In this document: positions 1-64,000 of the stretch, piece after piece | Layout of the letters: the number at the start of each line of letters is the position of its first letter | How positions within the stretch are numbered: the stretch's first letter is position 1 | Origin: Escherichia phage vB_EcoM_E9.1 | Sequence record: PP886230 | Reading direction: 5' to 3' (one strand) | DNA: 64,000 bases | Notes under the pieces: generated by a model | What the model was told of the DNA's origin: nothing | The model's database searches: none | What the model saw: only the letters and a program-made list of their open reading frames with translations | Translations under genes and position numbers: made by a program

Positions 1-1
1 C

Positions 2-421
2 GACAACGGTCAGCTTGGTGAATTATTTGGTTTACGACAAAATATTTTTCAGGCTATTGGTGAAGACACAACCAACTTAGTAAAAGACCCAACCGATTTA
101 CAAAATCGTGGTCTATACGTTGATGCGATACCAAGTATCAGTGATGAAATGCTTGATACGGTTCCAAGATTTATGAATCACCCATACATTGAAGATGGTA
201 TACAGAAAAAATTCATGCCTATCATTCCAGTTGCATATTGTCAACCAGGGAAAGGTGAAGCATTTTTCAACACTTTACTTCAGAACAATGAACATGGTAC
301 AATGGTAGGTGTAGAGTTCGAAATCACATCGGTTGAATTCGGATACTTTTCGCATGAATCAGTGAATTATGTTTCAGATACATTTTTGATTACATTGCAA
401 AACAATAACATAGGAGGTTAA
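2..421 (+). CDS. hypothetical protein, 5' end cut by window edge
   Basis: Open frame from nt 2 with no upstream stop, continuous with track ORF 149..421. Confidence 0.5.
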   Translation, partial: DNGQLGELFGLRQNIFQAIGEDTTNLVKDPTDLQNRGLYVDAIPSISDEMLDTVPRFMNHPYIEDGIQKKFMPIIPVAYCQPGKGEAFFNTLLQNNEHGTMVGVEFEITSVEFGYFSHESVNYVSDTFLITLQNNNIGG

Positions 422-422
422 T

Positions 423-734
423 ATGTTTAATCCGTTTTTTGACCCGTCTGGAATGACGGAAAAAGAACTACAGTTAAAAATTAATGAACAGTCAATGCGT
501 TTGACTTCTGCTCGTGCTGCTGGCCTAAGCGACATGATTATTGGTAATATGCAAACTGTCTTAAATCAATGTTATGCTGAACTAGAACTTCGCCAAGGAC
601 AAAAAGAAAAAACTGTTTATGACGAAGAAGACCCATGTATCTTCGATATGGATTCATATCTAACTGACAACGAAGAGGCCCAGAAGAAGAAAAATGAAAG
701 TACAAGGAAACAGATTTATAAGTCCCAATGGTGA
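423..734 (+). CDS. hypothetical protein
   Basis: Track ORF; strong RBS AGGAGG upstream of ATG (aggaggttaatATG). Confidence 0.6.
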   Translation: MFNPFFDPSGMTEKELQLKINEQSMRLTSARAAGLSDMIIGNMQTVLNQCYAELELRQGQKEKTVYDEEDPCIFDMDSYLTDNEEAQKKKNESTRKQIYKSQW

Positions 735-1212
735 TGTGAAATGTAATCTTAACGCAGTTGTTTATGCAATCAATTGCGGTGCAGATATCCAGTACTTACA
801 ATTGCAGGAAATTGATGAACCTGAAAGGTTGAAATTCAATGATAACTGTAAAAAATTTGGCTTAGAACAACGTATGCTGGATTATACAATTGAGCATGAT
901 AAAAATCATGAACTGTGGCGATATGATCCAGTATACGACAATATAAATCTGCGTGACTTTTTCTTACAAAAATGCACATCCGATGAAGCACGAAAACGTG
1001 TTGAGTATGAACTTGATTTATATGAATATTATAATATGACAAAGCTACTAAGATGTATGATATGGCTTGTTGATTATATGGAAGAAAATGAGATCTTTTG
1101 GGGTCTAGGTCGTGGAAGCTCTGTTGCATCATACTGTTTGTTTTTGATTGGACTACATATGGTAGATTCATTGAAGTACGAACTTGATGTTAACGAATTT
1201 TTGAAATGGTAG
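694..1212 (+). CDS. hypothetical protein (start uncertain)
   Basis: Track ORF overlapping upstream gene by 41 nt; true start may be internal. Confidence 0.4.
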   Translation: MKVQGNRFISPNGDVKCNLNAVVYAINCGADIQYLQLQEIDEPERLKFNDNCKKFGLEQRMLDYTIEHDKNHELWRYDPVYDNINLRDFFLQKCTSDEARKRVEYELDLYEYYNMTKLLRCMIWLVDYMEENEIFWGLGRGSSVASYCLFLIGLHMVDSLKYELDVNEFLKW

Positions 1213-1230
1213 AAAAACATGTGATATAAT
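1201..1230 (+). promoter_or_regulatory. sigma70-like promoter, extended -10
   Basis: TTGAAA-N18-TGTGATATAAT upstream of CDS 1276. Confidence 0.5.
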
Positions 1231-1275
1231 GTTTATTGTAGGCTTATATCACACATACAATAAAAGGATTTTGAT

Positions 1276-1620
1276 ATGTCTAAACATACAACTTATCGTG
1301 GTACAACAATTGACATGGATATGCTCAAGTACCAAAATCAACATCAGGTAGCATTGGGTAATGCTAATCTAAACGCACGTGGTGATAAAATCGGTTCCGG
1401 TGGAACAATTATTAAAACTCGTGAAGAGTTGATTCAAGAAAAAGAACGAGAAATGCAAATTCCTGATTATATCCCTGAACATCAACTTCATAGTACTGAA
1501 CATGGTACGGATGAAGTATGGGATGATGAGAGTTTTGAAGTTAAGCCCGAAGAACAAGAAGCTGAGGTTTCTGAAGAGAAGAAAGCACCACGTCGAGCTA
1601 GAACCAAAGATCAGGAGTAA
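1276..1620 (+). CDS. hypothetical protein, acidic C-terminus
   Basis: Track ORF; RBS AAAGGA upstream. Confidence 0.55.
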   Translation: MSKHTTYRGTTIDMDMLKYQNQHQVALGNANLNARGDKIGSGGTIIKTREELIQEKEREMQIPDYIPEHQLHSTEHGTDEVWDDESFEVKPEEQEAEVSEEKKAPRRARTKDQE

Positions 1621-1628
1621 TATATTAA

Positions 1629-1955
1629 ATGACTAATAAAGTAATGACTGCATGTAAAGGTAAAGTACTGGTAACTGAACTGGAACATGGTGAACGCAAA
1701 ACAGCAGGTGGTATCGTTTTAACAAACGATGACGGTAAAATTAGAGGTATTCGTTCTCGCTGGGCAAAAGTTTATTCTGTAGGCGAAGACATTACTGATA
1801 TTAAAGAAGGTCAATGGATTTTAATTGATCATGGTCGATGGTCAAGAACTATTGAAGTTGATGGTATTGAATTAAACTTGGTTGATTATCCAGCCGCAGT
1901 TAGTTTAGTTTCAGATGAAGATCCACGAACTAAAATGCTAACCTTTGGTCGTTAA
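1629..1955 (+). CDS. GroES-like co-chaperonin (Cpn10 family)
   Basis: KVLV..ERKTAGGIVLT...VYSVGED...IEVDGIELNLV matches GroES mobile-loop and beta-barrel pattern; RBS CAGGAG. Confidence 0.65.
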   Translation: MTNKVMTACKGKVLVTELEHGERKTAGGIVLTNDDGKIRGIRSRWAKVYSVGEDITDIKEGQWILIDHGRWSRTIEVDGIELNLVDYPAAVSLVSDEDPRTKMLTFGR

Positions 1956-1970
1956 TAAAATATAATTAAA

Positions 1971-1995
1971 GCTCGGATGAATATCTGGGCTTTTT
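1971..1995 (+). terminator. putative intrinsic terminator
   Basis: GCTCGG-loop-CTGGGC hairpin (2 G-U pairs) followed by TTTTT, 16 nt after stop of 1629..1955. Confidence 0.4.
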
Positions 1996-2008
1996 ATTTG
2001 GACAGATT

Positions 2009-2281
2009 TTGATGATAACTGATGATGGAAAATTTAGTTTCAAGGATGTAACATTAGTATCTAAAAACGGAAGATTCATGTTTGAAGATAGAAAAAATAC
2101 CAAATATGTATATGAAGTTTCACATGATATGTTTAAAGTTTTATTAGTTGCATCAGCCCAAGCTGAAAGTACTGGGATTAAAAATAAGGCAAATTCTTTT
2201 AATTTTTTATTAAATCAATTGGAAATGACAGAAGAACTTTTCACGGCTTTATTATATAATTCAGCCGATTGGATTCTATAA
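2009..2281 (+). CDS. hypothetical protein
   Basis: Track ORF; weak RBS. Confidence 0.4.
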   Translation: MMITDDGKFSFKDVTLVSKNGRFMFEDRKNTKYVYEVSHDMFKVLLVASAQAESTGIKNKANSFNFLLNQLEMTEELFTALLYNSADWIL

Positions 2282-2304
2282 CACGTACACATAAGGAAAT
2301 ACAA

Positions 2305-3258
2305 ATGACCACACTATGGACTGAAAAATATCGCCCACAATCAATGGAAGATTATGTATCAAAAAACGATGCACTACGCCAGAAAATGGAAGAATGGATT
2401 AAGACTGGTGACATTCCACATATTGGGTTTTTTGGCCCAGCAGGAACTGGTAAAACATCTGCGATCAAAGTACTAATTAATGGACTAGTTCAAAATGGAC
2501 ACCTTGATCCAAGTGATGTGACCACGCTTAACATGTCCGATGAAGGCATTGATGCTGTTCGTGACAAAATCGATGCCGCAGCAAAGCTATCATGTTTTGG
2601 TAGATATCGTATTTTTGTTCTTGAAGAAATGGAGCAGATGAACCACAAAGCACAAGGTAGTTTGAAACGTGTAATGGAAGACTATCATGAAAATGCTCGC
2701 TTTATTTTAACAAGTAACGAACCACATAAAATTCAAAAACCTATCATTTCTCGTGTTCAAGTTATTACAATCGAAAAGCATGATATGGAACAATTCATGA
2801 CTCGAATTTATAATATTCTTCTAGCAGAAGGTGTTGATTTGAGTAGTGATGATAGTGTTGAACAAGTTCAAAAGTACATCAATGCTTCCTATCCTGATTT
2901 CCGTAAAACACTAAACGTATTGCAAAGTTCAGTTGTTGATGGTAAGCTAGTAAAACTTGAAGATAGTATTGAAAATTCAGCAGGGTATCGTACTGCAATT
3001 GTTGAAGCATTAAAGGCAGGCAACATTCGCCAAATGCGTGAACAAATTGTACAAAATATCCCTGATGATGAGATGGATGCATTTTTCTCTTACTTGTACA
3101 GAAATGCTGAAATGTTCAGTACTGATGAAATCACACTGATGAAGATTAAAGTTAAAATTCGTGATGCAGTTGTTAAGCAAGCAACAGTATCAGACCGTGA
3201 AATGAATCTTAGTGCTTTACTGTGTGAGATTGACCTAATTTGTTCGGGGAACATGTAA
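2305..3258 (+). CDS. clamp-loader ATPase, gp44 / RFC small-subunit type (AAA+)
   Basis: LWTEKYRP N-terminus, Walker A GPAGTGKTS, and ...NASYPDFRKTLNVLQ... resembling T4 gp44 ...KNFPDFRKT...; start moved to ATG 2305 behind RBS AAGGAAA. Confidence 0.75.
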   Translation: MTTLWTEKYRPQSMEDYVSKNDALRQKMEEWIKTGDIPHIGFFGPAGTGKTSAIKVLINGLVQNGHLDPSDVTTLNMSDEGIDAVRDKIDAAAKLSCFGRYRIFVLEEMEQMNHKAQGSLKRVMEDYHENARFILTSNEPHKIQKPIISRVQVITIEKHDMEQFMTRIYNILLAEGVDLSSDDSVEQVQKYINASYPDFRKTLNVLQSSVVDGKLVKLEDSIENSAGYRTAIVEALKAGNIRQMREQIVQNIPDDEMDAFFSYLYRNAEMFSTDEITLMKIKVKIRDAVVKQATVSDREMNLSALLCEIDLICSGNM

Positions 3259-3884
3259 TGAAACCACGTTGTATAGTTTTTGATTGTGATGAAGTTCTAT
3301 TGGACCATATGGGTATGCTTTCTGAGTTTGTAAAACAAACTTATAATATCACACCATCAACACCATACCCATTAGAATATGATTTATCAGACTGGTTGGG
3401 TGTTCCTCAACCTGAAGTTAAAAAGATTCTTGAACAGTTCAACCAACAATCATATTTGTTTGGGTTGTTAAAGCCAGTCGAACCAAATACAGTTGATATT
3501 GTACAAGAGCTACGTGATCGTTTTCATAAAGAAAAATTCGTAGTACTCACAAAATGTGGTAAAAAAGGCTATGGTGAAGTTTTACGAAATGTAAATCTAA
3601 TGCGTGAATTTGGTGAAAACTGCTTTGATGAGATTATTATCATAGAAATGAATGAATCAAAGAAAGAAGCATTAGAGGATTTACAAACACGATATGATGT
3701 AAAACTAATGATTGATGATTATATCAATAATATTGAAACTGCTATGGGTCTTGGTATTCCATCAGTTATGATGGGATGTTCTCATAATACTATGTATAAG
3801 AATCATAGTGGTTTTGAATATATCGAAAACTGGACAGAACTTAGACTGAAAATTTATTCAGTACTAGGTAAATATTACAAATAA
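3258..3884 (+). CDS. HAD-superfamily hydrolase, putative 5'(3')-deoxyribonucleotidase
   Basis: N-terminal CIVFDCDEVLLDH fits HAD motif I (DxDx[TV]); start ATG overlaps upstream stop (TAATG). Confidence 0.5.
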   Translation: MKPRCIVFDCDEVLLDHMGMLSEFVKQTYNITPSTPYPLEYDLSDWLGVPQPEVKKILEQFNQQSYLFGLLKPVEPNTVDIVQELRDRFHKEKFVVLTKCGKKGYGEVLRNVNLMREFGENCFDEIIIIEMNESKKEALEDLQTRYDVKLMIDDYINNIETAMGLGIPSVMMGCSHNTMYKNHSGFEYIENWTELRLKIYSVLGKYYK

Positions 3885-3896
3885 AACTTTTAAATT

Positions 3897-3920
3897 GGGG
3901 TTTGATTCAAACCCCTTTTG
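3897..3920 (+). terminator. intrinsic terminator
   Basis: GGGGTTTGA/TCAAACCCC hairpin followed by TTTTG. Confidence 0.7.
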
Positions 3921-3980
3921 TTGTATTTTAAAAGTAGTAAATAGTATTATATGTGCTAGTTTTTAAGGATAATATAAAAT

Positions 3981-4544
3981 ATGGACGATTTAGATTATAC
4001 AGATAATGCTATTCAGCAGTTGTATGATAACAGTGGTATGTTAGATATACTTCTTGCTGTAGAGAAATATTTCGATGATAATGATTTATATGCGTATAAA
4101 GGAATTATTGAGGGTGAGTTGGTAGAGGGGCCAATTGTAAGTAAGTATTGGTGTACTGTTACATTTAAATACTATCGTGAAAATTTTCCCGATCCTACCG
4201 CATTCTCTATTTTAGAGAAACATGGAACTAAAGTATATGTTAAAGCTGATTATGAAATAACTCCTATTAAAGAACCAAATCGTCAAGCTGACATGAAAAG
4301 TGTAGCGACACAATCTGGCTCTGTACGTATACCAAAAAATGAAAGAATCCCAGTACTATTGGTTAGAGTGCAGATTCCACGAAACTTGATTAATCCAGAA
4401 AGTTTTGATGAATATAAACTAATGGCAGCAGAATTCAATAGTAATCCAATGAATTCTCCTGAGAATATTGAAGAACCTGTAACTGGTGATGATGTGGATT
4501 TAGATGTAGAAGTAACGGATGAGACACAAGAAGGTGGAATGTAA
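3981..4544 (+). CDS. hypothetical protein
   Basis: Track ORF; RBS AAGGA. Confidence 0.55.
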   Translation: MDDLDYTDNAIQQLYDNSGMLDILLAVEKYFDDNDLYAYKGIIEGELVEGPIVSKYWCTVTFKYYRENFPDPTAFSILEKHGTKVYVKADYEITPIKEPNRQADMKSVATQSGSVRIPKNERIPVLLVRVQIPRNLINPESFDEYKLMAAEFNSNPMNSPENIEEPVTGDDVDLDVEVTDETQEGGM

Positions 4545-5224
4545 TGAAAAAGAAATTAAATGAACAAGGCTTACGTCCGCAAGTTCTCAAAGATTTGATT
4601 CATCCTATCATTAGTGTTGATGAATATACTCCTAAAATTGAAGATAGTAATATTGTTATTATGTTTCAGGTACTTAACAATTTTGATGCAGCATATGATT
4701 TATCTTCTTTTATTGAAAAATCACCTATTGATGTAGCTGATACAGAAGCAGCAGAAACACCAAATTTAGATGGTCGATATCAAGTTTATGTTGAAATGGA
4801 ACGAAATGCCGAATTCCCTGAAAAACTTTTACGTTTAATTAAAACTATTGAAAATATTTGTCCAGACCCAGGTTGGAAAATACAACTATATGGTGTTAAT
4901 GACCCAATCGATGTTGATTTTGAAGAAATACAGCAGAGAATTGATTTGGGTATTCCTAGTTCAATTAGTGAGTTCCTTGATTATGCTGGTGTTTCAGTAA
5001 TCAAAGAAGGAAACATGTTGACATTAAAAACAGCATATGGTAAATTACATTACAGTACTGGAAGCGGTTTTGTTTCAGAAACATATGTGAAAAAGTTATT
5101 AAAGAATGATACACAATTAGACACTTCGCGTCTTAGTTCCATACTAGGGGAAAGCTATACAGTACTACGAAGTGGTGATCAATATGTAATTGGAAGAAAC
5201 GGGAAATATTTGGTGTTGCGATGA
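4544..5224 (+). CDS. hypothetical protein
   Basis: Track ORF; start overlaps upstream stop (coupled). Confidence 0.55.
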   Translation: MKKKLNEQGLRPQVLKDLIHPIISVDEYTPKIEDSNIVIMFQVLNNFDAAYDLSSFIEKSPIDVADTEAAETPNLDGRYQVYVEMERNAEFPEKLLRLIKTIENICPDPGWKIQLYGVNDPIDVDFEEIQQRIDLGIPSSISEFLDYAGVSVIKEGNMLTLKTAYGKLHYSTGSGFVSETYVKKLLKNDTQLDTSRLSSILGESYTVLRSGDQYVIGRNGKYLVLR

Positions 5225-6039
5225 GAATTTTAAATATGCTTAAATCTCTTCACGAAACAACCAAATTACATCAGGATGAAAAGTATCGTCGCAGCCTTAC
5301 TAAAGATTTAGCATGTCGTATGTATATGCGTAGATTTGAAATTTCAAGAATTGGTAAAGGCTGGGATGATGTAAATCGTGAAGACATTGATCCAGATGCA
5401 ATTTTTAAAGCATACATGGCTAGAAAAGTTTTCATAAATGAAAAAACTTTTTATATTGATAGTGATAGAGAATTAGAAAATAAATTTACAAAAGGTTTAT
5501 GGAAGATATGGTGTGTTGAAGTATTCGGTGAAGTATTACCTGAGCCACCTGTTCCAGAAACTTATAAAGATTTAAAAAGTATTTTTGATAATGAACATAT
5601 ACATTCAAATTTCTCATTATATGATACTGTGTCAGAAGCTGTATTTTATGGTGAGTTACATGGTCATAACAAATACTTTGATAGTATGGTTAGTTTTGAT
5701 TTGTTTTGTCACTTGCCTGGTGTATCAAGTTGGACATGTGACCAACACAGAGCAAGTAAGATTGATAAGCGAAAATTCTCGGCCCAAAGATTTATGCAAG
5801 TTGCTATGAGTATGTATAAACTTGATTATCTTGGTTGTCCAGAACCATATAAACATTTTTGGAAAGAAAGAGCACAAAAATGTTTAAACTATTGTATAAT
5901 CCGTTTAATGGACACATACATTCTTAAGTTTAGAAATGCAACTGTATACGACATGCCTGAACCACCAAAGAATGAAAAATATCCACCTGTCAAGACATTT
6001 GTATGGTACAAGGATAAAAGTAACAAAAGGATGCACTAA
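5221..6039 (+). CDS. hypothetical protein
   Basis: Track ORF; ATGA overlap with upstream gene. Confidence 0.55.
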   Translation: MRILNMLKSLHETTKLHQDEKYRRSLTKDLACRMYMRRFEISRIGKGWDDVNREDIDPDAIFKAYMARKVFINEKTFYIDSDRELENKFTKGLWKIWCVEVFGEVLPEPPVPETYKDLKSIFDNEHIHSNFSLYDTVSEAVFYGELHGHNKYFDSMVSFDLFCHLPGVSSWTCDQHRASKIDKRKFSAQRFMQVAMSMYKLDYLGCPEPYKHFWKERAQKCLNYCIIRLMDTYILKFRNATVYDMPEPPKNEKYPPVKTFVWYKDKSNKRMH

Positions 6040-6054
6040 GGTGCGTCCTTTTTT
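6029..6054 (+). terminator. intrinsic terminator overlapping stop codon
   Basis: GGATGCAC-TAAG-GTGCGTCC hairpin followed by TTTTTT. Confidence 0.6.
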
Positions 6055-6065
6055 CTTTTCAGGTG

Positions 6066-6094
6066 TTGACATGTGTAGTCGAAGTATGTACAAT
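6066..6094 (+). promoter_or_regulatory. sigma70-like promoter
   Basis: TTGACA-N17-TACAAT upstream of CDS 6136. Confidence 0.55.
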
Positions 6095-6135
6095 ATCACC
6101 ATAGCGTAAATTTTAATTGATTATGAGGTTTTATA

Positions 6136-7263
6136 ATGAAAGGTAAATATTTTTTCATTGAAAATGGCAAAGAAGTTGAGATTCAAGAATTTAACTATAA
6201 TTATGTACTGAACTCTTTATTGAAACAATATGACCGTTCATCAAACAAAAAATACATTTACAATGTAATTGTACGTCGCACCTATGACTCGCTGGGTAAT
6301 CCGTTATTTGATGTAAAAACTCTGTCATTAGATGAAATCTATTTTGATAATAAACGTCTGAAAGTTCTTGATTTAATGAAGGATAAAATTCATTTTAGTA
6401 ATATTAGAATTGATCCTAACATGCCAGTACCGCCATTAGAGCGTGAATATCGTGAATGGAAAGAAGGTCGTGCCAAACCACGTTTAGACTTGGTACAAAC
6501 ATCACCAGATGTACCTGCACCTATTGTTCTTAAGAAAAAACCTATCAACCCAGACGATAGCAGAATTGATGACATTGAAAGATGGGTTGAATTCCCTAGT
6601 ACTATTGAAAAGAATTCAGTAAAAGTACTAGACTGGTTTGTAAACTTACCAGTTTGTGCACAAGAAATTGGAACTAAGATTCAACAAATTTCAGAACGTC
6701 AATTGGATCTTAACTCAGCATTACAACAGCATAGTGATTATATTAGAATGCTTATGAATAACCTTACTGTTGCGTTGGAGACGTTGTTCCCATTGAAGCC
6801 GACCTTTACACAGAAATTGTTTGGTAAAACTGATATCAAAGTGCAACCATCAGATTTGCCAAAAGTGATGAAAGCACTAAATGAAGCAGTTAAGTATGAC
6901 ACTAATAAGTTTAGTGGTCTTAGTACGATGTTTTCAGAACTTAGAAACGAAGTTAATGAAATCAAAAATGAACTTGAATATGGTAAGTTGGGTTGTGAAT
7001 ACGCACTACGTTGTGTGGATGATGCGTTTGAATATGAATTAACATTAGAACGTATTATGAAAATGGGAATCACCACCTCCATGACTGAAACGAGCATTAT
7101 TGCAACAAGTAAGCAATATCAAGTTGATATGAATCGTATGGTAGATATTCAAACTATTACTATTCCTTTGATTATCAATCGTTTACAATCACAGACAGGT
7201 AAAGCTGTGGATGAGAGTACTGTAGAAATTATTCGTAATCTGGCATATGGTAACAAAGAGTAA
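6136..7263 (+). CDS. hypothetical protein
   Basis: Track ORF 375 aa; RBS GAGG. Confidence 0.6.
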   Translation: MKGKYFFIENGKEVEIQEFNYNYVLNSLLKQYDRSSNKKYIYNVIVRRTYDSLGNPLFDVKTLSLDEIYFDNKRLKVLDLMKDKIHFSNIRIDPNMPVPPLEREYREWKEGRAKPRLDLVQTSPDVPAPIVLKKKPINPDDSRIDDIERWVEFPSTIEKNSVKVLDWFVNLPVCAQEIGTKIQQISERQLDLNSALQQHSDYIRMLMNNLTVALETLFPLKPTFTQKLFGKTDIKVQPSDLPKVMKALNEAVKYDTNKFSGLSTMFSELRNEVNEIKNELEYGKLGCEYALRCVDDAFEYELTLERIMKMGITTSMTETSIIATSKQYQVDMNRMVDIQTITIPLIINRLQSQTGKAVDESTVEIIRNLAYGNKE

Positions 7264-7271
7264 AAAAATAC

Positions 7272-7300
7272 TTGACTATCATACGTGCTGCCCGTATAAT
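7272..7300 (+). promoter_or_regulatory. sigma70-like promoter
   Basis: TTGACT-N17-TATAAT; inverted repeat GTGCTGC...GCAGCAC brackets the -10. Confidence 0.6.
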
Positions 7301-7348
7301 GTTTATCACAGAGCAGCACATCATATTAAATTAAACGAGGAATACTAA

Positions 7349-8485
7349 ATGTCCGAGAAAGAAATCAATCCTAAAAAAGCATCCACCGCAGCTAAATCAG
7401 CAAAACGCACTACTAAAACTGCGTCTAAAGGTCATACAATTGATGCAAGTGATATTTTTAACCAAACTACAAAATCACTACCAGTACTGAAAGATGTTAA
7501 GGGAAATACTATGTCTCTAACAGTTCAAAACATCAATACTGTTGGTACAACTGCTGGTGCTGCTGTTGGGCGTTTGGCTGATGAAATTATGTCTAAAGTT
7601 AATGTAACGGATGACAATACCGAGTTTGGTAAATCAATCACCACAATTCTTACGTTGACTCGTGCAGTTGATATTGACAGTCTTCAAGAAGATAAATCAA
7701 TTGTTGGTCGTATTAAGAAATTCTTTGTTAATGCTCAACAGAAAGTAGGTGATCAGTACAAAAACAGTAAAGAGCAAATTGACGAAATTATGAAAACTCT
7801 TCAAACTGGTATTAATCGCCAGCACGGAGAATGTGAATGGCTTGATAAAGCATATAATGAAAACAAAGAATATTTGTTTGAATTACGTGATACATTAGTT
7901 GGTTTAGAAGAAGTAACTAAAACACAAGATGCATTATTATTAGAAATGCAAGCAGACAAAAATGTAGACTCTTTTGCTATTCAAGAGCAAAAGATGATTT
8001 GTGAAGCACTTTCTAAACAAGAAGATAAGATTCGTCGTCTTATCATGATGTGCGAGCTAAGTGGTCCACGTTTGATGAGTATGAAAAAAGTAAACTTGAA
8101 CACTGTTTCTAAGTTTGAAGATTTAAAATCTGTTGTTATTCCAGCATGGAAGTCTCAATTGGCTGAACAGTTAATTTCCGAGCGTCAACGTAAGGATAAT
8201 GAACTAGGCAATCTAATTGATAATGAGACAAACCGTCTTTTGGAAACTAACTCTAAAATGGTTGCAGCAAATATGTTGGACGCAGCAAAGGCAAACAACC
8301 GTGGTATTGTGGATATTAAAACCTTGCGTAATGTACATAAAACGATGATTGACAGTATTGAAGCAGTTATTGAAGAAGAGAAAAAAGGTAAATTGGAACG
8401 TGAACGTGCTAAACAGGAAATTGCACAACTTTCCTATGAACTGGAAGACACTCTTCGTGAAATTGCCGAAAAAGCTAACAAGTAA
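7349..8485 (+). CDS. hypothetical coiled-coil protein (possibly TelA-like, not verifiable here)
   Basis: Track ORF 378 aa; RBS GAGGAA; family assignment is a guess. Confidence 0.55.
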   Translation: MSEKEINPKKASTAAKSAKRTTKTASKGHTIDASDIFNQTTKSLPVLKDVKGNTMSLTVQNINTVGTTAGAAVGRLADEIMSKVNVTDDNTEFGKSITTILTLTRAVDIDSLQEDKSIVGRIKKFFVNAQQKVGDQYKNSKEQIDEIMKTLQTGINRQHGECEWLDKAYNENKEYLFELRDTLVGLEEVTKTQDALLLEMQADKNVDSFAIQEQKMICEALSKQEDKIRRLIMMCELSGPRLMSMKKVNLNTVSKFEDLKSVVIPAWKSQLAEQLISERQRKDNELGNLIDNETNRLLETNSKMVAANMLDAAKANNRGIVDIKTLRNVHKTMIDSIEAVIEEEKKGKLERERAKQEIAQLSYELEDTLREIAEKANK

Positions 8486-8488
8486 TAG

Positions 8489-8517
8489 TTGACATATGAG
8501 TGCGTTTTTAATATAAT
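8489..8517 (+). promoter_or_regulatory. sigma70-like promoter
   Basis: TTGACA-N17-TATAAT upstream of CDS 8565. Confidence 0.55.
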
Positions 8518-8540
8518 CTTATTGAAAACGCACTCTTTTT
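8498..8540 (+). terminator. hairpin + T-run nested in the promoter
   Basis: GAGTGCGTTTT...AAAACGCACTC 11-bp stem, loop carries the -10, followed by TTTTT. Confidence 0.5.
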
Positions 8541-8564
8541 AATGTACAGATAAGGAACTAACTT

Positions 8565-9254
8565 ATGAAACGTCGTCATATTAGTGTTGATATTGAAGCT
8601 CTTGGAACACCTGAACTTTCCGGTTATGATATTATTATCCCAAATTACGCAGCAGTAGTAGTTCCAAGTAAACCTGAAAATGACATTCGTCAGTTCTTAT
8701 ATATTAAATTACCATACCAGGATCAAGTTGCTGCTGGTTTAAAATCAGACGCAGGTGCAATGGATTTTTGGATGAATACATGTCAGAAAGAATACCCTAA
8801 TGCATATTCTGAAGTTGCCAGTACTATGAAACTCAAAGCACCTGAACTGTATGGACCGAATGGTCAATCACGACGATTTTTTGCATACAGTAGTATTGTT
8901 GATTTCTGGAAAGAATTACGTTACAATGATTATGGTGAAGAAGTTCCTCATTCAGTCTGGGGCAACGGATGTAACTTCGATTGTAGTATTTTACAAGCAA
9001 ACCATTTAAAACTAATGAACGCTGGTGAGTTGTGGAAGTATGATGCACCTGAAAATGCACGCACATTGAAACGTTTATTGAATGAAGAAGCTCGTATTGA
9101 AATGGATGAAATCGTTTCGGTACAGTTGGATAAATTTATCACATATGCAAATACGTGTGGGATTAATGGGTTGGAGTTACATCACCCACTGTTTGATGCA
9201 GCACGTGAAGCAATCCAGATTTCATTCTGTCTAAACAAGCTTAAAATGGATTAA
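8565..9254 (+). CDS. DEDDh 3'-5' exonuclease (DnaQ-like; DexA-like)
   Basis: Exo motifs: SVDIEALGT (D-x-E), WGNGCNFDCSIL, HHPLFDAAREA (H-x4-D). Confidence 0.65.
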   Translation: MKRRHISVDIEALGTPELSGYDIIIPNYAAVVVPSKPENDIRQFLYIKLPYQDQVAAGLKSDAGAMDFWMNTCQKEYPNAYSEVASTMKLKAPELYGPNGQSRRFFAYSSIVDFWKELRYNDYGEEVPHSVWGNGCNFDCSILQANHLKLMNAGELWKYDAPENARTLKRLLNEEARIEMDEIVSVQLDKFITYANTCGINGLELHHPLFDAAREAIQISFCLNKLKMD

Positions 9255-9257
9255 TAC

Positions 9258-10352
9258 ATGAATTTCATTATTCTGTTAATACCTGCTCTTATCGTTGTAT
9301 TCGTTATGAAATACATGTACGATAAGCATATCAGTACTAAAGAACTATTGATTCATATTGGTTGTTGTCTGGTTGGTGCGGCTCTTGTTCTTGGTATTTC
9401 ATACGCAATCAACTATAGCCAGCTTTATGATGTTGAGATTCTGAATGGTCAAGTAACTTCAAAATACAGCCACAAAGAATATTGCACACAATCTAGTTCA
9501 TGTAAGCACTATACATGGCATGAGAAGTGCCATACGCGATATGATAGTAAAGGTAAATCACATCGTGAGTGTGAATCATATAAGGTTTTTGATTACTCAT
9601 ATGAAGTTGATTGGTATGTGAAAAGTACAGTAGGTGAGTTTGAGATTGAACGTGTGAACCGTCAAGGTACAATGACACCACCACGTTGGCAGCAAGTTAT
9701 GATTGGTGACTATGCCGCCGCAGAGAGTTCATATATCAACTATCTATTTGCTGATAAGAACTCATTGTTTAGTCCTGAAGAACTACACAACATGTATGAT
9801 GAAAAGTATCTTAGTACTATTCCAGAATACCCAAGTGTAGTTGATTATTACAAAACACATCACGTAATTAACACTACAAATTACAACGTTGATGGTTACG
9901 ATGAATACCTTCGTAATGAGCTAAAAACGATGGGTGCACGAAAGCAGGTAAACATCCAAGTACTAGTTTATGATTACAAAGATGTGGATTTTGTTGATGC
10001 TACCCTTGCATCGTGGCGTGGTGGTAAGAAGAATGATGTTATTATGTTCTTTGGTATTGACAATGATGGTAACGTTGTCAAATTTTACAGTACATCATTT
10101 GCACAAGGAATGAAGAATGAAGAGTTACATGCAAAGATGCGTATTGATGCATTAAATGAAAAATTAACTCTTGACTTACTAGTTAAAGAAGTACATAATA
10201 TTGACACACAGTTTGAGAGACTCTCTAATAAAGAGTTTGAGTACTTGTCAGTAAAAATGGAACCTAGAAAAGATGTTCTTATCGGTGCTTCCATTGTTTT
10301 GTTGATTCTGTCTATTTTCATTGGCCTTTATATGAGGGATAACGATTTATGA
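9258..10352 (+). CDS. membrane protein, Cys-rich ectodomain
   Basis: Track ORF; hydrophobic N- and C-terminal segments. Confidence 0.55.
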   Translation: MNFIILLIPALIVVFVMKYMYDKHISTKELLIHIGCCLVGAALVLGISYAINYSQLYDVEILNGQVTSKYSHKEYCTQSSSCKHYTWHEKCHTRYDSKGKSHRECESYKVFDYSYEVDWYVKSTVGEFEIERVNRQGTMTPPRWQQVMIGDYAAAESSYINYLFADKNSLFSPEELHNMYDEKYLSTIPEYPSVVDYYKTHHVINTTNYNVDGYDEYLRNELKTMGARKQVNIQVLVYDYKDVDFVDATLASWRGGKKNDVIMFFGIDNDGNVVKFYSTSFAQGMKNEELHAKMRIDALNEKLTLDLLVKEVHNIDTQFERLSNKEFEYLSVKMEPRKDVLIGASIVLLILSIFIGLYMRDNDL

Positions 10353-10903
10353 ATGGTAAACTCCTTGCGTTAATTGGTATTTTGGTAGTTATTGTACTAA
10401 TGGTGTTTGGTTCTATTAGTATGTATGTTGGTGCACATGATCGTGCAGTTGAGTTTGAAGGAAACATTAAAAAGTACTATGATGCATCTGAAAGTCAACT
10501 TAGCAATTATACTCTTACTATTCAAGATAAGGTTCAAGTAGCAGATAAGTACAAAAATGCGTTGAAAGAAACGATTGAGTCATACTTTAAAGGGCGTGAA
10601 GGTGTTGACCAGAAGTTTGTAATGTCACAGATTCAACAACAGGTTCCAAATCTTGATCCTAAAATTTATCAGGAATTGATGGTGACAATTGAAGCAGGAC
10701 GTACAAAGTTCAACAATCTTCAGAAAATGAAAATTGACCAGTGTACTGATTATGCTAAGTTCCGCAAAGGCTTCTGGAATTCCAAAATTCTTGATTCGAA
10801 TACGTTTCCAAGTGAAAATATTGAACACCTTTGTACAGTAGTATCTGATACACGTACCAAGAAAGCAATGGATACTGGTATTCAAGAATCAATTAAACTA
10901 TAA
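10349..10903 (+). CDS. membrane-anchored protein (LemA-like architecture, tentative)
   Basis: N-terminal TM helix then soluble domain; ATGA overlap with upstream gene. Confidence 0.5.
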   Translation: MNGKLLALIGILVVIVLMVFGSISMYVGAHDRAVEFEGNIKKYYDASESQLSNYTLTIQDKVQVADKYKNALKETIESYFKGREGVDQKFVMSQIQQQVPNLDPKIYQELMVTIEAGRTKFNNLQKMKIDQCTDYAKFRKGFWNSKILDSNTFPSENIEHLCTVVSDTRTKKAMDTGIQESIKL

Positions 10904-10912
10904 TTAAATGTT

Positions 10913-10937
10913 GGGAGTACTTTGTACTCCCCTTTTC
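10913..10937 (+). terminator. intrinsic terminator
   Basis: GGGAGTAC-TTT-GTACTCCC hairpin followed by CTTTTC. Confidence 0.7.
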
Positions 10938-10950
10938 TATGGGGTGTACT

Positions 10951-11538
10951 ATGTTTTTAAAAAATACTTATGAATTAATTAAAATGCTTCAAAATATGAA
11001 TTCCGGTGGCTTGTTTCCCTATTACTCTGAGGATGAAACTCATCGTTTAGTCCTTAAATTGGATGAAACTGGACGTATTATATCACTAAGAACAACAGTC
11101 CCCAGTGTAGAACCAGTAATTACCAAATCAACTCAAAATTCAGGAACTGCTGTTAAAACACCACAAACATACAACTCTAATTACCAACAACCACAAATGT
11201 ACACGATTAGCACTCCACCTATTAAACGAGTTGCTTGTATTGTGAATATAAAAGTATCTAAGGACTATCGCGACTTAATATCAGTTGAATGGTCAGAACT
11301 AACATCATCATTAGCAACAAATGGATTTGTAGTAACAAATACAGGTCTAGCACAAAATGTGAAAGAAGGACAACAGATCATGAGTGCATTGTATCTTAGT
11401 AATGGTTGTGTTATCATCAATGGTAAGTTGTATAGCGATGCCGACCCCACTGCATTCACTGAAGATTTGATTGGTGATAAAGAATACAGCATTCTTGAAA
11501 TTATGAATTTGAAAAAGGTATATGAAAACCATGACTAG
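10951..11538 (+). CDS. hypothetical protein
   Basis: Track ORF 10939..11538; start moved to ATG 10951 because 10939 abuts the terminator. Confidence 0.5.
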   Translation: MFLKNTYELIKMLQNMNSGGLFPYYSEDETHRLVLKLDETGRIISLRTTVPSVEPVITKSTQNSGTAVKTPQTYNSNYQQPQMYTISTPPIKRVACIVNIKVSKDYRDLISVEWSELTSSLATNGFVVTNTGLAQNVKEGQQIMSALYLSNGCVIINGKLYSDADPTAFTEDLIGDKEYSILEIMNLKKVYENHD

Positions 11539-12103
11539 ATTTCATCAAGATGATTTGCCATTTATACAAGAACTAGAAGAACTGGTGATAAGTATTATGG
11601 ATGAAATTAGTACTTGGGATATAACAGTTTTTCGAAATGTATATGATAAAGTGGTGAATTTTAAAAATGTTAATATTGAAGTAAAACATAATAATTTTTA
11701 CTTAACAAAACAATTCATTCTAACTCGACCAGGATCAAAGCCAGTTAAACGTAATTTATCATTCGGACACCTGATTGGTGCAGAAAATGTACATGATGAA
11801 TGGGTTGATTCAATCTATTCGTATACAAAAGAACTTATTCCTGATATTGAGAAAAAATATTATCTTAGTATCACATTAGATGAACAAGGAAAACTAAATG
11901 CGTATTCCATAAATTCATCAGCACACGTTCCATTACATTCAACGTCAATTGGTGATAAACAATTACTAATCGATTCATCAACATGGCACAATAGGGAAAG
12001 TTTCTCCGCTGAAACTTTTCAGTACTCGGTATCTGAACCAAAGTCTCCATTTGATTTTGTGTTTGTTAATAACATCCTTTTACGTTTTGGTGTAGGAGTC
12101 TAA
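11522..12103 (+). CDS. hypothetical protein
   Basis: Track ORF; weak ...AETFQYSVSE... resemblance to the EE-x-FFQ family. Confidence 0.5.
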   Translation: MKTMTRFHQDDLPFIQELEELVISIMDEISTWDITVFRNVYDKVVNFKNVNIEVKHNNFYLTKQFILTRPGSKPVKRNLSFGHLIGAENVHDEWVDSIYSYTKELIPDIEKKYYLSITLDEQGKLNAYSINSSAHVPLHSTSIGDKQLLIDSSTWHNRESFSAETFQYSVSEPKSPFDFVFVNNILLRFGVGV

Positions 12104-12105
12104 TT

Positions 12106-12459
12106 ATGCTAATTTATTTGAGTGTTCTTGTTATTTCATTACTGGTATCATTAGCAGTACTGAAAGCTGTTGCCATCGGTCGTAGTAAAATTGACAGTAC
12201 TGAAACGAGTTCCGTTCTAGATTTGATTATGGATCATCCTAAAGTCTGTGGTATTATTGTATTGTTTGTTATTCTGATTAATACGTATATTGTCAGGGAT
12301 CATTTATATAATATGTATGATTGTAGTGTTAGATCTATATCACAAGGTGTTGAAACTGACTATAGCTGGTACTATGAGAAATGTAGATTTAAAAATCAGC
12401 ATGGTATTTGGGTTGATTTTGACAAACTACGTGGAACTCCTTCAGGAGAAGAAGAATAA
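12106..12459 (+). CDS. membrane protein
   Basis: Track ORF; two hydrophobic segments. Confidence 0.5.
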   Translation: MLIYLSVLVISLLVSLAVLKAVAIGRSKIDSTETSSVLDLIMDHPKVCGIIVLFVILINTYIVRDHLYNMYDCSVRSISQGVETDYSWYYEKCRFKNQHGIWVDFDKLRGTPSGEEE

Positions 12460-12461
12460 TT

Positions 12462-12953
12462 ATGTTTGAGTTCCCAGAAGAGTCATTTGACTTTATTGAC
12501 CCTACTGATGATGGATACCGACACATTAACATTTATAGTAAAGCTAGAACTAAGTTAGGTAGAGATCTATCTAACTTTTCTTCACATAGCTTCACACTTG
12601 AACCATATGGTTGGTTCCCTTCAGTTGAAACATTTTACTTTTGGTTTTTAACTGGGCAAAAACATGATGACCTTAGAAAAGTATCTGGTGCAGCAGCAAA
12701 AGCAGCCGCTAACAAATATATGCATGATCGAATTGAAATGACGGATGATTGTATTTCTATTATTCAAGATGCTATTTGTGCTAAGATAATTCAAAATCCA
12801 GAGTTAGCCGAAAGATTAAGAAAAAGCAAGTTACCTTTTTACCATTACTATGTATATGGTGGTAAAGTTGTAGATGTATCCGACGAACATGATTGGTTTG
12901 TTAAAACATTCGAATATATAAGAACGGTGTTAAAGGAAAACTATAATGGGTAA
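12462..12953 (+). CDS. hypothetical protein, possible NADAR-like domain
   Basis: LSNFSSHSF...FPSVETFYFW resembles NADAR/YbiA core (FSNF...PTVEHYYQA); tentative. Confidence 0.45.
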   Translation: MFEFPEESFDFIDPTDDGYRHINIYSKARTKLGRDLSNFSSHSFTLEPYGWFPSVETFYFWFLTGQKHDDLRKVSGAAAKAAANKYMHDRIEMTDDCISIIQDAICAKIIQNPELAERLRKSKLPFYHYYVYGGKVVDVSDEHDWFVKTFEYIRTVLKENYNG

Positions 12954-13224
12954 ATGTTGGGTATGCTTCAAGGTGTTTGATGAAGAATATGAAATAATAT
13001 TAGATGTATTGCCACAGCAGTACATGGTGTGTAATGAAAAATACAAATTGGACACCTACCCGACCCCCAAGTACATGGGAATATGTCCTTTGTGTGATGC
13101 AAATGGCGTGTCCAATAGTGAGATTTCATTCACTAACCAAGCCACAACTAACTGTGTATCTGGGTATATAAGAGAGAATCGAGAATATTTTATTAGGAGA
13201 TTATATGAACGACAAAATCTTTGA
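12946..13224 (+). CDS. small Cys-rich (zinc-ribbon-like) protein
   Basis: CWVC...CPLCD cysteine pairs. Confidence 0.45.
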   Translation: MGKCWVCFKVFDEEYEIILDVLPQQYMVCNEKYKLDTYPTPKYMGICPLCDANGVSNSEISFTNQATTNCVSGYIRENREYFIRRLYERQNL

Positions 13225-13435
13225 TACATATGACATCGATACTTTACTAACACCATCTGATAACAGTACTGTTAAAATGGACATGTACTGGATTGTCGTT
13301 GATAAAAAAGTATTTAGACATAAAATTACTAAAGTTTGGCAATGTAATAAAAACAAATCTATTGTTGAAGGATTGGCACAATGCATTCCTAATGCAGAGG
13401 TTTTATTTTTACCATATGCATATACAAAGGAATAA
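13205..13435 (+). CDS. hypothetical protein
   Basis: Track ORF. Confidence 0.4.
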   Translation: MNDKIFDTYDIDTLLTPSDNSTVKMDMYWIVVDKKVFRHKITKVWQCNKNKSIVEGLAQCIPNAEVLFLPYAYTKE

Positions 13436-13436
13436 A

Positions 13437-13598
13437 ATGAAAAAAACTTGGAAAATATTCACAATACCTGCTATAATGTTGTTATTGGCACTTTTCACAC
13501 CGCAGAGTCATGTATTGTCTCTTAACATTGTGGAAATAATTCTTCTTGTAATTCACTGTGTCGTGTGTTATAATTATGTAAAAGGTGATAAAGAATGA
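13437..13598 (+). CDS. small membrane protein
   Basis: Internal ATG of track ORF 13293..13598 behind RBS AAGGAA; hydrophobic. Confidence 0.4.
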   Translation: MKKTWKIFTIPAIMLLLALFTPQSHVLSLNIVEIILLVIHCVVCYNYVKGDKE

Positions 13599-14017
13599 AG
13601 TTCTTTAAAATTCGAATTGGTGTAAGTTCTGGTTTATCTCATTGGGTATTTTATGATTTACCTGATAGTTATACTATTGATGATGTAATTGATTTATATA
13701 CCGAAGATCAACAATGGGTGTTAGATACCGAAACACATAGAATTGATTGTCAAGAGATTAGTGAAGAAGATTACAAACACGGAAAGCAAGCCATGAAGTA
13801 TTTTGAAACAAATATCAAAATGCTGACTGAAAACGTATTTCCAGTAAAAGAATGGGCGATTTTACTTGCTAATCCTAAAAAACCTGTTAGAATTGGTTAT
13901 CCAAATTTTCATATGGTGTATCGTATGAATGATAAGCGAGAGCTTAACTATCAATACGATTACGATTCATCTAAGTTTGGAGTTCTTAAACAATTTTTAA
14001 AGGCTTATCCAGTATGA
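13595..14017 (+). CDS. hypothetical protein
   Basis: Track ORF; ATGA overlap. Confidence 0.5.
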   Translation: MKFFKIRIGVSSGLSHWVFYDLPDSYTIDDVIDLYTEDQQWVLDTETHRIDCQEISEEDYKHGKQAMKYFETNIKMLTENVFPVKEWAILLANPKKPVRIGYPNFHMVYRMNDKRELNYQYDYDSSKFGVLKQFLKAYPV

Positions 14018-14349
14018 GTGAAGATAGTAAAGAGTATATTTTACGTTGTTCTTGTGGCGATAAAATGGAGCATTGCGTTCACATTGCACAATTTGACTTG
14101 ACAGAGGAATATGGAGATGATAAACTTGGTCAATGTCTGATAAGTATGCGTTTAAATCCTTTTTTAAAATGGTATAACCGTGTATGGGTTGCAGTAAAGT
14201 ATGTTTTTGGTGTAAACGACTATCAATATGTAGAAGCAACAATTGATGTTGACATTCTAAAAGAAGTTGTGTTACAATTAGAAGATACTAGAACTGATGA
14301 GGTTAAAAAAGAACAAAGAGAAAAACGTACTGATGTGAAGGTTTTATGA
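14014..14349 (+). CDS. hypothetical protein (Cys cluster)
   Basis: Track ORF; ATGA overlap. Confidence 0.5.
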   Translation: MSEDSKEYILRCSCGDKMEHCVHIAQFDLTEEYGDDKLGQCLISMRLNPFLKWYNRVWVAVKYVFGVNDYQYVEATIDVDILKEVVLQLEDTRTDEVKKEQREKRTDVKVL

Positions 14350-14540
14350 GTACTGAACTTTATGAAAAAAAGTACTGTACAAATTGCTCAACTGAGTATA
14401 CAATACAAGGTATGTTGATTTGTACAATATGTCAGTCAAAGAAATCAGCAACTTTCATCGTTGATGATAGATTTGGTGATTTGAAACAGTTTAAAGCAAA
14501 CCGCAATCTTCGTATTTTTAGCAATCTAAATAAGGAATAA
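14346..14540 (+). CDS. small zinc-ribbon-like protein
   Basis: CTNC...CTIC cysteine pairs. Confidence 0.45.
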   Translation: MSTELYEKKYCTNCSTEYTIQGMLICTICQSKKSATFIVDDRFGDLKQFKANRNLRIFSNLNKE

Positions 14541-14543
14541 TAT

Positions 14544-14972
14544 ATGAATATCGAACAAACTATCCGTGAACATTCTTTCTTCGCTCCAGAAACTGGTCGT
14601 GTTATTGAGAGCGTCAAAATCGAAGAACTAATGGTCAATGTTAAATACAAAGAACCAAATGATGAGATTAGCAGTACTTTTTGTGCTCTACGTGCACCAT
14701 TCCGTAATGAAAAAGCTAAGAAACCAGCATATGTTCTTGCCATTGCACTGGGTTGTGTTGTAAAACTTGCAGTTGATGAAAATCTTCTGAATATTAAAGT
14801 TGCACCAAGCAATGACGATGAAAACATTGATTTGAACTTTGATGGTTCTCTTGATGAAGATGTATTTTTCCAACAGTCACTTGTTTACGACTTCCGTACA
14901 GTGACACATTCTCACATCAAGTTCATTAATGAAATGGTTGAGATTGTTGCTGAATACGAAGAATCTCTCTAA
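14544..14972 (+). CDS. EE-x-FFQ family small protein
   Basis: C-terminal ...DEDVFFQQSLVYDF...; RBS AAGGAA. Confidence 0.6.
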   Translation: MNIEQTIREHSFFAPETGRVIESVKIEELMVNVKYKEPNDEISSTFCALRAPFRNEKAKKPAYVLAIALGCVVKLAVDENLLNIKVAPSNDDENIDLNFDGSLDEDVFFQQSLVYDFRTVTHSHIKFINEMVEIVAEYEESL

Positions 14973-14981
14973 GTAAATACA

Positions 14982-15006
14982 AAAGCCTCCATTATGGAGG
15001 CTTTTA
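14982..15006 (+). terminator. intrinsic terminator
   Basis: GCCTCCA-TTA-TGGAGGC hairpin followed by TTTT. Confidence 0.65.
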
Positions 15007-15025
15007 TCACATAAGGAAATGAAAT

Positions 15026-15577
15026 ATGATAGACCAAATTAAAATCCTTACAAAGCAAATCACTGATTTTCTTTCTGATAAAGATGGATTTAATACAGAA
15101 GTAAAAATGCACGGTGTTAGTGTTGATGTAATTGCACCAAATGGTAATGTAACAAGTTACGACATGTATGAATTACTTCTTTATACTCTAGCAGTACGTA
15201 AACTAGGTAGTGATATTGAACTCAATATCAATACTGATGAAAGTGGGAATAAAATTTTTGCAATCAACACCAGTGCTAAATTCGATATCAGTACTGAAAT
15301 TAAAAAAATAAATGAAAGTTTTATTGGCTTTAAGCATGAATCAATTCAAAGTGTTTTTATTGGAAAGCAAACTTCTAATAGTGAATGCCCATATTGTGTA
15401 ATGACTTTATATAAAGATGGAAACTGGATGCGTCAAGATTTAGTATTTGCTGAACTTCTGTATGCATTTACACATGAACTTAAAATCGAATTGGACGATA
15501 GTGTTTATTGCTTTAAGAAAATTCGAAATATAACTAAAGATATACAAACCCAACTTAAAGAATTAAATGATAAATAA
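15026..15577 (+). CDS. hypothetical protein
   Basis: Track ORF; RBS AAGGAAA. Confidence 0.55.
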   Translation: MIDQIKILTKQITDFLSDKDGFNTEVKMHGVSVDVIAPNGNVTSYDMYELLLYTLAVRKLGSDIELNINTDESGNKIFAINTSAKFDISTEIKKINESFIGFKHESIQSVFIGKQTSNSECPYCVMTLYKDGNWMRQDLVFAELLYAFTHELKIELDDSVYCFKKIRNITKDIQTQLKELNDK

Positions 15578-15693
15578 ATATACCAGAAATGGTTAACATA
15601 TCATGTTACTTTCCTCCCTTACATAATAATGATGCGTTATTATATTTTCATTTTGTTCTTATTCCCCTTTTGGTACAAAATCATTTTAGTACT

Positions 15694-15717
15694 GCCCCGA
15701 TCTTCGGGGCATTTTTC
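15694..15717 (+). terminator. intrinsic terminator
   Basis: GCCCCGA-TCT-TCGGGGC hairpin followed by ATTTTT. Confidence 0.7.
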
Positions 15718-15737
15718 TTATCTAAAATTGAGGATAT

Positions 15738-16133
15738 ATGAAGAACAATATTGGAACTTCAATAATTAAACCACTTTCTTATTACCTTGAAAAATTTAGA
15801 AGCACAAATGGTAATAAATTTAATAATATATTTCAGTTCTCTCATAAAGAATATATTACAATTGATCATTTTTCAAAGAAACTAATGTATGTAAATGATA
15901 ATAGTCATATTATTAAATTATCATTCGATATTGAGTTAGATAAATTAACATTTACTGAATACATTAATCAAAAAACTTCTTTTTTATGTCAATACAATAG
16001 GAAAGTATATAGTAATATTTCTATGTATCTAAATGATGAATATCACTTTCAACAATCTACAATAGAAGAAGTATTGTTCAGTACTGAAGAATTAAAAGAA
16101 CTATATTACTGGTATAATTATTTCACATCTTGA
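15738..16133 (+). CDS. EE-x-FFQ family small protein
   Basis: C-terminal ...NDEYHFQQSTIEEV...; RBS GAGGA. Confidence 0.55.
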   Translation: MKNNIGTSIIKPLSYYLEKFRSTNGNKFNNIFQFSHKEYITIDHFSKKLMYVNDNSHIIKLSFDIELDKLTFTEYINQKTSFLCQYNRKVYSNISMYLNDEYHFQQSTIEEVLFSTEELKELYYWYNYFTS

Positions 16134-16188
16134 CATTATTGTGGGTTTATCCTACAATACATGATGATGCTGCATTGAGGATAAATTT

Positions 16189-16599
16189 ATGAGTTTAGAT
16201 TTACACAATGAACTAAAATATTTTTTAGATTTGGACATATCAGAATTGAACCACCACGTCAATCATATGACTAGTACTGTATGGTGGTCTAATGAACAAG
16301 ACGACCCAATTATCCAACTAAGTGATGAATCGTCAATTATGCGATTTTATAAGATTAATTATAAAAAGAACATCAAGATCACATATGTACCATACAAAAA
16401 CATACTACTAGTCGAAACACTTAATCCAAGTTCTTTATTAAAAATCACCGATTTAGATACATTACAAACAAGTGAATCTTTATTCCAACGTTCATTAGTT
16501 GATGATCTTGGTGGTATTACTTTTGAAGATATATTACAATTGAAGAATATGTATAGTGAATTGTTGGAGATTAAAAACACTTTAGTAATGGGGAATTGA
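16189..16599 (+). CDS. EE-x-FFQ family small protein
   Basis: C-terminal ...SESLFQRSLVDDLGGITFEDILQL... Confidence 0.6.
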   Translation: MSLDLHNELKYFLDLDISELNHHVNHMTSTVWWSNEQDDPIIQLSDESSIMRFYKINYKKNIKITYVPYKNILLVETLNPSSLLKITDLDTLQTSESLFQRSLVDDLGGITFEDILQLKNMYSELLEIKNTLVMGN

Positions 16600-16600
16600 T

Positions 16601-17005
16601 ATGGTAAGTTTACTAGATATTGATAATACCAGTTTAGTGCTGGTGAAAAAAGGTTTAATTCCAAATTCTAAAAAAATTGATTATGCTGTTATTGAAACAA
16701 ATATTGGAAATATCTGGTACGACTCTGAAAGGGATATTGTGTTTAGCTGTGTAGACAGTGATCGTTCTGAATGTTGTAGAGTCGGTCATGACGGACAATT
16801 TGTTTTTGAATTTCGTTATTGGAAGGACGCAAAATTTCACCAAGAACTGGTTGCTTTGTCAAATGAACTATATACAGAAGAATCGTTCTTCATGGCTAGT
16901 ACTATTAATGATTTTGGTTCAGTTACATTTGAGTACTATAAAAAAATATACGCACTATCCAGAGAAGTTATGAAAATTATCAGAACTGCTGAAGGTAAAG
17001 AATAA
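16601..17005 (+). CDS. EE-x-FFQ family small protein
   Basis: C-terminal ...EESFFMASTINDFGSVTFEYY... Confidence 0.6.
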   Translation: MVSLLDIDNTSLVLVKKGLIPNSKKIDYAVIETNIGNIWYDSERDIVFSCVDSDRSECCRVGHDGQFVFEFRYWKDAKFHQELVALSNELYTEESFFMASTINDFGSVTFEYYKKIYALSREVMKIIRTAEGKE

Positions 17006-17006
17006 C

Positions 17007-17384
17007 ATGACTACTATATATGATATTTTGGGTGTTCTGAGTAGAAATATAGATGATGATTTTGTTATTGTTCAAGATACTAGAAATACATTTCAACTAC
17101 CAATAGGTTCACCAGATAGGTTAATTTTTAATAGATACTCAAATGAACTAACTTACATCCATGATGGGATTGCAATTGTATCAGTTTCTATAAACGACTA
17201 TACAATACGATATGTATATGACTTCAACGATTATTGTACAAGAATCCACAGTATTGATATTTCCGAAGAGGAACTATTCCAATTGTCATTGATTGAGAAA
17301 AATGTAATAGGAATTACAGAAATTGGTATTATTAAAAAAGCATTAAACTATACAAATATAAGAATTAATGGTGGGTGCGGATGA
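17007..17384 (+). CDS. EE-x-FFQ family small protein
   Basis: C-terminal ...EEELFQLSLIEKNVIGITEIGII... Confidence 0.6.
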   Translation: MTTIYDILGVLSRNIDDDFVIVQDTRNTFQLPIGSPDRLIFNRYSNELTYIHDGIAIVSVSINDYTIRYVYDFNDYCTRIHSIDISEEELFQLSLIEKNVIGITEIGIIKKALNYTNIRINGGCG

Positions 17385-17836
17385 ATGTTGACGAAATAAA
17401 AAATCATTTTGAAATTGCAATGTCATGTGAATTTGACACACAACGTGTTCATGACCCGAAAGAACATATACGCATTTGTTGTGAATTGTCAGATGATTGT
17501 AATATTTTTATTGGAAAAACCTATGACATGATCGATCTTTCATGTATAGATCCATTGGAAAGAAAAACAAAATATTTATATCTGTACAACACAACATCAG
17601 ATACGATTGCAATACAACTAATATCAACCACAACATCCCAAAGTTATTATAACATAACTGAGGTTAGTAGTTTAACGTTAACCGAAGAAGGATTCTTTCA
17701 ACAATCGCTTATTCGTGAAATTGGTGTTAGTTATGATGAGTTAAATGTATTAGTAGATTGTTTCGAAAAATTGAGTACTTTTGTATTATCCCTTTTTAAT
17801 ATACAGTCGCAAAATCCAATGGTGGTGAAATGCTAA
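17375..17836 (+). CDS. EE-x-FFQ family small protein
   Basis: C-terminal ...EEGFFQQSLIREIGVSYDELNVL... Confidence 0.6.
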   Translation: MRMNVDEIKNHFEIAMSCEFDTQRVHDPKEHIRICCELSDDCNIFIGKTYDMIDLSCIDPLERKTKYLYLYNTTSDTIAIQLISTTTSQSYYNITEVSSLTLTEEGFFQQSLIREIGVSYDELNVLVDCFEKLSTFVLSLFNIQSQNPMVVKC

Positions 17837-18270
17837 ATCCAAGTAAATTTCTCCACTTACTTTCGATAACATCAATACCGGATCTTACCAGTGAAACTAA
17901 TGAATATCGTGAAGCTGGGGTGGTGTCTATGGAACTCGATACATTTGACCACAAATGCTATGTGACATATGACCCACCGCGTTATGGTAAAGAACATTCT
18001 TCTTTTATTTTTGTATTCGTATACACTGTATATGATAATACAACACTTGATGATGTTTGTATTGACACTTACGAAATTTGTGATAATATCATAACTGATG
18101 ACAACAATAATTCATTTGATATGTCACTATATAACACAGAAGAATCGTTGTTTCAACTTAGTACTGTTATTGATGCACCATCATTAGAAGATATAAAACA
18201 ATTTCAAGAACATCTTGACGCAGTTCGTGAGATGTTCTATAATCATTATCCAGAAGTAGAGTTCAATTAA
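17830..18270 (+). CDS. EE-x-FFQ family small protein
   Basis: C-terminal ...EESLFQLSTVIDAPSLEDIKQF... Confidence 0.6.
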   Translation: MLNPSKFLHLLSITSIPDLTSETNEYREAGVVSMELDTFDHKCYVTYDPPRYGKEHSSFIFVFVYTVYDNTTLDDVCIDTYEICDNIITDDNNNSFDMSLYNTEESLFQLSTVIDAPSLEDIKQFQEHLDAVREMFYNHYPEVEFN

Positions 18271-18284
18271 CTAAAGGTAATAAG

Positions 18285-18545
18285 ATGACTAAAGTAGTTC
18301 GTAAACGCCACATGATGAACATGGATGAATTTCGCACATTTGACAAATATCGTACTATGTTTCGTATGCTTTCACAGGGCCGTCCAATCGTCATTGTAAC
18401 AGAGAATTACATGTCACCTGAGATTATGTTTGGTAATTATGAAAAGGTCTTCATGTTGTACGTGAAGCGTGGATTACTTACAATCAAGACATTAGCTGAA
18501 GCAACTGATGAAGATATGGATGGTGATAATACCTTTACCATGTGA
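18285..18545 (+). CDS. hypothetical protein
   Basis: Track ORF; RBS AAGG. Confidence 0.5.
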   Translation: MTKVVRKRHMMNMDEFRTFDKYRTMFRMLSQGRPIVIVTENYMSPEIMFGNYEKVFMLYVKRGLLTIKTLAEATDEDMDGDNTFTM

Positions 18546-18620
18546 GGAAATATATGTCTGAAAAGCCAAAAGAACCATTAGATCGTGATGATGATTTTTA
18601 TGACGAACGATATGGAGATG

Positions 18621-18875
18621 ATGATGAGTGAACATAGTGATGTGCTTAAAAAGATTTTAAAGGAACTTGATGGTGAGTTTAATGTCACAGAAGAAGAATA
18701 TGAGCATTGGAAGAAAGGTTTTGAACAACTAACCGAGTATGATAAAGTGTTCAATATGATTGGCGTAATTAGCCAGTACTTACTCGGTGGAGGACGTGCA
18801 AGTGCTTCAATTCTGGCATCTGCAATCATCTGTACATCACGATGGTGTGATGAAAAAAGTTTGGAAGATTTCTAA
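18621..18875 (+). CDS. hypothetical protein (start uncertain)
   Basis: Track ORF 18585..18875; run of ATG codons after GGAG at 18614-17. Confidence 0.4.
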   Translation: MMSEHSDVLKKILKELDGEFNVTEEEYEHWKKGFEQLTEYDKVFNMIGVISQYLLGGGRASASILASAIICTSRWCDEKSLEDF

Positions 18876-18890
18876 ATAAGATGCTATAAT
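18861..18890 (+). promoter_or_regulatory. sigma70-like promoter, extended -10
   Basis: TTGGAA-N18-TGcTATAAT upstream of the methyltransferase gene. Confidence 0.45.
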
Positions 18891-18927
18891 ATATTATAGT
18901 ACCTTAACAATATAAAAAGGATTTTAT

Positions 18928-19788
18928 ATGAAACCTATCCGAGTACTTTCTCTTTTTAATGGAATGAGTGTGGGATATATGGCATTGCAAGATGCTGGTA
19001 TCCCAGTTGAAAAATATTATTCATCCGAAATTGACAAGTACGCAATAGCTGAATCTCAAGCTAACTTTCCTGATATTATCCAATTGGGTGATGTAACTAA
19101 GTGGAGAGAATGGGATATTGAGTGGGATAAAATAGATTTATTAATGGGTGGTTTCCCATGTCAAGCCTGGTCAGTTGCAGGTAAACAGGGTGGTTTAAAT
19201 GATATACGTGGGCAGTTATTTTTAGTAATGGTTGAAATTTTTGATCATATCAAAAGTCTCAATCCTAACTTGAAATTTCTGTTTGAAAATGTTAAAATGA
19301 AGGAAGATTTCAAAGAATACATTAATAGTATTTTAGGAATCACGCCAGTACTGATAAACTCCCAGCATTATACGCCTCACTTCAGGCAGAGATATTACTG
19401 GTACAGTACTGATAAGCTTTTTATACCACCTGCATTATCCAATGCACCTAAACTTCAAGATATTATTGAAGATGGTTGGTACACTGACAGAACCGCTTCG
19501 TACTGTATAGATGCTAACTATTTTAAAGGTGGTGATTGTAACCAGTACTTTAATAAATCCAGACGACAATTGGTGTTTCGTGACCCAGTGATCAGTCGTC
19601 AATATCTATTAGAGAATGGCAAAAGAAATATTGACTATAGACACTTAAGTGTAGTAGAATGTTGTAAATTACAGGGTGTTCCTGAAGATTTCTTTAAAGT
19701 GTCTAGTAAGACACAAGCATACAAAATGCTTGGGAATGGATGGACTATGCCAGTTATATCACATTTACTAAGAGAGATATTCTTTTGA
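18928..19788 (+). CDS. DNA (cytosine-5)-methyltransferase
   Basis: Motif I LFNGMSVG, motif IV GGFPCQAWS (PCQ), motif VI ENV, motif VIII FRQRYYW, C-terminal GNGWTMP; RBS AAAGGA. Confidence 0.8.
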   Translation: MKPIRVLSLFNGMSVGYMALQDAGIPVEKYYSSEIDKYAIAESQANFPDIIQLGDVTKWREWDIEWDKIDLLMGGFPCQAWSVAGKQGGLNDIRGQLFLVMVEIFDHIKSLNPNLKFLFENVKMKEDFKEYINSILGITPVLINSQHYTPHFRQRYYWYSTDKLFIPPALSNAPKLQDIIEDGWYTDRTASYCIDANYFKGGDCNQYFNKSRRQLVFRDPVISRQYLLENGKRNIDYRHLSVVECCKLQGVPEDFFKVSSKTQAYKMLGNGWTMPVISHLLREIFF

Positions 19789-20270
19789 ACATAAACAAAT
19801 ACCAAACTTATATAAAACGTACAGAAAGTTTCAAACGGCTGGCTGTAAAATCTGAATTAGAATTTAATTTGTATTATCCTAATATTGGTGATGAGGTATT
19901 TTATTGCTCTCATTCAAAGAATGGAACTTTACTTAAATCGGGTAAAGGAACTATTGTTGATATGACCGCAAATTTCAGAGGTAAACTTAATGTAATGTAC
20001 AAAGTACAAGATTCAAGTACTGAGTGTATTCATGAAGTGATGCATAACATACCTGCATATCCAAAAGATTTTGTTCAGCTAATATCTCGAAGGGAGAAAC
20101 CTATGTTTTATTGTGGTTACGACAAATTAACCAAACAAATTATTCCTAATACTATGGGAAAATTTAAAAGTGATGTGAAATCTGAACTTGAAAAGAAATT
20201 TGGCACGTCATGGGAAACTGAAAACGAGTTTATCGAAATTCGTTTAATTGAAATTACTATACTTGAATAA
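19740..20270 (+). CDS. hypothetical protein (start uncertain)
   Basis: Track ORF overlapping the methyltransferase 3' end by 48 nt; alternative TTG start at 19785. Confidence 0.5.
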   Translation: MDYASYITFTKRDILLNINKYQTYIKRTESFKRLAVKSELEFNLYYPNIGDEVFYCSHSKNGTLLKSGKGTIVDMTANFRGKLNVMYKVQDSSTECIHEVMHNIPAYPKDFVQLISRREKPMFYCGYDKLTKQIIPNTMGKFKSDVKSELEKKFGTSWETENEFIEIRLIEITILE

Positions 20271-20274
20271 TTAC

Positions 20275-20299
20275 AAATCCACGCATTGCGTGGATTTTT
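20275..20299 (+). terminator. intrinsic terminator
   Basis: ATCCACGC-ATT-GCGTGGAT hairpin followed by TTTTT. Confidence 0.65.
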
Positions 20300-20312
20300 C
20301 ACAGGTGCATAT

Positions 20313-20828
20313 ATGCCAATTCCTTATGTTAAAATTATTAATAATATTCTCGATTCATGGGAAGATGTTATTACGGGTAAAAAGCAACCATCACCAGTAC
20401 ATGCTTTATCTGGGAAACTTCAATTCAGAATGTCAAACCAAACTGAAACATTTAATAATCATGATATTTGCATTACATTAAAAACACCTATTAGTATTGT
20501 AATTAAAAAAAATAAAGATGATGAATTGACATTATCTATTGGTCGTGATAAAATCATTTTAAGTAATTTGTCTGAAGAAGAATTCTTTCAAAGAAGTACT
20601 ATTATCGATATGAAAGATTTCACATATGAATCATTGGTTGAACTCAATACACGTTTTAACGATATTCAGGAACGATTGCGACCAATTCTTCGTATCGAAG
20701 AAGAAGCCTGGATTGAAAGTATTAGGAAGATGCAAGAAATGTTGAAAGAAAATATTAACAATCTGGGTAAAGCTACAATGGAATTTGGTAAAACTTTTAA
20801 ACTGAACTTTTCAAAGGATCGTAAATGA
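20313..20828 (+). CDS. EE-x-FFQ family small protein
   Basis: C-terminal ...EEEFFQRSTIIDMKDFTYESLVEL...; start moved to ATG 20313 downstream of terminator, RBS AGGTG. Confidence 0.6.
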   Translation: MPIPYVKIINNILDSWEDVITGKKQPSPVHALSGKLQFRMSNQTETFNNHDICITLKTPISIVIKKNKDDELTLSIGRDKIILSNLSEEEFFQRSTIIDMKDFTYESLVELNTRFNDIQERLRPILRIEEEAWIESIRKMQEMLKENINNLGKATMEFGKTFKLNFSKDRK

Positions 20829-21280
20829 AAATTGATAATTTGATTCATGTTTTAGGATCTTTACATAAAATATTATCACATCTACATGAGATAAAGAAAC
20901 TGGGATTTAACATCTCAAATTCAATTGAAACTACATTTAAATATCAATCAATTACTGGTGATGGTTATTACATAATCGAATATACTTATGAAACCGATCC
21001 AGACTTCTATCCTCTTACGTTGAGAATTTATCCAACAAATCCGAGAGGAATTCACGACATATCATCAATTTCACTTGATCCAGATGGTGAAACGAGTATT
21101 GAATACAATAATGATTCAAAACCAGAATTTTACATTGATGATATTAAAATGATGTTCAACGATGAATATGTGTTCCAGCAAAGTACAGTGCATGATGTTG
21201 GAAGTACTAATGGACAATTTTGGAATACATGTTATTATCATATGATTGAAATTTGTAAATTACTAAAAGGTGATGATTAA
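20825..21280 (+). CDS. EE-x-FFQ family small protein
   Basis: C-terminal ...NDEYVFQQSTVHDVGS...; ATGA overlap. Confidence 0.6.
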   Translation: MKIDNLIHVLGSLHKILSHLHEIKKLGFNISNSIETTFKYQSITGDGYYIIEYTYETDPDFYPLTLRIYPTNPRGIHDISSISLDPDGETSIEYNNDSKPEFYIDDIKMMFNDEYVFQQSTVHDVGSTNGQFWNTCYYHMIEICKLLKGDD

Positions 21281-21663
21281 TGAAATACAGCATTGAAGTA
21301 CATTACACTACAGGGGACACTGAAACTGAAGATTCAGTTACCAATACATTGGATGTTCAATGGGAATCAAAGGATGAGGCAGTTGTAGCATTACAGTCTT
21401 TGAAAGAGCATTGGGTATTCTTTAAGAAACTCGATGATGCATATAGTAACGAACGTGCGACAATAATCGATGAAGCCAAACATAAAGAATGGTTTGATCC
21501 AATGTCATGTGAATTCTCTTTCTTTGTAAAAATTGGAGATAAAAAAATTCCAGTACGAACACCGTGGAACGGCTACTTTGAAACTCTTCATAATGCACGA
21601 GTTGTCGCTGTTGATAATCCTGAGCAAATCGATTTCGATTCATTGGACTGGAAAAAACTATGA
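21280..21663 (+). CDS. hypothetical protein
   Basis: Track ORF; coupled start. Confidence 0.55.
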   Translation: MKYSIEVHYTTGDTETEDSVTNTLDVQWESKDEAVVALQSLKEHWVFFKKLDDAYSNERATIIDEAKHKEWFDPMSCEFSFFVKIGDKKIPVRTPWNGYFETLHNARVVAVDNPEQIDFDSLDWKKL

Positions 21664-22103
21664 CAGTACTGCACCAATTGAAGAAGGTTAAGCATCCAGT
21701 TGTATACGAGGATTGGAAACGACAGAAGTTGATGGGTGATTTTTATTTCCCAAAATCTAAAGTACTAGCAACGTCAAAAGCTATATACTTGAAATATAAG
21801 GATGAAGATTGTTTGTGTATTCAAATGGGATTCCATCCTAAAGTTGGTTTGTTTACAACAAATCAAACATTTTATAAATTTAGAATTCAAAAAGATACAT
21901 TTAGTATTCATATCGAAAAACATGATGTACAAGATACAATTTATCGTGTGGAAAGTGAGCCTTTGAATCTTGTTGAGATCCCGTACAATAATTTAGAAGA
22001 AATGTACTTTCAGCAGTTGACAATACAAGAAGACTTTGGTATGATAGGACTTCAAGAGTTAGAGATGATTAAACAAATTCGTGATATCTACTTTAAGGAG
22101 TAA
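21660..22103 (+). CDS. EE-x-FFQ family small protein
   Basis: C-terminal ...EEMYFQQLTIQEDFGMIGLQELEMI... Confidence 0.6.
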   Translation: MTVLHQLKKVKHPVVYEDWKRQKLMGDFYFPKSKVLATSKAIYLKYKDEDCLCIQMGFHPKVGLFTTNQTFYKFRIQKDTFSIHIEKHDVQDTIYRVESEPLNLVEIPYNNLEEMYFQQLTIQEDFGMIGLQELEMIKQIRDIYFKE

Positions 22104-22105
22104 CT

Positions 22106-22249
22106 ATGCCAGTACGTAACAGTACTTCACGCTTTACGCTTCAACAGAAAGCAGATCTTTTGAATATGGCAAACAAAGATTCTAATTTTCACTATCTAGT
22201 GCTCGGTGGGTCAGTAGAAAAGATTGACCTACGTGAGTGTATGAAATAA
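22106..22249 (+). CDS. small protein (47 aa)
   Basis: Below track cutoff; ATG 7 nt after strong RBS AAGGAG. Confidence 0.45.
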   Translation: MPVRNSTSRFTLQQKADLLNMANKDSNFHYLVLGGSVEKIDLRECMK

Positions 22250-22263
22250 CAAAAGGGGCTAAA

Positions 22264-22434
22264 ATGAGTTTACGTGAATCATGGGAACAATTTAAAGAAG
22301 AGATTGGTTATCGTGGTGTTAAGATTGAACCAATCAATCGTACTGAAAGCATCAAAGCTAGTACTAATGGTACTACCTATGATCGTTATGATGAAAAGTA
22401 TGGTTTACATTCTAAACCAAAGGATACTGAGTAA
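22264..22434 (+). CDS. small protein
   Basis: Internal ATG of track ORF 22237..22434 behind RBS AAGGGG. Confidence 0.4.
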   Translation: MSLRESWEQFKEEIGYRGVKIEPINRTESIKASTNGTTYDRYDEKYGLHSKPKDTE

Positions 22435-22577
22435 TGGTGTATACTAATATTTTTACTGGTATTATGCGTAAATTTATTAATGGTACTGGATACGTATCTA
22501 ATGACAACGGTAGTACATGGGTAAAAAATAATACGTCTGAATCTTTAGTAAAAAGTCTTCCGTATTATAAAGCTTGA
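22434..22577 (+). CDS. small protein (47 aa)
   Basis: Below track cutoff; TAATG coupling to upstream gene. Confidence 0.35.
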   Translation: MVYTNIFTGIMRKFINGTGYVSNDNGSTWVKNNTSESLVKSLPYYKA

Positions 22578-22634
22578 CACATGAAAATGGAGTATATATA
22601 ATACTCCTATATTAATTAAACGAGGATATACGAA

Positions 22635-23207
22635 ATGGCTGGTGTTGATAAAATTTGTGAATTCAGTTCAGATTATGAAGGTTACGAGATGTACAAGTCC
22701 AAGCGTAATCACATTCAAGTACTGTCAAAGTACCGTAAAGAATTCCGAGGACACAAAGCAACATTGTATGTTTTTGAGAATGGATATTCTGAAGTTTTCA
22801 CAAGTGGTGGGTACAGTACAGCTAACATGGCACATATCAACCCAAACCCAACTGAAGATGATTGGAATAGTGGTAACGCTTTTCGTATTTCAATTTTGAA
22901 TAAAATGAATCGTTACGACCGTTATTGTACATTCTTTGAAAATATTTCAGAATACAAGCAAGCATTAAAGAAATATAATCAACGCTTACTAATGAATTAT
23001 GATTACATTCTTCATGTGCCAACTGTTCCAGGTCAGGTTAATGGTCTGTATACGAATAGTACACATGATTTAACTGCGGTGAAGCGTCGCCTCAAACGTA
23101 TGTTGGGTTGTCGTAATTTAACAATCAAGGTTGTGCGTAATGAATCAATGTATAACTTTTTAGATGTACTACACTACACATTGAAGGATAATAATGGAAA
23201 CGATTAA
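22635..23207 (+). CDS. hypothetical protein
   Basis: Track ORF; RBS GAGGA. Confidence 0.55.
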   Translation: MAGVDKICEFSSDYEGYEMYKSKRNHIQVLSKYRKEFRGHKATLYVFENGYSEVFTSGGYSTANMAHINPNPTEDDWNSGNAFRISILNKMNRYDRYCTFFENISEYKQALKKYNQRLLMNYDYILHVPTVPGQVNGLYTNSTHDLTAVKRRLKRMLGCRNLTIKVVRNESMYNFLDVLHYTLKDNNGND

Positions 23208-23391
23208 GTTTATGTTTGAGGTGTTTGTTGCATTCATCTTATGTGCTGTGTCTATTACTATTGCTTTAATCCCAGTAATCGTTTACCAAGTTAATGGTGG
23301 GACAGATCCAACAATTGATATTTTACTTCGTTGTTTCGGGTTTTTTATATGGTTGGCGATGTTTATGTACTACATGCATCTTGAGGATTGA
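23194..23391 (+). CDS. small membrane protein
   Basis: Track ORF; two hydrophobic helices. Confidence 0.45.
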   Translation: METIKFMFEVFVAFILCAVSITIALIPVIVYQVNGGTDPTIDILLRCFGFFIWLAMFMYYMHLED

Positions 23392-24224
23392 TTATGTCAT
23401 TAGAAAAAATAATCATTTCTGAATTCCGAAAGTATATCATGGATTGTGATAGAGATGTACAGCGTAAGTTCAATGAGTACCTTGACAAATATCCGTATTT
23501 GATGTTTAATCCGTTTGAAACTGATGATGATTTATATCTTGGTTTTTACATAGGATTTACTCAACGAATTCTTCATAAAGATGAAATGAAACAATCTGAG
23601 ATTTGGGTAGAAACTGACTCATCAGAGTCTAATGTTTTTTATCTTTATACATATTATGCCGAAATTGTTAGAGATACGACACCTGATGGTTGTCTATTTG
23701 TACAATCTTCTGATATTGAAAGAATATATATCGAACCTGTATCTTTGGATATGGTGGCACAGCTTCCAACTATCCAAGAACTAGGTGCAGACGAATTAAC
23801 TTATTCTGTATTTGAATATCTAAATAGAGATGATTTGACTCAAGAAATTGATAAAATGGTTTCTAGATATACTTCATCACTTATTTCGAATGGTAAACTT
23901 AAATTAGAATTAATTTTTGAAGATACTAGTATTAATCCAGTAAGAGGGGTTACAATTGGAAAAGTTACCATACGTGTTGTTTACGATAATGAAGTACTAG
24001 GATATATTTCAAAACGTGGACATGATTTATGTATAATTAGTACATTCGTTATTTCTCGTAAAAAATGGAATGATTTAATGCAAAAAATCGTGGACGGCAG
24101 TAAAATTCGTGATATAATATGTAATGACATGGTAATTATGAATCCTGATGTTGACTGTGATGTATATTTTCCAGTTCCTGGATTTACACGAGAAAACTTT
24201 AGTAAATTGAAGGATACGAAATGA
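23388..24224 (+). CDS. hypothetical protein
   Basis: Track ORF; ATGA overlap. Confidence 0.55.
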   Translation: MIMSLEKIIISEFRKYIMDCDRDVQRKFNEYLDKYPYLMFNPFETDDDLYLGFYIGFTQRILHKDEMKQSEIWVETDSSESNVFYLYTYYAEIVRDTTPDGCLFVQSSDIERIYIEPVSLDMVAQLPTIQELGADELTYSVFEYLNRDDLTQEIDKMVSRYTSSLISNGKLKLELIFEDTSINPVRGVTIGKVTIRVVYDNEVLGYISKRGHDLCIISTFVISRKKWNDLMQKIVDGSKIRDIICNDMVIMNPDVDCDVYFPVPGFTRENFSKLKDTK

Positions 24225-24511
24225 AAATTTTAGAAGTCTTGCTAGAAAAAGATGCATCTGGTACTCTTTATGTTGGTAATGAGTTCAGTCCAGATCCAAT
24301 TGATATGTTACAGAGAATCCAAACACTGACTCAAAACATCTCGGTTAAAAAACCGTTTCAGAAAGAATTGGAAATCTTTTGTGATAAAGATATTGAACAG
24401 CATGATAATGTGATTTCAGATATTAAAAGTCTATTGACAAAAAATGGTTATGTAGAGTATAATCCTCCTATCGTAATCGTTATTCCAGACTTCATGAAAG
24501 GAACAATCTAA
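24221..24511 (+). CDS. hypothetical protein
   Basis: Track ORF; ATGA overlap. Confidence 0.5.
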   Translation: MKILEVLLEKDASGTLYVGNEFSPDPIDMLQRIQTLTQNISVKKPFQKELEIFCDKDIEQHDNVISDIKSLLTKNGYVEYNPPIVIVIPDFMKGTI

Positions 24512-24780
24512 TGACTAAAGACGAAATGAAATCTCGCTTAAGCGAACTGAAGAAAGAACGTAAACTAGTACGTTTAGACTGGGATATCCTTAACAGGAAA
24601 GATGAGCAATCATATGCTAACTGGAGTTCTGATAAAGTACGAAATGACCGTTCTAAAGAAGATGCAAAGCAATTCATGGCATTATCGAAGCGACTATCAT
24701 CTTTGAACAGTGAAATTACTGGCCTTCAGAAAGAGATCATTTCCATTCTTAAAGCGGAGATTGAATCACTCTATGAATAA
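24511..24780 (+). CDS. hypothetical coiled-coil protein
   Basis: Track ORF. Confidence 0.5.
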   Translation: MTKDEMKSRLSELKKERKLVRLDWDILNRKDEQSYANWSSDKVRNDRSKEDAKQFMALSKRLSSLNSEITGLQKEIISILKAEIESLYE

Positions 24781-25069
24781 ACATGAAGTAATTCATTTTG
24801 ATGATAAGATCTATATTCCAAATATTGATAGTACTGAAACATATTACCTAATCAATAAGATTATGGCTGAAACAAATACGTGTTGTCGTCAACAGCCAGG
24901 AAAATATGAGTTCAGTCAGACTATTGGTTATTACCGATATGATATGTTAGAATCATTTACAATTGATAAGTCTAAAGTTATTGACATTCTTGTACAGAAT
25001 GGATATAATGAACAACGTGTAAATGATACAGATTTACCAGTTTCAAAAATTGTTCTTTCTAATAATTAA
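24773..25069 (+). CDS. hypothetical protein
   Basis: Internal ATG of track ORF 24710..25069. Confidence 0.45.
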   Translation: MNKHEVIHFDDKIYIPNIDSTETYYLINKIMAETNTCCRQQPGKYEFSQTIGYYRYDMLESFTIDKSKVIDILVQNGYNEQRVNDTDLPVSKIVLSNN

Positions 25070-25072
25070 AAA

Positions 25073-25101
25073 TTGGACAAGAACAGATATTGTGATATAA
25101 T
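25073..25101 (+). promoter_or_regulatory. sigma70-like promoter, extended -10
   Basis: TTGGAC-N17-TGTGATATAAT. Confidence 0.5.
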
Positions 25102-25136
25102 GTTTGTTATCGGCAGATATTAAAATGCAAACCATT

Positions 25137-25156
25137 CCTCAATGATGAGGGTTTTT
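25137..25156 (+). promoter_or_regulatory. leader hairpin + T-run (possible attenuator)
   Basis: CCTCA-ATGA-TGAGG followed by GTTTTT, between promoter 25073 and CDS 25185. Confidence 0.3.
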
Positions 25157-25184
25157 CATAAAAAAGAAATAAAAGGGTATTAAA

Positions 25185-25394
25185 ATGGCTAAAGAAACTA
25201 ACGCACAAGTACTAGATATCACCGACTTCGACCGCACTGTGAACTACATTCAATTCCAGATTCATCAAGCAGAAGAAGCTCTAGCAGTATTCCACGGTAC
25301 TGGTGCAAGGCCAATCCGTTTTGCTCACTTGATTGCATGGAAGAAAAGTCTTCAAGAAGAACTATCTGAACTGCGTAAAGCAAATCGTAAGTAA
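25185..25394 (+). CDS. hypothetical protein
   Basis: Track ORF; RBS AAAGGG. Confidence 0.5.
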   Translation: MAKETNAQVLDITDFDRTVNYIQFQIHQAEEALAVFHGTGARPIRFAHLIAWKKSLQEELSELRKANRK

Positions 25395-25405
25395 TTTATC
25401 TTACC

Positions 25406-25432
25406 GCCTCATCATTTTTGATGGGGCATTTT
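25406..25432 (+). terminator. intrinsic terminator
   Basis: GCCTCATCA-TTTT-TGATGGGGC hairpin followed by ATTTT. Confidence 0.6.
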
Positions 25433-25459
25433 AATCATATAAAGTAAGAGGATTTATAA

Positions 25460-25966
25460 ATGAGTGTTGAATATTGGTTTTTGTTTGTGTGTATTGGTAC
25501 ACTTGCATTAATCACCATTGGATTGATTTTCAATACCATGATTAGTGGAAGTAAGTACTTTAAGACATTCCAACTTTTAATGTCTGCTATGCCATATAGT
25601 GCTGATGCCGAAAAAACAATTTCTCTAATTTTAGATAAGTTCGATGCAAATCTTTTGGTGGCTAAAATTTCAGCATGTGATACAAATATTTCATTCTACT
25701 CGGTAGACACGGATCTAGATGGAATTGATACACAATACTCAAATCCAGTAGTTGCTGAAATTTTCATTGGTTCAAAATATTATGCCTATGGATATGTAAG
25801 AAAATATTATTCAGAAGCAAAAGCTGAGTTGACGAAGAAGCGACCATCAATAAAAACTTTAAAACGCATCATTGCGTTGGAAAAATCACTTCGTGGTCAA
25901 ACAAGCGTTAATGAGCCACCATCAGTGATTAAATCCAAAAAAAGTAATGTTGTGGAGTTGGAGTAA
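25460..25966 (+). CDS. membrane-anchored protein
   Basis: Track ORF; N-terminal TM; RBS AAGAGGA. Confidence 0.5.
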   Translation: MSVEYWFLFVCIGTLALITIGLIFNTMISGSKYFKTFQLLMSAMPYSADAEKTISLILDKFDANLLVAKISACDTNISFYSVDTDLDGIDTQYSNPVVAEIFIGSKYYAYGYVRKYYSEAKAELTKKRPSIKTLKRIIALEKSLRGQTSVNEPPSVIKSKKSNVVELE

Positions 25967-26256
25967 TGGAACCAGAAAAATCAAGAAAAATTCTTATTGA
26001 TGTCCAAACTAAATTACTAGATATTATGGAAATCATCAATGAGTTACCACAGGGTTATCAGTACAAAGTTCGTGAAATGTTATCTTGTGCCGAAACCGTT
26101 GTTTCTATGTACGATGATATTCAACATGGTATTATCCCTGATATTCTCAAAGATGACGTAAATATTAACACTGAGGTAAAAGAAACTAAATTAGAATCAG
26201 AAACAGTATCTAATAAAAAAGTTCTAGACCTTAGTGGTATAAAAATTAATATCTAA
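25966..26256 (+). CDS. hypothetical protein
   Basis: Track ORF; coupled start. Confidence 0.5.
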   Translation: MEPEKSRKILIDVQTKLLDIMEIINELPQGYQYKVREMLSCAETVVSMYDDIQHGIIPDILKDDVNINTEVKETKLESETVSNKKVLDLSGIKINI

Positions 26257-26278
26257 AAAACATCCAATAGGAGAAGTA

Positions 26279-26428
26279 ATGAGTAATCAAAAAATCGACT
26301 TAGTAGTAAAACTTCAAGAGATTCAAGCACTAGCTAAAGACCTTGATAACACACGTGCATCAGTAGTTGATTCACTATGTGCAACAATCCTGACTGTTTT
26401 TACAGATTACGAAAAGAAATCTGATTAA
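26279..26428 (+). CDS. small protein (49 aa)
   Basis: Below track cutoff; RBS AGGAGAAG then ATG. Confidence 0.4.
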   Translation: MSNQKIDLVVKLQEIQALAKDLDNTRASVVDSLCATILTVFTDYEKKSD

Positions 26429-26440
26429 ACGTTACTTTGT

Positions 26441-26470
26441 AAATACCCAGTCAAGTACTGGGTATTTTTA
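26441..26470 (+). terminator. intrinsic terminator
   Basis: AAATACCCAGT-loop-ACTGGGTATTT hairpin followed by TTTAT. Confidence 0.65.
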
Positions 26471-26482
26471 TAAGGAAATAAA

Positions 26483-26875
26483 ATGACTGAATCAGAACTA
26501 CACGAAATGATAGATTTCATTTATGAAATGGTACAAGATAAAAATAACATCAATACAATTGCATCAGGCCCAAGACAAATTGGTAACCAAATAACATATT
26601 CTTTGTCCTTATGGTTACACCCGTGCATTAAGGTTGATTGTTTGTATTTCCGTCCTGATATTGATGCTTATTATTTTGTCAATCATGATGCATTAATGAA
26701 ACCACATAATCGTCCAGTTGATGATACCTTTGTGACACACCCATTTTACCTGGCTGATTCCGAAGAAGATGAGTTTCAAAAGAACACAACGTTAAGCCCA
26801 GGTGAAATTTGCATCCCTTACACACTAAAAGATAAAATGATTTACATCACAGAAGTTATGAAAACATGCTGGTAG
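26483..26875 (+). CDS. EE-x-FFQ family small protein (divergent)
   Basis: C-terminal ...SEEDEFQKNTTLSPGE... Confidence 0.5.
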   Translation: MTESELHEMIDFIYEMVQDKNNINTIASGPRQIGNQITYSLSLWLHPCIKVDCLYFRPDIDAYYFVNHDALMKPHNRPVDDTFVTHPFYLADSEEDEFQKNTTLSPGEICIPYTLKDKMIYITEVMKTCW

Positions 26876-26922
26876 ATGCAATGAAACTCTGATATAATAC
26901 TATGACTTACTAAGGAGAACAT

Positions 26923-27492
26923 ATGAACTTTATTAAATTCAACACATATGAGTCAGAAGCATACTTTAATACAAATAATAAATTTAATATTATTCTTAAA
27001 GACGGAACGGTTGTTATCGGAGTATCATTGCTTTCATTTGATGGCGAAAAACTCAAAACTGTTTATAAATTCACCAATCTTGATGGTGATTACTGGGATA
27101 CGTCAGATGTATCTAAAATTTGCACACATTATGTATTTGAATCTATTGAAGTTGGTGATGGCTGGGCATTGACCTGTAATGGTAATAAAGTATTTTCTGG
27201 TAACATATTTGGAGTAATTTCCAGTAAAGAAATCGTAGACCATCATCTTCATGTTCTCAATAATAACGCCAACACTTATACACCTGATAATATCAAAATT
27301 CACGATATTGTAACATATACTGATTATAATGGTTTCAGACATAAAGCAATCGTAACTGAAGTTAAAAAACCAAAAAATTATTTCGACCACGGTTTAATTG
27401 AAGTATATATGGTAGGTGGCGAAAAACAATACTTTGATCATTTCACTTATACTGGTTGGGATAGATTCCTAACCGTTATTGAGGAATACTAA
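26923..27492 (+). CDS. hypothetical protein
   Basis: Track ORF; RBS AAGGAG. Confidence 0.55.
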   Translation: MNFIKFNTYESEAYFNTNNKFNIILKDGTVVIGVSLLSFDGEKLKTVYKFTNLDGDYWDTSDVSKICTHYVFESIEVGDGWALTCNGNKVFSGNIFGVISSKEIVDHHLHVLNNNANTYTPDNIKIHDIVTYTDYNGFRHKAIVTEVKKPKNYFDHGLIEVYMVGGEKQYFDHFTYTGWDRFLTVIEEY

Positions 27493-27493
27493 C

Positions 27494-27982
27494 ATGCCGA
27501 TTCGTGGTGTCCCAGAACCATTAATGGAAGTTATTAAGCATGTTCGCATTGGAGATCGAGAAGTTAATCTTCGCCGTAATAACATTTATTACTTTAAAAC
27601 TTCAGAAATGAGTTCTGTGCAGATTGTCATTGGTACATCTATTAAGATTACTCGTGTACTTGATGGTAGTACTGACTTCGTTGAATATAATGTACTTACT
27701 AATAAAGTAACGCATATATATAAATGGAGTGGGTATAAAACTATTAAGTATGAATTTGACTTAGCTAGAACTGAAGAAGAACGATTTATGCTGAGTACTA
27801 TCAATCCGGCAAACTATCCCGATCTTGATGCATTTTTGCTAATTTTAAAATTGTATAATGAAGCAAATCAGAAAGCTAAAGAGTATGATAGAATCATGTA
27901 TGAACGCCGAAAAGAACGTGCACAAAAAAGTTATGATCTGTATGATAGCCCATACGTGAAATATAGTAAGGGGTCGAAATGA
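27494..27982 (+). CDS. EE-x-FFQ family small protein (divergent)
   Basis: ...RTEEERFMLSTINPANYPDLDAF...; start moved to ATG 27494 behind GAGGAA. Confidence 0.5.
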   Translation: MPIRGVPEPLMEVIKHVRIGDREVNLRRNNIYYFKTSEMSSVQIVIGTSIKITRVLDGSTDFVEYNVLTNKVTHIYKWSGYKTIKYEFDLARTEEERFMLSTINPANYPDLDAFLLILKLYNEANQKAKEYDRIMYERRKERAQKSYDLYDSPYVKYSKGSK

Positions 27983-28383
27983 ATAACGAAGTTCAAATTG
28001 TCATTACTCCACCTATACAAAGTCTGGATGTATCCATTAGTGATTTTTTGGAAAAATACTATGAATGGTTTAATGAAGATTCAGTAATTTATAACCATTC
28101 ATTACCTGATGGTTTCGTTGAGCTTATTGAATTAAATGCCAAATCACTATACTTCTGTGTTGAATATAATGATTATATGACAGATGAAGCATATCGTTTT
28201 CGTTGTACATTGTATCCTAACCATTTTTCCATTGGTTATAAAGACTATCAGTACTGTACCACTAACTATAGTGTTGAGGAAGAATTTCAGTACAATTTAC
28301 TTTATCCTGATTTAGATTATACGATTGCAGTACTGTTGACTAAAATCATGGATTTTTATAAAGATAAATATAATGCAGCCTAA
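27979..28383 (+). CDS. EE-x-FFQ family small protein (divergent)
   Basis: ...SVEEEFQYNLLYPDLDYTIAVL...; ATGA overlap. Confidence 0.5.
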   Translation: MNNEVQIVITPPIQSLDVSISDFLEKYYEWFNEDSVIYNHSLPDGFVELIELNAKSLYFCVEYNDYMTDEAYRFRCTLYPNHFSIGYKDYQYCTTNYSVEEEFQYNLLYPDLDYTIAVLLTKIMDFYKDKYNAA

Positions 28384-28558
28384 GACATTTGATGAGTGGT
28401 TTAATCTACACTATAATATAAATGCAGCAGATATATACTATTTTAAGCTTGAATTGTATATATCATTGCGTAACCCAATTGAGTACTATAACAACATTAT
28501 CAATTGTGATGATTTTGGTACATATTTTAGTATAGCCGTTATGGATATTAAGAGATGA
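28373..28558 (+). CDS. hypothetical small protein
   Basis: Track ORF. Confidence 0.35.
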   Translation: MQPKTFDEWFNLHYNINAADIYYFKLELYISLRNPIEYYNNIINCDDFGTYFSIAVMDIKR

Positions 28559-28734
28559 CACATGAAGAATGGATGGCAATGATGAAAAAACGTTATGACC
28601 AGTTTGGAAATGGATTTATTGATGGTCATTTCGATATTTTACGAGACAAATATAAGTTCGAATCATATGTACTAGATGAGAATGGAAATCGTTGGTTCAT
28701 CTATGAGCTTGCGGTTAGAGACAAAAAAATATAA
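28555..28734 (+). CDS. MTHEEWM-family small protein (59 aa)
   Basis: Below track cutoff; MTHEEWMAMMKKRYDQFGNGFIDGHFDILRDKYKFESYVLDENGNRWFIYELAVRDKKI. Confidence 0.5.
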   Translation: MTHEEWMAMMKKRYDQFGNGFIDGHFDILRDKYKFESYVLDENGNRWFIYELAVRDKKI

Positions 28735-28760
28735 TAACCTTTTCCATTGTCCATTGCAAT

Positions 28761-28989
28761 GCTTTCTTTACAGAAGAATAAATGAAACACTTAATTGAAC
28801 TGGATACATAAAATGACACACAAAGAATGGATAGATGAACTAAAATTCAAACATAATCCTTTTGGTTTTGGTATACGCCAAGGTCATTATGATGTGTTAA
28901 AAGATAAACAACTTTTCAAATCATTTGTACTTGATGCGGATAGCAACCACTGGTTCATCTATGAGCTTGCAATTAGAGACAAAAAATAG
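28761..28989 (+). repeat. duplicated segment, copy A (pairs with 29280..29514)
   Basis: gctttctttacaGaagaa...cttaattgAactggatacataaaATGacacac... near-identical to the copy at 29280; extends through the paralogous gene. Confidence 0.6.
28813..28989 (+). CDS. MTHEEWM-family small protein
   Basis: MTHKEWIDELKFKHNPFGFGIRQGHYDVLKDKQLFKSFVLDADSNHWFIYELAIRDKK; ATG 28813 inside track ORF 28795..28989. Confidence 0.5.
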   Translation: MTHKEWIDELKFKHNPFGFGIRQGHYDVLKDKQLFKSFVLDADSNHWFIYELAIRDKK

Positions 28990-28994
28990 TAAGA

Positions 28995-29330
<336 letters not shown>

Positions 29331-29331
29331 A

Positions 29332-29514
29332 ATGACACACGAAGAATGGATGTCCAAACAGCATAAAGAACATGACTGCTTTGGGAATGGCATTCGTCAG
29401 GTACATTATGATATATTAAGAGATGAAAATCTTTTCAGGTCATATGTTTTGGATACCAGAAAACCCTGGTTTATATGCGAACTGGCATTTAGAAAGTCAA
29501 ATAATCAAAACTAA
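29332..29514 (+). CDS. MTHEEWM-family small protein
   Basis: MTHEEWMSKQHKEHDCFGNGIRQVHYDILRDENLFRSYVLDTRKPWFICELAFRK...; ATG 29332 inside track ORF 29314..29514. Confidence 0.5.
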   Translation: MTHEEWMSKQHKEHDCFGNGIRQVHYDILRDENLFRSYVLDTRKPWFICELAFRKSNNQN

Positions 29515-29530
29515 ACAAGGAATACAAAAA

Positions 29531-29749
29531 ATGGAAACAACTTTATTTGAAGTTATTCAATCATTAAAACCTGAAGATGAGGTTCAAGTACTACTACATG
29601 GTTATCGTGTAAAAGGTACTGTGGTTTTAGTCAATGATACAACATTGGTTATTACAGAAACAAACCCATATGATAGTAATCAACTTGTCAATATCCATAT
29701 CGATATCACTGGAATTATTGGTGTCGGTGTATCTAAAACACTTGCATAA
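29531..29749 (+). CDS. hypothetical protein
   Basis: Internal ATG of track ORF 29423..29749 behind RBS AAGGAA. Confidence 0.45.
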   Translation: METTLFEVIQSLKPEDEVQVLLHGYRVKGTVVLVNDTTLVITETNPYDSNQLVNIHIDITGIIGVGVSKTLA

Positions 29750-29802
29750 ATCATTAATTCATTATATAATGATTATCACTGGTTCTAGATGAGGATAATA
29801 TT

Positions 29803-30075
29803 ATGCATTTTGAAAAATTCAACGTAAATCGTAACACACGCATTGAAGTTCTTTATGAAACTCAAGACACCATTAGTATTCGTACAAGTAGTGGGGATGT
29901 ATATCATGACTGTACGATTGGCTGGGAACAGGGAAGAACGCGTAGTGCAGTATTTGATAATTATCGCTTTTATCAAGGAGACACTACGATTTGGCCTGAA
30001 TACGTAGAAGATATTGCGTTTGAAGATGAACATAAAGATGAATTTATCAAATTTAATCCTCAAACTGAATCATAA
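29803..30075 (+). CDS. hypothetical protein
   Basis: Track ORF; RBS GAGGA. Confidence 0.5.
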   Translation: MHFEKFNVNRNTRIEVLYETQDTISIRTSSGDVYHDCTIGWEQGRTRSAVFDNYRFYQGDTTIWPEYVEDIAFEDEHKDEFIKFNPQTES

Positions 30076-30079
30076 ATAA

Positions 30080-30208
<129 letters not shown>

Positions 30209-30212
30209 AAAT

Positions 30213-30314
<102 letters not shown>

Positions 30315-30318
30315 AACC

Positions 30319-30479
30319 ATGACGCATGAAGAATGGATGAATGACATTAATTTTAGATATGCAGGTTTCGGTAACTGGAGAAAGTATCATTGGGAAATCA
30401 TGTCAGACCCAGCAGAATACGATAAACTTATAAACCATGAAGCGTATCCGTGGTTCTTTATTGAAATAATGGTACGAAC

Positions 30480-30483
<4 letters not shown>
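30319..30483 (+). CDS. MTHEEWM-family small protein (54 aa)
   Basis: Below track cutoff; MTHEEWMNDINFRYAGFGNWRKYHWEIMSDPAEYDKLINHEAYPWFFIEIMVRT. Confidence 0.5.
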
Positions 30484-30645
<162 letters not shown>

Positions 30646-30653
30646 AAAAAAAG

Positions 30654-31067
<414 letters not shown>

Positions 31068-31124
31068 CTAAATAATTCAGTACTGAGGATATTAATATGT
31101 TTAAAGATGAACGTCCAGATTTGT

Positions 31125-31162
<38 letters not shown>

Positions 31163-31168
31163 GAATTC

Positions 31169-31510
31169 CACAATCAGACGTATATGGTGTAAGTTACGTC
31201 GATGCAATCCAGAACAAGATCTCTGGTACTCTAGGAAGTGGTGAATGTTAACCTAGACGGGTTTGATAATTGGACGATAGGCAATTATTACTTGACTAGC
31301 AGGTTTAAACTAGAGGTGACTATCCTTCACCAAACTGGAAAACCGGATGGACTTTTATTTAAAAGGGTAAGGCGTGGAAATATGTTTACAGTAGTTGCTT
31401 TTAGTATCCTGTACGCCCCACGTCAAGGTAGCCGAAAGGCAAGTTAAAACGGGTGGTTATAAAGCTGAATTAACAGCGACGTTTAAAAGCGTCACCATCC
31501 ATTTTTTTTT
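31169..31510 (+). ncRNA. candidate structured RNA or leader
   Basis: ~340 nt GC-richer stretch between promoter 31134 and a 9-T run at 31502-31510; only a doubtful 69-aa ORF (31238..31447). Confidence 0.25.
31478..31510 (+). terminator. putative terminator (weak stem, long T-run)
   Basis: GACG-loop-CGTC then ACCATCCA + TTTTTTTTT. Confidence 0.4.
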
Positions 31511-31526
31511 AATTAAAGTTGGTGAT

Positions 31527-32164
<638 letters not shown>

Positions 32165-32165
32165 T

Positions 32166-32335
<170 letters not shown>

Positions 32336-32358
32336 CGAAATTACAATAGGAAATTAAA

Positions 32359-32544
32359 ATGCAACTTTTAATTCTTTCAATATTGTATATTATTATAATG
32401 GTTCCGATATCAATACGTTTAATTACAGTTGAACGATTTTTATCGAAACATGGAAATAGATCTATGATCTTTGTACCAATTGGGCTTATATTGTTTGGTA
32501 TTTTTGCATTTATAATGGGAATTAACGCTACATTCATTTCATAG
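32359..32544 (+). CDS. small membrane protein
   Basis: Track ORF; two hydrophobic helices; RBS TAGGAAA. Confidence 0.4.
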   Translation: MQLLILSILYIIIMVPISIRLITVERFLSKHGNRSMIFVPIGLILFGIFAFIMGINATFIS

Positions 32545-32553
32545 GAAACAAAT

Positions 32554-32811
<258 letters not shown>

Positions 32812-32814
32812 CTA

Positions 32815-33015
32815 ATGTCAAAATTTATTAACCGTAAGAAAAGAAAAAAACGTTCTAAAGAAGAAATTCTTCAGTTAATTAAACAAAACAAGAAAGAATT
32901 GATACTTGATGAATATGTTTTCCAATACGGAATGAAAAGTGGTTTAGTGAAAGAATGTAATAATAAGTACAGTACTGAGCATTTTGATCTTATTAAAAAT
33001 ATTCTTTTAAAATAA
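32815..33015 (+). CDS. small basic protein
   Basis: Track ORF; K/R-rich N-terminus. Confidence 0.45.
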   Translation: MSKFINRKKRKKRSKEEILQLIKQNKKELILDEYVFQYGMKSGLVKECNNKYSTEHFDLIKNILLK

Positions 33016-33183
33016 AAGTATTTTTTGGATTAATTATGAGATTAACACTTGAAGAAAAAGAAGCTATTCGAGTACTGGTACGGTAAAAAGAAATTGACAA
33101 AATATGTCATTTCACCTAAACTACGTGGTAAGACTTCACTTGGTGTATTCAACGCCGCAGACTTAAACTACTAGCGGGTATTA

Positions 33184-33525
<342 letters not shown>

Positions 33526-33550
33526 GGACGTAGGATGTAAGTATTCAGTT

Positions 33551-33734
<184 letters not shown>

Positions 33735-33736
33735 TA

Positions 33737-33793
<57 letters not shown>

Positions 33794-33794
33794 A

Positions 33795-33826
<32 letters not shown>

Positions 33827-33878
33827 TACCAAGCAGCTTGAAGAACTTTGTAGTGCTGCACCTATGCCGACTCTTGGC

Positions 33879-33979
<101 letters not shown>

Positions 33980-33991
33980 TATCTTACTTCT

Positions 33992-34081
<90 letters not shown>

Positions 34082-34087
34082 TACACT

Positions 34088-34513
34088 ATGACATACAACA
34101 TTGTTAAAATGGTGAACTATGTATTAAAAAACAACGCATGGTCACTGCATGATGTACAATTAGAAGATATTGGTGAAGTTAGAGTATTTTGCTATGATCC
34201 AGATTTGAATCAAACCACAGATTTGAGTAAATGTTTTAATATTTTTCTTGGTTATGAATTCAATAATCATTTTTATTCATTTGATGTGTATTTTGAAAAA
34301 GTTATATTCAGAAGTTATGAATGTGATAATGAAGATTATGATTATGATGATGAATCAATTGAATTGAATGTTAACGATATTGATACTGAAGAAAAATTCT
34401 TCCAGTACTGCCTCCTTAACGACATATTAGGATTAACATTTGAGGACATTAAAGCTATACTTAAAGTTCAAAAGTTGATTCCAGAAGAGGTTCTAAATCC
34501 ATTAAATGACTAG
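34088..34513 (+). CDS. EE-x-FFQ family small protein
   Basis: C-terminal ...TEEKFFQYCLLNDILGLTFEDIKAIL... Confidence 0.6.
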   Translation: MTYNIVKMVNYVLKNNAWSLHDVQLEDIGEVRVFCYDPDLNQTTDLSKCFNIFLGYEFNNHFYSFDVYFEKVIFRSYECDNEDYDYDDESIELNVNDIDTEEKFFQYCLLNDILGLTFEDIKAILKVQKLIPEEVLNPLND

Positions 34514-34871
34514 TCTAATAGTACGTATAATGCAAGATGTTTGTAATAACCTTTATACAGGCAATTTTGACGATCCGAACATAAAAATATTATGTTATGA
34601 TGGTTTTACAATGGTACATCCATCCTATTCAAATAATATCTACGTAGCATATACAGGTGAAAATCTATTATATCAATTTGATATATATAGTACAATGACA
34701 AAGATAATTTTGGATGCCTCTAAACCAGCAATCTTTATTGCTTCTCATGATTACCATTACACTGAAGAATCACTATTTCAGTACTCAATGATTAATGACA
34801 TTGGTGGGTTGACATTGGATGAGGTTAATGCTATACTAGCTGTCTCACGTTTAGTTAAAACCCACAATTAG
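34506..34871 (+). CDS. EE-x-FFQ family small protein
   Basis: C-terminal ...TEESLFQYSMINDIGGLTLDEVNAIL... Confidence 0.6.
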   Translation: MTSLIVRIMQDVCNNLYTGNFDDPNIKILCYDGFTMVHPSYSNNIYVAYTGENLLYQFDIYSTMTKIILDASKPAIFIASHDYHYTEESLFQYSMINDIGGLTLDEVNAILAVSRLVKTHN

Positions 34872-34880
34872 GAGATTCAT

Positions 34881-35072
34881 ATGTTCTGGAATTTATTATG
34901 CTTGTTTGGTCGTACATTGGTTCTTGCTATTATTCATACACCTGGTATTCGTAATTATGTTTCTTATGAATTTAAGAAAAATTATCACAACAATACTGAA
35001 GTTCGTACAACTAAGATGTGCAAAGACTTCAAGGTAGATGTTCCACCATTCAAGAAGTACGAGGATGAATAA
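34881..35072 (+). CDS. small protein
   Basis: Track ORF; RBS AGGAG. Confidence 0.4.
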   Translation: MFWNLLCLFGRTLVLAIIHTPGIRNYVSYEFKKNYHNNTEVRTTKMCKDFKVDVPPFKKYEDE

Positions 35073-35356
35073 TGGAATTCATTGTTGCACCTGATGAACT
35101 TAAAACATTCACGTTCAGAGATAATAACAATTATCCTTATACAAATCATTCATTGAATTCATTACATGTTATTTCAATCATTGCATCTGAATACAGGGAT
35201 AATCCATGTATTGATTTTAAAACCACTGATGGTGAATATACATGGGTGATCCCAAAAGATAAATATAGTTATCAAGGGGCAGTAGAAATTCGTGACTCGA
35301 TTCTAAAACAAATCGAAGATGGAAATACTCATCCTAAACTAAACACTCAGTACTGA
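35072..35356 (+). CDS. hypothetical protein
   Basis: Track ORF; TAATG coupling. Confidence 0.5.
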   Translation: MEFIVAPDELKTFTFRDNNNYPYTNHSLNSLHVISIIASEYRDNPCIDFKTTDGEYTWVIPKDKYSYQGAVEIRDSILKQIEDGNTHPKLNTQY

Positions 35357-35369
35357 AATCGTTTAACCC

Positions 35370-35424
35370 GATAGCTTCTAGTCAGTACTGATTCCTCCTT
35401 ATGTATAGAAGCTATCACTTTTTT
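35370..35424 (+). terminator. long-loop hairpin + T-run
   Basis: GATAGCTTCTA...TAGAAGCTATC 11-bp stem, 25-nt loop, then ACTTTTTT. Confidence 0.5.
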
Positions 35425-35544
35425 ACGTATAATGATATTACCCTCAAATTCATTATATTCGTTACCCTCTAACAGTATCTTTTTATTCCTCTTGGATGCT
35501 GTAATTTAGAAGTTGACTTTTTAACTTCTACTGTGTTATACTTA

Positions 35545-35573
35545 AGGCTGATTCGATGAATCGGCCTTTTTTC
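35545..35573 (+). terminator. intrinsic terminator
   Basis: GGCTGATTC-GAT-GAATCGGCC hairpin followed by TTTTTT. Confidence 0.6.
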
Positions 35574-35590
35574 TTATATAGGTGAATGCA

Positions 35591-36010
35591 ATGAGTTATT
35601 TGTTTACTTTAATTGATAAGTATGTTGACATTGTATACTGTCAAGTTTGTAGTGATACGTTTGAAACAAAAAACCCAATTAGAGATGGCTTTTTTGATGT
35701 TGTCGTTGGATCATTTTTGAATGGATACACCGAGACATTATACAACAGTAATAATATTTTTATTTCAGTTCAATCCAGACATACATCAGACTATGCTGTT
35801 AGCATTGATATTTGGGAAAATAATATAGAAATAGATATAACGGAACATACTAACATTCATGTTGATGATACATTTAATCAATTAACTGAAGAAATGTACT
35901 TGCAGTTGAATTTTGTACATGATCTTACAAATATCAGTTATGATACATTAAGGAAAATATGTTTTCTTAGTGGGGTGATCCGTAGTAATATGAGTAAGGA
36001 TGGGAAGTGA
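35591..36010 (+). CDS. EE-x-FFQ family small protein
   Basis: ...TEEMYLQLNFVHDLTNISYDTLRKI...; start moved to ATG 35591 behind AGGTGA. Confidence 0.55.
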   Translation: MSYLFTLIDKYVDIVYCQVCSDTFETKNPIRDGFFDVVVGSFLNGYTETLYNSNNIFISVQSRHTSDYAVSIDIWENNIEIDITEHTNIHVDDTFNQLTEEMYLQLNFVHDLTNISYDTLRKICFLSGVIRSNMSKDGK

Positions 36011-36011
36011 A

Positions 36012-36428
36012 ATGTTAAAAATTCCACCTAAGTCGTTAACACATCTTATTGAATGTGGTGTAATATTTTCCGAAGGTGATACCTCATCATACACATTGGT
36101 CGATGAACCTTATAATTTTTCATACCAATCTTATAAAAATAATTCTAAAATTTCTTGTAGATATGCTGAAAACATATTAATAGATGTTTCGTTACATAAT
36201 GTTCCGAAATTTTACATTGATATCTTTGGTGATTCTTTGACAATTCGAACATATGATTATTTTATTAATAAAGACCTCTTGAGTCTTCCAATTGAACATG
36301 ATACTATAGATTCAGAGATGTTCTTTCAACTATCAACAGTTTACGATTTACAGGGTTTAACTGTTGAGCAGTTGAATGGAATATTTGAGATTTCACGAAA
36401 CATACGAAGCAGGAATAAAAATGTCTAA
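36012..36428 (+). CDS. EE-x-FFQ family small protein
   Basis: ...DSEMFFQLSTVYDLQGLTVEQLNGIF...; ATG 36012. Confidence 0.6.
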   Translation: MLKIPPKSLTHLIECGVIFSEGDTSSYTLVDEPYNFSYQSYKNNSKISCRYAENILIDVSLHNVPKFYIDIFGDSLTIRTYDYFINKDLLSLPIEHDTIDSEMFFQLSTVYDLQGLTVEQLNGIFEISRNIRSRNKNV

Positions 36429-36831
36429 TATTTTAAATGAAAAAACAGTTGATGTTGTTATTGGTGTTCTTAACACCGCAACTTCATTTCAGAAGAAACA
36501 CAGTGTTGTATACTTTGGTGAAGATTGTTGGCTGAACTATACTAATAATTCGTTTATAATTCGTGTAGAGGCTGATGATATTGGATTAACCGTTCAGGTA
36601 GGATGTACCAAAACTGACAAACAAATCACTGTCATTGTTGATAAACTTACGTCTTCTTTTTATGATAGTATAGATGATTGTGAACACTGTAGTTCAACAT
36701 TTTATGATACAGAAGAAGAACATTTTATGGAAAGTACTGTTCAAGAGTTAGCTATTCCATATAAGCTAATGAAAGCAGTGAGTGATTTAATTTTAAAATA
36801 TAAAAAAATAGGAGTTACTAATGCAATTTAA
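36421..36831 (+). CDS. EE-x-FFQ family small protein
   Basis: ...TEEEHFMESTVQELAIPYKLMKAV...; internal ATG 36421 behind AGGAATAAAA. Confidence 0.55.
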   Translation: MSNILNEKTVDVVIGVLNTATSFQKKHSVVYFGEDCWLNYTNNSFIIRVEADDIGLTVQVGCTKTDKQITVIVDKLTSSFYDSIDDCEHCSSTFYDTEEEHFMESTVQELAIPYKLMKAVSDLILKYKKIGVTNAI

Positions 36832-37267
36832 TGGTAAAGTTTCCAAAGTAGGTTTGGTTTTTGAAAACTGTGAATTTGTTGATATTGATGTAAAGAATGT
36901 TTTATGGATGCATATTGCTGATGAGAAGACTCTTTGTAGCCGTTTTTCAAACGGTCTGACAATTAGTACTGTTATCGGTGAGTTCGGTATTGCATTACGC
37001 AGCAATACACCATCGGATTTCATGGACAACTCTACACTGTTAGACCGTTTAAAAATGCGTGACGTTACACACGTTTATCTATATGATACTAACGGTGTTG
37101 AACAGCGTTATGTAGTTGAATGGGCTAATTATAACCTTAGTGATCAATATTCAGTAAACCAGCGTGTTCAAATCACCCCTGGTGGTAATATTGTGTTTGT
37201 TAGTTCAACTGGTAAATTAATCAGTGTAGATGATAAAAACATTGACCTATTCACAGCATATAACTAA
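36821..37267 (+). CDS. hypothetical protein
   Basis: Track ORF. Confidence 0.55.
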   Translation: MQFNGKVSKVGLVFENCEFVDIDVKNVLWMHIADEKTLCSRFSNGLTISTVIGEFGIALRSNTPSDFMDNSTLLDRLKMRDVTHVYLYDTNGVEQRYVVEWANYNLSDQYSVNQRVQITPGGNIVFVSSTGKLISVDDKNIDLFTAYN

Positions 37268-37278
37268 TACGAGCTTCC

Positions 37279-37698
37279 ATGAAAACAATCAAAATTCATT
37301 TCAAAGACACTTGGACAGAAGTAAGTACTGGTAATATTCAGGATATTTTATATAGTACTGAAACTATTCATGTTTATGATGAAGAGACTGCTACCGAGCA
37401 GTTAAAAGTTTTGCATCGTAGTGTTGGTGTGCACACCGAATATGGCATTAAACATACTCGTGAATTACTTAATACTAATCACATTGAAACCCGTAAAGCA
37501 AACTTATCAAAAGAAGAAATGTTCGATTTCATCCTGAACCATAAAGTTCATATTGAGCCTGATGGGTCTATATGGGAGAACACTGCTGGACAAAAAGTGC
37601 TGAAAAAATATCATGTTTCAATTGATAATGTAAAAATGTCAGGGTATGATTTGGAAGATGCAATTAATGAATATGTATCTAGGCAGAGGGCAAATTGA
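37279..37698 (+). CDS. hypothetical protein
   Basis: Track ORF. Confidence 0.55.
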   Translation: MKTIKIHFKDTWTEVSTGNIQDILYSTETIHVYDEETATEQLKVLHRSVGVHTEYGIKHTRELLNTNHIETRKANLSKEEMFDFILNHKVHIEPDGSIWENTAGQKVLKKYHVSIDNVKMSGYDLEDAINEYVSRQRAN

Positions 37699-38069
37699 TG
37701 AGCTTGATAACATTTACAATTATTTGTTGCATTACTATTGTACTTTGTCGCCTGATTCATGTATACTCATATCATAAAGCGTTGCGAATCGAACAAGAGA
37801 TTTACAACGAAAACCGAGAACCAGAACCAGTCAAGAAGCCACCATCACCTTATGGGTTGAAACGTGAGATGCATTCTCAAAGTAAAAAGTGGGGTTATGC
37901 AATTACTAAAAATGGCTACATCTATACTGCAAGTAATGGTTATTTTCAAATTCACCACGAATTAGAAGTGGCAGTTCAAATTTTGTGGGAGATGGAGGAC
38001 ATTGGTGGTTATGAGCGTACTAAGTTTGAATTCATATCAAATGATCCAGGAACTTCACGAGAAACATGA
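37695..38069 (+). CDS. membrane-anchored protein
   Basis: Track ORF; N-terminal TM; ATGA overlap. Confidence 0.5.
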   Translation: MMSLITFTIICCITIVLCRLIHVYSYHKALRIEQEIYNENREPEPVKKPPSPYGLKREMHSQSKKWGYAITKNGYIYTASNGYFQIHHELEVAVQILWEMEDIGGYERTKFEFISNDPGTSRET

Positions 38070-38214
38070 TATAATTGTTGATGTGAAGAAGAAGGAAGTC
38101 GTTATGAAAAAGCAAGCATATAGAATTTTAGAAGACTTCCATCTAAAAGCATTTATAATGAAGTTCTGTACAGATGAACATCTTACCGGACGAGTAATAC
38201 GTAAGGAGTTGTAA

Positions 38215-38556
38215 ATGAACTTAAGTTCAACAATTCAGTACTTGAGCAGTAACTTCGAGAAAATTATTTCTCGCGGTGGGATGATTGTACACCCAGAAAC
38301 AGAGGAAATGTACATCATTGGATTTGATAAAAATTCTTATGATCAAGTACTTGTAATTTCCAAGTTAGAAAGTTATAATGAAGTTGTTCAGTTTTGCTGT
38401 ACCGAATTTGGTATCTATATTAAAGACGCTGAAACTAATACAATTTCGCATTATTTTTACCACACACTGATGGGTACTAAAGACTTCGGCTTGAAGTTCG
38501 ATGATTTAGTACAATGTCACTATATGTTTAAAACCTTCCCAGCTAGTGGGCATTAA
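38215..38556 (+). CDS. hypothetical protein
   Basis: Track ORF; RBS AAGGAG. Confidence 0.5.
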   Translation: MNLSSTIQYLSSNFEKIISRGGMIVHPETEEMYIIGFDKNSYDQVLVISKLESYNEVVQFCCTEFGIYIKDAETNTISHYFYHTLMGTKDFGLKFDDLVQCHYMFKTFPASGH

Positions 38557-38569
38557 GGAGTATATCAAT

Positions 38570-39358
38570 ATGAGCAACATTTTCTTCAAAACTATTTCTT
38601 TCAAAAAAGCATCTTACTCCTACGCCTACGTTGATGGTAAAGTGCTTAATATTGTACTGGATGGTGTTGACGTACCAGTTGAATTTAAAACACATGAAGA
38701 AGCAGTTGAAGGTGCTAAAGAATTGAATTCAATTCTTAATGGTGAAGTAAGTCAAAAACAACATGTAAAATCTGATTTAGATGTACTTTTGGAAAAAATC
38801 AAAACTGGTGAAGTATTAGAAATTTTAGACAACTGTAATGAAAAACTTCGTAATGTAGTTAATAATGTTCGTGACCAGATTCAAGAAAAAGCACTAGAGC
38901 AAGCATTCAAACATGTATCCAAGAATGCTGAATCTCGTATTGACGGTATGGTTAAAAATCTTGATGATGTACTATCTCATCTCTTTACTAAAGAATACGA
39001 ACAAGAAGTTGAAGAAGAACCAGTAAAAGAAACTAAAAAAGAAAAACGTAGCTTTGGCTCAGGTGATGATGTGTTTGGTTTTACGAATGTCCGAACAAGT
39101 GCAGATGAACCAAAAGAAATTAGTGAGATGCTCATTGGTGACATGACAACTAAGCAGCTTCGTAATGAAATTGACAAGTTTGTAACTAGTTGTATCAAAT
39201 CAGAACGTGCACAAAGTATGTTTAAAAGCATTAGTGAGAACTTTGGTCCAGAAGCAACTGAGCAGGCACTAACTGCATTTAAAGAATTGATTTATAATGT
39301 AGCCATTAGCAATCCAGATAAAACACTTGAAGAAGTTCTACGTGACAATTTCAAATAA
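38570..39358 (+). CDS. hypothetical protein
   Basis: Track ORF 38546..39358 (GTG); start moved to ATG 38570 behind AAGGAG. Confidence 0.55.
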   Translation: MSNIFFKTISFKKASYSYAYVDGKVLNIVLDGVDVPVEFKTHEEAVEGAKELNSILNGEVSQKQHVKSDLDVLLEKIKTGEVLEILDNCNEKLRNVVNNVRDQIQEKALEQAFKHVSKNAESRIDGMVKNLDDVLSHLFTKEYEQEVEEEPVKETKKEKRSFGSGDDVFGFTNVRTSADEPKEISEMLIGDMTTKQLRNEIDKFVTSCIKSERAQSMFKSISENFGPEATEQALTAFKELIYNVAISNPDKTLEEVLRDNFK

Positions 39359-39370
39359 TTAGATAAAATT

Positions 39371-39398
39371 AAAGCCACTACAATGTAGTGGCTTTTTT
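39371..39398. terminator. bidirectional terminator between convergent genes
   Basis: AAAGCCACTAC-loop-GTAGTGGCTTT hairpin with A-run on one side and T-run on the other. Confidence 0.65.
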
Positions 39399-39400
39399 TA

Positions 39401-40555
39401 TTATGCGTTGTAACCAACTATTACGACTGAGCAGTCAAGCGGTTCTACTACTTTAAGAATTACATTATCATCTTCATCCACTTGTATTTCACTATGAACT
39501 ACATGATTGTCTGAAGAATATAATTGAACTTGTGGTAGTGCTTTACCATGTTCAGTTACTGGAACTGAGATAGAGTACATAGAGTCTTCACCGAGAACCC
39601 ACTCACTTAAAGTATATTCTTTATGGAAAGGAGTAGTATGCAGTGTTTTTCCGATTATACTCAAAGAAACAGGTAAATTATCAGTTTGATACACAGTAAT
39701 ATTACCTTCTGCGTCTACAGAAAGATCTACACCAACTTGATATAAGTCACCACTGTATGCTTGAAGTGCTAAGTACTGTCCACGATCATGAACATCAAAT
39801 GGAACAACCGCAGAAAATACACCTTCCGAAACAGGTTCAAATTGGGATAGAAGAACTGATGTAACAAAATCAATATCCTCACCACTTTCAAGAACATCAA
39901 ATTCCACCACTTTAGTGTTATAATATGGAGAAGTGAGCGTAGCAGTACCTTTCCCTGATTGTGTGATAACATCAACTGGAATTGTAAATGCATCATTAAC
40001 AAATTGGGTAGTAAAGTATTCTGTCCCGTCTGGTAATACGATTGTTATTACCATACCGTTAGTATCAATTTCTGAACCAGTGTTGAATAATTTACCACTA
40101 ATTGAGTCATTACCAACAAATACTGGTGAAATGAGAATATTATCTATATCACGATCTATAATACCACATTCAGGTGTATACATATGATACAAGGTTTGTG
40201 AACTACCTAAAATTGTTTTATGTAGCATAAATTTATATACAAATCCAGTATCAGTTTCTTGTGGCTCTTCAGAATATCCACGAACAAAGAAACAATTTTT
40301 ATTAATTTCACTTAATAGTTGGTCATTAGTTTTATTGTAATTTAATAGATAACCTTTATTATCTTTAGTTGTTATTTGTACTTTACGATATATTATATTA
40401 GTTCTTGGATCAACTAAATCATATAATCTATGGCTTCTTTGGCGATAGATTCTAATATTTTTTAGTCTAGTTCCATCGTTGAGGATTGCACCATCAACAA
40501 CATAACCACATTCACCAAACTTATAGCGTCCAGCCGCAGCAATTGACCTTGACAT
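39401..40555 (-). CDS. hypothetical protein (384 aa), the only substantial minus-strand gene
   Basis: Track ORF on minus strand; GGAGG 5 nt upstream of its ATG, TATAAT-like -10 further upstream on minus strand; no recognisable motif. Confidence 0.6.
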   Translation of the reverse strand: MSRSIAAAGRYKFGECGYVVDGAILNDGTRLKNIRIYRQRSHRLYDLVDPRTNIIYRKVQITTKDNKGYLLNYNKTNDQLLSEINKNCFFVRGYSEEPQETDTGFVYKFMLHKTILGSSQTLYHMYTPECGIIDRDIDNILISPVFVGNDSISGKLFNTGSEIDTNGMVITIVLPDGTEYFTTQFVNDAFTIPVDVITQSGKGTATLTSPYYNTKVVEFDVLESGEDIDFVTSVLLSQFEPVSEGVFSAVVPFDVHDRGQYLALQAYSGDLYQVGVDLSVDAEGNITVYQTDNLPVSLSIIGKTLHTTPFHKEYTLSEWVLGEDSMYSISVPVTEHGKALPQVQLYSSDNHVVHSEIQVDEDDNVILKVVEPLDCSVVIVGYNA

Positions 40556-40615
40556 TTATCCCTCCATTGGTATAATTATTATAACGTATTTATTATGCAT
40601 ATCCAAAAAATGAGC

Positions 40616-40644
40616 TTGACTGGTGTATGATTTGGTGTTATCAT
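40616..40644 (+). promoter_or_regulatory. sigma70-like promoter
   Basis: TTGACT-N17-TATCAT with TG just upstream; divergent from the minus-strand gene. Confidence 0.45.
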
Positions 40645-40671
40645 GTAGTGAATGAATAATGAGGTGTTTTT

Positions 40672-41256
40672 ATGAATGTTATTGATAATAGATTAGTACT
40701 GAAAAATGGAAAAATGACTGTTAAGTTATATAAAGATGAAGCTGATTCTTTTATGGCAAAAGCGATTGAAAAATCAGAACGATATAAACTTTTGGCTCCA
40801 GCAAGTAAATCGCCATATGGTTTTAATCATGCACATAGTCATTTTGTTGGTATGGTGTGTGAGCACGCATCTTTAGTACTTTTTAATGAAATTGAAAACA
40901 ATACTGGTATTAAACTTAATATCGATCCAGCATTCCAAAATGAAGCACGTGACGGTGAATGTGATATTAAGGTAAACAACCTTCGTATTGAAGTAAAAGG
41001 TATCAAGTATAAATCATGGACTGACTTTGGACCATGTGTTAGTACTCGACAGTTAAAAAATATCCAGAAAAAAGCTGACGTAATACTATGGGTATTGTAT
41101 AATGAGAAAAAACAAGAGTTCACGTTTGAGGGATTCAACTATGTAAAAGATATTAGTTCTATCCCAGTTATCCTCACTGGTGTACCAGGGCGACCAATGA
41201 TTGAAAATCACCCAGTACTCGGTATTATGAAACCACTACAGGAGTTACCATTGTGA
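40672..41256 (+). CDS. hypothetical protein
   Basis: Track ORF; RBS TGAGGTG. Confidence 0.55.
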   Translation: MNVIDNRLVLKNGKMTVKLYKDEADSFMAKAIEKSERYKLLAPASKSPYGFNHAHSHFVGMVCEHASLVLFNEIENNTGIKLNIDPAFQNEARDGECDIKVNNLRIEVKGIKYKSWTDFGPCVSTRQLKNIQKKADVILWVLYNEKKQEFTFEGFNYVKDISSIPVILTGVPGRPMIENHPVLGIMKPLQELPL

Positions 41257-41480
41257 TTACTGCAACTGTATATCAAGATATCAATGAAGAATTTCATTCT
41301 AAAATTGCGTTCTTATCATTTCCTGTACTCCCAGTAGTTGGGTCAACGTTGAATCTTACCATTTGTGGGTTTGAGAAATATTATAAAGTTCTAGATATTG
41401 AGTACTGTGCTGATGTATATTCATGTAATAGTGAAATTGCAATTCCAGTATCAATCGATATTATTGTAAAAGAGGTTTGA
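41253..41480 (+). CDS. hypothetical protein
   Basis: Track ORF; GTGA overlap. Confidence 0.45.
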   Translation: MITATVYQDINEEFHSKIAFLSFPVLPVVGSTLNLTICGFEKYYKVLDIEYCADVYSCNSEIAIPVSIDIIVKEV

Positions 41481-41938
41481 TTATGTTTAAGAATTTTATG
41501 GTTATCGTAGCAGTACTGTTTGGTACATCATGTTTTATTTCCCCAGTACACGCAGAAGAACAACGTCAAACTATTAAAACTATTGGGACTGGTAAAACTC
41601 CCCCTAAACGTACTGCTGACGAATACATGCCTGAAATGCGTGAACGTTATCGTCAGACATACAGGGAAAAACATGCTAATGATAAACCCATCAAGAAGCA
41701 TAAATGGGAAGTTGTTAAATCTCCTTCATTTTGTGCTGGATATGCTAAAGTAAAGATTGAGCAGCACAAAAACCAGTACTATAAAGATATGTATTCCTTC
41801 TATGACTCCAGAATTTCTGACACAGATATGATGGCAGGGAAGGTTGATAAAGAAGAATTTCTACAAGGCTATGATATGATGGACGATGACAAAATCATGG
41901 AATGCGTTGAAGTGTATGAAAAATACAGAGGCTTCTGA
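41477..41938 (+). CDS. secreted protein (signal peptide)
   Basis: N-terminal MIMFKNFMVIVAVLFGTSCFISPVHA. Confidence 0.5.
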   Translation: MIMFKNFMVIVAVLFGTSCFISPVHAEEQRQTIKTIGTGKTPPKRTADEYMPEMRERYRQTYREKHANDKPIKKHKWEVVKSPSFCAGYAKVKIEQHKNQYYKDMYSFYDSRISDTDMMAGKVDKEEFLQGYDMMDDDKIMECVEVYEKYRGF

Positions 41939-42414
41939 TGTTAACAATAGTGTTGTTGGTAAGTCCATTTGTGTATTTTGTGCTGTATAATATTTTTAGT
42001 AATGCTAATCATTTTAAATATGCACAAACAATTGCAAAGTATGAAGGTTTTTGGAATTTTTTCCCAGCATTACTATGCTCATATCTATACCATGAACGCT
42101 ATTTCATTTTTCCTGAATATAAAAATTATGGTTATGATTCTAAAGTAAATGGTATAATTGAGTACTGTATAAGAAATTATCTTAATAATAATGATAACGT
42201 CCAAGTAAGAATAGGAAATGGTAATATATCAAGAATAGTTTTCATACCTGATATACAAGATCCAATATACTTATATCCATATGATTATAGTATTAGTGTA
42301 GGTTGTTCGATACATGGTAGTAAATCTATGTACGATTACTTTATCTTACCACCAACACAAATTAGATTAATAGAAAAATATTTGAGGGAAAAGTTTGACA
42401 ACAAAGATTCTTAG
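41938..42414 (+). CDS. membrane-anchored protein
   Basis: Track ORF; N-terminal TM. Confidence 0.5.
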   Translation: MLTIVLLVSPFVYFVLYNIFSNANHFKYAQTIAKYEGFWNFFPALLCSYLYHERYFIFPEYKNYGYDSKVNGIIEYCIRNYLNNNDNVQVRIGNGNISRIVFIPDIQDPIYLYPYDYSISVGCSIHGSKSMYDYFILPPTQIRLIEKYLREKFDNKDS

Positions 42415-42455
42415 TATTATAATTAACACACCAAGTAACCCAAGGGGGATGGAAA

Positions 42456-42914
42456 ATGGATGTATTAGCTACAAATTTCAAACGTAATGTTGAAGAGCGT
42501 GAAGGTTATTTTAGTATTAGTGAAGTTGTCGATGACAATTTTAAACAATACATTTTTAATAGTGCAATTAAATTAAAATGCACAAAAGATTCACCTGATC
42601 GTAGCTTTACTAAATGGATTGCGTATTGGGAAGATTCACCAGTTGCAATTGAAATGACTGTGATTACAACAGTACTTGAAACTGGTTACATCAAAGCCAT
42701 TATAGTTGATAAGAAAGTCCGTACTCTTGATGAAATTAATCCATATCCAGCCCGAAATTCTAAAGTTTTTGGTGTGTTGGTTGATGGTAAATTTATGATA
42801 GAAAAAGATGCAAAGGAATATGTAATTAATAAACTTCAAACTACATCAGAAAAAAAGGAAGTAGTGGACCAAAACTCTGTTGATGCAATCAAAAAAGCAT
42901 GGGGATTAAAGTAA
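42456..42914 (+). CDS. hypothetical protein
   Basis: Track ORF; RBS AGGGGGA. Confidence 0.55.
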   Translation: MDVLATNFKRNVEEREGYFSISEVVDDNFKQYIFNSAIKLKCTKDSPDRSFTKWIAYWEDSPVAIEMTVITTVLETGYIKAIIVDKKVRTLDEINPYPARNSKVFGVLVDGKFMIEKDAKEYVINKLQTTSEKKEVVDQNSVDAIKKAWGLK

Positions 42915-42915
42915 T

Positions 42916-43338
42916 ATGTTCACACTAAGTAATGCAAAATATCTTTTTCTTATTAGTATTATTGGTTGGGTTATGGCTCCAGTGCTAAATGCACTGGGGT
43001 TTTCCGATGAACATAAACTTTTAAATGTTTCAGGTTTAATTCAGGGTATTTCATGGTATACATTAATTACATTTTCAGTGTGCATCAATACATTTGCCCG
43101 TGATTATCGACGTTTGTTATATCTGAAAGTATTTGGAACTACACGATATAGTTTTGTTTACACTTTCATTTTAGTACCGTGTATGTTATATGCATTTGTA
43201 TTTGATTACTATACATATCTATGGGTATGTGGAACTATGTTTGTTATGTTGGAATACATCAGAACTGTTCAAAACTCATATGCCGATGAGTTTCATGATC
43301 TAGAAGTTAAACGAAAATTAACGGAGCTAAACAAATGA
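42916..43338 (+). CDS. integral membrane protein
   Basis: Track ORF; about four hydrophobic segments. Confidence 0.5.
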   Translation: MFTLSNAKYLFLISIIGWVMAPVLNALGFSDEHKLLNVSGLIQGISWYTLITFSVCINTFARDYRRLLYLKVFGTTRYSFVYTFILVPCMLYAFVFDYYTYLWVCGTMFVMLEYIRTVQNSYADEFHDLEVKRKLTELNK

Positions 43339-43760
43339 GAGGCTATAATAAGATTTGTATTTTTGTATTTTTAGTTTGTGCATTCAATTCGTTTGGTTAC
43401 TACTGTACAGAAAATAATATTTCATATGGTTTAAATCCTTTGTGGTTTACAATTTCCAATGTAGCACAAATTGGTATTGCTCTTATGTCTGCACTTATGT
43501 TCTGTCCAATTGTCACTATGGATACTGATCATGAAAGGCTTGGATTTCTCCGTGATACTGGAGACGAACCTTACAGTAGATTGATTGTGTTGTATCCATT
43601 TATTGTTATTTTAGGTACTAACATCCAACTTGGGTCATTATCTAATAGTGTTACATCAGCAGCTATTGCTATATTTGCATTCACATTTTTTATGGTACAC
43701 AAATCAGTACTTAATTGGTATATCACAAAAATGGCAGAAGAAGGTACTAAAAATACTTGA
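43335..43760 (+). CDS. integral membrane protein
   Basis: Track ORF; ATGA overlap. Confidence 0.5.
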   Translation: MRGYNKICIFVFLVCAFNSFGYYCTENNISYGLNPLWFTISNVAQIGIALMSALMFCPIVTMDTDHERLGFLRDTGDEPYSRLIVLYPFIVILGTNIQLGSLSNSVTSAAIAIFAFTFFMVHKSVLNWYITKMAEEGTKNT

Positions 43761-43785
43761 CATAATTTAGTATGTTATATATAAT
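43757..43785 (+). promoter_or_regulatory. sigma70-like promoter
   Basis: TTGACA-N17-TATAAT; -35 overlaps upstream stop codon. Confidence 0.6.
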
Positions 43786-43819
43786 TATTTTGTTAAAAAC
43801 AAATTAGAGTAAGGAACTT

Positions 43820-44071
43820 ATGAACATCGATAAGGTCAAAGAACTTAGTGCTGCACTAATTAAGAATGAAGAAGTTTGTGAAGAACTTCGCAGTACTATC
43901 AAAGTTGAGTACGCACGACTCCAAGGTATGCTTCAAGAATCAGAATGGGTAGTAACTAAATCTATCGAAGCAATCTATAAGGATATCGAATCCCTTTTCA
44001 ACAAGAAAAGTAAGATTGAATCTGATTCATATAACAAACGTAAAGAGTTATCTACTGCACTTGGTATCTAA
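43820..44071 (+). CDS. hypothetical protein
   Basis: Track ORF; RBS AAGGAA. Confidence 0.5.
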   Translation: MNIDKVKELSAALIKNEEVCEELRSTIKVEYARLQGMLQESEWVVTKSIEAIYKDIESLFNKKSKIESDSYNKRKELSTALGI

Positions 44072-44077
44072 AAGTAT

Positions 44078-44106
44078 TTGACATAACAAATAATATGGAG
44101 TACAAT
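44078..44106 (+). promoter_or_regulatory. sigma70-like promoter
   Basis: TTGACA-N17-TACAAT. Confidence 0.55.
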
Positions 44107-44145
44107 GTGCTCCTAATTTAATTATCAGCTAAAAAGGAAAACATT

Positions 44146-44406
44146 ATGAAATCTATTCTCGTTGCAGTTAACCTGGTTGCTTCCCCATCTTTCAACTTCA
44201 AACAAGTTGTTGCTGATAATCTGAAGAAGATCTGTCCAAACGCTGAATTAACTTTCTGTGTGTTTGATTCAGAAAAAGTAACTAAAGTTGATCTAAACTA
44301 TCTTTTGAACGAAGTAAAAAGCGTTTCTGGTGAAAGTAACTTAAAAGTTCTTCATGATATTGCAGAAGATTATGATGACACTCTAGTAATTTCGGAGAAA
44401 TTCTAA
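44146..44406 (+). CDS. hypothetical protein
   Basis: Track ORF; RBS AAAGGAAA. Confidence 0.5.
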   Translation: MKSILVAVNLVASPSFNFKQVVADNLKKICPNAELTFCVFDSEKVTKVDLNYLLNEVKSVSGESNLKVLHDIAEDYDDTLVISEKF

Positions 44407-44411
44407 ATCAA

Positions 44412-44831
44412 ATGATTACATTCATTCAGTACTTAATCATTAAATTTTTTGGCTATTATACGATTGAAGGCAAAGCTACACTCGCACATAAAATCTTTGT
44501 AGCATTATGTACGGGTGATTATGACGTATTGAATAAGTACTGTAAATCGCAAGCATGTATTGATATAATGGCACTTCGTATCTATGAGTGCCAGTTCAAT
44601 AGATATAATTTTTACCAGTACAGATTTGATAAAGAAGAATTTGATAGCATCAAAATGCTAAAGAATTTATGTAACAATAAAAAGAATATGCATATATCAG
44701 AATTTGTTGCTTTGTATTTTTATTTAAAAAGTTCATTGTATATGAACACGATGCAAAGATTCGATACTAGAATTAATGTATTCACCGATAAAGAATTTTA
44801 TATATACGATAAATTCTTAGATAAGGTTTAA
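44412..44831 (+). CDS. hypothetical protein
   Basis: Track ORF. Confidence 0.5.
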   Translation: MITFIQYLIIKFFGYYTIEGKATLAHKIFVALCTGDYDVLNKYCKSQACIDIMALRIYECQFNRYNFYQYRFDKEEFDSIKMLKNLCNNKKNMHISEFVALYFYLKSSLYMNTMQRFDTRINVFTDKEFYIYDKFLDKV

Positions 44832-44832
44832 T

Positions 44833-45330
44833 ATGACAACTGTTTATATTGATAAACGATTAAATTTATTGATTACCGATTCTAGAGTTACGTCAACTAT
44901 ACCACGAAACTTATTTGGTTTTTTCCCACTAAGACCAAAATATCAATATGGAGTTGTTAATCAAAAAACTTTATATGTACATGACCGTTTATTCAGTGCT
45001 AGTGGGGTAGTAAGTGAAATTGATAAAGTACTGGATTGGTTAATTAATAAAGTACCAGTTATACCTGACAGAAAGTTAAGTTGCCATTGTGTGCTTCTTT
45101 CTAAAGATTATGTTATTCATATGATTTTAACTAAAGGAAAGTTTATTAAAAAACTTGAATATCTACATGAAGACTACACTTTCTTTATGGGAAGTGGTGG
45201 TGAATACATGCTAGATGCTGCTATTCATGAAGAACATACAACTTTATATGATAAAGTGTTTAGTACTTTCATGGATGTGCACAACCATGATTGCTTCACA
45301 GATGATAATATTAATGTATATCGATTTTGA
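44833..45330 (+). CDS. hypothetical protein
   Basis: Track ORF. Confidence 0.5.
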   Translation: MTTVYIDKRLNLLITDSRVTSTIPRNLFGFFPLRPKYQYGVVNQKTLYVHDRLFSASGVVSEIDKVLDWLINKVPVIPDRKLSCHCVLLSKDYVIHMILTKGKFIKKLEYLHEDYTFFMGSGGEYMLDAAIHEEHTTLYDKVFSTFMDVHNHDCFTDDNINVYRF

Positions 45331-45351
45331 TTTCGTCATTAGGAGATGTAA

Positions 45352-46317
45352 GTGAAAAAGCTTGATTTAAATACAATTGCCGAAGAAGTTCTGGATGAAT
45401 GTTTTGCTAATGAAGAAGTCAACACACTAGAAGCCTTAGATTTCGTTGAAGATAAAGATGATAATGAAGGTAAAGTACAAAGCAGTTTCAAATATAATAT
45501 TACACTTAAGCGACCACCAAATGTTTCCAATGAAGATCTAATTCGTGATATTCAAGCTGGTATCAATGTAAAGAAAAACACTGAACTGTTAGTTCGTTAC
45601 AATTATGGACTGATTATTGATGTAGCAAGTAAATGTACTTGTTATATCCCATTTGAAGATAAGATTTCATATGGTGTTGAGGGGTTCATGAGAGCACTAA
45701 AAACCTTTGATCTTAATAAGAATGTTAAGTTCATTACCTATGCTTCTTCTAGTATTTACATGACAGTCTATAACGAAAGTTCTGACGCTAACTATATGGT
45801 ACACTTCCCACGTTATATGAGTGTTCATAAGATCAAAGTAAAAAGATTCTGCCAGGAATATATGCGTAAACATGGTGTTCGCCCAACACCTGAAATAATC
45901 TCAGAGGGTACTGGGATTGAGATTCAGCATGTTAATAATTGTTTGTTATTTCAAAGCGAATACACTTCGCTGGATGCACCATTAGACGGTGTTACAGATG
46001 GTACATTAGGTGACATTATTCATTCACCTGCTTCTGATTTTAACCTCAATGTTGATAGTATCCGTGCACCTTTGCGTTATGCTATCAATGAACTGACCAA
46101 CGAATTGAGTACTAAAGAACGTGAGATTATCCAGCGTGTTCATGGTCTAGGTGAATATGAACCTGAAACGCTTCGTGAGATTGCTGATAATGGTTTTGTT
46201 GATGATAATGGAAAATATGTTAAATCCCGTTCATCAATACATCGAAAGTACAGTGAAGCTATGCAAAAGCTTAAGAAGTTAGTACTTGCAAAAGGGTACG
46301 AATACGAAGATTTCTAA
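45352..46317 (+). CDS. sigma-70-family RNA polymerase sigma factor
   Basis: Region 2-like ELLVRYNYGLIIDVASKC...VEGFMRALKTFD...FITYASSSIY...HFPRYM; region 4-like KEREIIQRVHGLGEYEPETLREIADN; GTG start 6 nt after AGGAG. Confidence 0.65.
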   Translation: MKKLDLNTIAEEVLDECFANEEVNTLEALDFVEDKDDNEGKVQSSFKYNITLKRPPNVSNEDLIRDIQAGINVKKNTELLVRYNYGLIIDVASKCTCYIPFEDKISYGVEGFMRALKTFDLNKNVKFITYASSSIYMTVYNESSDANYMVHFPRYMSVHKIKVKRFCQEYMRKHGVRPTPEIISEGTGIEIQHVNNCLLFQSEYTSLDAPLDGVTDGTLGDIIHSPASDFNLNVDSIRAPLRYAINELTNELSTKEREIIQRVHGLGEYEPETLREIADNGFVDDNGKYVKSRSSIHRKYSEAMQKLKKLVLAKGYEYEDF

Positions 46318-46324
46318 AGAACAA

Positions 46325-46350
46325 GGGTTGGCTTATGCCAACCTTTTTTT
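46325..46350 (+). terminator. intrinsic terminator
   Basis: AAGGGTTGGC-TTAT-GCCAACCTT hairpin followed by TTTTTTT. Confidence 0.7.
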
Positions 46351-46351
46351 A

Positions 46352-46380
46352 TGGGATGAAGTAAAAGTTTGTGATATAAT
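46352..46380 (+). promoter_or_regulatory. promoter, extended -10 with TGGGAT -35-like element
   Basis: TGGGAT-N17-TGTGATATAAT; same architecture as the tRNA-Ser promoter at 30080. Confidence 0.45.
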
Positions 46381-46874
46381 TATCTTGTACAATTCTGTTG
46401 GCATGATATTCATGTACCTGATCCACTCGAAAACGTAGAGGGCAGTTGAGCAGTCCGACAGTGCGAACAGCAAAAGAAACCCGTTAGATGTGGGCATAGT
46501 TTGAACCCCTCACGGCAATGCGGCTGTATAAAGAACCACGTTAGGATAGCTGGTGGTTCCTTGATAGACATATAAGGATAACACCTTACGAATTATCTAA
46601 GGGAGAGTTATCGAATTTTGTACAGGAAAGTTGCGTCCAAAATTTGAGTACTCACATTAAGTATTTGATTGCATAGATACTTAATGAAGATACACTATGT
46701 TTAAAAGTGTAGACCGTCATATGAAACTGAAGTAGAGAGAAACAGGATGACCCGCTTTCGCACTCTTTATGAGTAATCTTCAATGCAATAGCTCTGATAC
46801 CATCAGCGTCAAATTTCCCTCCTTGTGGGGGGAAGAAAAATCCCTTCCTCAAATCCCGTCAATATTAAAAGTCC
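46381..46874 (+). ncRNA. candidate large structured ncRNA (identity unknown)
   Basis: ~490 nt with stops in all three + frames, visibly GC-richer than flanks, local hairpins (e.g. GAACCAC...GTGGTTC), bounded by promoters at 46352 and 46875. Confidence 0.3.
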
Positions 46875-46903
46875 TTGACAGTTATTAATCATTCGCGTAG
46901 AAT
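46875..46903 (+). promoter_or_regulatory. sigma70-like promoter
   Basis: TTGACA-N17-TAGAAT upstream of CDS 46968. Confidence 0.5.
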
Positions 46904-46967
46904 ACGTAGTATTAGAAGCGAACAGACATCTCGAAGAGATGGATGATTAACCATTAAGGAATATCAA

Positions 46968-47177
46968 ATGAATTCAGTAATCTTTTTAGTAGTCGCTTTC
47001 TCTGTTAATTCCGGTGTACAAATAACCCCAATGAATTCCATGAATCAATGCATAGCAGTACGTGATAGTACATACGAACAAGTAAACAAAGATATTTGGA
47101 TTACAGTTAGTAAAGAACAAATGTGGTGTTACAATAGTAATACTAACACAAAGCTTATTGTAGGACAAACTCAATGA
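46968..47177 (+). CDS. small protein with N-terminal hydrophobic segment
   Basis: Track ORF; RBS AAGGAA. Confidence 0.4.
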   Translation: MNSVIFLVVAFSVNSGVQITPMNSMNQCIAVRDSTYEQVNKDIWITVSKEQMWCYNSNTNTKLIVGQTQ

Positions 47178-47404
47178 GTTATGGCGTTCGTTTTGAGATT
47201 CGTTCTATTGTCATCAATGCAGAGAAACAAGTATCGTTGGATGGTGATATACGTGAAATTTATCTATCATGTATCCGTGCGAAATCTGAAGCAGATGCCT
47301 TAGTACAAATGTATAGTTTTAACTTTTCAAATGGATTCTATTTGGTACGAGTTATTGAAGTGAAAAAAGTACTTATTGGTTGTAGCATAGAAGGATTAAT
47401 GTAA
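47174..47404 (+). CDS. hypothetical protein
   Basis: Track ORF; ATGA overlap. Confidence 0.45.
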   Translation: MSYGVRFEIRSIVINAEKQVSLDGDIREIYLSCIRAKSEADALVQMYSFNFSNGFYLVRVIEVKKVLIGCSIEGLM

Positions 47405-47405
47405 A

Positions 47406-48194
47406 ATGAGCACTATAGATGAACTGATTCGACGGAATTCAAAATATTACCAACCATCAGAAATTGTAGGTAACATTACCAAATCAGAGTTTGGTCCAAA
47501 TACTCGAAAACTCATTCATGTAATGTCACGTGATGGCTTTAAATGTGATTGTTGCGGTGAATCTAATGTAGTATTCACTTTACACAAGCACAGTACTAAA
47601 GATCGTTATAAATTCAGACCTTATGTACTTAAAGGGAAACGCCTTGTACGCATGACGTTAGACCATAATGTACTGGACTGTCTTCAGGGCGGTAATGATA
47701 AAGAGAACATGACTGCACTGTGTGAAGATTGTAACGCATTACGCCAGCATAAGTTTGCTGAATACAGTGAGTTTAAACACTGGTATCATAACGCGGATCG
47801 TTCAATCGAGCCTGACGTTAACTACTGCTTCATTGAGTACATTAAGAATGCCAAAGATACATACATTCTTAAATCAATGTCACCTATTACCGTGTTTCCT
47901 GAGAACCTATTCACTACATTAAAGAATAGTTTTATTGTGGGTGATATTGATGCATTCAAGTATTTTGACAAAGGTGCAAAACATTTTGAAATTCAATGTC
48001 TTAGTACTGCACTATGTGAACTCATTAAAATTTACATAAAAGAGTATTTGGGTATTGACAATGTACGTGTACCAGAGTATACTTTTTCTATTGAATTCGA
48101 TTGTGAATCAATCAAAGAGTTTGGAATTCTTTTCAATAAACAAATAGAACTTGCAATTCAAAACGAAATCAAGTACTATACTACTAACATTTAA
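47406..48194 (+). CDS. HNH endonuclease (homing-endonuclease-like)
   Basis: FKCDCCGE...TLDHNVLDCLQGGNDKENMTALCEDCNALRQH fits the HNH Cys/His/Asn pattern. Confidence 0.7.
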   Translation: MSTIDELIRRNSKYYQPSEIVGNITKSEFGPNTRKLIHVMSRDGFKCDCCGESNVVFTLHKHSTKDRYKFRPYVLKGKRLVRMTLDHNVLDCLQGGNDKENMTALCEDCNALRQHKFAEYSEFKHWYHNADRSIEPDVNYCFIEYIKNAKDTYILKSMSPITVFPENLFTTLKNSFIVGDIDAFKYFDKGAKHFEIQCLSTALCELIKIYIKEYLGIDNVRVPEYTFSIEFDCESIKEFGILFNKQIELAIQNEIKYYTTNI

Positions 48195-48209
48195 TCAGAG
48201 GAAATTATC

Positions 48210-48392
48210 ATGCAAATTATCATTCTTATCGTTGGCATCATGCTGGGTGTTTACGGTCACTCCTGGATGAACGAGAAGTTTCCTAATACGCGTCCTGAGT
48301 ATTGCAGTACTAATGTATTCCAGAATGGTGAGAAACCAAAGGAAAGCATTGGTAAAAAGCTGGATAAAGTACTTGATGTGATCAATGAATAA
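48210..48392 (+). CDS. small membrane-anchored protein
   Basis: Track ORF; RBS GAGGAAA. Confidence 0.4.
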   Translation: MQIIILIVGIMLGVYGHSWMNEKFPNTRPEYCSTNVFQNGEKPKESIGKKLDKVLDVINE

Positions 48393-48402
48393 GGGCCATA
48401 AA

Positions 48403-48603
48403 ATGTTTAAACCGAATTCCAATGTTGGTAAGAAAGTTCAATTACTTGAAGATGTATCCACCATGAGTGGAATTTTCCCAAGAGGTCACATCATGACTAT
48501 TATTGCCGAAACATCCCGTGGGTGGGATTTGGAAGATGCTGATGGTAATCGCATCCTTGAGGCTGGATTCTATGGTCATCGTGAATATAAAATCGTTGAT
48601 TAA
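48403..48603 (+). CDS. hypothetical protein
   Basis: Internal ATG of track ORF 48385..48603 behind AAGGG. Confidence 0.45.
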   Translation: MFKPNSNVGKKVQLLEDVSTMSGIFPRGHIMTIIAETSRGWDLEDADGNRILEAGFYGHREYKIVD

Positions 48604-48612
48604 GGATACAAC

Positions 48613-48696
48613 ATGACTTTAGAGATTGTCTTTGGTATTGTTAGCTTAGTCGTCTGTGTGGGTTGGTTTGGGTATCTGATGATTTTTGGTGATTAA
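48613..48696 (+). CDS. small hydrophobic peptide (27 aa)
   Basis: Below track cutoff; RBS AAGGA; MTLEIVFGIVSLVVCVGWFGYLMIFGD. Confidence 0.35.
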   Translation: MTLEIVFGIVSLVVCVGWFGYLMIFGD

Positions 48697-48699
48697 TAC

Positions 48700-48727
48700 T
48701 TGACATAAGATATCAGTACTGTATAAT
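48700..48727 (+). promoter_or_regulatory. sigma70-like promoter
   Basis: TTGACA-N16-TGTATAAT. Confidence 0.6.
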
Positions 48728-48772
48728 GTTTATATCAAACGAAATCCACTTTAACAAATGATAGGAAATATT

Positions 48773-49051
48773 ATGTCTTTTTCTAAAGAAGAACGTGACC
48801 TTATTAAAAAAGCAATTTGGTTTTATGCTAATGAAGGGAAGTGCGATGAAGAAAAAGCACGTGAACTGTGTAATATTCTTGAGAAGAAACAAGAACTGAA
48901 AGTGTATCGTATCCGTGATTTGGATGAAGGAGATCGTATTGTCCTAGCTGAAACAAAAGAAGAAGCAGAACAAATCTTCACTGATAAAAACGAAAATCCA
49001 CATTGGATGGAAGAAGTCTGTGATGTTAAAAAAGGTACTTATATCGATTGA
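48773..49051 (+). CDS. hypothetical protein
   Basis: Track ORF 48758..49051; ATG 48773 behind TAGGAAA. Confidence 0.5.
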   Translation: MSFSKEERDLIKKAIWFYANEGKCDEEKARELCNILEKKQELKVYRIRDLDEGDRIVLAETKEEAEQIFTDKNENPHWMEEVCDVKKGTYID

Positions 49052-49170
49052 CAGTACTGAATAATAGCAGTATTATGTTTTATATAAAAGGGAATGCAGT
49101 GAAAGGAAAGACAGCATAATCGTACTCGTCACTGCGTTCCCGCCCTTTTAAATTAAATGAGGAATTAACT

Positions 49171-49479
49171 ATGTTTCAAACTAACACTCAAGGTTTTGTA
49201 ATCATCGATTTGAATCAAAACAGCGGTCATTGGATGAAACCTACTGACGCATGTATGCAGTTTGATTTCTTAGGTTACAAAATTAGTGTAAGTACTGGTG
49301 CTTCTGTACTGAGAGGTGGTTGTATCGTTGAACATCTGGTAACTGATCCAGAAGGTCGTGAGTATGAAATCGCAGGTTCAGTACAAGATGCCATTATGTT
49401 TGTATGTCAGCGTGAAATGAATGGTTCGAATTCAAATGCACTGACTCATGCTCTTTCTCAAGAAGTGGAGGTTCGTTAA
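49171..49479 (+). CDS. hypothetical protein
   Basis: Track ORF; RBS TGAGGAA. Confidence 0.5.
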   Translation: MFQTNTQGFVIIDLNQNSGHWMKPTDACMQFDFLGYKISVSTGASVLRGGCIVEHLVTDPEGREYEIAGSVQDAIMFVCQREMNGSNSNALTHALSQEVEVR

Positions 49480-49724
49480 TGAAATACATTGTAGCAGTAC
49501 TCGTCGCATTTCTACTCACTGCATGTGATGCTTCTACCAAAGAACGTACAAGTGATTTTGTTCTACCTGCTGAATTAAAAGAAGCAGGGTGTAAGATTTA
49601 TCGTATGCAACAAGATGGTGCTGGTGCGACTTTATACACTGTGTACTGTCCTAATGCAAATACAAGTACTGGATACACTAGCGGTAAAACACGAATCAAC
49701 ACTTCCGTAATTCATGGAGAATAA
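49479..49724 (+). CDS. putative lipoprotein
   Basis: Signal peptide + lipobox MKYIVAVLVAFLLTAC. Confidence 0.5.
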   Translation: MKYIVAVLVAFLLTACDASTKERTSDFVLPAELKEAGCKIYRMQQDGAGATLYTVYCPNANTSTGYTSGKTRINTSVIHGE

Positions 49725-49726
49725 CA

Positions 49727-50095
49727 ATGAGCCTTGATACAACACGTGCAGCAGATTTATTAACTCGTCTGAATGATGAAGAATATCTTGCTGAGATAAA
49801 GTACAAGCTTGACAAACTTGTTCGAAGTGCTGAAGTAATTGAAGTTGAAGGTCACTTACCGATGGATCAATACCATAGGTTCAAGGAAGATATGGTTTAT
49901 TATCCTAATGAAATTTGGATTGAGTGGCAACATTGGACTAACAAAACTCTTCGCATTGAAGGGTATTGTGTGAAGTATGAAAGTTCACCTGGTGATGTTA
50001 CAAAAACTCTATCAATTTGGTGTACAAAAACAAATGAACTCGTTGAGGTGAATTTGAATTATATGAATGGATTCCGTTGGGGTGATGTTAAATGA
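49727..50095 (+). CDS. hypothetical protein
   Basis: Track ORF. Confidence 0.5.
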   Translation: MSLDTTRAADLLTRLNDEEYLAEIKYKLDKLVRSAEVIEVEGHLPMDQYHRFKEDMVYYPNEIWIEWQHWTNKTLRIEGYCVKYESSPGDVTKTLSIWCTKTNELVEVNLNYMNGFRWGDVK

Positions 50096-50367
50096 TTAAA
50101 AAACTCTTGACTGGAATCATTGTGTGCAGTACAATGTTTCTTACAGCATGTAATGATGACGGCAGGTTTAGTGCAAAAGACTTAGTTCGTCAGGATTGTA
50201 CATTCACAGGTAAGTCTTTTATTAACGAGTATGAAATATGTACACAATCAGGTCGTATCTGTGGTGGTTGGGAAAAACGACAGGAGCGATTGTATGTATA
50301 TGAATGCCCTGGACATCACAACAAAGTACTAAGCACACACAAACTTGTTTATGATAAGGTTGAATAA
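50092..50367 (+). CDS. putative lipoprotein
   Basis: Signal peptide + lipobox ...VCSTMFLTAC. Confidence 0.5.
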   Translation: MIKKLLTGIIVCSTMFLTACNDDGRFSAKDLVRQDCTFTGKSFINEYEICTQSGRICGGWEKRQERLYVYECPGHHNKVLSTHKLVYDKVE

Positions 50368-50582
50368 TGACTACCAATGAAATGATGCAGGTTATTTGGG
50401 ATAAAGGTTGTGATATTAAAATCACTAGTACTGATGTTCGTGTATTCAAAACTGAATATATGGAGTACTTGGACCTTGATACTTATAATAATATTGTATC
50501 AATTGAACACAAAGGTGCAGTACTGGAAACCATTGACGTAGTACTCAAGAAAGCTACCGACCTATTAGGAGTGGCAGTGTGA
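50367..50582 (+). CDS. hypothetical protein
   Basis: Track ORF; TAATG coupling. Confidence 0.45.
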   Translation: MTTNEMMQVIWDKGCDIKITSTDVRVFKTEYMEYLDLDTYNNIVSIEHKGAVLETIDVVLKKATDLLGVAV

Positions 50583-50735
50583 ATAACAAAGAGTGGGAAG
50601 ATTACCGCAAGAAGTGCAGGGAGTTTGATAAAGAACTTACTGGTACAGTGAATGCAGTAATGTGGGTATCTGTAATTATTGCAGTTCTTGCGTTGGGTGC
50701 TATTATTATTAATAAATTATTCTAAGGCGAATATC

Positions 50736-50936
50736 ATGTTTACTTTATATCTCGCAGTAGTTCTCACCAATGGTGAAATCACTCGTACTATTGGTGAAGG
50801 TGTATATAAAACACCAGACCAGTGCTACTCTGCCACTCATTGGCCTCGCGATAGTGGGGATGAAACTCGCACTGAATTCAAATGCATGAAAGTAAAAGGT
50901 GATTTTGTTAACCTTAAGGTTATCGAGGCGAAATAA
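50736..50936 (+). CDS. small protein with N-terminal hydrophobic segment
   Basis: Internal ATG of track ORF 50679..50936 behind AAGGCGA. Confidence 0.45.
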   Translation: MFTLYLAVVLTNGEITRTIGEGVYKTPDQCYSATHWPRDSGDETRTEFKCMKVKGDFVNLKVIEAK

Positions 50937-51454
50937 TGGATATTAATGAGTTGTTGAAATTAGTGTTTAATCGTGAACGCCGCGATACAAGACCAATTGA
51001 ATATCAAGATGTGATACGCATTGAAACTGATTTCTGTTATGGTAAAACAACTCATGACCTTTTGAATCTCTCTGGAAAACGCTATGCTGATGTTTGTTTT
51101 TCAGAGAGAAGTGATGGTTCAGAAATAACGAGTACTGATATTGTTTGTTACGCACGCAGTGCTGATAAATCTTATGAAATAGAACTTATATATTCCCCTA
51201 GTTCTAAAACAAATCATCACCGCCATATTTTATATGATGTTTATACACCACCTGGTATTGCTGAATATTTTGTTATTGATTATAGTACTGAAGAAAATGT
51301 GTTTCAACAAAGTTTGATTCATAACTTTGAGGTGAATGATCCATTAGTACCAAAGTTGTTCAAACTACTTGACACCATAGATGTTGATTTTGAATTTGTT
51401 ATGTGCATTAGAACTTCTTTATTCAATGAATTCATGGAACTTTTTAATATATGA
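50936..51454 (+). CDS. EE-x-FFQ family protein
   Basis: ...TEENVFQQSLIHNFEVNDPLVPKLFKLL... Confidence 0.55.
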   Translation: MDINELLKLVFNRERRDTRPIEYQDVIRIETDFCYGKTTHDLLNLSGKRYADVCFSERSDGSEITSTDIVCYARSADKSYEIELIYSPSSKTNHHRHILYDVYTPPGIAEYFVIDYSTEENVFQQSLIHNFEVNDPLVPKLFKLLDTIDVDFEFVMCIRTSLFNEFMELFNI

Positions 51455-51672
51455 ATAGATACTATGTTGTGTATGAACACGTCTCTGAATTTAATAACAT
51501 ACGCGGGTTTTCCAGAGTAGTCACCAAGATGGATGTATTCATTCGTGCTCTTAGTGAAGTAGATGCACTGTTTAAATTGTTTGATGAAATTACAAAGTAT
51601 AACACACCTAAAACACACCGCTATGTGGAAACTGTACATAGCATTATGCTAACTGAAAGTGATGAGGAATGA
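51451..51672 (+). CDS. hypothetical protein
   Basis: Track ORF; ATGA overlap. Confidence 0.45.
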   Translation: MNRYYVVYEHVSEFNNIRGFSRVVTKMDVFIRALSEVDALFKLFDEITKYNTPKTHRYVETVHSIMLTESDEE

Positions 51673-51675
51673 TAA

Positions 51676-51894
51676 ATGAATTTATATCTAGTTGAAGGTT
51701 TAGTACAAGTCTATAAACCAGAAGGTGAAGGTCAACGTTTTTCACACGTAGAAGAATTTAAGTACGTTGTACAGGCTGATGGTCAGTACGATGCGGAAAT
51801 TCAAGTAGATGAATCATTCCGTAAGAAAAATGAAATTGGTAAATTTCAATACCAGAACTTACAATATAAAGTATGGCCTAGTATAAATGACTAA
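51676..51894 (+). CDS. hypothetical protein
   Basis: Track ORF. Confidence 0.45.
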   Translation: MNLYLVEGLVQVYKPEGEGQRFSHVEEFKYVVQADGQYDAEIQVDESFRKKNEIGKFQYQNLQYKVWPSIND

Positions 51895-52102
51895 GATGTG
51901 GTGGTGTCATGGTGTATATAACGTGTATGTAAATGGTAGATATAAAATGTCTAGTACCTATGCAAGACGTGTTAATGCGAACAACCAAGTTGATGCTGCT
52001 TGTGAGATCATTGAGTGGTATGCTGAGTTCAATGCACCTGACTATATGTACGAAATAGTTACAATAAATGTTGTACAAATCGATACATCTTTGATACAAT
52101 AA
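51887..52102 (+). CDS. hypothetical protein
   Basis: Track ORF. Confidence 0.45.
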   Translation: MTKMWWCHGVYNVYVNGRYKMSSTYARRVNANNQVDAACEIIEWYAEFNAPDYMYEIVTINVVQIDTSLIQ

Positions 52103-52134
52103 CCACATCAAAAAAATTGCATCTGAGGATACTT

Positions 52135-52797
52135 ATGTTAGTTAATCTTAATTTCATCACTTCACCTGACTGGGCATTACGTGGAGTTTCTTTAAACTTC
52201 AAGGAAACTATGTTTGACTACATTGGTGAGTGTACATTGGTAAATGCAACTTTTGATCCAAATCATCCGTTTTGGGCTGAAATTCATGATCCAAATGTAA
52301 ACAACAATACATCTGTTATGACTATTGTCCAGACTAAACATGCAGGTATCCTTGCAGGTTATCGACCTGCACATGCAATTGAACACTTCACTGATTACGA
52401 TGTCGTGGATGAATACCCAATGATCCATGAAGATGGAAGTCTATACACATCTGAAGACTTCCGTGCTATCTTTAATAGTACTGATGATATTCTACCAAGT
52501 GGACGTCCACGTCCTGAGTCTTATCTTATGCATCCATCTTATGGTGTAGCAGATACGCTTGAACAGATTATGAATAAGTACAAGAACCTAATTGAAGGTC
52601 CAGAAGAAATTGTCCTGTGCTATCACCCAGTACTGAAGTCTGAACAACCAAAGGATGGTGGATGGCGTTGGCATAAGAATGGTGAGTATATCGGTACTAA
52701 ACGAAGTAAAGAACGTTTTGAGTACTTGTATGATGAGCCAGATGTTGATGTGGTTTTGTGTTATAATTTTATTAAGGTGAAAAAGAAATGTATCTAG
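52135..52797 (+). CDS. hypothetical protein
   Basis: Track ORF 52117..52797 (TTG); ATG 52135 behind GAGGA. Confidence 0.55.
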   Translation: MLVNLNFITSPDWALRGVSLNFKETMFDYIGECTLVNATFDPNHPFWAEIHDPNVNNNTSVMTIVQTKHAGILAGYRPAHAIEHFTDYDVVDEYPMIHEDGSLYTSEDFRAIFNSTDDILPSGRPRPESYLMHPSYGVADTLEQIMNKYKNLIEGPEEIVLCYHPVLKSEQPKDGGWRWHKNGEYIGTKRSKERFEYLYDEPDVDVVLCYNFIKVKKKCI

Positions 52798-53030
52798 TAC
52801 TAAGTTTTGTTGTTGCACTATTGTTTATGTTCTATCCTACACTAGTGGCATTAGCCACTAGGCGAACGATGGTAGATCTCACTACTGTATTCTTGCTAAA
52901 CGTGGCATTAGTACTGGTGTCTATTATCATTCCAGTGAGCTTTACAGTTATTGATATTATTTCGGTATTACTCTTCGTGTTAAGTTATCTTATGCTTATT
53001 GAAGAAACAAATGTTGACAAACGTTCGTAG
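52788..53030 (+). CDS. small membrane protein
   Basis: Track ORF; hydrophobic. Confidence 0.45.
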   Translation: MYLVLSFVVALLFMFYPTLVALATRRTMVDLTTVFLLNVALVLVSIIIPVSFTVIDIISVLLFVLSYLMLIEETNVDKRS

Positions 53031-53041
53031 TACTGTATAAT
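53014..53041 (+). promoter_or_regulatory. sigma70-like promoter
   Basis: TTGACA-N16-TGTATAAT overlapping the end of CDS 52788..53030. Confidence 0.55.
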
Positions 53042-53088
53042 GGTTCCTGTAGTCTGAAACTTAACACTTAAACTTGAGGTAAAAAAAT

Positions 53089-53415
53089 ATGCTATCAGTA
53101 CTAATTTCAATTCCGTCTTTAATTCTGATTTGGCTTCTGGTTTACGAATGCTTTATTACTGATGATAATGATAAAAAAGAGTTCTCTGAGTTGTTTATGC
53201 TTGATTCACCGATTGTGCGTATTTTCTATACAGTCGTTGTGGTTTCAGTAATTGTATGGATTTTGAGTTTTATCTTCCCACTCGGTGCAGTAGTTAAAAC
53301 TTTGGATTTAGTTGAGAACTTTGTTGCAATTATGTGGCTAATCAAAGCACTATTTGCAGGAAATGTTAAAATTTGGATTGATATTATCAAATTCAAGTTC
53401 ACGAATAAGATGTAA
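53089..53415 (+). CDS. membrane protein
   Basis: Track ORF; RBS TGAGGTAAA. Confidence 0.5.
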   Translation: MLSVLISIPSLILIWLLVYECFITDDNDKKEFSELFMLDSPIVRIFYTVVVVSVIVWILSFIFPLGAVVKTLDLVENFVAIMWLIKALFAGNVKIWIDIIKFKFTNKM

Positions 53416-53493
53416 CAGTGAAAATATCTCTATAGTATTAAATACTTCTGTACATATATATAGTACAGAAGTATTTCTCGTTAGAGGTTTGTT

Positions 53494-53853
53494 ATGAAGA
53501 GTTATATAAAATTAATAGCACTTGTGTGTGCATTATTTTCATGTTTTAGTTATGGTGCAGCAGCAGAAACATATTGTCGTAGTACTAAGGGAACGTGGCA
53601 TGTATTGACTAACGACCCTAGAAATGGTAAAAATATAGTTGTTGATGGTGTGATTTATCGTTTTAAAGTAGAAAGTATTATCGGTAATAAAAAAATCTCG
53701 ACTTATAGAGATGATTCTGGTACATTAGCAAACGTAATATTAATTGTAGACCCAAGAACTGGTAATGGTGATATCTATATAGTAATTTACTTGGACTCAT
53801 CGGTACGCCGTGACCTAGATATAGATAAATTGAACTTACACTGTGAAATATAG
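53494..53853 (+). CDS. secreted protein (signal peptide)
   Basis: N-terminal MKSYIKLIALVCALFSCFSYGAAA. Confidence 0.5.
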   Translation: MKSYIKLIALVCALFSCFSYGAAAETYCRSTKGTWHVLTNDPRNGKNIVVDGVIYRFKVESIIGNKKISTYRDDSGTLANVILIVDPRTGNGDIYIVIYLDSSVRRDLDIDKLNLHCEI

Positions 53854-53864
53854 GACTTAAAAAA

Positions 53865-54242
53865 ATGGTAAACACTATTTTACTTTTGTTGTTGAATATT
53901 CCAATTATTCTGTCTTTTTTAATTTCTATTTTTATGGCAGGATATTGTTTAGTTGCAGTAATTCATTTCATTTTAACAAACAAATATGTCCTAATTTCTA
54001 AGCTTGATTCTATTTTTGCTTGCGATTCGATTGCTTATAACTTGTGGTTAATTTGTTCTTGCATTATGGGAGTAACTTTCCTTCTGTATGTATTTGATGT
54101 CCTTGACCAAAAGTTCGTATACATCAGTACTGGATTGGCTCTTTATCCTGCTACGTGGTACTTGATTTACGTTGGTGATATATGGTATAGTACTTATAAA
54201 GAATATCAGTACAAGAAATCACTTAACGTTGGAGGAAAATAA
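53865..54242 (+). CDS. integral membrane protein
   Basis: Track ORF; multiple hydrophobic segments. Confidence 0.5.
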   Translation: MVNTILLLLLNIPIILSFLISIFMAGYCLVAVIHFILTNKYVLISKLDSIFACDSIAYNLWLICSCIMGVTFLLYVFDVLDQKFVYISTGLALYPATWYLIYVGDIWYSTYKEYQYKKSLNVGGK

Positions 54243-54244
54243 TC

Positions 54245-54595
54245 ATGAAAATTATTTTATTTTTTGTATGTATGTTAATGTGTGGATTGTCATATGCTGA
54301 ACCATTGGAAGGTTTAGTTTGTACAGATGGTAATATTAAACATATCTATCAAGGTGATAGTGACGATCGAGATATTGTATATATTGATGGACAATCATAT
54401 ACGTTTGTTAAAGAGCATACAGTAGGCGACATTAGCTTCACTGAGTTTTCTAACGACACAGACCCTAACTTCTTAGCGTTTATTGAAGTAGATGTATATG
54501 AAGATAGTAATGGCACACAATATGCTAAATTAGTTATGATGCGTCGTGGTGCTAAAGAAACTAGTTTTGGTGGCTTGTGTAAATATAAGGATTGA
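54245..54595 (+). CDS. secreted protein (signal peptide)
   Basis: N-terminal MKIILFFVCMLMCGLSYA. Confidence 0.5.
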   Translation: MKIILFFVCMLMCGLSYAEPLEGLVCTDGNIKHIYQGDSDDRDIVYIDGQSYTFVKEHTVGDISFTEFSNDTDPNFLAFIEVDVYEDSNGTQYAKLVMMRRGAKETSFGGLCKYKD

Positions 54596-54599
54596 TATT

Positions 54600-54791
54600 A
54601 TGTTGATTTATCAAAGTGATAATATTCGTGTTATGCAGCATCCCTACTTACAAATCTTTGATGTGCAGCAGTATATGGAAGGTGATGACCCAAGAACCTA
54701 TGGTCGTAAGTATGATTACTTCACTGTAAAGCAGTGTAAAAATATTAACGAAGTACGACAATTAGTTCAAGAACTTCAAAACAAAGGTTGA
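54600..54791 (+). CDS. hypothetical small protein
   Basis: Internal ATG of track ORF 54546..54791 behind AAGGA. Confidence 0.4.
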   Translation: MLIYQSDNIRVMQHPYLQIFDVQQYMEGDDPRTYGRKYDYFTVKQCKNINEVRQLVQELQNKG

Positions 54792-54817
54792 CTTCGGTCA
54801 GCCTTTTTTGTTATAAT
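54784..54817 (+). terminator. terminator-promoter cassette, copy 1 of 5
   Basis: AAGGTTGAC-TTCG-GTCAGCCTT hairpin + TTTTTT overlapping stop codon; TTGACT in the stem and TATAAT 18 nt downstream. Confidence 0.6.
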
Positions 54818-54845
54818 TCTCTTAATAAATTAGAGGATTTTAATT

Positions 54846-55286
54846 ATGTATGTATATCGTTTTGAACTTAAATTTAGTTACATTGAACCTAACTTAGATC
54901 CTGCACGAACTGTAGGTCCGTTTGCACGGTATTCAACTAGATACAGTACTAAAAATGGATTTGACCGTTTGCTTATGACTACACCTTCTCAATTCCAACC
55001 TGAACCAACTGAGGATGGGATCTATTCAATCAAAAGTGGATGGGTATTTGGCTGTCAAAGTTTGAAAGATTTGTTCAGATTCTTCACTATGGACTTGGGT
55101 AAATTGCATCGTGCTGGGTTTGCTATATCTGTATATGAAGTTCCAGACCACCATGTAGACATTGGTCGTAATCAGGTTCAGTACTATTGCGGTAGTGCTA
55201 AATTAGTTCGTATCATGTCAGTTAAGGAAGCAAAGGATGAGTTCCGACAAAGTAAAAGAGAAACACATGAGGTAATATATGGATAA
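54846..55286 (+). CDS. hypothetical protein
   Basis: Track ORF; RBS AGAGGA. Confidence 0.5.
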   Translation: MYVYRFELKFSYIEPNLDPARTVGPFARYSTRYSTKNGFDRLLMTTPSQFQPEPTEDGIYSIKSGWVFGCQSLKDLFRFFTMDLGKLHRAGFAISVYEVPDHHVDIGRNQVQYYCGSAKLVRIMSVKEAKDEFRQSKRETHEVIYG

Positions 55287-55623
55287 AACTCAAATAGAAT
55301 TAAAGAAATTTGTTTCATTCTATTTTCCTGATGACCCACGTAATTCACAAAAAGATATTGAATATTATAATATCCTATCTAAACAGTTAATGAGAAAGTT
55401 TCAACAGTGTTTAACTATATTCAATACAGATGGAAGACGTAGATACCGAATCGTTTCAATGAATGATGAAAACGCAAATTTCTTTGATTACGATGTAGTT
55501 TTTAGAGCATATAATGATGATCGTATAAAATTAAATTATGATCAAATTATACTTGACCTGAATGTTATATGTGTTATAATCACTCACGTAGCCGAACTTA
55601 ATGGTTTTAAAGAATGGTATTGA
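55279..55623 (+). CDS. hypothetical protein
   Basis: Track ORF. Confidence 0.5.
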   Translation: MDKTQIELKKFVSFYFPDDPRNSQKDIEYYNILSKQLMRKFQQCLTIFNTDGRRRYRIVSMNDENANFFDYDVVFRAYNDDRIKLNYDQIILDLNVICVIITHVAELNGFKEWY

Positions 55624-55637
55624 ATAGAGGATAACAT

Positions 55638-55904
55638 ATGAAGCTTAAATTACAATATAATGGATTTACTTTACGTAATGATACTGAATTTATTAATCGT
55701 TCTCCTGGTGCTGAACTGTTTTTACGAGAGATGAACATTCCTTTCATCATTACTACAGTGGGCGACCGTGAAGTTCTACAATATGCAGAGCATCCGATTA
55801 TTGATGTTCCTTGGTACTCTGAGCATATGTACATGGATATGGCACGTCGCTACAACTGTAAGTTCGTAGTTGAAGGTGATAAAATTACAGTCGAATTTAA
55901 ATAA
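55638..55904 (+). CDS. hypothetical protein
   Basis: Track ORF; RBS AGAGGA. Confidence 0.5.
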   Translation: MKLKLQYNGFTLRNDTEFINRSPGAELFLREMNIPFIITTVGDREVLQYAEHPIIDVPWYSEHMYMDMARRYNCKFVVEGDKITVEFK

Positions 55905-55916
55905 GGTAAATTAAAA

Positions 55917-56210
55917 ATGATCAGTACTTCAGTTAATGAAAGCATCGTCGCTGACGTAGAAATGGTTAAAGAATGTGCAGATGAAACTCTTCGTGATATG
56001 TACATTAATGATTTAATTACTGAATACGGTAGTCGTGGTGTACACGAATTTATTCGTTTAAGTGGAGAGTTGATGAAAAATCGAATTCGTATGAAGCTTA
56101 ACGTACATCCAAAAGCATGGGCATTTACATTAAAATACGCAGAAGATATTGTGAATTTGCGTCGAACTGAAGTATATGAACGTTTGCACAATGGTATGTT
56201 AGATAAATGA
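55917..56210 (+). CDS. hypothetical protein
   Basis: Track ORF. Confidence 0.5.
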   Translation: MISTSVNESIVADVEMVKECADETLRDMYINDLITEYGSRGVHEFIRLSGELMKNRIRMKLNVHPKAWAFTLKYAEDIVNLRRTEVYERLHNGMLDK

Positions 56211-56262
56211 TTGTAAAAAAGGAATTCTTAAATGAATTCCTTTTTGTTTATAAGGTATAGTA

Positions 56263-56484
56263 ATGAAATATATAGTACTTGTACTGATATTATTCAGTAC
56301 TGTTGTAAGTGCTAAACAAAAAGAATATGTTAAATGTATAAATTATGAAGAGAAATATGTTGAAACATATAAAAAAAGTATAATTAAAAACGTTTCGATT
56401 ACTAACAGAGCAACAATCATTGTACTTAAAAATGGGTTAATTATGCTATATAAACCACACGTTAAATGTGAAATTATTAATTGA
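56263..56484 (+). CDS. small secreted protein
   Basis: N-terminal MKYIVLVLILFSTVVSA. Confidence 0.45.
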   Translation: MKYIVLVLILFSTVVSAKQKEYVKCINYEEKYVETYKKSIIKNVSITNRATIIVLKNGLIMLYKPHVKCEIIN

Positions 56485-56491
56485 GGAAATT

Positions 56492-57064
56492 ATGAATCGT
56501 AAAGGTCGTTTTAAAGTATCAAAAAAGAACAAAAGTTCTAGGTTTAAACCTATTGTTTTAACAGTTAAATCTAACAAAGAATTAACTGCACTTAGTAAAA
56601 AGATAATTTCATCTAAGATTGAAGTATCATACGTAAATTCATTAAAATATATGAATGTCAAACCACTGGACCAACTCATTTCACTTATATTTGAACGTAA
56701 TGATTTTGAGATATCAGTAGATGATTATAGAGCCTATAATGCTGGTTTCATTAATGTTACTTGTAATAAAAAACTAACTGAGTTGGAAAATTTGTCATGT
56801 ATAATAAATCTAGATAAAGGTGTTGTGAAGTACCATTTTGTACATTTCACTAATATCAATAATGGAATGGGTGTACAATCCAGACCTATAGTGCCTACGT
56901 GTGATGTTACTAAATTAGCAAAGCTCAATGATGAAGAATATTTTCAAGAAAGCATTGTAACTGAGCATTTAGATGATATAATAGCTACTTACAAAGAATG
57001 CATATGGGTGTTGAATGCTATAAAACCTAAATTGTGTTTAATGAATATTGTTCGTGATTTATGA
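56492..57064 (+). CDS. EE-x-FFQ family protein
   Basis: ...NDEEYFQESIVTEHLDDIIATYKE...; ATG 56492 behind GAGGAAA. Confidence 0.55.
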   Translation: MNRKGRFKVSKKNKSSRFKPIVLTVKSNKELTALSKKIISSKIEVSYVNSLKYMNVKPLDQLISLIFERNDFEISVDDYRAYNAGFINVTCNKKLTELENLSCIINLDKGVVKYHFVHFTNINNGMGVQSRPIVPTCDVTKLAKLNDEEYFQESIVTEHLDDIIATYKECIWVLNAIKPKLCLMNIVRDL

Positions 57065-57077
57065 ATGGGGAATCGTA

Positions 57078-57521
57078 ATGAGTTGGGTAAATGTTAATAG
57101 TATTGAACTTAACGAACAAGATATTTTTGCATTTGTAAATTTAACTAATAACACAGTACTAAAAGGGCGTTTGTTCAGTGCTAGTGATGGGTACAAATGG
57201 ATCTCTTTGATGGATGATAGTGGTGTGATTTATAATGTAATGCAATTACCCCAATGGGTATATAGTAACACTGCTGACGATGTTCTTACCGCAGTTATGC
57301 GTGAGTTTGAAAAACTCCCAGGTGGTGATATCAAAAACAAAGTTTTTAATGCAGAACGTAAAAATTATACAGCACAGCAGTTGGAATCCCTTGCCATTGC
57401 TGCTTATCAAGCTGCTATTAAGAAGCCAGAGTGCGTTATTCTTAAGTATGTACCAGACTTAAAACTTACGTTGGAAGACATGGATGCATTCATTTTTACA
57501 TCTGAACTTGATCAGTACTAA
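57078..57521 (+). CDS. hypothetical protein
   Basis: Track ORF 57048..57521 (TTG); ATG 57078 behind GGGGAA. Confidence 0.5.
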   Translation: MSWVNVNSIELNEQDIFAFVNLTNNTVLKGRLFSASDGYKWISLMDDSGVIYNVMQLPQWVYSNTADDVLTAVMREFEKLPGGDIKNKVFNAERKNYTAQQLESLAIAAYQAAIKKPECVILKYVPDLKLTLEDMDAFIFTSELDQY

Positions 57522-57528
57522 TTTAACT

Positions 57529-57558
57529 TTGGGACAACCATTCTTATTATGATATAAT
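57529..57558 (+). promoter_or_regulatory. promoter, extended -10 with TTGGGA -35-like element
   Basis: TTGGGAC-N17/18-TATGATATAAT; ~80-nt leader with hairpin TGTCATT...AATGACA. Confidence 0.45.
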
Positions 57559-57636
57559 GTTTTATGTCATTCGATATAAATGACAACGGAACTATAAATA
57601 TTATAGTAAAATTTATCTCTTATAGGAGTTATAAAA

Positions 57637-58020
57637 ATGGTTGATAAATGGAATAAGAAAGATCCATCACATGATGTTGATATTTCTGGTCTAGACAATG
57701 CACATAAGCACAAGTATCTAGATTCACTAGGTCTTCTAAAACCAGACCAAAGTCTTGCACATGATCGTCCATCCCGTGAAAAAGCATTTAGCCTAGAATC
57801 ACTAGGTCATGAGCTTAATCGTGTGTTTGAGGATCACCCAATCTATGTACGTGATATTATCGAGAAACTTAAAGTAACTCCTAAAGAGCACTTTAAAGCA
57901 ACTGTACACTCTGCATTCCGTGCATTACATGAATCTCTAAAGAAAACTCACAATCTTCGTAAAATTCATGATGAAATCGTGAATGCAATCGAAAGTGAAA
58001 AACATAAGTTCAAGAAGTAA
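57637..58020 (+). CDS. hypothetical protein (shares SLGLL motif with 58266..59543)
   Basis: Track ORF; RBS TAGGAG; ...HKHKYLDSLGLLKPDQ... Confidence 0.5.
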   Translation: MVDKWNKKDPSHDVDISGLDNAHKHKYLDSLGLLKPDQSLAHDRPSREKAFSLESLGHELNRVFEDHPIYVRDIIEKLKVTPKEHFKATVHSAFRALHESLKKTHNLRKIHDEIVNAIESEKHKFKK

Positions 58021-58025
58021 TAAAA

Positions 58026-58060
58026 AGGGGTTGACTAAGGTCAGCCCTTTGTTGTATCAT
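58026..58060 (+). terminator. terminator-promoter cassette, copy 2 of 5 (variant loop TAAG)
   Basis: GGGTTGAC-TAAG-GTCAGCCC hairpin + TTTGTTG; TTGACT in the stem, TATCAT downstream. Confidence 0.5.
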
Positions 58061-58089
58061 AAATTCTCAATATAACTGAGGTATCATAT

Positions 58090-58203
58090 ATGCAAGGTTT
58101 GAAATTTGTAGTTGCTGCACTCATCGCCGCAGTACTGGTTGGTGGTGTATTCTATGTAGTGGATCAAAAAGTAAATCCACCTGCACAAGAACAATCTAAG
58201 TAA
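58090..58203 (+). CDS. small membrane peptide (37 aa)
   Basis: Below track cutoff; RBS TGAGG; MQGLKFVVAALIAAVLVGGVFYVV... Confidence 0.4.
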   Translation: MQGLKFVVAALIAAVLVGGVFYVVDQKVNPPAQEQSK

Positions 58204-58209
58204 CAAAAT

Positions 58210-58242
58210 AAGGTTGACTTCGGTCAGCCTTTTCTTTATACT
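58210..58242 (+). terminator. terminator-promoter cassette, copy 3 of 5
   Basis: AAGGTTGAC-TTCG-GTCAGCCTT hairpin + TTTCTTT; TTGACT-N17-TATACT. Confidence 0.55.
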
Positions 58243-58265
58243 ATAAATATAGACATAGAGAAAAA

Positions 58266-59543
58266 ATGAAATCTATGGAGAGAAATCAAATGCCAAGTAA
58301 TTTTACTGATAAAAATGGTGGTAACATGGCTGGTCACTCTGATAAATGGAGTGAACGCAACCGCCGTCCAAATAGTTATCAAGCAGGTCAAGGTTCACGT
58401 GGATCACGTAACCAAGGAACTGGTCTAGCTGGTAAAGCAAACGCAGAAGCAGGTGAAGTTAAGAGTACTGAGAACATGACTGAGCTAGAAAAGCTACGTT
58501 ATGTTAATTCATTGGGACTTCTTAATGCTACACAAAAACAACGCCTAGCTGATATGGAACGTGAAGAAAAAGAAAAATCTGCTCCTGCTAAAGAAGAACC
58601 AAAACAAGAAGCACCAAAGGCGGTTAACCCTGTCAAAGAACTGTCGGATAAGTTAGGTAAGATTTTTGCTAATAAACCACAACTTATCCAAGGTATTGTG
58701 AAAGAATTGCAATCTGTACCTAAAGAAGAATTAAAAGTCAAAGCACAAGCTGTGCTTGATGCAATGAGTGGAAATACCAGTACTGAACCAACTGAAGTAT
58801 TCAGTACTATAATGCGTGCACTTGAAGGTACGCAACAAGGTGATGTGCCTGCACAAGAGGAAGTAAGTCTTGAAAGCGTACTTAAAACATTTGATAGTAT
58901 TGGTAAAGAAGACCGTGCTAATGCTCAACAAGTTAAGAATGTACTAGCTAAGTTAGAAAACCGTCTGGAAGGTAAAGACGATAAGATTAAATTAGTATCT
59001 GATGCAGTTAACGATGCACTTAAATCTTATGTACAAGGTGAAAAGAGTCGTTTTGTAACTGCAATGGATGCTGCATTCAATACTATGAAAAAGTATGAAG
59101 CTGATCATGGTGAGAAGGTTACACGAGATGGTTATCTGATGCGTGATGATGAAGAAGGTGCAGTAGAACAGAACGATGTTCATTCAGACGAAGAAATTGA
59201 TGACATGGAAGCTGAACTGTCACAAGACCGCCAAATGACTGAAAAATCCCATAACGAACTACAGAAATTAATGCAATGGGTTGCAGATGTTGGTGAAAAA
59301 GCTGGTGCTGATAAGAAGAGTATAAACCGAAATCTTAGTTGGATTAAAGATAAAGTTGGTAACAACGCTCGTAAACTACAAAAAGCGTGGACTGATGTAG
59401 TGAATGGTGCTGTTGACATTGATGTTGAATCCGGTGAGGCATATGATTATGCATTGACTACACTTGATGACTCTTTCCGTGATTACGAAAATGGAAATGT
59501 AACTCCTTGGGAAAAGGACATCATGAGCAAATACGGTAAATGA
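58266..59543 (+). CDS. hypothetical protein (425 aa), Gly/Ser-rich N-terminus, acidic coiled-coil rest
   Basis: Track ORF; ...LEKLRYVNSLGLLNATQ... paralogous to 57637 motif. Confidence 0.55.
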   Translation: MKSMERNQMPSNFTDKNGGNMAGHSDKWSERNRRPNSYQAGQGSRGSRNQGTGLAGKANAEAGEVKSTENMTELEKLRYVNSLGLLNATQKQRLADMEREEKEKSAPAKEEPKQEAPKAVNPVKELSDKLGKIFANKPQLIQGIVKELQSVPKEELKVKAQAVLDAMSGNTSTEPTEVFSTIMRALEGTQQGDVPAQEEVSLESVLKTFDSIGKEDRANAQQVKNVLAKLENRLEGKDDKIKLVSDAVNDALKSYVQGEKSRFVTAMDAAFNTMKKYEADHGEKVTRDGYLMRDDEEGAVEQNDVHSDEEIDDMEAELSQDRQMTEKSHNELQKLMQWVADVGEKAGADKKSINRNLSWIKDKVGNNARKLQKAWTDVVNGAVDIDVESGEAYDYALTTLDDSFRDYENGNVTPWEKDIMSKYGK

Positions 59544-59551
59544 TAAAACAA

Positions 59552-59584
59552 AAGGTTGACTTCGGTCAGCCTTTTTTTGTAAAT
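59552..59584 (+). terminator. terminator-promoter cassette, copy 4 of 5
   Basis: AAGGTTGAC-TTCG-GTCAGCCTT hairpin + TTTTTTT overlapping stop; TTGACT in stem. Confidence 0.6.
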
Positions 59585-59614
59585 ACAAAAGAGGAATTAA
59601 GAAGAGGGATTACA

Positions 59615-59866
59615 ATGAAAAAATATATTATATTTGGAATTGTATTATTTTCCAGTACTGCTTATGGTGCAGATTATCATTGCTCCGTAGCAAGGCAGGA
59701 TTTCAGAAATGGGGAGTTCTATACTACCTCATACACAAAAGGAATAATACACGACACCGACAGAACTATTGGATTTAATGCGTTTGACAACAAAGATTCA
59801 TATACTTCAGGTATACTATCTGAGCGTAAGACTGATGTAATGGGAATAGAAAAAGAGTTCCGGTGA
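59615..59866 (+). CDS. secreted protein (signal peptide)
   Basis: Internal ATG of track ORF 59540..59866 behind AGAGGGA; MKKYIIFGIVLFSSTAYGA. Confidence 0.5.
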   Translation: MKKYIIFGIVLFSSTAYGADYHCSVARQDFRNGEFYTTSYTKGIIHDTDRTIGFNAFDNKDSYTSGILSERKTDVMGIEKEFR

Positions 59867-59876
59867 TTCAGTAGCA

Positions 59877-60176
59877 ATGTGCAATGGCATTGAAAGTACT
59901 AAAACAATTTATTATAATAATGAACGTAACTATCGTTTTCATAATTTAACCACAAATAAAAGTTTACTATTTTACAATTGTAAAGAAGTAATACTCCCAT
60001 CAGACAATAGCTGTACTCCAACTAATCAACCCCCAGCACAATGTAATACTCCCTCTGAACCTGATAAAAATAAAAAAGACAAAAAACCTTTAAAAGATAA
60101 AAAGAAAGATAAAAAACCTAATCCGTTTAAAAATAATAAACAAGCACAACCCGATATGACGTGTAAAATAAAATAA
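59877..60176 (+). CDS. hypothetical protein with Lys-rich low-complexity tail
   Basis: Track ORF; ...DKNKKDKKPLKDKKKDKKPNPF... Confidence 0.35.
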   Translation: MCNGIESTKTIYYNNERNYRFHNLTTNKSLLFYNCKEVILPSDNSCTPTNQPPAQCNTPSEPDKNKKDKKPLKDKKKDKKPNPFKNNKQAQPDMTCKIK

Positions 60177-60185
60177 GGATATATA

Positions 60186-60605
60186 ATGAAAAAGATTTTT
60201 TTAAGTATTATTTTAGTACTTTTTAGTTTTAATGTATATGCAGCAGATGCTAAACAGGTTGCAAATACAGTAAAAGATGTTATAGTAGATAATGCTCCTA
60301 CATTAGAGGAAATTGGGGTAAAAACTTGTGATATAGTAATATATAATTTAGTTAATGATGAACGAGTTATGTTGAATACGTATGAACAAGTAGTCCCATT
60401 GGTTGAATCTGGTGATGCTTTTAGCTTTACATATAAAGTTAAATTAACAGGAGGGGTTGAAGTTAATCTTGACATTGATACCGCTTCAGTACTAAAAGAT
60501 AAACTAGGATATGTGTTCAATCGTATTCGTGAAGAAGGTCATCTTAAGTATGTTTATGAAAGTAAAATACTAAAACGTGCAATAGTTATAGAAAACTGTA
60601 AATGA
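60186..60605 (+). CDS. secreted protein (signal peptide)
   Basis: N-terminal MKKIFLSIILVLFSFNVYAADA. Confidence 0.5.
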   Translation: MKKIFLSIILVLFSFNVYAADAKQVANTVKDVIVDNAPTLEEIGVKTCDIVIYNLVNDERVMLNTYEQVVPLVESGDAFSFTYKVKLTGGVEVNLDIDTASVLKDKLGYVFNRIREEGHLKYVYESKILKRAIVIENCK

Positions 60606-60611
60606 TAATAA

Positions 60612-60646
60612 AAGGGTTGACTTCGGTCAGCCTTTTTTGTTATGAT
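60612..60646 (+). terminator. terminator-promoter cassette, copy 5 of 5
   Basis: AAGGGTTGAC-TTCG-GTCAGCCTT hairpin + TTTTTT; TTGACT-N18-TATGAT. Confidence 0.6.
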
Positions 60647-60674
60647 GTTGGTATTAACTACAGAGGATAAAGTA

Positions 60675-61316
60675 ATGACTAAGCAAGACATATTCAAAAC
60701 TTTAATTGACATTTTGCGTCCATCAAAAACTCGTTGTGCGATGGAGTTTGATATTCCTTATGCTGAACGCGTAATCTTTCCACAAGTTAAAGCTGCTGGA
60801 CTTACTTTGCTTGGAATGGGGATGTACTCTGTAGTAGTTGAACATAAAAACTATCCTGGGCGTGCATTTAAAGTAACCACTTCACGCTGGGATGGTTTTC
60901 GTGCTTATGCAAAGTACTGCATTGAAAACGCAGGAACCAAGTTTCTTCCAGTGATCTACAGTGCAAACGAACAAGGAAACTTTGGATGGTATGAGATGGA
61001 CAAGTACTATCCTATAATTAAACAAAAAAATAATTATGATGACTTTGTTAGTACTAAAATTGGAGATTTATATTCTTATGCACATGCTGGTCAGTACGCT
61101 ACTTCAGTGAATGATATGCGTGGAAATTCTGAAGAGATTGCTATTGCGACGGTCGCTGCTAACATCATGAAAGAGTTTCACGGGCGTTTTGTACCAGACA
61201 TTCATTCCAGTAATGTCATGATGGATAAAGATGGCAATGTATTCATTACTGATCCTCTTTCGTGTGATGTACGTAGAGAAATACCAGTTACTGAAGAAGA
61301 TCCAGTTTTTTATTGA
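60675..61316 (+). CDS. hypothetical protein, possible protein-kinase-like fold
   Basis: ...FVPDIHSSNVMMDKDGNVFITDPLS... resembles kinase catalytic loop (D-x-H-x2-N) plus metal-binding Asp; ATG 60675 behind AGAGGA. Confidence 0.45.
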   Translation: MTKQDIFKTLIDILRPSKTRCAMEFDIPYAERVIFPQVKAAGLTLLGMGMYSVVVEHKNYPGRAFKVTTSRWDGFRAYAKYCIENAGTKFLPVIYSANEQGNFGWYEMDKYYPIIKQKNNYDDFVSTKIGDLYSYAHAGQYATSVNDMRGNSEEIAIATVAANIMKEFHGRFVPDIHSSNVMMDKDGNVFITDPLSCDVRREIPVTEEDPVFY

Positions 61317-61377
61317 CAGAACTGATGTTCTGGTGTATTCTTAATAAACCATAAAAATTGCGGTAAAGGATAAAATC

Positions 61378-61659
61378 ATGCGTTCATTTGAAAACTTAAT
61401 AGGTAAGCATCTTTTATCTGAAATTGATGCAGACGTTAAAGAATTATCCAAATCAAAAAGTTACATTCATTTGGATGAACTGTTTATTAAGTACGGTGAG
61501 ATTGGTTTTAAGTCATTATTTGTTTTTACTATGAAAGTACATAGTTTAAAGTACTTCGATTTGAGTGCTAAAGATGGTGAACCGAATCTATATTACATGT
61601 ATTACCTTAAGAACAAAGATGAAGCTAATACATTACTCTCTGAATATATATTGGGGTAA
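61378..61659 (+). CDS. hypothetical protein
   Basis: Track ORF; RBS AAAGGA. Confidence 0.5.
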   Translation: MRSFENLIGKHLLSEIDADVKELSKSKSYIHLDELFIKYGEIGFKSLFVFTMKVHSLKYFDLSAKDGEPNLYYMYYLKNKDEANTLLSEYILG

Positions 61660-61661
61660 AA

Positions 61662-62000
61662 ATGGAACAATATTTTGAATTAATAAACAAAGTATCATTT
61701 TATGTAGTATCTTTGGTTTGGGTGTATTATATGTTTTGCTACATTATTGCATTCTTCCGATACACTACTTTATATGAACGTATCTATTATGATGCCCCAA
61801 TTTCATTCTTGATGTTTTGTGCATGTACGTGGGGAATATTAGAAGTACTGATATGTGGGTATAGTACTGATGAATTAAATCTGGTATCGGTCTTGACTGG
61901 GTTTTCATTTGTTGTTATGATAGCTGCCGTTCCAGTATGGTTGTTCTTTGGACTAGTTCATCGCATTGATATATGGCGTTCTAATATCCCTGAAAAGTAA
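61662..62000 (+). CDS. membrane protein, tandem paralog 1 of 3
   Basis: Hydrophobic; C-terminal ...RSNIPEK. Confidence 0.5.
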   Translation: MEQYFELINKVSFYVVSLVWVYYMFCYIIAFFRYTTLYERIYYDAPISFLMFCACTWGILEVLICGYSTDELNLVSVLTGFSFVVMIAAVPVWLFFGLVHRIDIWRSNIPEK

Positions 62001-62009
62001 GGATTGGTA

Positions 62010-62351
62010 ATGATTTATTACACTAACATGTTTGCCTATGCTGTTGCTTGCATTTACATTGTGTACTTCTTATTCGGTGGAGTACTGTGCTTCTTTAAGT
62101 ACAAAACGTTGTTCAACCGAATGTACCCAAATCATCCAATTGTGGTTGTACTTTTGATTCTTTCAGTTTCTCAAATAATAGTTGAAACTACAATGGGTAT
62201 CAGTAGTGTACATTATAGTTTTGGTACTATAGTAATTATTACTATGCTTATTGCATACATTTTAGTACTTGGATATGGTATCTTTGGTAATATTGGTATG
62301 AAAATGTATCATCGAATTAAAACATTACGTGATAATCTACCGGAGCGTTGA
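62010..62351 (+). CDS. membrane protein, tandem paralog 2 of 3
   Basis: ATG 62010 inside track ORF 62004..62351; C-terminal ...RDNLPER. Confidence 0.5.
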   Translation: MIYYTNMFAYAVACIYIVYFLFGGVLCFFKYKTLFNRMYPNHPIVVVLLILSVSQIIVETTMGISSVHYSFGTIVIITMLIAYILVLGYGIFGNIGMKMYHRIKTLRDNLPER

Positions 62352-62352
62352 T

Positions 62353-62697
62353 ATGTATAATTTGAACCTAATCTCATATATTATAACAACACTGTTTACA
62401 TTCTATGCCTTTGTTGGTATAATCCTACTGTACTTTAAATTTTATAAAGTGTTTAACCGTTTCTATCCTTCAATGGAGAATGAGTTTTTCTTTGTGTTGT
62501 ACGTAGGTTACACATTAATGGCTACATGTTTCACTGTAGCCGATGGTGTCATCGGCATTAAAACTGATTCCCCAAATGGTAGTACGCTGGTTGCATTTAT
62601 TCTTACTGGATTCCTTGCAACTTATATTGCCTTCATTACAACATGGTCAGTGGTTGAATTTCTCTTGCGACTACGAAAGAATATGCCGAATCGATAG
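62353..62697 (+). CDS. membrane protein, tandem paralog 3 of 3
   Basis: ATG 62353 inside track ORF 62329..62697; C-terminal ...RKNMPNR. Confidence 0.5.
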   Translation: MYNLNLISYIITTLFTFYAFVGIILLYFKFYKVFNRFYPSMENEFFFVLYVGYTLMATCFTVADGVIGIKTDSPNGSTLVAFILTGFLATYIAFITTWSVVEFLLRLRKNMPNR

Positions 62698-62706
62698 GAG
62701 ACATAT

Positions 62707-62961
62707 ATGTTTGCGTTGCGTAATAAAAACACTAAAGAATTATTATGTATTGATACCGTATGGGATTGTGCGGGGTCAACTACAGTTCTTGAAGAAGGAA
62801 CTGGATATTGCGTGTTTGTTGTACATGATAGGAATGAACTCGAATTATTACTTGCTGAGTTCAATGCTGGTGGTAATCCTAACAGTACTGAATACCCTGA
62901 GATTATCAATCCAGCACCACCAGGCTCTTATGAAATTCTACAACTGTGGGAGTTGAAGTAA
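62707..62961 (+). CDS. hypothetical protein
   Basis: Track ORF; RBS TAGGAGA. Confidence 0.5.
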   Translation: MFALRNKNTKELLCIDTVWDCAGSTTVLEEGTGYCVFVVHDRNELELLLAEFNAGGNPNSTEYPEIINPAPPGSYEILQLWELK

Positions 62962-63341
62962 TGCGTCAAATGCACAAAGTAACCGAGCTAAACAAGCGTC
63001 TGGTTAAACAATCAATGTTCGAGGATAAAGAGTCTTATTATAACTTTAAACGTGCTGTAGAGGCTGCTATCCACATTCAGAAGCTTAAAGAACGTGGTTG
63101 TATTATTCTGGAAAATGGGTCGGAAGTTGTAACGGATGACTTTAGTGTAGCGTTTGATGTTTCACCTGACGGGACGCTATCAATGCCCCGCTTAGGAACT
63201 GGAAACATGACTGTTTGGGTTGGCTTCACTATGGGGAATGTACCTGGTACTGTGTACGTAGATGATGCGGAATTGAAAGACAGTTTCAAAAACTTATCTT
63301 ATCTTGAACCACAATACGCACATGAAATGAATTTATTTTGA
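62961..63341 (+). CDS. hypothetical protein
   Basis: ATG 62961 inside track ORF 62946..63341; TAATG coupling. Confidence 0.5.
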   Translation: MRQMHKVTELNKRLVKQSMFEDKESYYNFKRAVEAAIHIQKLKERGCIILENGSEVVTDDFSVAFDVSPDGTLSMPRLGTGNMTVWVGFTMGNVPGTVYVDDAELKDSFKNLSYLEPQYAHEMNLF

Positions 63342-63342
63342 G

Positions 63343-63370
63343 TTGACAAACACATTCAGTACTGTATAAT
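63343..63370 (+). promoter_or_regulatory. sigma70-like promoter
   Basis: TTGACA-N16-TGTATAAT upstream of CDS 63418. Confidence 0.6.
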
Positions 63371-63417
63371 GCTTATCAAGGGGATGAACTTCTCATCCCT
63401 ACAATCGAGGAACTACC

Positions 63418-63972
63418 ATGATTACTTTTAAGAAAACTGCTAACCACATCCATGAAATCTACATTAACGGTCACAAAGCTGGCCTTCTTCGTTTACTCGC
63501 CCATCATCCTGATGTTACCGTATCTGATAATGAACCTAAAGATTGGCGTGTATTTTTCTTTGGAAAGTACAGTGATTTTCAAGTATCAAACCTGAAGAAC
63601 ATTCGTTCAGTATGCACGTTAACTGAAATTAAAGAAAAGTTAGAAAAAGCATTGAAAACTAATCCAGATGGTGTTCTTCCACCTGATAACTTTGTAGAGA
63701 AAGGTTATGCATTAGCTCATTTCAAAGATGGTACTATTCAATCTATCAGTACTGAATATGAATATCAATGGACTGAGTACTTCACTTATGGATCGCGTAA
63801 TACATTGATGGCTTCACGTAGTAAATTGGAAGAAGTACTGACTCGTATGAATGAACGCGAGCGTCAATTTTATGACAAACCAGAAATGTGGAGTTCAACT
63901 TACATTGACCGTATTGACTATGTTATTATGACTCCAATCTTTGACACTGCTTACTATGATTCTTTGAAATAA
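63418..63972 (+). CDS. hypothetical protein
   Basis: Track ORF; RBS GAGGAA. Confidence 0.55.
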   Translation: MITFKKTANHIHEIYINGHKAGLLRLLAHHPDVTVSDNEPKDWRVFFFGKYSDFQVSNLKNIRSVCTLTEIKEKLEKALKTNPDGVLPPDNFVEKGYALAHFKDGTIQSISTEYEYQWTEYFTYGSRNTLMASRSKLEEVLTRMNERERQFYDKPEMWSSTYIDRIDYVIMTPIFDTAYYDSLK

Positions 63973-63983
63973 GGATAACTTAT

Positions 63984-64000
63984 ATGAAACTACGTACTCG
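63984..64000 (+). CDS. start of next gene (3' end beyond window)
   Basis: ATG behind RBS AAGGA; only 5 codons visible. Confidence 0.3.

Follow-up and report, generated by a model that had tools for sequence, protein, structure and literature searches.

A predicted family of large pseudoknotted noncoding RNAs encoded at several co-oriented loci in Rak2-like jumbo phages

Introduction

GOLLD and ROOL (Rfam RF01998 and RF03087) are phage-carried RNAs of several hundred nucleotides, with many covarying helices, pseudoknots, and dense conserved unpaired nucleotides, and their multimers have been seen by cryo-EM (PMC12286853). In the Pseudomonas jumbo phage PA5oct, which is distantly related to the Rak2-like clade, RNA-seq defined the ORF-free "putative lncRNAs" ncRNA001 to ncRNA004 (236 to 619 nt); expression is high for two, at 2 to 5% of phage reads, and known promoters were reported for none (PMC7318152). 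Noncoding transcripts also serve phage replication. T4 has at least 5 origins with no common motif, of which oriF and oriG use R-loop primers and combine a phage-specific promoter with a noncoding transcript; R-loops form there without any sequence requirement, and oriE, oriF, and oriG lie at switches in gene orientation or skew (PMC3016281). Among mobile elements, the HEARO/IscB omega-RNA (RF02033) is large, structured, and multicopy and moves between genomes as a unit. The pRNA of phi29 is a single-copy RNA of ~174 nt encoded beside the packaging genes, in which two complementary segments covary between relatives. ColE1 RNA II is a ~500-nt transcript with its own promoter, whose folding matters and which has G-rich and C-rich segments near its 3' part.

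Here, we analyzed 64,000 nt of Escherichia phage vB_EcoM_E9.1 (GenBank accession no. PP886230), referred to below as the window. An earlier note, made from the letters of this DNA, had proposed a large structured noncoding RNA downstream of a sigma-factor gene. Comparative analysis leaves little doubt that positions ~46387 to 46861 of the plus strand are a gene for a ~475-nt structured noncoding RNA of a new family. It is one member of a family of predicted structured RNAs of 435 to 540 nt in Rak2-like jumbo phages. The best explanation as a whole, which we regard as probable, is such a gene belonging to a family of paralogues whose RNA would act in trans.

Results

To delimit the gene, we started from its upstream flank. 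Transcription of the sigma-factor gene has an intrinsic terminator, as the earlier note had claimed; a terminator scan placed it at positions 46323 to 46346 of the plus strand (10-bp stem followed by a T-run), where it would shield the RNA gene from upstream transcription. A dedicated promoter, TGGGAT-N17-TGATATAAT, follows at 46352 to 46380 (TGGGAT at 46352 to 46357, TG extension at 46372 and 46373, and TATAAT at 46375 to 46380). It is of the same type as the promoter in front of tRNA-Ser (30080 to 30108), so the suggestion of a promoter of its own holds. The class, TG(A/G)(A/G)AC(A/G)-N~16-TGnTATAAT, has four plus-strand instances in the window and lies 36 to 87 nt upstream of nearly every family copy. 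It matches the "divergent RpoD-like promoter, -35 TGAAACG" of phage CBB, where such promoters mostly precede ORFs in the region with DNA-synthesis genes (PMC5259590).

From the position of the -10 element, the RNA is predicted to start at ~46387. The 5' leader (46387 to 46416) carries the motif ACAAYUCUGWUGR and a small hairpin (46402 to 46414), both of which recur in most family copies. The conserved core (46417 to 46861; nhmmer, alignment A1) runs from CCUGAUCC to CGUCA, and its nhmmer matches are full length with sharp ends at 102 loci. Weaker structured sequence continues to ~46950 within the spacer to the next gene (46862 to 46967), which has a fold z-score of -3.75 and contains hairpins at 46892 to 46922 and 46927 to 46941. 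Other copies, bacterial ones included, have similar hairpins downstream with the loop AACGWAGUGA, and the spacer is only tentatively assigned to the RNA. A strong sigma-70-type promoter (46875 to 46903; 11 of 12 matches in the promoter scan) directly follows the window copy.

The element has no coding potential. The ORF listing held only ORFs of 25 to 66 amino acids scattered on both strands, in line with the view that the stretch is ORF free. Across 62 nonredundant family members, no plus-strand frame had fewer than 4 stop codons (median, 7), and the strand and position of the longest ORF shifted between copies. Indels in the family have lengths that are not divisible by three, and no ORF is conserved. 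A pseudogene origin would predict an intact homologous gene in relatives; no protein-coding homologue was found at the matching place in related phages, and careful annotations of these phages leave the place empty. Several GenBank records put spurious "hypothetical proteins" on element loci. The reported GC enrichment is real (0.40 to 0.455 at 46300 to 46600 versus 0.30 to 0.34 in most flanking windows), although the contrast is only moderate because the 3' half of the sigma-factor gene also reaches ~0.39.

By eye, the earlier reading had matched the stretch to no known RNA family, and profile searches agreed. At gathering scores, an Rfam 15 scan of the whole window returned only 6 tRNAs. With the threshold relaxed to an E value of ≤10, positions 46200 to 47100 gave only terminator-like or chance matches of ≤20 bits, and nine other copies gave nothing inside the elements. 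The models scanned took in group I and II introns, RNase P, tmRNA, 6S, T-box, OLE, raiA, GOLLD, ROOL, HEARO, and small ribozymes. ARAGORN predicted 0 tRNA or tmRNA genes at 45900 to 47300, and a literature search found no description of the RNA. The family is undescribed in Rfam and in the literature searched. Some resemblances noticed by eye were rejected. A hammerhead reading of CAGAUGAG-stem-CGAA has A instead of U at position 4 and, in the window, U at the essential A6, and its GAA is not conserved; resemblances to RNase P (ACAGA..ACCCG) and to group I R/S had no Infernal backing.

Next, we examined whether the copies share a fold. A curated structure of 90 pairs was scored on 43 nonredundant copies that are ~54% identical. 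The curated partners were paired in 87.4% of cases versus 35 to 44% with slid partners, and 61 pairs showed double (compensatory) changes versus 20 to 27. The covariation score was 0.423, compared with at most 0.096 in controls, and was reached in 0 of 500 shuffles. Of the 57 pairs predicted by RNAalifold, 34 had compensatory changes. The copies thereby support 14 helices and three pseudoknots (PKa, PKb, and PKc, detected by mutual information [MI]), which bears out the proposed large structured RNA. Single-sequence thermodynamics were weak (z-score of -1.98 versus -1.51 for the opposite strand). At paired positions, G-U outnumbered A-C by 241 to 89 (~2.7 to 1), an excess that points to a plus-strand RNA. 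Covariation shows the predicted core to consist of two domains, P1 to P6 with PKa and P7 to P14 with PKb and PKc, all on the plus strand.

The 5' domain opens with the P1 hairpin (46423 to 46442; conserved loop GAAAAYGUA), in which 5 of 5 pairs have compensatory changes. A near-invariant G(A/U)UGAG, with UGAG invariant, precedes the P2 hairpin (46450 to 46464), which is 100% paired and whose middle pair is UA, AU, or CG. P3 (46467 to 46471 with 46523 to 46527) is likewise 100% paired, with 3 covarying pairs; it encloses P4 (46481 to 46484 with 46512 to 46515), whose pairs are invariant or vary by wobble only, and a variable hairpin with the loop CAUAGUUUG. The GAACCAC...GTGGTTC hairpin picked out in the earlier note is present at 46533 to 46559 as P5, the strongest-covarying stem (7 of 7 pairs, with up to 4 pair types). 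It is followed by P6 (UAAGG/CCUUA; 46573 to 46588; 3 covarying pairs). In PKa, AUG at 46518 to 46520 in the interior of P3 would pair with CAU at 46569 to 46571 in the GAUAGAC junction (100% paired; G-C to A-U switch, 33:10; MI, 0.60). PKa replaced an RNAalifold pairing of GAC (46567 to 46569) with the 3'-terminal GUC, in view of the covariation between C/U at 46569 and G/A at 46520. After P6 come the near-invariant CUAAGGGAG (46597 to 46605; AAGGGA invariant) and P6b with an optional hairpin module (46605 to 46653; stem AAUUUUG/CAAAAUU, loop UACAGGAAAGUUGCGUC). MI links 46606 with 46652 and 46607 with 46651 in P6b, and other copies have the module here, lack it, or carry it at a second site within P12.

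The 3' domain begins with P7 (46655 to 46686), a 10-bp hairpin with the loop UUGAUUGCAUAG and compensatory changes in 10 of 10 pairs. Its loop would form PKb, AUUGCAU at 46668 to 46674 pairing with AUGCAAU at 46783 to 46789 (99.6% paired, with covariation in 5 of the 7 pairs). At these positions, the family has at least 8 different combinations of complementary sequences. The evidence for PKb is this positional covariation; a per-sequence shuffle test was uninformative, as A+U-rich RNA often contains 7-bp duplexes. P8 (46691 to 46711; 5 covarying pairs) contains the top MI pair of the family, 46692/46710. PKc would join the GACCGU block to the P11 loop (GUCAU at 46716 to 46720 with AUGAC at 46747 to 46751; 100% paired, 3 covarying, MI of 1.08). 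P10 (46728 to 46732 with 46778 to 46782; 100% paired, 4 covarying pairs) encloses P11 (46735 to 46759; GAGAG...CUUUC with invariant ACCCGC; 100% paired, 4 covarying) and P12 (46762 to 46774; 4 covarying pairs).

Pairing is tentative in the P13 region (46794 to 46810; alignment A1 columns 488 to 545), which ends in the conserved AUCAGCGUCA; a P13 register taken from the window was unsupported in A1 (27% paired) and was rejected. The 3' module (46815 to 46861) comprises P14, a C-rich/G6 hairpin at 46815 to 46834, and a tail ending in CAAAUCCCGUCA. All copies keep CGUCA and a GGG core in the G-run; the only changes in P14 are from C-G to U-G, and the P14 register is partly shifted in A1. The copies fall into positional groups #1 to #5, the window copy belonging to #5. 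In groups #2 to #4, an intrinsic-terminator hairpin and U-run directly follow AUCAGCGUCA and thus precede the conserved 3' module, whose membership in the RNA is tentative there; they are absent in #1 and #5.

We also considered that the element might not be an RNA at all, being instead the remnant of a protein-coding gene or a repeat that acts at the DNA level, such as an array of protein-binding sites or a structured single-stranded DNA site (for example, of the primosome or single-strand origin kind). Co-orientation and regular spacing of the copies would fit a DNA-level signal, and the P14 region is a near-palindrome. DNA hairpins also tolerate G-T wobbles. This reading is nevertheless extremely unlikely, given the promoter at a fixed distance and orientation before nearly every copy, the 61 pairs and three pseudoknots that keep pairing rather than sequence, and the coding evidence above. 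We infer that the molecule acts as a folded RNA and not as a coding sequence or plain DNA repeat. Its loops and junctions hold ~150 near-invariant nucleotides, a density of invariant unpaired positions that is typical of ribozymes and ribonucleoprotein (RNP) RNAs.

The window belongs to an Asteriusvirus of the JP4/121Q kind and matches Escherichia phage JP4 with 100% identity; nucleotide identity of the stretch across Asteriusvirus is 87 to 100%. Homologous stretches with 66 to 75% identity, mostly unannotated, occur in jumbo phages of Erwinia, Serratia, Pectobacterium, Cronobacter, Yersinia, Salmonella, Klebsiella, and Xanthomonas. This conservation in other genera and the recurrence of the element as paralogues make it more than a chance structure. 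IMG/VR and metagenomes contain 102 full-length copies, whereas a plasmid search gave no match. An Asteriusvirus genome has four diverged paralogues, and genomes of its sister genera, Mimasvirus and Eneladusvirus, have five; the window itself has no paralogue, the other copies being elsewhere in the genome. All copies are intergenic with unrelated flanks, and the neighboring genes differ at every locus. The HNH gene near the window copy is missing at the same locus in phage ECO103 4-12-1 and is an unrelated insertion.

The layout of the paralogues raises the main rival to a trans-acting RNA, since even spacing and co-orientation could mean that the element marks a replication origin of a T4-like replisome. 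Its transcript would then act in cis in R-loop priming or licensing, by analogy with the T4 oriF and oriG transcripts or ColE1 RNA II, and the G6 run and tail might lie near the RNA-DNA transition. The 4 to 5 copies per ~350-kb genome are all on one strand, 44 to 112 kb apart, and kept in position across genera; their spacing is more even than chance (P = 0.0004 to 0.05 per genome), although the genomes are syntenic and these values should be counted as essentially a single observation. Copy #3 is an independent plus-strand unit that retains the shared orientation amid minus-strand genes, and both gene orientation and GC skew change sign at its position, a hallmark of T4 oriE, oriF, and oriG (PMC3016281). 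The several T4 origins, the promoter-plus-transcript design of oriF and oriG, and the placement of the CBB promoters around DNA-synthesis genes fit as well. We still consider an origin-associated RNA unlikely. Conservation of ~150 nucleotides and three pseudoknots across genera goes far beyond the needs of priming, whereas T4 origins share no motif and their R-loops have no sequence requirement (PMC3016281). A+T content averages 69% over the 100 nt that follow the element versus 66.6% in the window (0.69 versus 0.67 for the genome), with no clear unwinding element. Three of the five groups have a terminator inside the element, and copy #3 is the only one at a skew and orientation switch.

The order of promoter, structured RNA, and terminator (groups #2 to #4), followed at most loci by co-directional genes, could also describe a cis-regulatory leader, either a riboswitch or attenuator that works through the terminator hairpin or a processive antiterminator of the HK022 put or EAR type heading a long operon. 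The spacing of the copies resembles that expected for the starts of transcription domains, and three plus-strand ORFs follow the element in Escherichia coli (see below). The downstream genes, however, are unrelated between loci and share no consistent gene or pathway. Convergent minus-strand genes follow copy #3, where the put/EAR layout of promoter, element, and co-directional operon fails. The window copy lacks a terminator and is succeeded immediately by its separate strong promoter. To our knowledge, antitermination RNAs are all much smaller than 445 nt with three pseudoknots. We therefore find a leader function very unlikely.

Outside phages, the element occurred in four bacterial chromosomes (E. 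coli, two Serratia, and an Enterobacteriaceae metagenome-assembled genome), inside integrated islands; a search pattern from the 5' domain found three of these genomes. Three of the four bacterial copies are full length and preceded by the phage-type promoter. In E. coli LR-29-1, only the element (core segment) matches phages. Serine recombinases or integrase remnants adjoin the element in the islands, and no conserved protein neighbor was found there. Carriage of the element with a phage promoter in cis by recombinase-bearing islands would, under the origin reading, allow amplification on infection.

The same islands could speak for the RNA of a mobile or selfish element, either ORF-less and ribozyme or intron like or a HEARO/omega-RNA-like guide scaffold whose nuclease or recombinase is encoded elsewhere. 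The family is multicopy with sharp, identical boundaries, it is found in unrelated islands beside recombination genes, and homing-endonuclease genes lie near some copies. Within phages, by contrast, the positions are orthologous across genera, which implies no recent movement. Flanking exons, target duplications, and terminal inverted repeats are all absent, and no copy interrupts a gene as a group I or II intron would. No annotated or Pfam-scanned context has an adjacent TnpB, IscB, or reverse transcriptase gene. The Rfam intron, HEARO, and ribozyme models are unmatched, the HNH gene is absent from this locus in ECO103 4-12-1, and the flanks carry conserved motifs instead of a hypervariable guide-like segment. 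A mobile-element RNA is thus very improbable.

Discussion

We propose that transcription of the sigma-factor gene ends at its terminator and that RNA polymerase restarts at the TGGGAT-N17-TGATATAAT promoter, which would yield the leader plus the 445-nt core. The 4 to 5 loci would together supply the RNA, with a timing set by the promoter class that precedes the DNA-synthesis genes of CBB; this timing class is taken from the CBB paper. The favored mode, to which we give close to even chances, is a stable trans-acting RNA, which would either be part of a phage RNP, as its scaffold or a subunit, or self-associate like GOLLD and ROOL. The conserved unpaired blocks G(A/U)UGAG, AAACCCGUUAG, CACGGCAAUGCGGC, and GAUAGACAUAUAAGG may form part of the working surface, as may CUAAGGGAG, GACCGU, AGAGAGAAACAG, and ACCCGC. 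No protein partner or target was identified from the neighboring genes, which differ at every locus. A purely trans action does not explain the co-orientation and even spacing of the copies or why diverged paralogues have kept their positions across genera.

GOLLD and ROOL are the closest in kind. The element shares their size (>400 nt), their many covarying helices and pseudoknots, their dense conserved unpaired nucleotides, and their carriage by phages, and the loop-to-strand pairing of PKb could in principle be intermolecular. Homology is not indicated, as the Rfam models match none of the copies scanned. The element further differs in its hosts (lytic Enterobacterales jumbo phages), in its distance from tRNA genes (the nearest is ~12 kb away), and in its 4 to 5 diverged, evenly spaced paralogues per genome with their own promoters. 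As for PA5oct, ncRNA001 and ncRNA002 gave no match to the family profile (nhmmer --max), and ncRNA003 and ncRNA004 lie outside the searched stretch. Neither paralogy nor conserved structure has been described for these RNAs, unlike for the element.

With T4 oriF and oriG, the element shares a T4-like replisome, several sites scattered over each genome, a phage-specific promoter whose -10 is sigma-70 like, a predicted noncoding transcript, and one site (copy #3) at a switch in orientation and skew. T4 origins, however, span ~100 bp and have no specific RNA fold, whereas the element has 445 conserved, pseudoknotted nucleotides. ColE1 RNA II is not homologous, lacks a comparable set of pseudoknots, and occurs once per replicon, as opposed to 4 to 5 copies per genome. 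HEARO resembles the element in being large, structured, multicopy, and transferred as a unit, but the element has no match to its model, no adjacent IscB or TnpB, and no guide-like variable flank. The covariation of two complementary segments in phi29 pRNA recalls PKb; there is no homology, and the phages studied here have a T4-type terminase, unlike phi29.

A bolder version of the origin reading, which we think improbable, would make the elements RNA-defined replication or chromosome-organizing sites, placed as 4 to 5 evenly spaced, co-oriented points on the 350-kb genome of a T4-like jumbo phage, that act by priming or licensing in cis and of which bacteria captured single copies. If this were true, bacterial defense islands with a captured copy and phage promoter would sense infection or be amplified by the replication machinery of the invader.

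Few large RNAs have tertiary structure conserved to this degree (rRNA, RNase P, introns, tmRNA, OLE, GOLLD, ROOL, and raiA), and each has taught new biochemistry. The spurious "hypothetical protein" annotations over element loci in GenBank need correction. The element is present in the culturable E. coli phages 121Q, PBECO4, G17, phAPEC6, and JP4 and is therefore directly testable. Its 4 to 5 positional paralogues, with even spacing and a single orientation, hint at a link between RNA fold and genome organization in these phages, and its presence in bacterial islands suggests a part in phage-host conflict.

A noncoding locus with its own promoter

The element, a proposed RNA gene on the plus strand at ~46387-46861 (core, 46417-46861), lies in a stretch (46300-46970) that matches Escherichia phage JP4 exactly (100% identity) and shares 98.7-99.7% identity with 121Q, PBECO4, G17, phAPEC6, and further jumbo phages (~350 kb) of Asteriusvirus. 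An earlier note had described it as ORF-free, GC-richer sequence behind a promoter, and these observations held. The only ORFs were 25 to 66 aa long, scattered over both strands, and not credible. GC content was 0.40-0.455, versus ~0.30-0.34 in most neighboring windows. As described, the sigma factor gene ends in a clear terminator (46323-46346), the promoter TGGGAT-N17-TGATATAAT (46352-46380) has its counterpart at tRNA-Ser (30080), and the local hairpin GAACCAC/GTGGTTC is present at 46533-46559. Careful records (G17 and 121Q) have no feature annotated from the sigma factor terminator to the next small gene, and the UE-S1 record labels the 5' part of the stretch a repeat_region. Some pipeline-annotated records (JP4, BAU.Micro_ELP-22, SHEFM2K, Salmonella SD-phages, and WPEC3/5) place 3 to 5 overlapping "hypothetical proteins" across the RNA gene (window 46400-46880); these are almost certainly false gene calls. 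Every copy of the element had at least four stop codons per plus frame, and a conserved ORF was absent.

The motif TG(A/G)(A/G)AC(A/G)-N~16-TGnTATAAT precedes nearly every copy, 36 to 87 nt before the core. The CBB paper named this class "divergent RpoD-like" (-35 TGAAACG), with most examples in CBB preceding ORFs in the DNA synthesis gene region (PMC5259590). An Asteriusvirus genome has ~19 such sites on the coding strand and only 1 on the other; the window holds four on the plus strand (46352-46380, 1202-1230, 30080-30108, and 57530-57558), which take the form TG(A/G)(A/G)A(C/T)-N-TGnTATAAT, and one of them heads the tRNA cluster. One of the six tRNA calls in the window (30213-30291) barely cleared the gathering score of 29, at 29.3 bits, and may be unusual or degenerate. 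Downstream of the RNA gene is a 262-aa HNH endonuclease gene (47406-48194). The 99%-identical phage ECO103 4-12-1 lacks this gene at the corresponding locus, where the small genes are continuous; we therefore rejected a tie to the RNA and regard it as a free-standing homing endonuclease insertion.

That the sequence resembled no known RNA family was upheld by the Rfam/Infernal scan, in which the element matched no Rfam family even at an E value of ≤10. No tRNA or tmRNA was detected within it. By-eye likenesses to a hammerhead (CAGAUGAG...CGAA) and to RNase P (ACAGA..ACCCG) failed inspection/Infernal. The RNA-seq-defined ncRNAs of phage PA5oct (ncRNA001 and ncRNA002) had no homology to the family, and a literature search found no description of it.

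A conserved fold supported by covariation

We aligned 43 nonredundant copies (alignment A1; median identity, 54%). RNAalifold predicted 57 pairs, with compensatory double changes in 34. Mutual information computed over 62 sequences brought out these helices again, along with three extra long-range pairings (pseudoknots): PKa (46518-20 with 46569-71), PKb (the loop of hairpin P7, 46668-74, with 46783-89), and PKc (46716-20 with 46747-51). At least 8 different complementary sequence pairs occur at PKb (e.g., AUUGCAU/AUGCAAU, AUUGUAU/AUACAAU, GUCGAAU/AUUCGAC, UUCAUGU/ACAUGAA, and CUGAAUU/AAUUCAG). In a 90-pair structure derived partly from the window sequence, 87.4% of cells were paired, compared to 35-44% with slid partners (PKa, 100%; PKb, 99.6%; PKc, 100%); 61 pairs showed both-sided changes (20-27 in controls), and covariation was 0.423 (≤0.096 in controls). 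The observed values were reached by 0 of 500 shuffles, a result that related sequences without any structure can also give; this is unlikely here because the slid controls and the many distinct pair types argue against it. G-U pairs were commoner than A-C pairs (241:89), and the plus strand is therefore the folding strand. Single-sequence folding was mildly better than that of shuffles (z = -1.98); such mild z-scores are common for real RNAs.

The conserved fold comprises ~14 helices, three pseudoknots, and ~150 near-invariant nucleotides, mostly unpaired. The covariation (61 both-sided pairs and the pseudoknots), the promoter, and the lack of coding potential bear out the earlier note's proposal of a large structured ncRNA. 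The element is thus a promoter-equipped, noncoding, plus-strand unit with a conserved fold, and we have very little doubt about its status as a structured ncRNA gene.

Copies differ in a hairpin module of ~35 nt (window 46612-46646; A1 columns 245-297 and 422-457; stem AAAUUUUG/CAAAAUUU, loop UACAAUAUAGAUCCGUC), which some have, some lack, and some carry in duplicate, at two alternative sites, inside P6b or inside P12. It looks like a portable RNA building block.

Evenly spaced paralogues in jumbo phages

A BLAST search of 50,697 phage records with the core matched 70, all from jumbo phages of the Rak2-like clade. Core identity in other genera was 66-75% (Serratia BF, Erwinia pEa_SNUABM, Pectobacterium CBB, Cronobacter GAP32, Yersinia fHe-Yen9-04, Salmonella Munch, Klebsiella, and Xanthomonas XbC2), which is unusually high for noncoding DNA. 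Each record matched in 3 to 5 places. The unannotated ECO103 4-12-1 genome, assembled for this analysis, carries four paralogues on the same strand; they have near-identical blocks in common, interrupted by hairpins that vary and by indels whose lengths are not divisible by three. When nhmmer was combined with pattern scans of the IMG/VR and JGI/ENA metagenomes, 140 hits emerged. Of these, 102 are full-length copies (79 unique; 380-530 nt) that start and stop sharply at shared ends (5' CCUGAUCC, 3' CGUCA).

According to locus offsets and nhmmer coordinates, CBB, GAP32, Serratia BF, and fHe-Yen9-04 have five copies, at ~30, 95, 175, 260, and 335 kb. Three metagenomic genomes also have five more or less evenly spaced copies each; 121Q has four. 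The smallest gap between copies was 12.5-17% of the genome (P = 0.0004-0.05 for random points on a circle), although these P values amount to essentially one observation because the genomes are syntenic. All copies within a genome lie on one strand. In a neighbor-joining tree, copies clustered by position across genera (positional groups #1 to #5; the window copy is in group #5, and 121Q lacks #4), and so the paralogues are old. This positional orthology, with the lack of an adjacent partner gene in the annotated or Pfam-scanned contexts, defeats an explanation as mobile-element RNA. In CBB, each copy fills an unannotated gap of 650-790 bp whose neighbors are unrelated between loci. Copy #3, on the plus strand, is flanked by an endonuclease VII gene and a structural gene, both on the minus strand, close to a sign change of gene orientation and GC skew. 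A leader or antitermination RNA likewise fails, as the downstream genes are unrelated or convergent.

The predicted start is followed by a leader with a conserved ACAAYUCUGAWUGR motif and a hairpin. Seven group #1 copies (L030, L031, L041, L044, L045, L051, and L027) have a strong hairpin and U-run ≤~40 nt from the predicted start, ahead of the leader motif, which looks like a terminator or attenuator placed right at the 5' end of the putative transcript. At the other end, groups #2 to #4 have a terminator-like hairpin and U-run immediately 3' of CGUCAG, followed by a conserved module consisting of a C-rich/G6 hairpin and the tail AAAUCUCGUCA; no terminator occurs at CGUCAG in group #1 or in group #5, to which the window copy belongs. 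The C-rich/G6 stem varies by C-G to U-G changes only, which fits a plus-strand RNA. In terminator-bearing copies, this module and tail may be part of the same RNA. A direct repeat, AUC(A/U)(G/U)CGUCA (46801-46811 and 46851-46861; A1 columns 494-504 and 583-592), has the G6 hairpin and, where present, the terminator hairpin between its two units. One upstream strand, GACGA, could pair with either repeat, which might reflect alternative structures or processing sites. Conservation is weaker 3' of CGUCA, where many copies, bacterial ones included, have hairpins with an AACGWAGUGA loop. In the window, folding of this spacer (46862-46967) scored well (z = -3.75), with one hairpin at 46892-46922 and another at 46927-46941. 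The spacer contains a strong, near-consensus sigma-70 promoter (TTGACA-17-TAGAAT, 46875-46903); it may be another conserved module or an additional small RNA.

Copies in bacterial islands

Among 5,426 complete E. coli genomes, two matched. Strain LR-29-1 has a full-length copy (nhmmer E value, 6e-114) with the promoter TGGGAT...TGATATAAT, in an island flanked by ffs and ybaA (locus L149, 4956-15300) that also has IS3, a resolvase, pieces of integrase genes, and a candidate defense system, the trio DuOB/DUF488/mSLOG-DUF4326 (PADLOC PDC-M45). The copy (L149, 9001-9537) is followed by ~720 nt of unannotated, well-folding sequence. Phage similarity is limited to the 537-nt element, whose best match (80%) is the Eneladusvirus copy #3. 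Scanning further bacteria (one genome per species) revealed a full-length copy in Serratia sp. 2723, directly downstream of a large serine recombinase and with the promoter TGAAACG..., a 5'-truncated copy in Serratia sp. L9 that adjoins and overlaps a shorter recombinase-like ORF, and one in an Enterobacteriaceae MAG. No copies were found in the plasmids searched. The flanking genes differ between islands, and all three full-length bacterial copies have the phage-type promoter. On this evidence, the element is a discrete unit that can be transferred, and bacteria have picked it up on several occasions.

Possible mode of action

The element probably acts as a folded RNA. We favor a stable, trans-acting RNA, either a scaffold or subunit of an RNP or a self-assembling RNA, because the conserved tertiary structure is as extensive as in ribozymes and RNP RNAs; we give this mode nearly an even chance. 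The strongest rival, a cis-acting, origin-associated RNA, would explain why the copies are evenly spaced and share one orientation, even beside inverted neighbors. It would also account for the promoter class, for copy #3 lying at the skew switch, and for recombinase-bearing islands keeping a copy in cis. Phage T4 offers a precedent, with at least five origins and promoter-driven R-loops at oriF and oriG (PMC3016281). However, T4 origins share no common motif and require no specific RNA sequence (PMC3016281), the element has no clear unwinding element on its 3' side, and three groups have an internal terminator. We consider an origin-associated role unlikely and retain the trans-acting RNA as the preferred reading, while any specific function can be proposed only tentatively. 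The nearest kind are GOLLD and ROOL, "ornate" large RNAs of unknown function. Fitting no known family or mechanism, the jumbo-phage RNA family is, in our judgment, real, new, and unusually elaborate.

What the first reader, a model, noticed from the sequence alone, without database searches (positions are those of the whole stretch)
49479..60605. Dense cluster of signal-peptide, lipobox and small membrane proteins
At least two lipoproteins (49479, 50092), five signal-peptide proteins (53494, 54245, 56263, 59615, 60186) and several small multi-pass membrane proteins lie here, many behind their own promoters. Early-expressed envelope proteins in lytic phages are frequent superinfection-exclusion or receptor-masking factors.
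Basis: partly seen in the sequence, partly recalled or inferred. Interest (0 to 1): 0.4.

Follow-up and report, generated by a model that had tools for sequence, protein, structure and literature searches.

The report
Exported-protein gene cluster, jumbo coliphage
A stretch of a 350-kb E. coli jumbo phage really is packed with small genes for secreted, lipid-anchored and membrane proteins that look early-expressed and are partly carried on swappable promoter/terminator cassettes, but none is demonstrably related to any known superinfection-exclusion protein, so that function remains a reasonable, untested guess.

Summary
The window is an Asteriusvirus jumbo coliphage, 99.7% identical to phage JP4.

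**Observation: confirmed.**
- All seven named proteins have canonical lipobox or Sec signal peptides that orthologues keep.
- Five small membrane proteins lie among them.
- Signal-peptide/lipoprotein genes number 7 of 30 here against 3 of 120 elsewhere in the window (p = 5e-4).
- The genes are non-virion and under purifying selection.
- They sit in a region dense in sigma-70-type promoters.
- Only the two virion-protein genes carry the T4-late motif TATAAATA.

**New detail.**
- A UUCG hairpin whose stem holds the -35 box occurs five times. It flanks cassettes that relatives gain or lose exactly at the hairpin, as with T4 PeSLs.
- 53494 and 54245 are paralogous secreted proteins modelled as 8-stranded beta-barrels. 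Each follows a multi-pass membrane protein, and the module is restricted to this lineage.
- Lipoprotein 49479 belongs to a family present in 571 phage records, including FelixO1. Asp usually follows its lipid cysteine, which predicts inner-membrane retention.

**Interpretation: partly supported.** Early timing and envelope targeting are plausible. The public "Cor", "Llp" and "Imm" labels on homologues or neighbouring genes failed sequence, fold, context and shuffle tests. Exclusion is unproven and, if real, probably acts at the inner membrane or periplasm. An ordinary kind of region with good experimental candidates.

The parts
49479..49724 (+). Lipoprotein, 81 aa (JP4_CDS0155; FelixO1 ORF91 family). 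Lipobox LTA|C16, Asp at +2, conserved Cys38 and Cys57, CPN and GK motifs.
   Evidence: phrog_902, 1.5e-13; 571 phage records; lipobox 83/83; two further Cys in 75/83; +2 Asp in 41/83; AF2 pLDDT 71; no PDB fold or sequence match.
50092..50367 (+). Lipoprotein, 91 aa. Lipobox LTA|C20, +2 Asn, four Cys in the mature part.
   Evidence: phrog_31263; Asteriusvirus, plus 41% identity in Klebsiella fENko-Kae01 and Salmonella 7t3; the Turkey5 divergent orthologue keeps lipobox LTGC; phrog_31263 at 3.4e-10.
50579..50725 (+). 48-aa protein with a charged N-terminus and one C-terminal TM segment.
   Evidence: (phrog_38271).
50736..50936 (+). 66-aa protein with an uncharged hydrophobic N-terminus and two Cys. 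A possible further exported protein, with a sub-threshold DUF1482 hit.
   Evidence: PF07358, E 0.0018, 18.6 bits against a cutoff of 25; phrog_15821. Not classified as exported by my rules.
52788..53030 (+). 80-aa membrane protein with 2-3 TM segments and a P-T-L-V-A...LN motif. It heads the conserved envelope module.
   Evidence: conserved in L014 and L015. Imm homology tested and not supported.
53014..53041 (+). Perfect sigma-70-type promoter (TTGACA, 16 nt, TATAAT) driving 53089-54791.
53089..53415 (+). 108-aa membrane protein with 3 TM segments.
   Evidence: (phrog_31401).
53440..53476 (+). 14-bp hairpin between 53089 and 53494.
   Evidence: -16.4 kcal/mol, z = -5.8.
53494..53853 (+). Secreted protein, 119 aa. 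Paralogue A of the Cys...Cys beta-barrel family.
   Evidence: (C28, Y55, G64 and C117 invariant).
53865..54242 (+). 125-aa multi-pass membrane protein with a conserved C-terminal W-Y-L-I-Y..D-I-W-Y motif. It always directly follows a barrel gene.
   Evidence: (phrog_31707).
54245..54595 (+). Secreted protein, 116 aa. Paralogue B. Modelled as eight consecutive beta-strands with calycin/lipocalin-like fold matches; Cys26 and Cys112.
   Evidence: pLDDT 81, pTM 0.69; Tp0751, E 0.011, TM 0.50; 13 clusters among 1.84e9.
54783..54817 (+). Hairpin-promoter cassette copy 1: AAAGGTTGAC-UUCG-GTCAGCCTTT, then a T-run and TATAAT. It acts as terminator of the 53089 operon and promoter of 54846.
56263..56484 (+). 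Secreted protein, 73 aa, with Cys25 and Cys69. Preceded by a terminator hairpin at 56216-56245.
   Evidence: phrog_31284; Turkey5 divergent orthologue with a signal peptide.
57593..58020 (+). T4-late-type TATAAATA motif (57593) and a virion protein gene (57637-58020). Not part of the envelope set: a late island inside the region.
   Evidence: phrog_16530; phAPEC6 gp037c, 5 peptides.
58026..58203 (+). Hairpin-promoter copy 2 (58029) and a 37-aa single-TM protein (58090-58203). One mobile cassette.
   Evidence: phrog_35037; absent from UE-S1, with the junction in the hairpin; expanded to three envelope genes in vB_Ec-M-J.
58210..59543 (+). Hairpin copy 3 (58212), TATAAATA (58242) and a virion protein gene (58290-59543).
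   Evidence: phrog_20398; phAPEC6 gp035c, 8 peptides.
59551..60605 (+). Hairpin copy 4 (59554), then a three-gene cassette: 59615-59866 (secreted, 83 aa), 59877-60176 (99 aa, Lys-rich, no signal peptide), 60186-60605 (secreted, 139 aa, Cys48 and Cys138).
   Evidence: whole cassette absent from UE-S1, hybrid hairpin at the junction; two allele classes of 60186: 99-100% and about 41% identity.
60612..61316 (+). Hairpin-promoter copy 5 (60615) and a T7 gp0.7-like protein kinase (60675-61316). Marks the right-hand boundary and serves as an early-type marker.
   Evidence: (phrog_15752, 4e-91).

Best explanation
This is a hyperplastic accessory arm of an Asteriusvirus (Rak2-like) jumbo coliphage, transcribed by the host RNA polymerase. 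It carries a concentrated load of small proteins exported to the cell envelope.

There are three units:
1. A tightly packed operon (49171-53030) holding two Sec/Lol-processed lipoproteins.
2. A self-contained transcription unit: a perfect sigma-70 promoter at 53014, then 53089-54791, then a terminator hairpin at 54786. It encodes membrane protein, secreted beta-barrel, membrane protein, secreted beta-barrel. It is conserved as a module in divergent relatives, so each barrel probably works with its membrane partner at the inner-membrane/periplasm interface.
3. Cassettes flanked by a UUCG hairpin that doubles as terminator and promoter (58090; 59615-60186). They are gained, lost or swapped among relatives by recombination within the hairpin, and in relatives they carry other envelope-protein genes.

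Proposed mechanism. Soon after infection the host RNA polymerase transcribes these genes. The products are exported, disulfide-bonded and, for the two lipoproteins, lipidated, and they change the envelope of the infected cell. My best guess is that at least some of them protect the infected cell from a second phage. This would act at the periplasm or inner-membrane step (DNA entry or cell-wall attack), as T4 Imm and Sp or plasmid TrbK do. Masking an outer-membrane receptor, as Cor and Llp do, is less likely.

Shown: export signals, enrichment, conservation, purifying selection, absence from virions, promoter and hairpin architecture, and cassette indels. Inferred: early timing, pairing of barrel and membrane protein, and the exclusion function.
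For: - Identity of the phage.
- Export signals and enrichment.
- Lipobox 83/83, with Asp at +2 in 41/83.
- Module conserved in L014 and L015.
- Barrel model (pLDDT 81).
- All genes have dN/dS below 0.45.
- None of the envelope proteins appears in the phAPEC6 virion proteome.
- Sigma-70-type promoters, 58 on the + strand against 7 on the - strand.
- TATAAATA occurs only before the two virion-protein genes.
- A T7 0.7-type kinase is adjacent.
- Five hairpin copies against 0 expected, stable folds, conserved across the genus with indel junctions inside the hairpin.
- Relatives fill the same slots with other exported or membrane proteins.
- Envelope genes diverge more than their neighbours in four relatives.
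- Literature: Rak2-like phages are thought to have an early region of short ORFs behind RpoD-like promoters (PMC5259590). PA5oct uses the host RNA polymerase, and its early genes are small unknowns with a few structural proteins interspersed (PMC7318152). PeSL cassettes are described in T4-like phages (PMC2839356, PMC4122927).
Against: - No protein here is a demonstrable homologue of a characterised exclusion protein. Cor, Llp, Imm and TrbK hits are all sub-threshold or driven by the signal peptide.
- No expression data exist for this genus.
- The 59615 cassette has a weak -10 box.
- Promoters are dense across the whole window, not only at envelope genes.
- The higher divergence of envelope genes comes with higher dS and no significant rise in dN/dS (0.16 against 0.11, p = 0.23). 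This indicates mosaic exchange, so it gives no sign of an arms race.
- The 49479 family is conserved across phages of many hosts, which fits a general envelope function as well as exclusion.
- The signal-peptide calls come from my own rules, not a trained predictor.
Confidence: 0.4

Rival explanations
1. The proteins take over the envelope for purposes other than exclusion. Examples: counteracting membrane-associated host defence or abortive-infection systems, altering transport or membrane potential, inhibiting periplasmic host enzymes, or binding a small hydrophobic ligand in the lipocalin-like barrels.
For: - The same export, early-type and non-virion evidence applies.
- The barrel fold resembles ligand-binding calycins.
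- The 49479 family is conserved across phages with unrelated receptors and hosts, which suits a generic host target.
- There is no homology to exclusion proteins.
Against: - There is no homology to any anti-defence or enzyme-inhibitor family either.
- The fold matches are weak, none at E <= 0.001 in the PDB.
- Cassette-like gain and loss, with replacement by other envelope genes, is what strain-specific competition factors typically show.
Confidence: 0.3
2. Some of the small membrane and secreted proteins control lysis, as holin, antiholin (T4 RI-like periplasmic sensor), spanin or lysis-inhibition components.
For: - Sizes and topologies are holin-like: 52788 (2-3 TM, charged C-terminus), 50579 and 58090.
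- Secreted small proteins could act as RI-like antiholins.
- The lysis genes of this genus, apart from a T4-type lysozyme, are not described in the UE-S1 paper I searched.
Against: - No endolysin lies in or next to the region.
- The lipoproteins have no adjacent type-II membrane partner, since 49727 and 49171 have no TM segment, and they are not proline-rich, so they are not o-spanin-like.
- The genes sit behind sigma-70-type promoters, not the late TATAAATA motif.
- No PHROG lysis category is hit.
Confidence: 0.12
3. The proteins are membrane-associated assembly factors or minor virion components, for example scaffolds for head or tail assembly at the membrane.
For: Two true virion-protein genes (57637, 58290) are interleaved with the cluster.
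Against: - Virion mass spectrometry of phAPEC6 lists only those two from this region.
- Those two alone carry the late motif.
- Several envelope genes are dispensable in close relatives.
Confidence: 0.05
4. The cluster is a chance grouping of hydrophobic N-termini in AT-rich ORFans with no real export or function.
For: The genome is AT-rich (GC 0.31-0.37), which favours Ile/Leu/Phe/Lys-rich N-termini. The enrichment test is post hoc, and no trained predictor was run.
Against: - Lipobox kept in 83/83 members.
- Signal peptides and Cys pairs kept at 20-60% identity.
- dN/dS is 0.05-0.42.
- One confident folded model begins right after the predicted cleavage site.
- Enrichment p = 5e-4.
Confidence: 0.03

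Closest known systems
T5 Llp (lytic conversion lipoprotein) and the Cor lipoproteins of T1, phi80 and N15
   Same: Like 49479 and 50092, these are small phage-encoded lipoproteins of about 60-70 mature residues with intramolecular disulfide(s), made by a lytic phage (PMC9586334). GenBank records already label the homologues this way.
   Different: - No sequence match: Cor PHROG at E 0.008 over the signal peptide only; Llp absent from PDB hits even at E <= 10.
- No fold match.
- Not adjacent to a receptor-binding-protein gene.
- 49479 has Asp at +2, which predicts inner-membrane retention, whereas Llp acts from the inner leaflet of the outer membrane on FhuA.
- The family spans phages that do not use FhuA, such as FelixO1 and Vibrio phages.
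T4 Imm and Sp (spackle)
   Same: These are early, small, envelope-located proteins that block a second infection at the periplasm or inner membrane. Imm is about 83 aa with 2 TM segments, similar to 52788 and to the extra genes in vB_Ec-M-J and Turkey5.
   Different: - 52788 has no Pfam Imm_superinfect hit.
- Its profile scores 6.8 bits against T4 Imm, within the range of shuffles and controls.
- The relatives' 'Imm' gene reaches only 15.7 bits against a 27.9-bit cutoff.
- None of the secreted proteins hits an annotated exclusion PHROG.
PeSLs (promoter-early stem-loops) of T4-like phages
   Same: A composite terminator and sigma-70-like promoter, followed by a Shine-Dalgarno site and start codon. 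They are repeated in a hyperplastic region and sit at the junctions of ORFan indels between close relatives (PMC2839356, PMC4122927).
   Different: - The host is a Rak2-like jumbo phage, not a T4-like one.
- Here the -35 hexamer (TTGACT) is inside the stem, closed by a UUCG tetraloop, whereas PeSL stems lie just upstream of the promoter.
- Copy 3 is followed by a late-type TATAAATA in place of a strong -10 box.
RP4 TrbK entry-exclusion lipoprotein
   Same: A small lipoprotein that blocks DNA entry. It is the top NCBIfam hit for 49479. Its inner-membrane location is my recollection, not something checked here. It is a functional analogue of what an Asp+2 lipoprotein could do.
   Different: The hit is 15 bits against a cutoff of 23 and covers the signal peptide region (residues 4-40), so there is no evidence of homology.
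Calycin/lipocalin-fold bacterial proteins such as Treponema pallidum Tp0751
   Same: An exported 8-stranded antiparallel beta-barrel of about 100 residues. It is the best structural neighbour of 54245.
   Different: E = 0.011, TM 0.50, 12-14% identity: fold-level resemblance only. No shared motifs were tested, and the function of the phage proteins is unknown.

Membership tests
Cor superinfection-exclusion lipoproteins (PHROG 1119) | Significant match to the family profile over the mature protein | tested here: not met
   E = 0.0079, 17.6 bits, residues 1-48 of 81 (signal peptide plus about 30 residues). The real family is phrog_902 (1.5e-13, unknown function).
Cor superinfection-exclusion lipoproteins (PHROG 1119) | Lipoprotein signal peptide with lipobox | tested here: met
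   LTA|C, conserved in 83/83 family members.
Cor superinfection-exclusion lipoproteins (PHROG 1119) | Blocks FhuA-dependent phage infection | not testable with these tools
   Needs plating assays. The family also occurs in FelixO1-like and Vibrio phages, which I do not believe depend on FhuA (my knowledge, not checked here).
T5 Llp (lytic conversion lipoprotein) | Sequence similarity to Llp | tested here: not met
   neither 49479, its 83-sequence profile nor 50092 hits Llp among PDB sequences at E <= 10. The FhuA-Llp structure was solved (PMC9586334); I assume its chains are in the PDB copy searched.
T5 Llp (lytic conversion lipoprotein) | Llp fold | tested here: inconclusive
   no PDB neighbour better than E = 4.9. 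The model is only moderate (pLDDT 71), and AF2 is reported to mis-predict free Llp (PMC9586334). 50092 was not modelled.
T5 Llp (lytic conversion lipoprotein) | Gene directly downstream of the receptor-binding-protein gene | tested here: not met
   the neighbours are small hypothetical early genes. In FelixO1 the gene lies between the DNA polymerase/HNH and ligase genes.
T5 Llp (lytic conversion lipoprotein) | Outer-membrane sorting | tested here: not met
   Asp at +2 in the window protein and in 41/83 members. Asp+2 is the E. coli Lol-avoidance signal (established knowledge). This is a prediction only, and the +3 residue (Ala) may weaken it.
T4 Imm / Pfam PF14373 Imm_superinfect | Match to PF14373 at the gathering score, or significant similarity to T4 Imm | tested here: not met
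   no hit for 52788 at E <= 1; the orthologue profile scores 6.8 bits against T4 Imm, 25/2000 shuffles do as well, and control g13416 scores 7.2; the relative's 'Imm' gene reaches 15.7 bits against a cutoff of 27.9.
T4 Imm / Pfam PF14373 Imm_superinfect | About 80-aa inner-membrane protein with two TM segments | tested here: met
   (52788). Generic, not diagnostic.
PeSL-type composite terminator/promoter cassettes | Stable stem-loop combined with a sigma-70-like promoter, a Shine-Dalgarno site and a start codon, repeated in a variable region | tested here: met
   5 copies, 0 expected; z = -3.9; UUCG loop; U-run.
PeSL-type composite terminator/promoter cassettes | Indels between close relatives have their junctions at the elements | tested here: met
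   UE-S1 lacks 58090 and 59615-60186, with hybrid hairpins at the junctions. vB_Ec-M-J has three genes between the copies that flank 58090.
PeSL-type composite terminator/promoter cassettes | Stem-loop lies just upstream of the -35 box, in a T4-like phage | tested here: not met
   the -35 box (TTGACT) is inside the stem. The phage is an Asteriusvirus.
Two-component spanins (o-spanin lipoprotein) | Lipoprotein gene embedded in or adjacent to a type-II membrane i-spanin gene | tested here: not met
   the genes flanking both lipoprotein genes (49171, 49727, 50367) have no TM segment.
Calycin/lipocalin superfamily (for 53494 and 54245) | Eight-stranded antiparallel beta-barrel | tested here: inconclusive
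   eight consecutive strands, pLDDT 81; best hits are lipocalin-fold proteins, FABPs and avidins, but none at E <= 0.001 and TM is about 0.5.

The most novel reading that the evidence does not exclude
Two new exclusion-type systems may be hiding here.

1. The 49479/FelixO1-ORF91 lipoprotein family could be a widespread, uncharacterised class of periplasmic lipoprotein anchored in the inner membrane. It is present in 571 phage records spanning Felixounavirus, Certrevirus, Demerecviridae of Vibrio and several jumbo-phage genera. It would block a conserved step of DNA entry or cell-wall penetration by other phages, as a phage counterpart of plasmid TrbK.

2. The secreted lipocalin-like barrel and its adjacent multi-pass membrane protein (53494+53865, duplicated as 53089+54245) could form a two-component envelope system unique to Asteriusvirus.
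Probability: 0.15. Interest if true: 0.6.

Novelty: new member of a known kind. Interest (0 to 1): 0.33.

Why it matters
**Phage therapy.** Jumbo coliphages of this genus are being proposed for therapy. More than 80% of their genes have no known function (83% of phAPEC6 gene products, PMC7247149).

**Candidates for experiment.** This work narrows about a dozen 'hypothetical proteins' to a defined class: early-type, exported and non-structural. It gives a short list to test:
- one lipoprotein family shared by hundreds of lytic phages
- one lineage-specific module of membrane protein plus secreted barrel
- two mobile cassettes

**Annotation quality.** The 'Cor', 'lytic conversion lipoprotein' and 'immunity to superinfection' labels already in GenBank for these or neighbouring genes rest on sub-threshold similarity and should not be propagated.

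**Genome evolution.** The hairpin-promoter cassettes extend the T4 PeSL idea of modular shuffling to Rak2-like jumbo phages.

Tried and rejected
- **52788 as a T4 Imm homologue.** Motif similarity (P-T-L-V-A...LN) led me to fetch T4 Imm. The profile score was 6.8 bits, matched by 25/2000 shuffles and exceeded by an unrelated control. Rejected.
- **49479 as Cor.** Only a signal-peptide-level PHROG hit. Rejected as membership.
- **49479 or 50092 as Llp.** No sequence hit, and no fold hit for 49479. Rejected as membership.
- **Diversifying selection on the envelope genes.** Protein divergence is higher, but dS is higher too and dN/dS is not significantly different. Replaced by 'mosaic exchange of older alleles'.
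- **59615 and 59877 as one frameshifted gene**, suggested by a missing C-terminal Cys. The downstream frame opens only 14 nt before the stop, and the junction is conserved in vB_Ec-M-J. Rejected.
- **Spanin role for the lipoproteins.** No i-spanin-like neighbour. Rejected.
- **Known RNA families in the leaders and hairpins.** None at E <= 0.1.
- **The PF16225 tag** precomputed for all 49479-family proteins was not reproduced by my Pfam scan at E <= 1. I could not establish what it means.
- **PDB fold search for the lipoprotein.** Nothing.
- **Literature.** The Sharanji, fEgEco12, phAPEC6 and UE-S1 papers contain nothing on these genes, their promoters or exclusion. No paper on the FelixO1 ORF91 family was found.

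Full report
**Source and layout**

The finding region is 99.7% identical to Escherichia phage JP4 and 96-99% identical to SP27, phAPEC6, slurp01, PBECO4 and 121Q. These are Asteriusvirus jumbo myoviruses of about 350 kb in the Rak2-like group. All genes are on the + strand and GC is 0.31-0.37. In GenBank nearly every gene in 49-61 kb is 'hypothetical protein'.

Two records carry exclusion-type labels:
- vB_Ec-M-J calls the 49479 homologue 'Cor superinfection exclusion protein'. It also has two extra genes labelled 'immunity to superinfection'.
- fEgEco12 calls the homologues of both 49479 and 50092 'lytic conversion lipoprotein'. Its paper does not discuss this.

I called 150 + strand ORFs and classified them by explicit rules.

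| Gene | Signal |
|---|---|
| 49479 | lipobox LTA\|C |
| 50092 | lipobox LTA\|C |
| 53494 | Sec signal peptide, AAA\|E |
| 54245 | Sec signal peptide, SYA\|E |
| 56263 | Sec signal peptide, VSA\|K |
| 59615 | Sec signal peptide, AYG\|A |
| 60186 | Sec signal peptide, VYA\|A |

PHROG 28901 aligns 1-83/83, and a terminator hairpin lies inside the longer annotated ORF.

The membrane proteins are 52788, 53089 and 53865 (multi-pass) and 50579 and 58090 (single-pass).

Signal-peptide or lipoprotein genes are 7 of 30 in the region against 3 of 120 outside it (Fisher p = 5e-4). For any envelope class the counts are 12/30 against 21/120, p = 0.01. The test is post hoc. Two background ORFs are really tRNA genes.

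The signals are conserved where sequence is not:
- The lipobox is present in 83/83 members of the 49479 family.
- Orthologues and paralogues at 20-60% identity keep their signal peptides and cysteine pairs.
- Six of the seven exported proteins have 2 or 4 cysteines in the mature part. Four of the five Sec proteins have the last cysteine 1-4 residues from the C-terminus.

No trained predictor was available, so this stays rule-based plus comparative.

**Are they real, functional, non-structural genes?**

Pairwise dN/dS against UE-S1 and vB_Ec-M-J is 0.02-0.42 for the envelope genes, which means purifying selection. The phAPEC6 virion proteome lists only gp035c and gp037c from this region. These are the homologues of 58266/58290 and 57637.

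**Timing**

Near-consensus sigma-70 promoters number 58 on the + strand and 7 on the - strand of the window. At least ten are perfect, and most lie 25-50 nt before a start codon. They are spread over the whole window and are not specific to envelope genes.

The T4-late-like motif TATAAATA occurs only twice on the + strand in 64 kb, against about 10 expected from composition. Both copies lie 36-40 nt upstream of the two virion-protein genes. The CBB paper reports the same late motif before structural genes in Rak2-like phages. It also reads the stretch of short ORFs rich in RpoD-type promoters as the early region (PMC5259590). PA5oct, a transcriptomically studied relative, uses the host RNA polymerase, and its early genes are small unknowns with a few structural proteins interspersed (PMC7318152). 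A T7 gp0.7-type kinase abuts the cluster.

Early expression is therefore a reasonable inference, not a demonstrated fact. The claim 'many behind their own promoters' holds only for 53089, 58090 and, weakly, 59615 and 56263. The other envelope genes are internal operon genes.

**Hairpin-promoter cassettes**

The sequence GGTTGAC-TTCG-GTCAGCC, followed by a T-run and a -10 box, occurs five times, all between 54.8 and 60.6 kb, with 0 expected.
- It folds stably with a UUCG tetraloop.
- It carries the -35 hexamer inside its stem.
- It is conserved in every Asteriusvirus locus examined.
- It also matches a site annotated as -35/-10 signals in Yersinia phage fHe-Yen9-03.

UE-S1 lacks exactly the genes between copies 2 and 3 (58090) and between copies 4 and 5 (59615-60186). 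Its junction hairpins are hybrids of the flanks. In vB_Ec-M-J the slot between copies 2 and 3 holds three envelope genes.

This is the behaviour described for PeSLs in T4-like phages (PMC2839356, PMC4122927). Here it occurs in a different phage lineage and with a different geometry.

**The envelope module 52788-54595**

A perfect promoter at 53014 drives 53089 (3 TM), 53494 (secreted), 53865 (multi-pass), 54245 (secreted) and a 63-aa protein. The unit ends at hairpin copy 1.

53494, 54245 and vB_Ec-M-J gene 541 form one family. Cys28, Tyr55, Gly64 and Cys117 are invariant, and there is a D-G-x-x-Y-x-F motif.

AF2 models 54245 confidently (pLDDT 81, pTM 0.69) as eight consecutive beta-strands after the signal peptide. 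The best PDB neighbours are calycin-type barrels: Tp0751 at E 0.011 and TM 0.50, then lipocalins, FABPs and avidins. None is significant. In the viral library only its own orthologues and uncharacterised phage proteins match.

An exhaustive profile search of 1.84 billion representatives found 13 clusters. All are on Asteriusvirus-like contigs of about 350 kb or fragments of them.

In two divergent contigs the order is kept. In the more distant one, a barrel gene is still directly followed by the 53865-like membrane gene. I infer a functional pairing at the inner membrane or periplasm.

This block is far more divergent than its flanks: 43-78% against 87-95% identity in vB_Ec-M-J. Envelope genes as a class diverge more in all four relatives (p = 0.015-0.04). 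But dS rises with dN, and dN/dS is not significantly higher. The cause is mosaic exchange of old alleles, not measurable positive selection.

**The lipoproteins**

49479 belongs to a family found in 571 phage records. It includes FelixO1 ORF91, phiTE_051, Serratia BF gp084, Vibrio Demerecviridae and Yersinia and Erwinia jumbo phages. All are annotated as hypothetical or simply 'lipoprotein'.

Family features:
- The lipid cysteine is invariant.
- Two further cysteines are present in 75/83 members, alongside conserved CPN and GK motifs.
- The residue after the lipid cysteine is Asp in 41/83, Glu in 13 and Asn in 10.

By established knowledge, Asp at +2 retains E. coli lipoproteins in the inner membrane.

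The AF2 model is moderate (pLDDT 71) and has no PDB neighbour. The family profile hits only lipoprotein signal peptides among PDB sequences, and Llp is not among the hits. The Cor PHROG hit is E 0.008 over residues 1-48. The top NCBIfam hit, TrbK, is below its cutoff. The gene is never next to a receptor-binding-protein gene.

50092 is restricted to Asteriusvirus and a few Klebsiella and Salmonella jumbo phages. It has no informative hit.

**The 'Imm' question**

52788 and the relatives' 'immunity' genes share size, topology and a short motif with T4 Imm. The similarity does not exceed shuffled or unrelated controls, and Pfam support is sub-threshold.

**Verdict**

What is there is a hyperplastic accessory region of a jumbo phage. 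It is probably early, enriched in exported proteins, and partly organised as PeSL-like mobile cassettes.

The superinfection-exclusion reading is plausible by analogy, but it is not supported by any homology. If it is true, it more likely concerns the periplasm or inner membrane than outer-membrane receptor masking. This is a known kind of region, with new uncharacterised families inside it.

Noticed in passing
window 41483-43760: A second, smaller run of envelope genes outside the finding: 41483 (151 aa, signal peptide), 41938 (N-terminal TM), 42916 (2 TM; phrog_15839, 'membrane protein', moron category) and 43335 (about 4 hydrophobic segments).
   Followed up: partly
window 61662-62351: Two adjacent paralogous 3-TM proteins (112 and 113 aa, both phrog_19285, 25% identical to each other) just beyond the finding's right edge. 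The envelope-rich stretch therefore extends past 60605.
   Followed up: partly
window 49078-49170: The 119-nt leader before 49171 contains a 13-bp stem (GGGAAUGCAGUGA...UCACUGCGUUCCC) with a 25-nt loop. Its energy is -26.8 kcal/mol (z = -4.8) and it matches no Rfam family. It could be an attenuator, a processing site or a small RNA.
   Followed up: partly
window 57593 and 58242 (whole-window scan): TATAAATA is strongly depleted: 2 copies on the + strand and 1 on the - strand, against about 10 expected per strand. Both + strand copies lie 36-40 nt before the virion-protein genes. The motif therefore looks like a functional late promoter that is avoided elsewhere.
   Followed up: yes
window 48700, 53014, 63343; also 30655, 31134, 31895: A second promoter class has an extended conserved core: TTGAC[AT], about 10 nt, then CAGTACTG(T/A)TATAAT. 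The three copies at 30.6-31.9 kb share an identical TTGACTAAATAGTTCAGTACTG upstream half, next to tRNA genes.
   Followed up: no
window 29017-34071: Six tRNA genes: Gly-TCC, Ser-TGA, Ser-GCT, Met-CAT, Asn-GTT and Thr-TGT. My mechanical ORF calls at 32132 and 32242 overlap two of them and are spurious.
   Followed up: yes
window 28555-30483: A family of three small paralogues (58-59 and 54 aa, starting MTHEEWM...) at 28555, 28813 and 30319. The first two are 55% identical, and the genes are interleaved with tRNA genes.
   Followed up: no
L012 (phAPEC6 MK817115) 980-1226, 1592-1867, 4991-5350: The phAPEC6 GenBank record leaves the homologues of 49479, 50092 and 53494 unannotated, with gaps in its CDS table. 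Three of the seven exported proteins are therefore missing from that reference annotation.
   Followed up: partly
L002 9057-9293 and 11082-11638; L008 9850-10086: vB_Ec-M-J and Turkey5 carry extra small 2-3-TM proteins and one more Cys...Cys secreted protein (EcMJ_541) at the same slots where the window has nothing. The 'immunity to superinfection' labels on two of them rest on sub-threshold similarity.
   Followed up: yes
window 60186-60605: The secreted 139-aa protein exists in two sharply distinct allele classes across Asteriusvirus genomes, 99-100% identical or only about 41% identical, with nothing in between.
   Followed up: no
Every member of the 49479 family carries a precomputed Pfam tag, PF16225. 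My own Pfam-A scan of the window protein at E <= 1 did not report that family. The reason is unexplained; it may be a version or threshold difference.
   Followed up: no

Follow-up and report, generated by a model that had tools for sequence, protein, structure and literature searches.

Promoter-early stem-loop (PeSL) cassettes are known from T4-type phages, namely from RB49 and phi1 (Arbiol et al. 2010, PMC2839356) and from PST/T4 and nt-1/KVP40 (Comeau et al. 2014, PMC4122927). PeSLs showed termination as well as promoter activity in lacZ reporter assays and recombine into mini-circles (PMC2839356), and in one PeSL subclass the stem-loop overlaps the −35 box. Here we analysed a window of 64,000 nucleotides from Escherichia phage vB_EcoM_E9.1 (PP886230), which is 99.6% identical to phage JP4 and represents Asteriusvirus, that is, a Rak2-like jumbo coliphage. 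The window contains a repeated hairpin element, and we consider it likely, judging from the sequence, that its copies in the early/accessory region of this phage are PeSL-type cassettes, each combining a terminator and a promoter in a compact unit.

A repeated element between genes

A search of the whole window with TTGACTTCGGTCAGCCTT (≤3 mismatches) identified five copies, all on the + strand (54788, 58031, 58214, 59556 and 60617; cassettes 1 to 5 in Table 1), compared to 0.02 sites expected from shuffles, and a repeat search of the window returned a single family of five 43-nt copies; the five near-identical copies within 6 kb described in an earlier note on this DNA are thus borne out. The copies share the general form AAAGG(G)-TTGAC-loop-GTCAG-CC(C)-T-run, and the 18-nt core GGTTGACTTCGGTCAGCC is identical in four of them, cassette 2 being a variant in both loop and stem. 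Each copy is preceded by an A-tract, all five stems are followed by a T-run of 4–7, and a GAGG-type Shine-Dalgarno sequence and an ATG lie 29–48 nt 3' of the −10 hexamer. The earlier note also placed the copies at or over stop codons, and this agrees with what we find: a stop codon lies 4–8 nt upstream of the copies or is overlapped by them, and in cassette 1 the TGA within TTGAC (54789–54791) doubles as the stop codon of the gene that ends at 54791.

The element recurs beyond these five sites, as a check proposed at the same time revealed. JP4 has four more copies and a degenerate one just beyond the window end, where they flank HNH, homing-endonuclease and endonuclease V genes; within the first 200 kb of JP4, the part scanned, all copies fall at 84.7–98.5 kb or in a small-ORF block at 124–164 kb. 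Phage 121Q carries 7 exact copies, all with the flanks of the two JP4 copy-bearing regions (genome-wide counts come from an exact-match scan of 121Q in IMG/VR and from blastn place counts). The genes in the copy-bearing regions are mostly without assigned function.

Table 1. Cassettes and intervening genes in the window, with predicted folding energies (kcal/mol) and z scores of the + strand RNA.
Feature	Position	Strand	Fold	Description
Cassette 1	54780–54817	+	−13.4, z −4.5	A-tract/hairpin 54783–54806; TTGACT 54788–54793; T-run; extended −10 TGtTATAAT ending 54817 (hexamer 54812–54817); 11/12 promoter match with TG and a terminator match in the consensus scan
Block 1	54846–57521	+		Eight small genes 3' of cassette 1, function not assigned
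Late motif and virion structural protein gene	57593–57600 and 57637–58020	+		TATAAATA; phrog_16530; gene ends at cassette 2
Cassette 2 (variant)	58022–58060	+	−17.0, z −4.9	Hairpin 58025–58050 with GGGG/CCC stem and UAAG loop; TTGACT 58031–58036; −10 TATCAT 58055–58060
Module between cassettes 2 and 3	58090–58203	+		Gene for a 37-aa hydrophobic protein
Cassette 3	58206–58249	+	−12.4, z −5.6	Hairpin 58210–58231; TTGACT 58214–58219; weak −10 TATACT 58237–58242; overlapping TATAAATA 58242–58249
Virion structural gene between cassettes 3 and 4	58290–59543	+		phrog_20398, phrog_16530
Cassette 4	59548–59585	+	−14.3	Hairpin 59550–59575; TTGACT 59556–59561; T7 run; without a sigma-70 −10; TGTAAATA 59578–59585
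Module between cassettes 4 and 5	59615–60605	+		Three small genes, two with signal-peptide-like N-termini
Cassette 5	60608–60646	+	−14.8, z −5.3	Hairpin 60610–60637; TTGACT 60617–60622; extended −10 TGtTATGAT ending 60646 (hexamer 60641–60646); 10/12 promoter match with TG in the consensus scan
T7 gp0.7-like protein kinase gene	60675–61316	+		phrog_15752 (4e-91), 3' of cassette 5

Hairpin, predicted terminator and proposed promoter

The + strand RNA of the five copies folds with −12.4 to −17.0 kcal/mol (z −4.5 to −5.6), compared to only about −8 kcal/mol for the − strand, in which the U·G wobble turns into an A·C mismatch. For comparison, we assembled 107 distinct TTGAC-N4-GTCA hairpins from the window phage and other phages, many of which are orthologues in related phages and all of which were found by a search for the core, so that counts over this set run higher than the true tally of independent events. 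The loop is TTCG in 70 of the 107, and the remainder are mostly other UNCG or GNRA loops. Across the 12-bp stem, 94% of the cells are paired in this set, which was chosen for at least 3 outer pairs, and double-sided changes occur in 30 stem cells, a number that was equalled in 0 of 500 shuffles. The covariation of the outer stem pairs suggests that the hairpin is under selection at the RNA level. The invariance of TTGAC across the 107 hairpins carries no weight as evidence, as TTGAC was part of the search pattern; in copies found without a fixed core, TTGAC is likewise constant while the adjoining stem positions covary, for example in cassette 2 (loop TAAG) and in the variant GGGATTGAC...GTCAGTCCC, with three substitutions. 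The first T of TTGAC is paired as a U·G wobble in 95 of the 107, and TTGAC appears to be kept by something besides pairing.

A GC-rich hairpin followed by a U-run on the transcribed strand is present in all five copies, supporting their prediction as intrinsic terminators; copies are annotated as terminators in phage G17, and ARNOLD predicts the same. The A-tract is able to pair with much of the U-run in two copies, which could lower termination efficiency there. An Rfam scan of 53000–62000 matched no known RNA family, with only a sub-threshold hit to MicX (23 bits vs. a gathering score of 75).

The earlier note had further proposed that TTGACT in the 5' arm and a TATAAT-like hexamer form a promoter. 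In a consensus scan, such a hexamer lies 17–18 nt past TTGACT in 4 of the 5 copies; the copy at 59556, where the sequence reads GTAAAT/TAAATA, has no acceptable sigma-70 −10, and there the proposed pairing falls. Promoter-like sites were not enriched in the region in the same scan (66 vs. 70.4 in shuffles), and the argument therefore rests on phasing and on controls. Among the 107 hairpins, TAnnnT (≥5/6 matches) occurs at a spacer of 17 or 18 in 78, compared to 0–5 at each other offset between 8 and 39, and TGn precedes the −10 in 69. As a control, the identical 18-mer with a T-run is accompanied by a phased −10 in 2 of 22 cases in bacterial genomes vs. 37 of 45 in viral contigs (Fisher p = 8.7 × 10−9). 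The phasing and the control support a non-random coupling of TTGACT to a −10 at promoter spacing. Of the 43 TTGACN-N16-18-TAnnnT sites of the window, 41 are on the coding strand, in keeping with a real promoter landscape.

The phasing and the control also bear on the alternative that the elements are ordinary intrinsic terminators only, in which case the TTGAC of the stem and the TATAAT-like hexamers would be by-products of an AT-rich genome and of the T-run. Such a reading agrees with the GenBank records (G17, UE-S1 and GAP32) and the CBB paper, which list terminators only, with the use of the same 18-mer for mere termination in genomes of Acinetobacter, Exiguobacterium, Vibrio and Bacteroidetes, with the missing −10 of cassette 4 and with the lack of excess in the promoter scan. 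It leaves unaccounted for, however, the phasing of the −10 and its near-absence at other offsets, its scarcity next to the bacterial copies, and the constancy of TTGAC amid covarying stem positions, and we regard it as improbable.

UUCG-capped hairpins are known to shield 3' ends from exonucleases, so the hairpin might do most of its work on the finished RNA, stabilising 3' ends or marking a processing site in a read-through polycistronic transcript, without true termination or re-initiation. PeSL stem-loops have been termed 'terminator/attenuator', and the adjacent T7 0.7-like kinase is annotated as modulating RNase III and RNase E. Nevertheless, this role would leave the phased extended −10 and the conserved TTGAC unexplained, and a U-run placed right behind the stem typifies intrinsic termination, so that we regard this role as very unlikely.

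A third reading, to which we give hardly any credence, takes TTGAC-N4-GTCA(A/G) as the binding site of a dimeric protein, be it a host regulator of the FNR/CRP family, a phage repressor, or a recombinase or homing endonuclease directed at the element. The core resembles FNR-type boxes, for which the consensus is TTGAT-N4-ATCAA and the class II activating position about −41.5; several copies adjoin HNH/homing-endonuclease genes, and the PeSL authors, too, speculated on a targeted recombinase. The 13-mer was matched in the literature by one paper only, on the regulons of global transcription factors, and this paper proved unrelated. Against a protein site, the DNA palindrome is imperfect, with GTCAG rather than GTCAA in 95 of the 107 hairpins (half-sites TTGAC and CTGAC), it is centred at about −29 as counted from the predicted start (calculated), conservation reaches the covarying GC/AT outer stem and the T-run, beyond the needs of a 14-bp box, and the loops come from stable RNA tetraloop families.

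Turning to the bifunctional cassettes, we found that TATAAATA, the T4-type late promoter motif, directly follows the copy at 58214, before a virion structural gene. The motif occurs 3 times in the window compared to 11.7 expected, and it sits 37–41 nt 5' of both virion structural genes (57593 and 58242); the CBB paper reported ATAAATA before structural genes. Given the rarity of TATAAATA in the window, cassette 3 probably starts a late transcript, instead of or besides an early one. In cassette 4, TGTAAATA is one mismatch off this late motif, and this copy probably serves for termination alone, or else combines it with a weak promoter of the late type. The claim that each cassette ends one transcript and starts the next is thus sustained in part, by the predicted terminators and the phased −10 hexamers, whereas cassette 4 lacks a −10 and cassette 3 bears a late promoter motif.

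Gene blocks and their gain or loss

The cassettes had been thought to insulate individual genes, which does not describe the blocks between them: the first holds eight genes and the fourth three. Block 1 also has, in its interior, an unrelated hairpin terminator at ~56218–56239. Pfam gave no matches for ten flanking proteins, and the only PHROGs annotations of the flanking proteins were 'virion structural protein' and the gp0.7-like kinase, whose gene is predicted to be started by cassette 5. The larger virion structural protein has an N-terminus paralogous to the product of the gene at 57637. Base composition is uninformative as a sign of foreign origin, as the modules have a GC content of 0.30–0.40 and the 1-kb range of the window is 0.26–0.40; independent acquisition, also suggested in the earlier note, finds no backing here.

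Comparison with close relatives shows that the presence of blocks varies at the hairpins. Phages UE-S1 and ph0011 have one chimeric hairpin in place of copies 2 and 3 and another in place of copies 4 and 5, in each case with the upstream flank of the left copy and the downstream flank of the right copy, and they lack exactly the genes between (the modules at 58090–58203 and 59615–60605). In UB, a 257-aa gene replaces the 58090–58203 module, with the left junction within the hairpin, and in WPEC3 two extra genes accompany the gene of that module while both the kinase gene and cassette 5 are absent. Blocks that are present or absent among close relatives, with the junction in the hairpin, therefore behave as separable modules. 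The indels are compatible with loss as well as with gain, and no dedicated mechanism is implied, because ordinary homologous recombination at any 40-nt repeat would give the same junctions. Selfish DNA in the form of a short MITE- or REP-like repeat, spreading by itself and tolerated between genes only secondarily, would likewise give many near-identical clustered copies per genome in several phage lineages, but the element lacks terminal inverted repeats past the hairpin, target-site duplications and a transposase link, its copies are always co-oriented with genes and placed precisely in the gap from a stop codon to the ribosome-binding site that follows, and their number per genome is low (7 exact copies in 121Q), which leaves this explanation scarcely credible.

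Model, distribution and comparison with known systems

In the terminator-promoter model that we favour, the upstream transcript would fold into a 9–12 bp RNA hairpin with a C(UUCG)G tetraloop followed by a U-run, and this intrinsic terminator would stop it within the spacer of the promoter. As DNA, the same 5' arm would supply the −35 TTGACT, with the A-tract placed as an UP element would be, the T-run serving as spacer and a TGnTATAAT-like extended −10 standing 17–18 nt on. Host sigma-70 RNA polymerase would then initiate ~12 nt past the termination point and 20–30 nt 5' of the next Shine-Dalgarno sequence and ATG; under this proposal, the re-start past the terminator follows from the −35 in the arm, the T-run spacer and the phased −10. 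The copies at 54788, 58031 and 60617 fit the predicted scheme fully, in cassette 3 the shared terminator would be paired with a late promoter of the T4 type that serves a virion gene, and cassette 4 would be a terminator without a good promoter. As near-identical direct repeats of 40–45 nt, the cassettes may have a second role as recombination points for deletion, insertion or swap of the intervening gene blocks among relatives. The hairpin structure, its covariation, the coupling of −35 and −10 and the indels bounded by hairpins can be read directly in the sequence; termination, initiation, their timing and the mode of recombination are what we infer from it. The searchable literature yielded no RNA 5'/3' end mapping for any Asteriusvirus; a search for transcriptomics of Asteriusvirus or Rak2-like phages gave only RNA-seq of the distant Pseudomonas phage PA5oct, and the RaK2 paper contains no promoter analysis.

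The cassette recurs nearly letter for letter in Rak2-like jumbo phages of at least 6 host genera, and in near-identical form in KVP40-like Vibrio phages, Aeromonas 65-like T4-type phages, Cronobacter CR3-like phages, a Stenotrophomonas jumbo phage and the Gram-positive Brochothrix phage A9. That this ~45-nt unit (A-tract, GGGTTGAC-UUCG-GTCAGCCC, T-run, TGnTATAAT) is a shared regulatory linker that has passed horizontally between large lytic phages of unrelated groups seems to us rather unlikely. We rejected identity across phages as proof of transfer, since the 18-mer arises ~22 times in unrelated bacteria as a terminator, and convergence on a functional optimum is therefore plausible. If the cassette spread by descent, it would offer a common recombination site for swapping ready-to-express modules across family boundaries. 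RNA polymerase can be recycled after termination, and the overlap of terminator and promoter might let a terminating polymerase re-initiate on the spot.

The model is testable: a 350-kb phage with hundreds of small genes would carry out early transcription in short insulated units, and these transcription units would be lost, gained and swapped among relatives. Sites annotated so far as terminators only call for re-annotation as terminator-promoter pairs, which would change operon predictions across the Rak2-like group, and a naturally optimised 45-nt insulator with three functions in overlapping bases could be useful for phage engineering and synthetic biology.

Among known systems, intrinsic terminators with C(UUCG)G tetraloops resemble the element in their GC-rich stem, extra-stable UNCG/GNRA tetraloop and U-run, but the phage stems also encode a −35, and the phased extended −10 after the U-run is mostly missing from the bacterial copies. 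The gp55-dependent T4-type late promoters share the motif TATAAATA, found before both virion genes and otherwise avoided in the window; it belongs to cassette 3 and to the cassette-free site at 57593, and not to the repeated element.

In the Juhala/Hendrix concept, morons reside in temperate phages of the lambdoid and HK97-like kinds; the prophage expresses them, and their base composition is often atypical. The earlier note had called the modules moron-type, and the modules at 58090–58203 and 59615–60605 do resemble morons as autonomous promoter-gene-terminator units among conserved genes, bounded by cassettes and variably present in relatives. The Asteriusvirus jumbo phages, however, are related to T4-type lytic phages and we take them to be lytic too, without prophage expression, the GC content of the modules is within the genome range, and the modules are bounded by a shared repeated cassette, which morons lack; PeSLs are the closer counterpart.

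Like PeSLs, the window copies combine an AT-rich tract on the 5' side, a sigma-70-like −35/−10 promoter of the early type (16–18 nt spacing) in all but the copy at 59556, a stable GC-rich stem-loop with G·T pairs within or next to it, for which termination is predicted from sequence, and a Shine-Dalgarno sequence and ATG on the 3' side. They lie as direct repeats among the small ORFs of variable regions (as seen over the first 200 kb of JP4 and for exact copies in 121Q), and the junctions of indels and gene replacements among close relatives (UE-S1, ph0011, UB and WPEC3) fall in the cassettes. The subclass with the stem-loop over the −35 matches the window copies, and the same hairpin core is present in KVP40-like Vibrio phages; the published nt-1/KVP40 PeSL form (A3-4G3-loop-C3T3-4) agrees in its stem, and differs in its −35 consensus (TTGYVH, not TTGACT); the small KVP40-like loci compared hold few elements. 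An unusually uniform design sets the window copies apart: the 5' arm always carries the −35, the loop is UUCG and the T-run acts as spacer. In addition, one copy would couple the terminator to the late promoter TATAAATA. Their host is not a T4-like myovirus but a Rak2-like jumbo phage, and thus no member of the T4-like subfamily on which the PeSL definition was based; of the T4 core genes, Rak2-like jumbo phages have only a minority (CBB paper). The probable bifunctional PeSL-type element is new for this phage group and of a kind already known in phages; it extends the PeSL idea beyond T4-like phages and overturns nothing.

Hairpin repeats at gene ends

Allowing up to three mismatches, we identified five sites of the core TTGACTTCGGTCAGCCTT in the 64-kb window, compared to 0.02 expected from shuffles, all of them on the same strand (5/5; see the table, where copies are named by the start of TTGACT). 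An independent repeat search of the window returned one five-member family of 43-nt copies, which bears out the claim of an earlier note that a hairpin with a T-run is repeated five times at stop codons. The exact 18-mer GGTTGACTTCGGTCAGCC is common to 4 of the 5 copies, and copy 58031 is a variant, its loop being UAAG and its stem GGGG/CCC. A stop codon is overlapped by the start of each copy or lies 4-8 nt 5' of it. The TGA stop of gene 54600-54791 (54789-54791) is the TGA of TTGAC in copy 54788; here, the stop codon lies within the -35 hexamer TTGACT and this hexamer within the terminator stem, so that the same bases have three functions. As + strand RNA, the five copies form hairpins of 9-12 bp (-12.4 to -17.0 kcal/mol, z = -4.5 to -5.6), and the T-run is directly 3' of the stem in 5/5. 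The complementary strand folds at about -8 kcal/mol at best, because a U.G wobble turns into an A.C mismatch.

For a family-wide view, we went through all retrieved loci and collected every TTGAC-N4-GTCA hairpin whose stem had three or more additional outer pairs (n = 107 distinct sequences). The loop was TTCG in 70 of the 107, and the remaining loops were mostly other UNCG (TCCG, TACG) or GNRA (GAAA, GAGA, GCAA, GTAA, GCGA) tetraloops. In an alignment of 79 distinct 30-mers, 94% of the cells of the 12-bp stem were paired. Changes on both sides were found at five pairs (30 cells), a count that 0 of 500 shuffles matched; the set had been selected for three or more outer pairs, and the search pattern itself held the inner five pairs constant. 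Together with the loop types, this covariation speaks for selection on the hairpin as RNA.

The region shares 99.6% identity with Escherichia phage JP4 and 96-99% with phAPEC6, SP27, 121Q, PBECO4 and G17, which belong to Asteriusvirus, Rak2-like jumbo myoviruses of ~350 kb. All 5 sites are annotated in the G17 record as 'putative transcriptional terminator, ARNOLD', and the hairpins carry the same annotation in the UE-S1 and GAP32 records, so that the terminator reading is already public. In the supplement of the CBB paper, identical hairpins are listed among the terminators and are absent from the predicted RpoD-like promoters, and the RaK2 paper contains no discussion of promoters. The dual reading as terminator and promoter is not public.

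Coupling of the -10 hexamer to the hairpin

A consensus scan gave no excess of promoter-like sites (66 vs. 70.4 in shuffles) and is not informative alone; therefore, we examined phasing across the 107 collected hairpins. A -10 hexamer (TAnnnT with at least 5/6 matches to TATAAT) was located at a spacer of 17 or 18 in 78 of the 107, compared to 0-5 of 107 at any other single offset between 8 and 39, and an extended -10 (TGn before the hexamer) was present in 69 of the hairpins. As a control, we used the exact 18-mer GGTTGACTTCGGTCAGCC, which has ~50 occurrences in 185,579 bacterial genomes. Such a -10 accompanied 2 of the 22 terminator-like bacterial 18-mers (those with an A-tract and a T-run) vs. 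37 of 45 in viral contigs (Fisher p = 8.7e-9), a contrast which argues that the -10 is not explained by the hairpin or by AT-richness. With the A-tract and T-run of a terminator, the 18-mer is found in Acinetobacter (~8 species), Exiguobacterium, Vibrio, Bacteroidetes and Bdellovibrio; such recurrence exceeds chance by far and points to convergence on a 'good terminator' sequence.

Where the search left the core free, TTGAC was constant in the copies found while adjoining stem positions covaried, and the first T of TTGAC formed a wobble pair with G in 95 of the 107 hairpins. These patterns suggest that the 5' arm is constrained beyond pairing; the wobble G would also keep a second TTGAC off the opposite strand. 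Within window positions 1-64000, 41 of 43 TTGACN-N16-18-TAnnnT sites were on the coding (+) strand, consistent with a region densely served by sigma-70-type promoters. A gene for a phage sigma-70-like factor lies at 75264-76229 of JP4, about 45950-46920 of the window.

The earlier note had placed a TATAAT-like hexamer 17-18 nt past TTGACT in each cassette. This holds for four copies, of which 58214 has only a weak hexamer, and fails for 59556, which is probably a terminator only or one with a weak late-type promoter. The T4-type late promoter motif TATAAATA is strongly avoided (3 occurrences in the window vs. 11.7 expected), and 2 of the 3 lie 37-41 nt 5' of the paralogous virion structural genes 57637 and 58290, both embedded in an otherwise early-looking region. 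In several cassettes without a sigma-70 -10, GTAAATA follows the T-run at one and the same position (TGTAAATA, AGTAAATA, GGTAAATA) and is a candidate for a late- or middle-promoter variant used by these phages. Another family of repeated promoters in the window, GTTGACAAAC...AGTACTGTATAATG, lacks a hairpin, and its AGTACTG spacer is conserved.

Positions of hairpin copies and other promoter elements in the window and in related phages
Feature	Location	Elements	Reading
Copy 54788	54788 (+)	TTGACT, 18 nt, TGnTATAAT	full terminator and early promoter (predicted)
Copy 58031	58031 (+)	TATCAT, no extended TG	terminator and weaker promoter (predicted)
Copy 58214	58214 (+)	weak TATACT under overlapping TATAAATA	probably terminator and late promoter
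Copy 59556	59556 (+)	no -10; only TGTAAATA (59578-59585), one mismatch off the late motif	'half' cassette
Copy 60617	60617 (+)	TTGACT, 18 nt, TGnTATGAT	full terminator and early promoter (predicted)
TATAAATA sites	57593-57600, 58242-58249, 17573-17580 (-)		
GTAAATA cassettes	window 59578-59585; UB ~5565-5580 of its locus; RaK2 ~2215 of its locus		
GTTGACAAAC...AGTACTGTATAATG family	53013-53045, 57530-57562, 63342-63374		
JP4 copies	window region	the five window copies	
JP4 copies	95.1-98.5 kb, just beyond the window end	four further copies and one degenerate	
JP4 copies	duplicated small-ORF block, 124-164 kb	1 exact copy; compensatory variant GGGATTGAC-TCCG-GTCAGTCCC three times	
121Q copies	whole genome, exact-match scan	7 exact copies; flanks are those of the same two JP4 regions	

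Cassettes and gene blocks in related phages

The earlier note had proposed a search for the element elsewhere in the genome, and further copies were indeed found in JP4 and 121Q, with gene direction the same as copy direction in every copy listed. The JP4 copies at 95.1-98.5 kb flank genes for an HNH endonuclease, endonuclease V and a homing endonuclease. Outside the window, at ~124-164 kb, the JP4 record (PQ330092) contains a 20,114-bp block twice in tandem, probably a terminal repeat; it is full of ORFs of 60-100 aa, each with a promoter 5' of it, and holds many more GTTGACAAAC...AGTACTGTATAATG copies.

The same cassette occurs in 146-173 phage records, often letter for letter up to and through the -10: in Rak2-like phages of Klebsiella, Salmonella, Cronobacter, Pectobacterium, Erwinia, Serratia and Yersinia, in KVP40-like Vibrio phages, Aeromonas 65-like phages, Cronobacter CR3-like phages, a Stenotrophomonas jumbo phage, and Brochothrix phage A9. 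Because nearly all bases of the cassette are under functional constraint and the hairpin by itself has independent origins in bacteria, convergence is a sufficient explanation of this likeness; horizontal spread among phage groups is possible.

In phages UE-S1 and ph0011 (~88-92% identical), one hairpin stands in place of copies 58031 and 58214, and the 37-aa gene 58090-58203 is missing; likewise, one hairpin stands in place of copies 59556 and 60617, and the three genes 59615-60605 are missing. In both events, the sequence before the hairpin matches the flank of the left copy and the sequence after it the flank of the right copy, and therefore the junction lies within the ~40-nt repeat. In UB, a 257-aa gene replaces the 37-aa gene, with the left junction within the hairpin of copy 58031. 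WPEC3 has two additional genes between the equivalents of copies 58031 and 58214, and lacks both copy 60617 and the T7 gp0.7-like kinase gene 3' of it (60675-61316). As judged from the available comparisons, in which gain and loss are not distinguishable for each event, the cassettes bound movable modules; module GC gave no sign of foreign origin. The blocks between cassettes comprise one to eight genes, so, contrary to the earlier note, the cassettes do not insulate individual genes.

Not all polymorphism is cassette-related, since the length variation of structural gene 58290-59543 is internal. This gene is ~240-300 nt longer in G17, PBECO4 and UB and has ~700 nt deleted in Salmonella phage SD-15_S21, and the N-terminus of its product is paralogous to the neighbouring gene 57637-58020. 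ORFs 59615-59866 and 59877-60176 adjoin, 10 nt apart, with a signal peptide only on the first; the second has a 24-nt longer version in JP4, and the two overlap in WPEC3. A frameshift within a single gene may account for the pair.

Proposed mechanism and relation to known cassettes

From the structure, phasing, covariation and junctions of the cassettes, all established from the sequence itself, we infer how termination, initiation, timing and the recombination pathway would proceed. The upstream transcript would end in the U-run, itself inside the spacer of the next promoter. The sigma-70 holoenzyme would read the A-tract, the 5'-arm TTGACT and the extended -10 and start ~12 nt further on, giving a new transcript with a leader of ~20 nt and a GAGG-type ribosome-binding site; of the two RNAs, only the upstream one would carry the hairpin, at its 3' end. 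The phage recombination system would use the repeated 40-45 nt as short homologies to delete or insert the intervening block.

Morons are defined by a temperate phage and expression from the prophage. The modules, called moron-type in the earlier note, fit the modular logic of morons but not this definition.

The closest match is to the promoter-early stem-loop (PeSL) cassettes of T4-type phages, which combine a sigma-70-like promoter with an AT-rich tract and a GC-rich stem-loop that includes G.T pairs, followed by a Shine-Dalgarno sequence and ATG, and are concentrated in hyperplastic regions. Promoter and terminator activity of PeSLs and their recombination into mini-circles have been shown experimentally (PMC2839356), and they have been implicated in indels between RB49 and phi1 (PMC2839356), PST and T4, and nt-1 and KVP40 (PMC4122927). 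Five subclasses have been described, one with the stem-loop overlapping the -35. Other sigma-70-like promoters, at 18215, 31134, 31895 and 35513, resemble further subclasses, since the hairpins that overlap them are built differently (for example, AGTAC-TTGACTAAATAGTTCA-GTACT around the -35; -9 to -14 kcal/mol); those at 31134 and 31895 lie within the tRNA gene region. All sequence-level features of PeSLs were found in the window cassettes, which differ in taxonomic setting: a Rak2-like jumbo phage rather than T4-like phages, and the literature found under the PeSL term included none on the Rak2-like group. Taken together, the cassettes are a well-supported, real feature with a clear likely function, and their sequence features are best filed as those of PeSL-type terminator-promoter cassettes, new for a phage group in which these sites have so far carried a terminator annotation alone.
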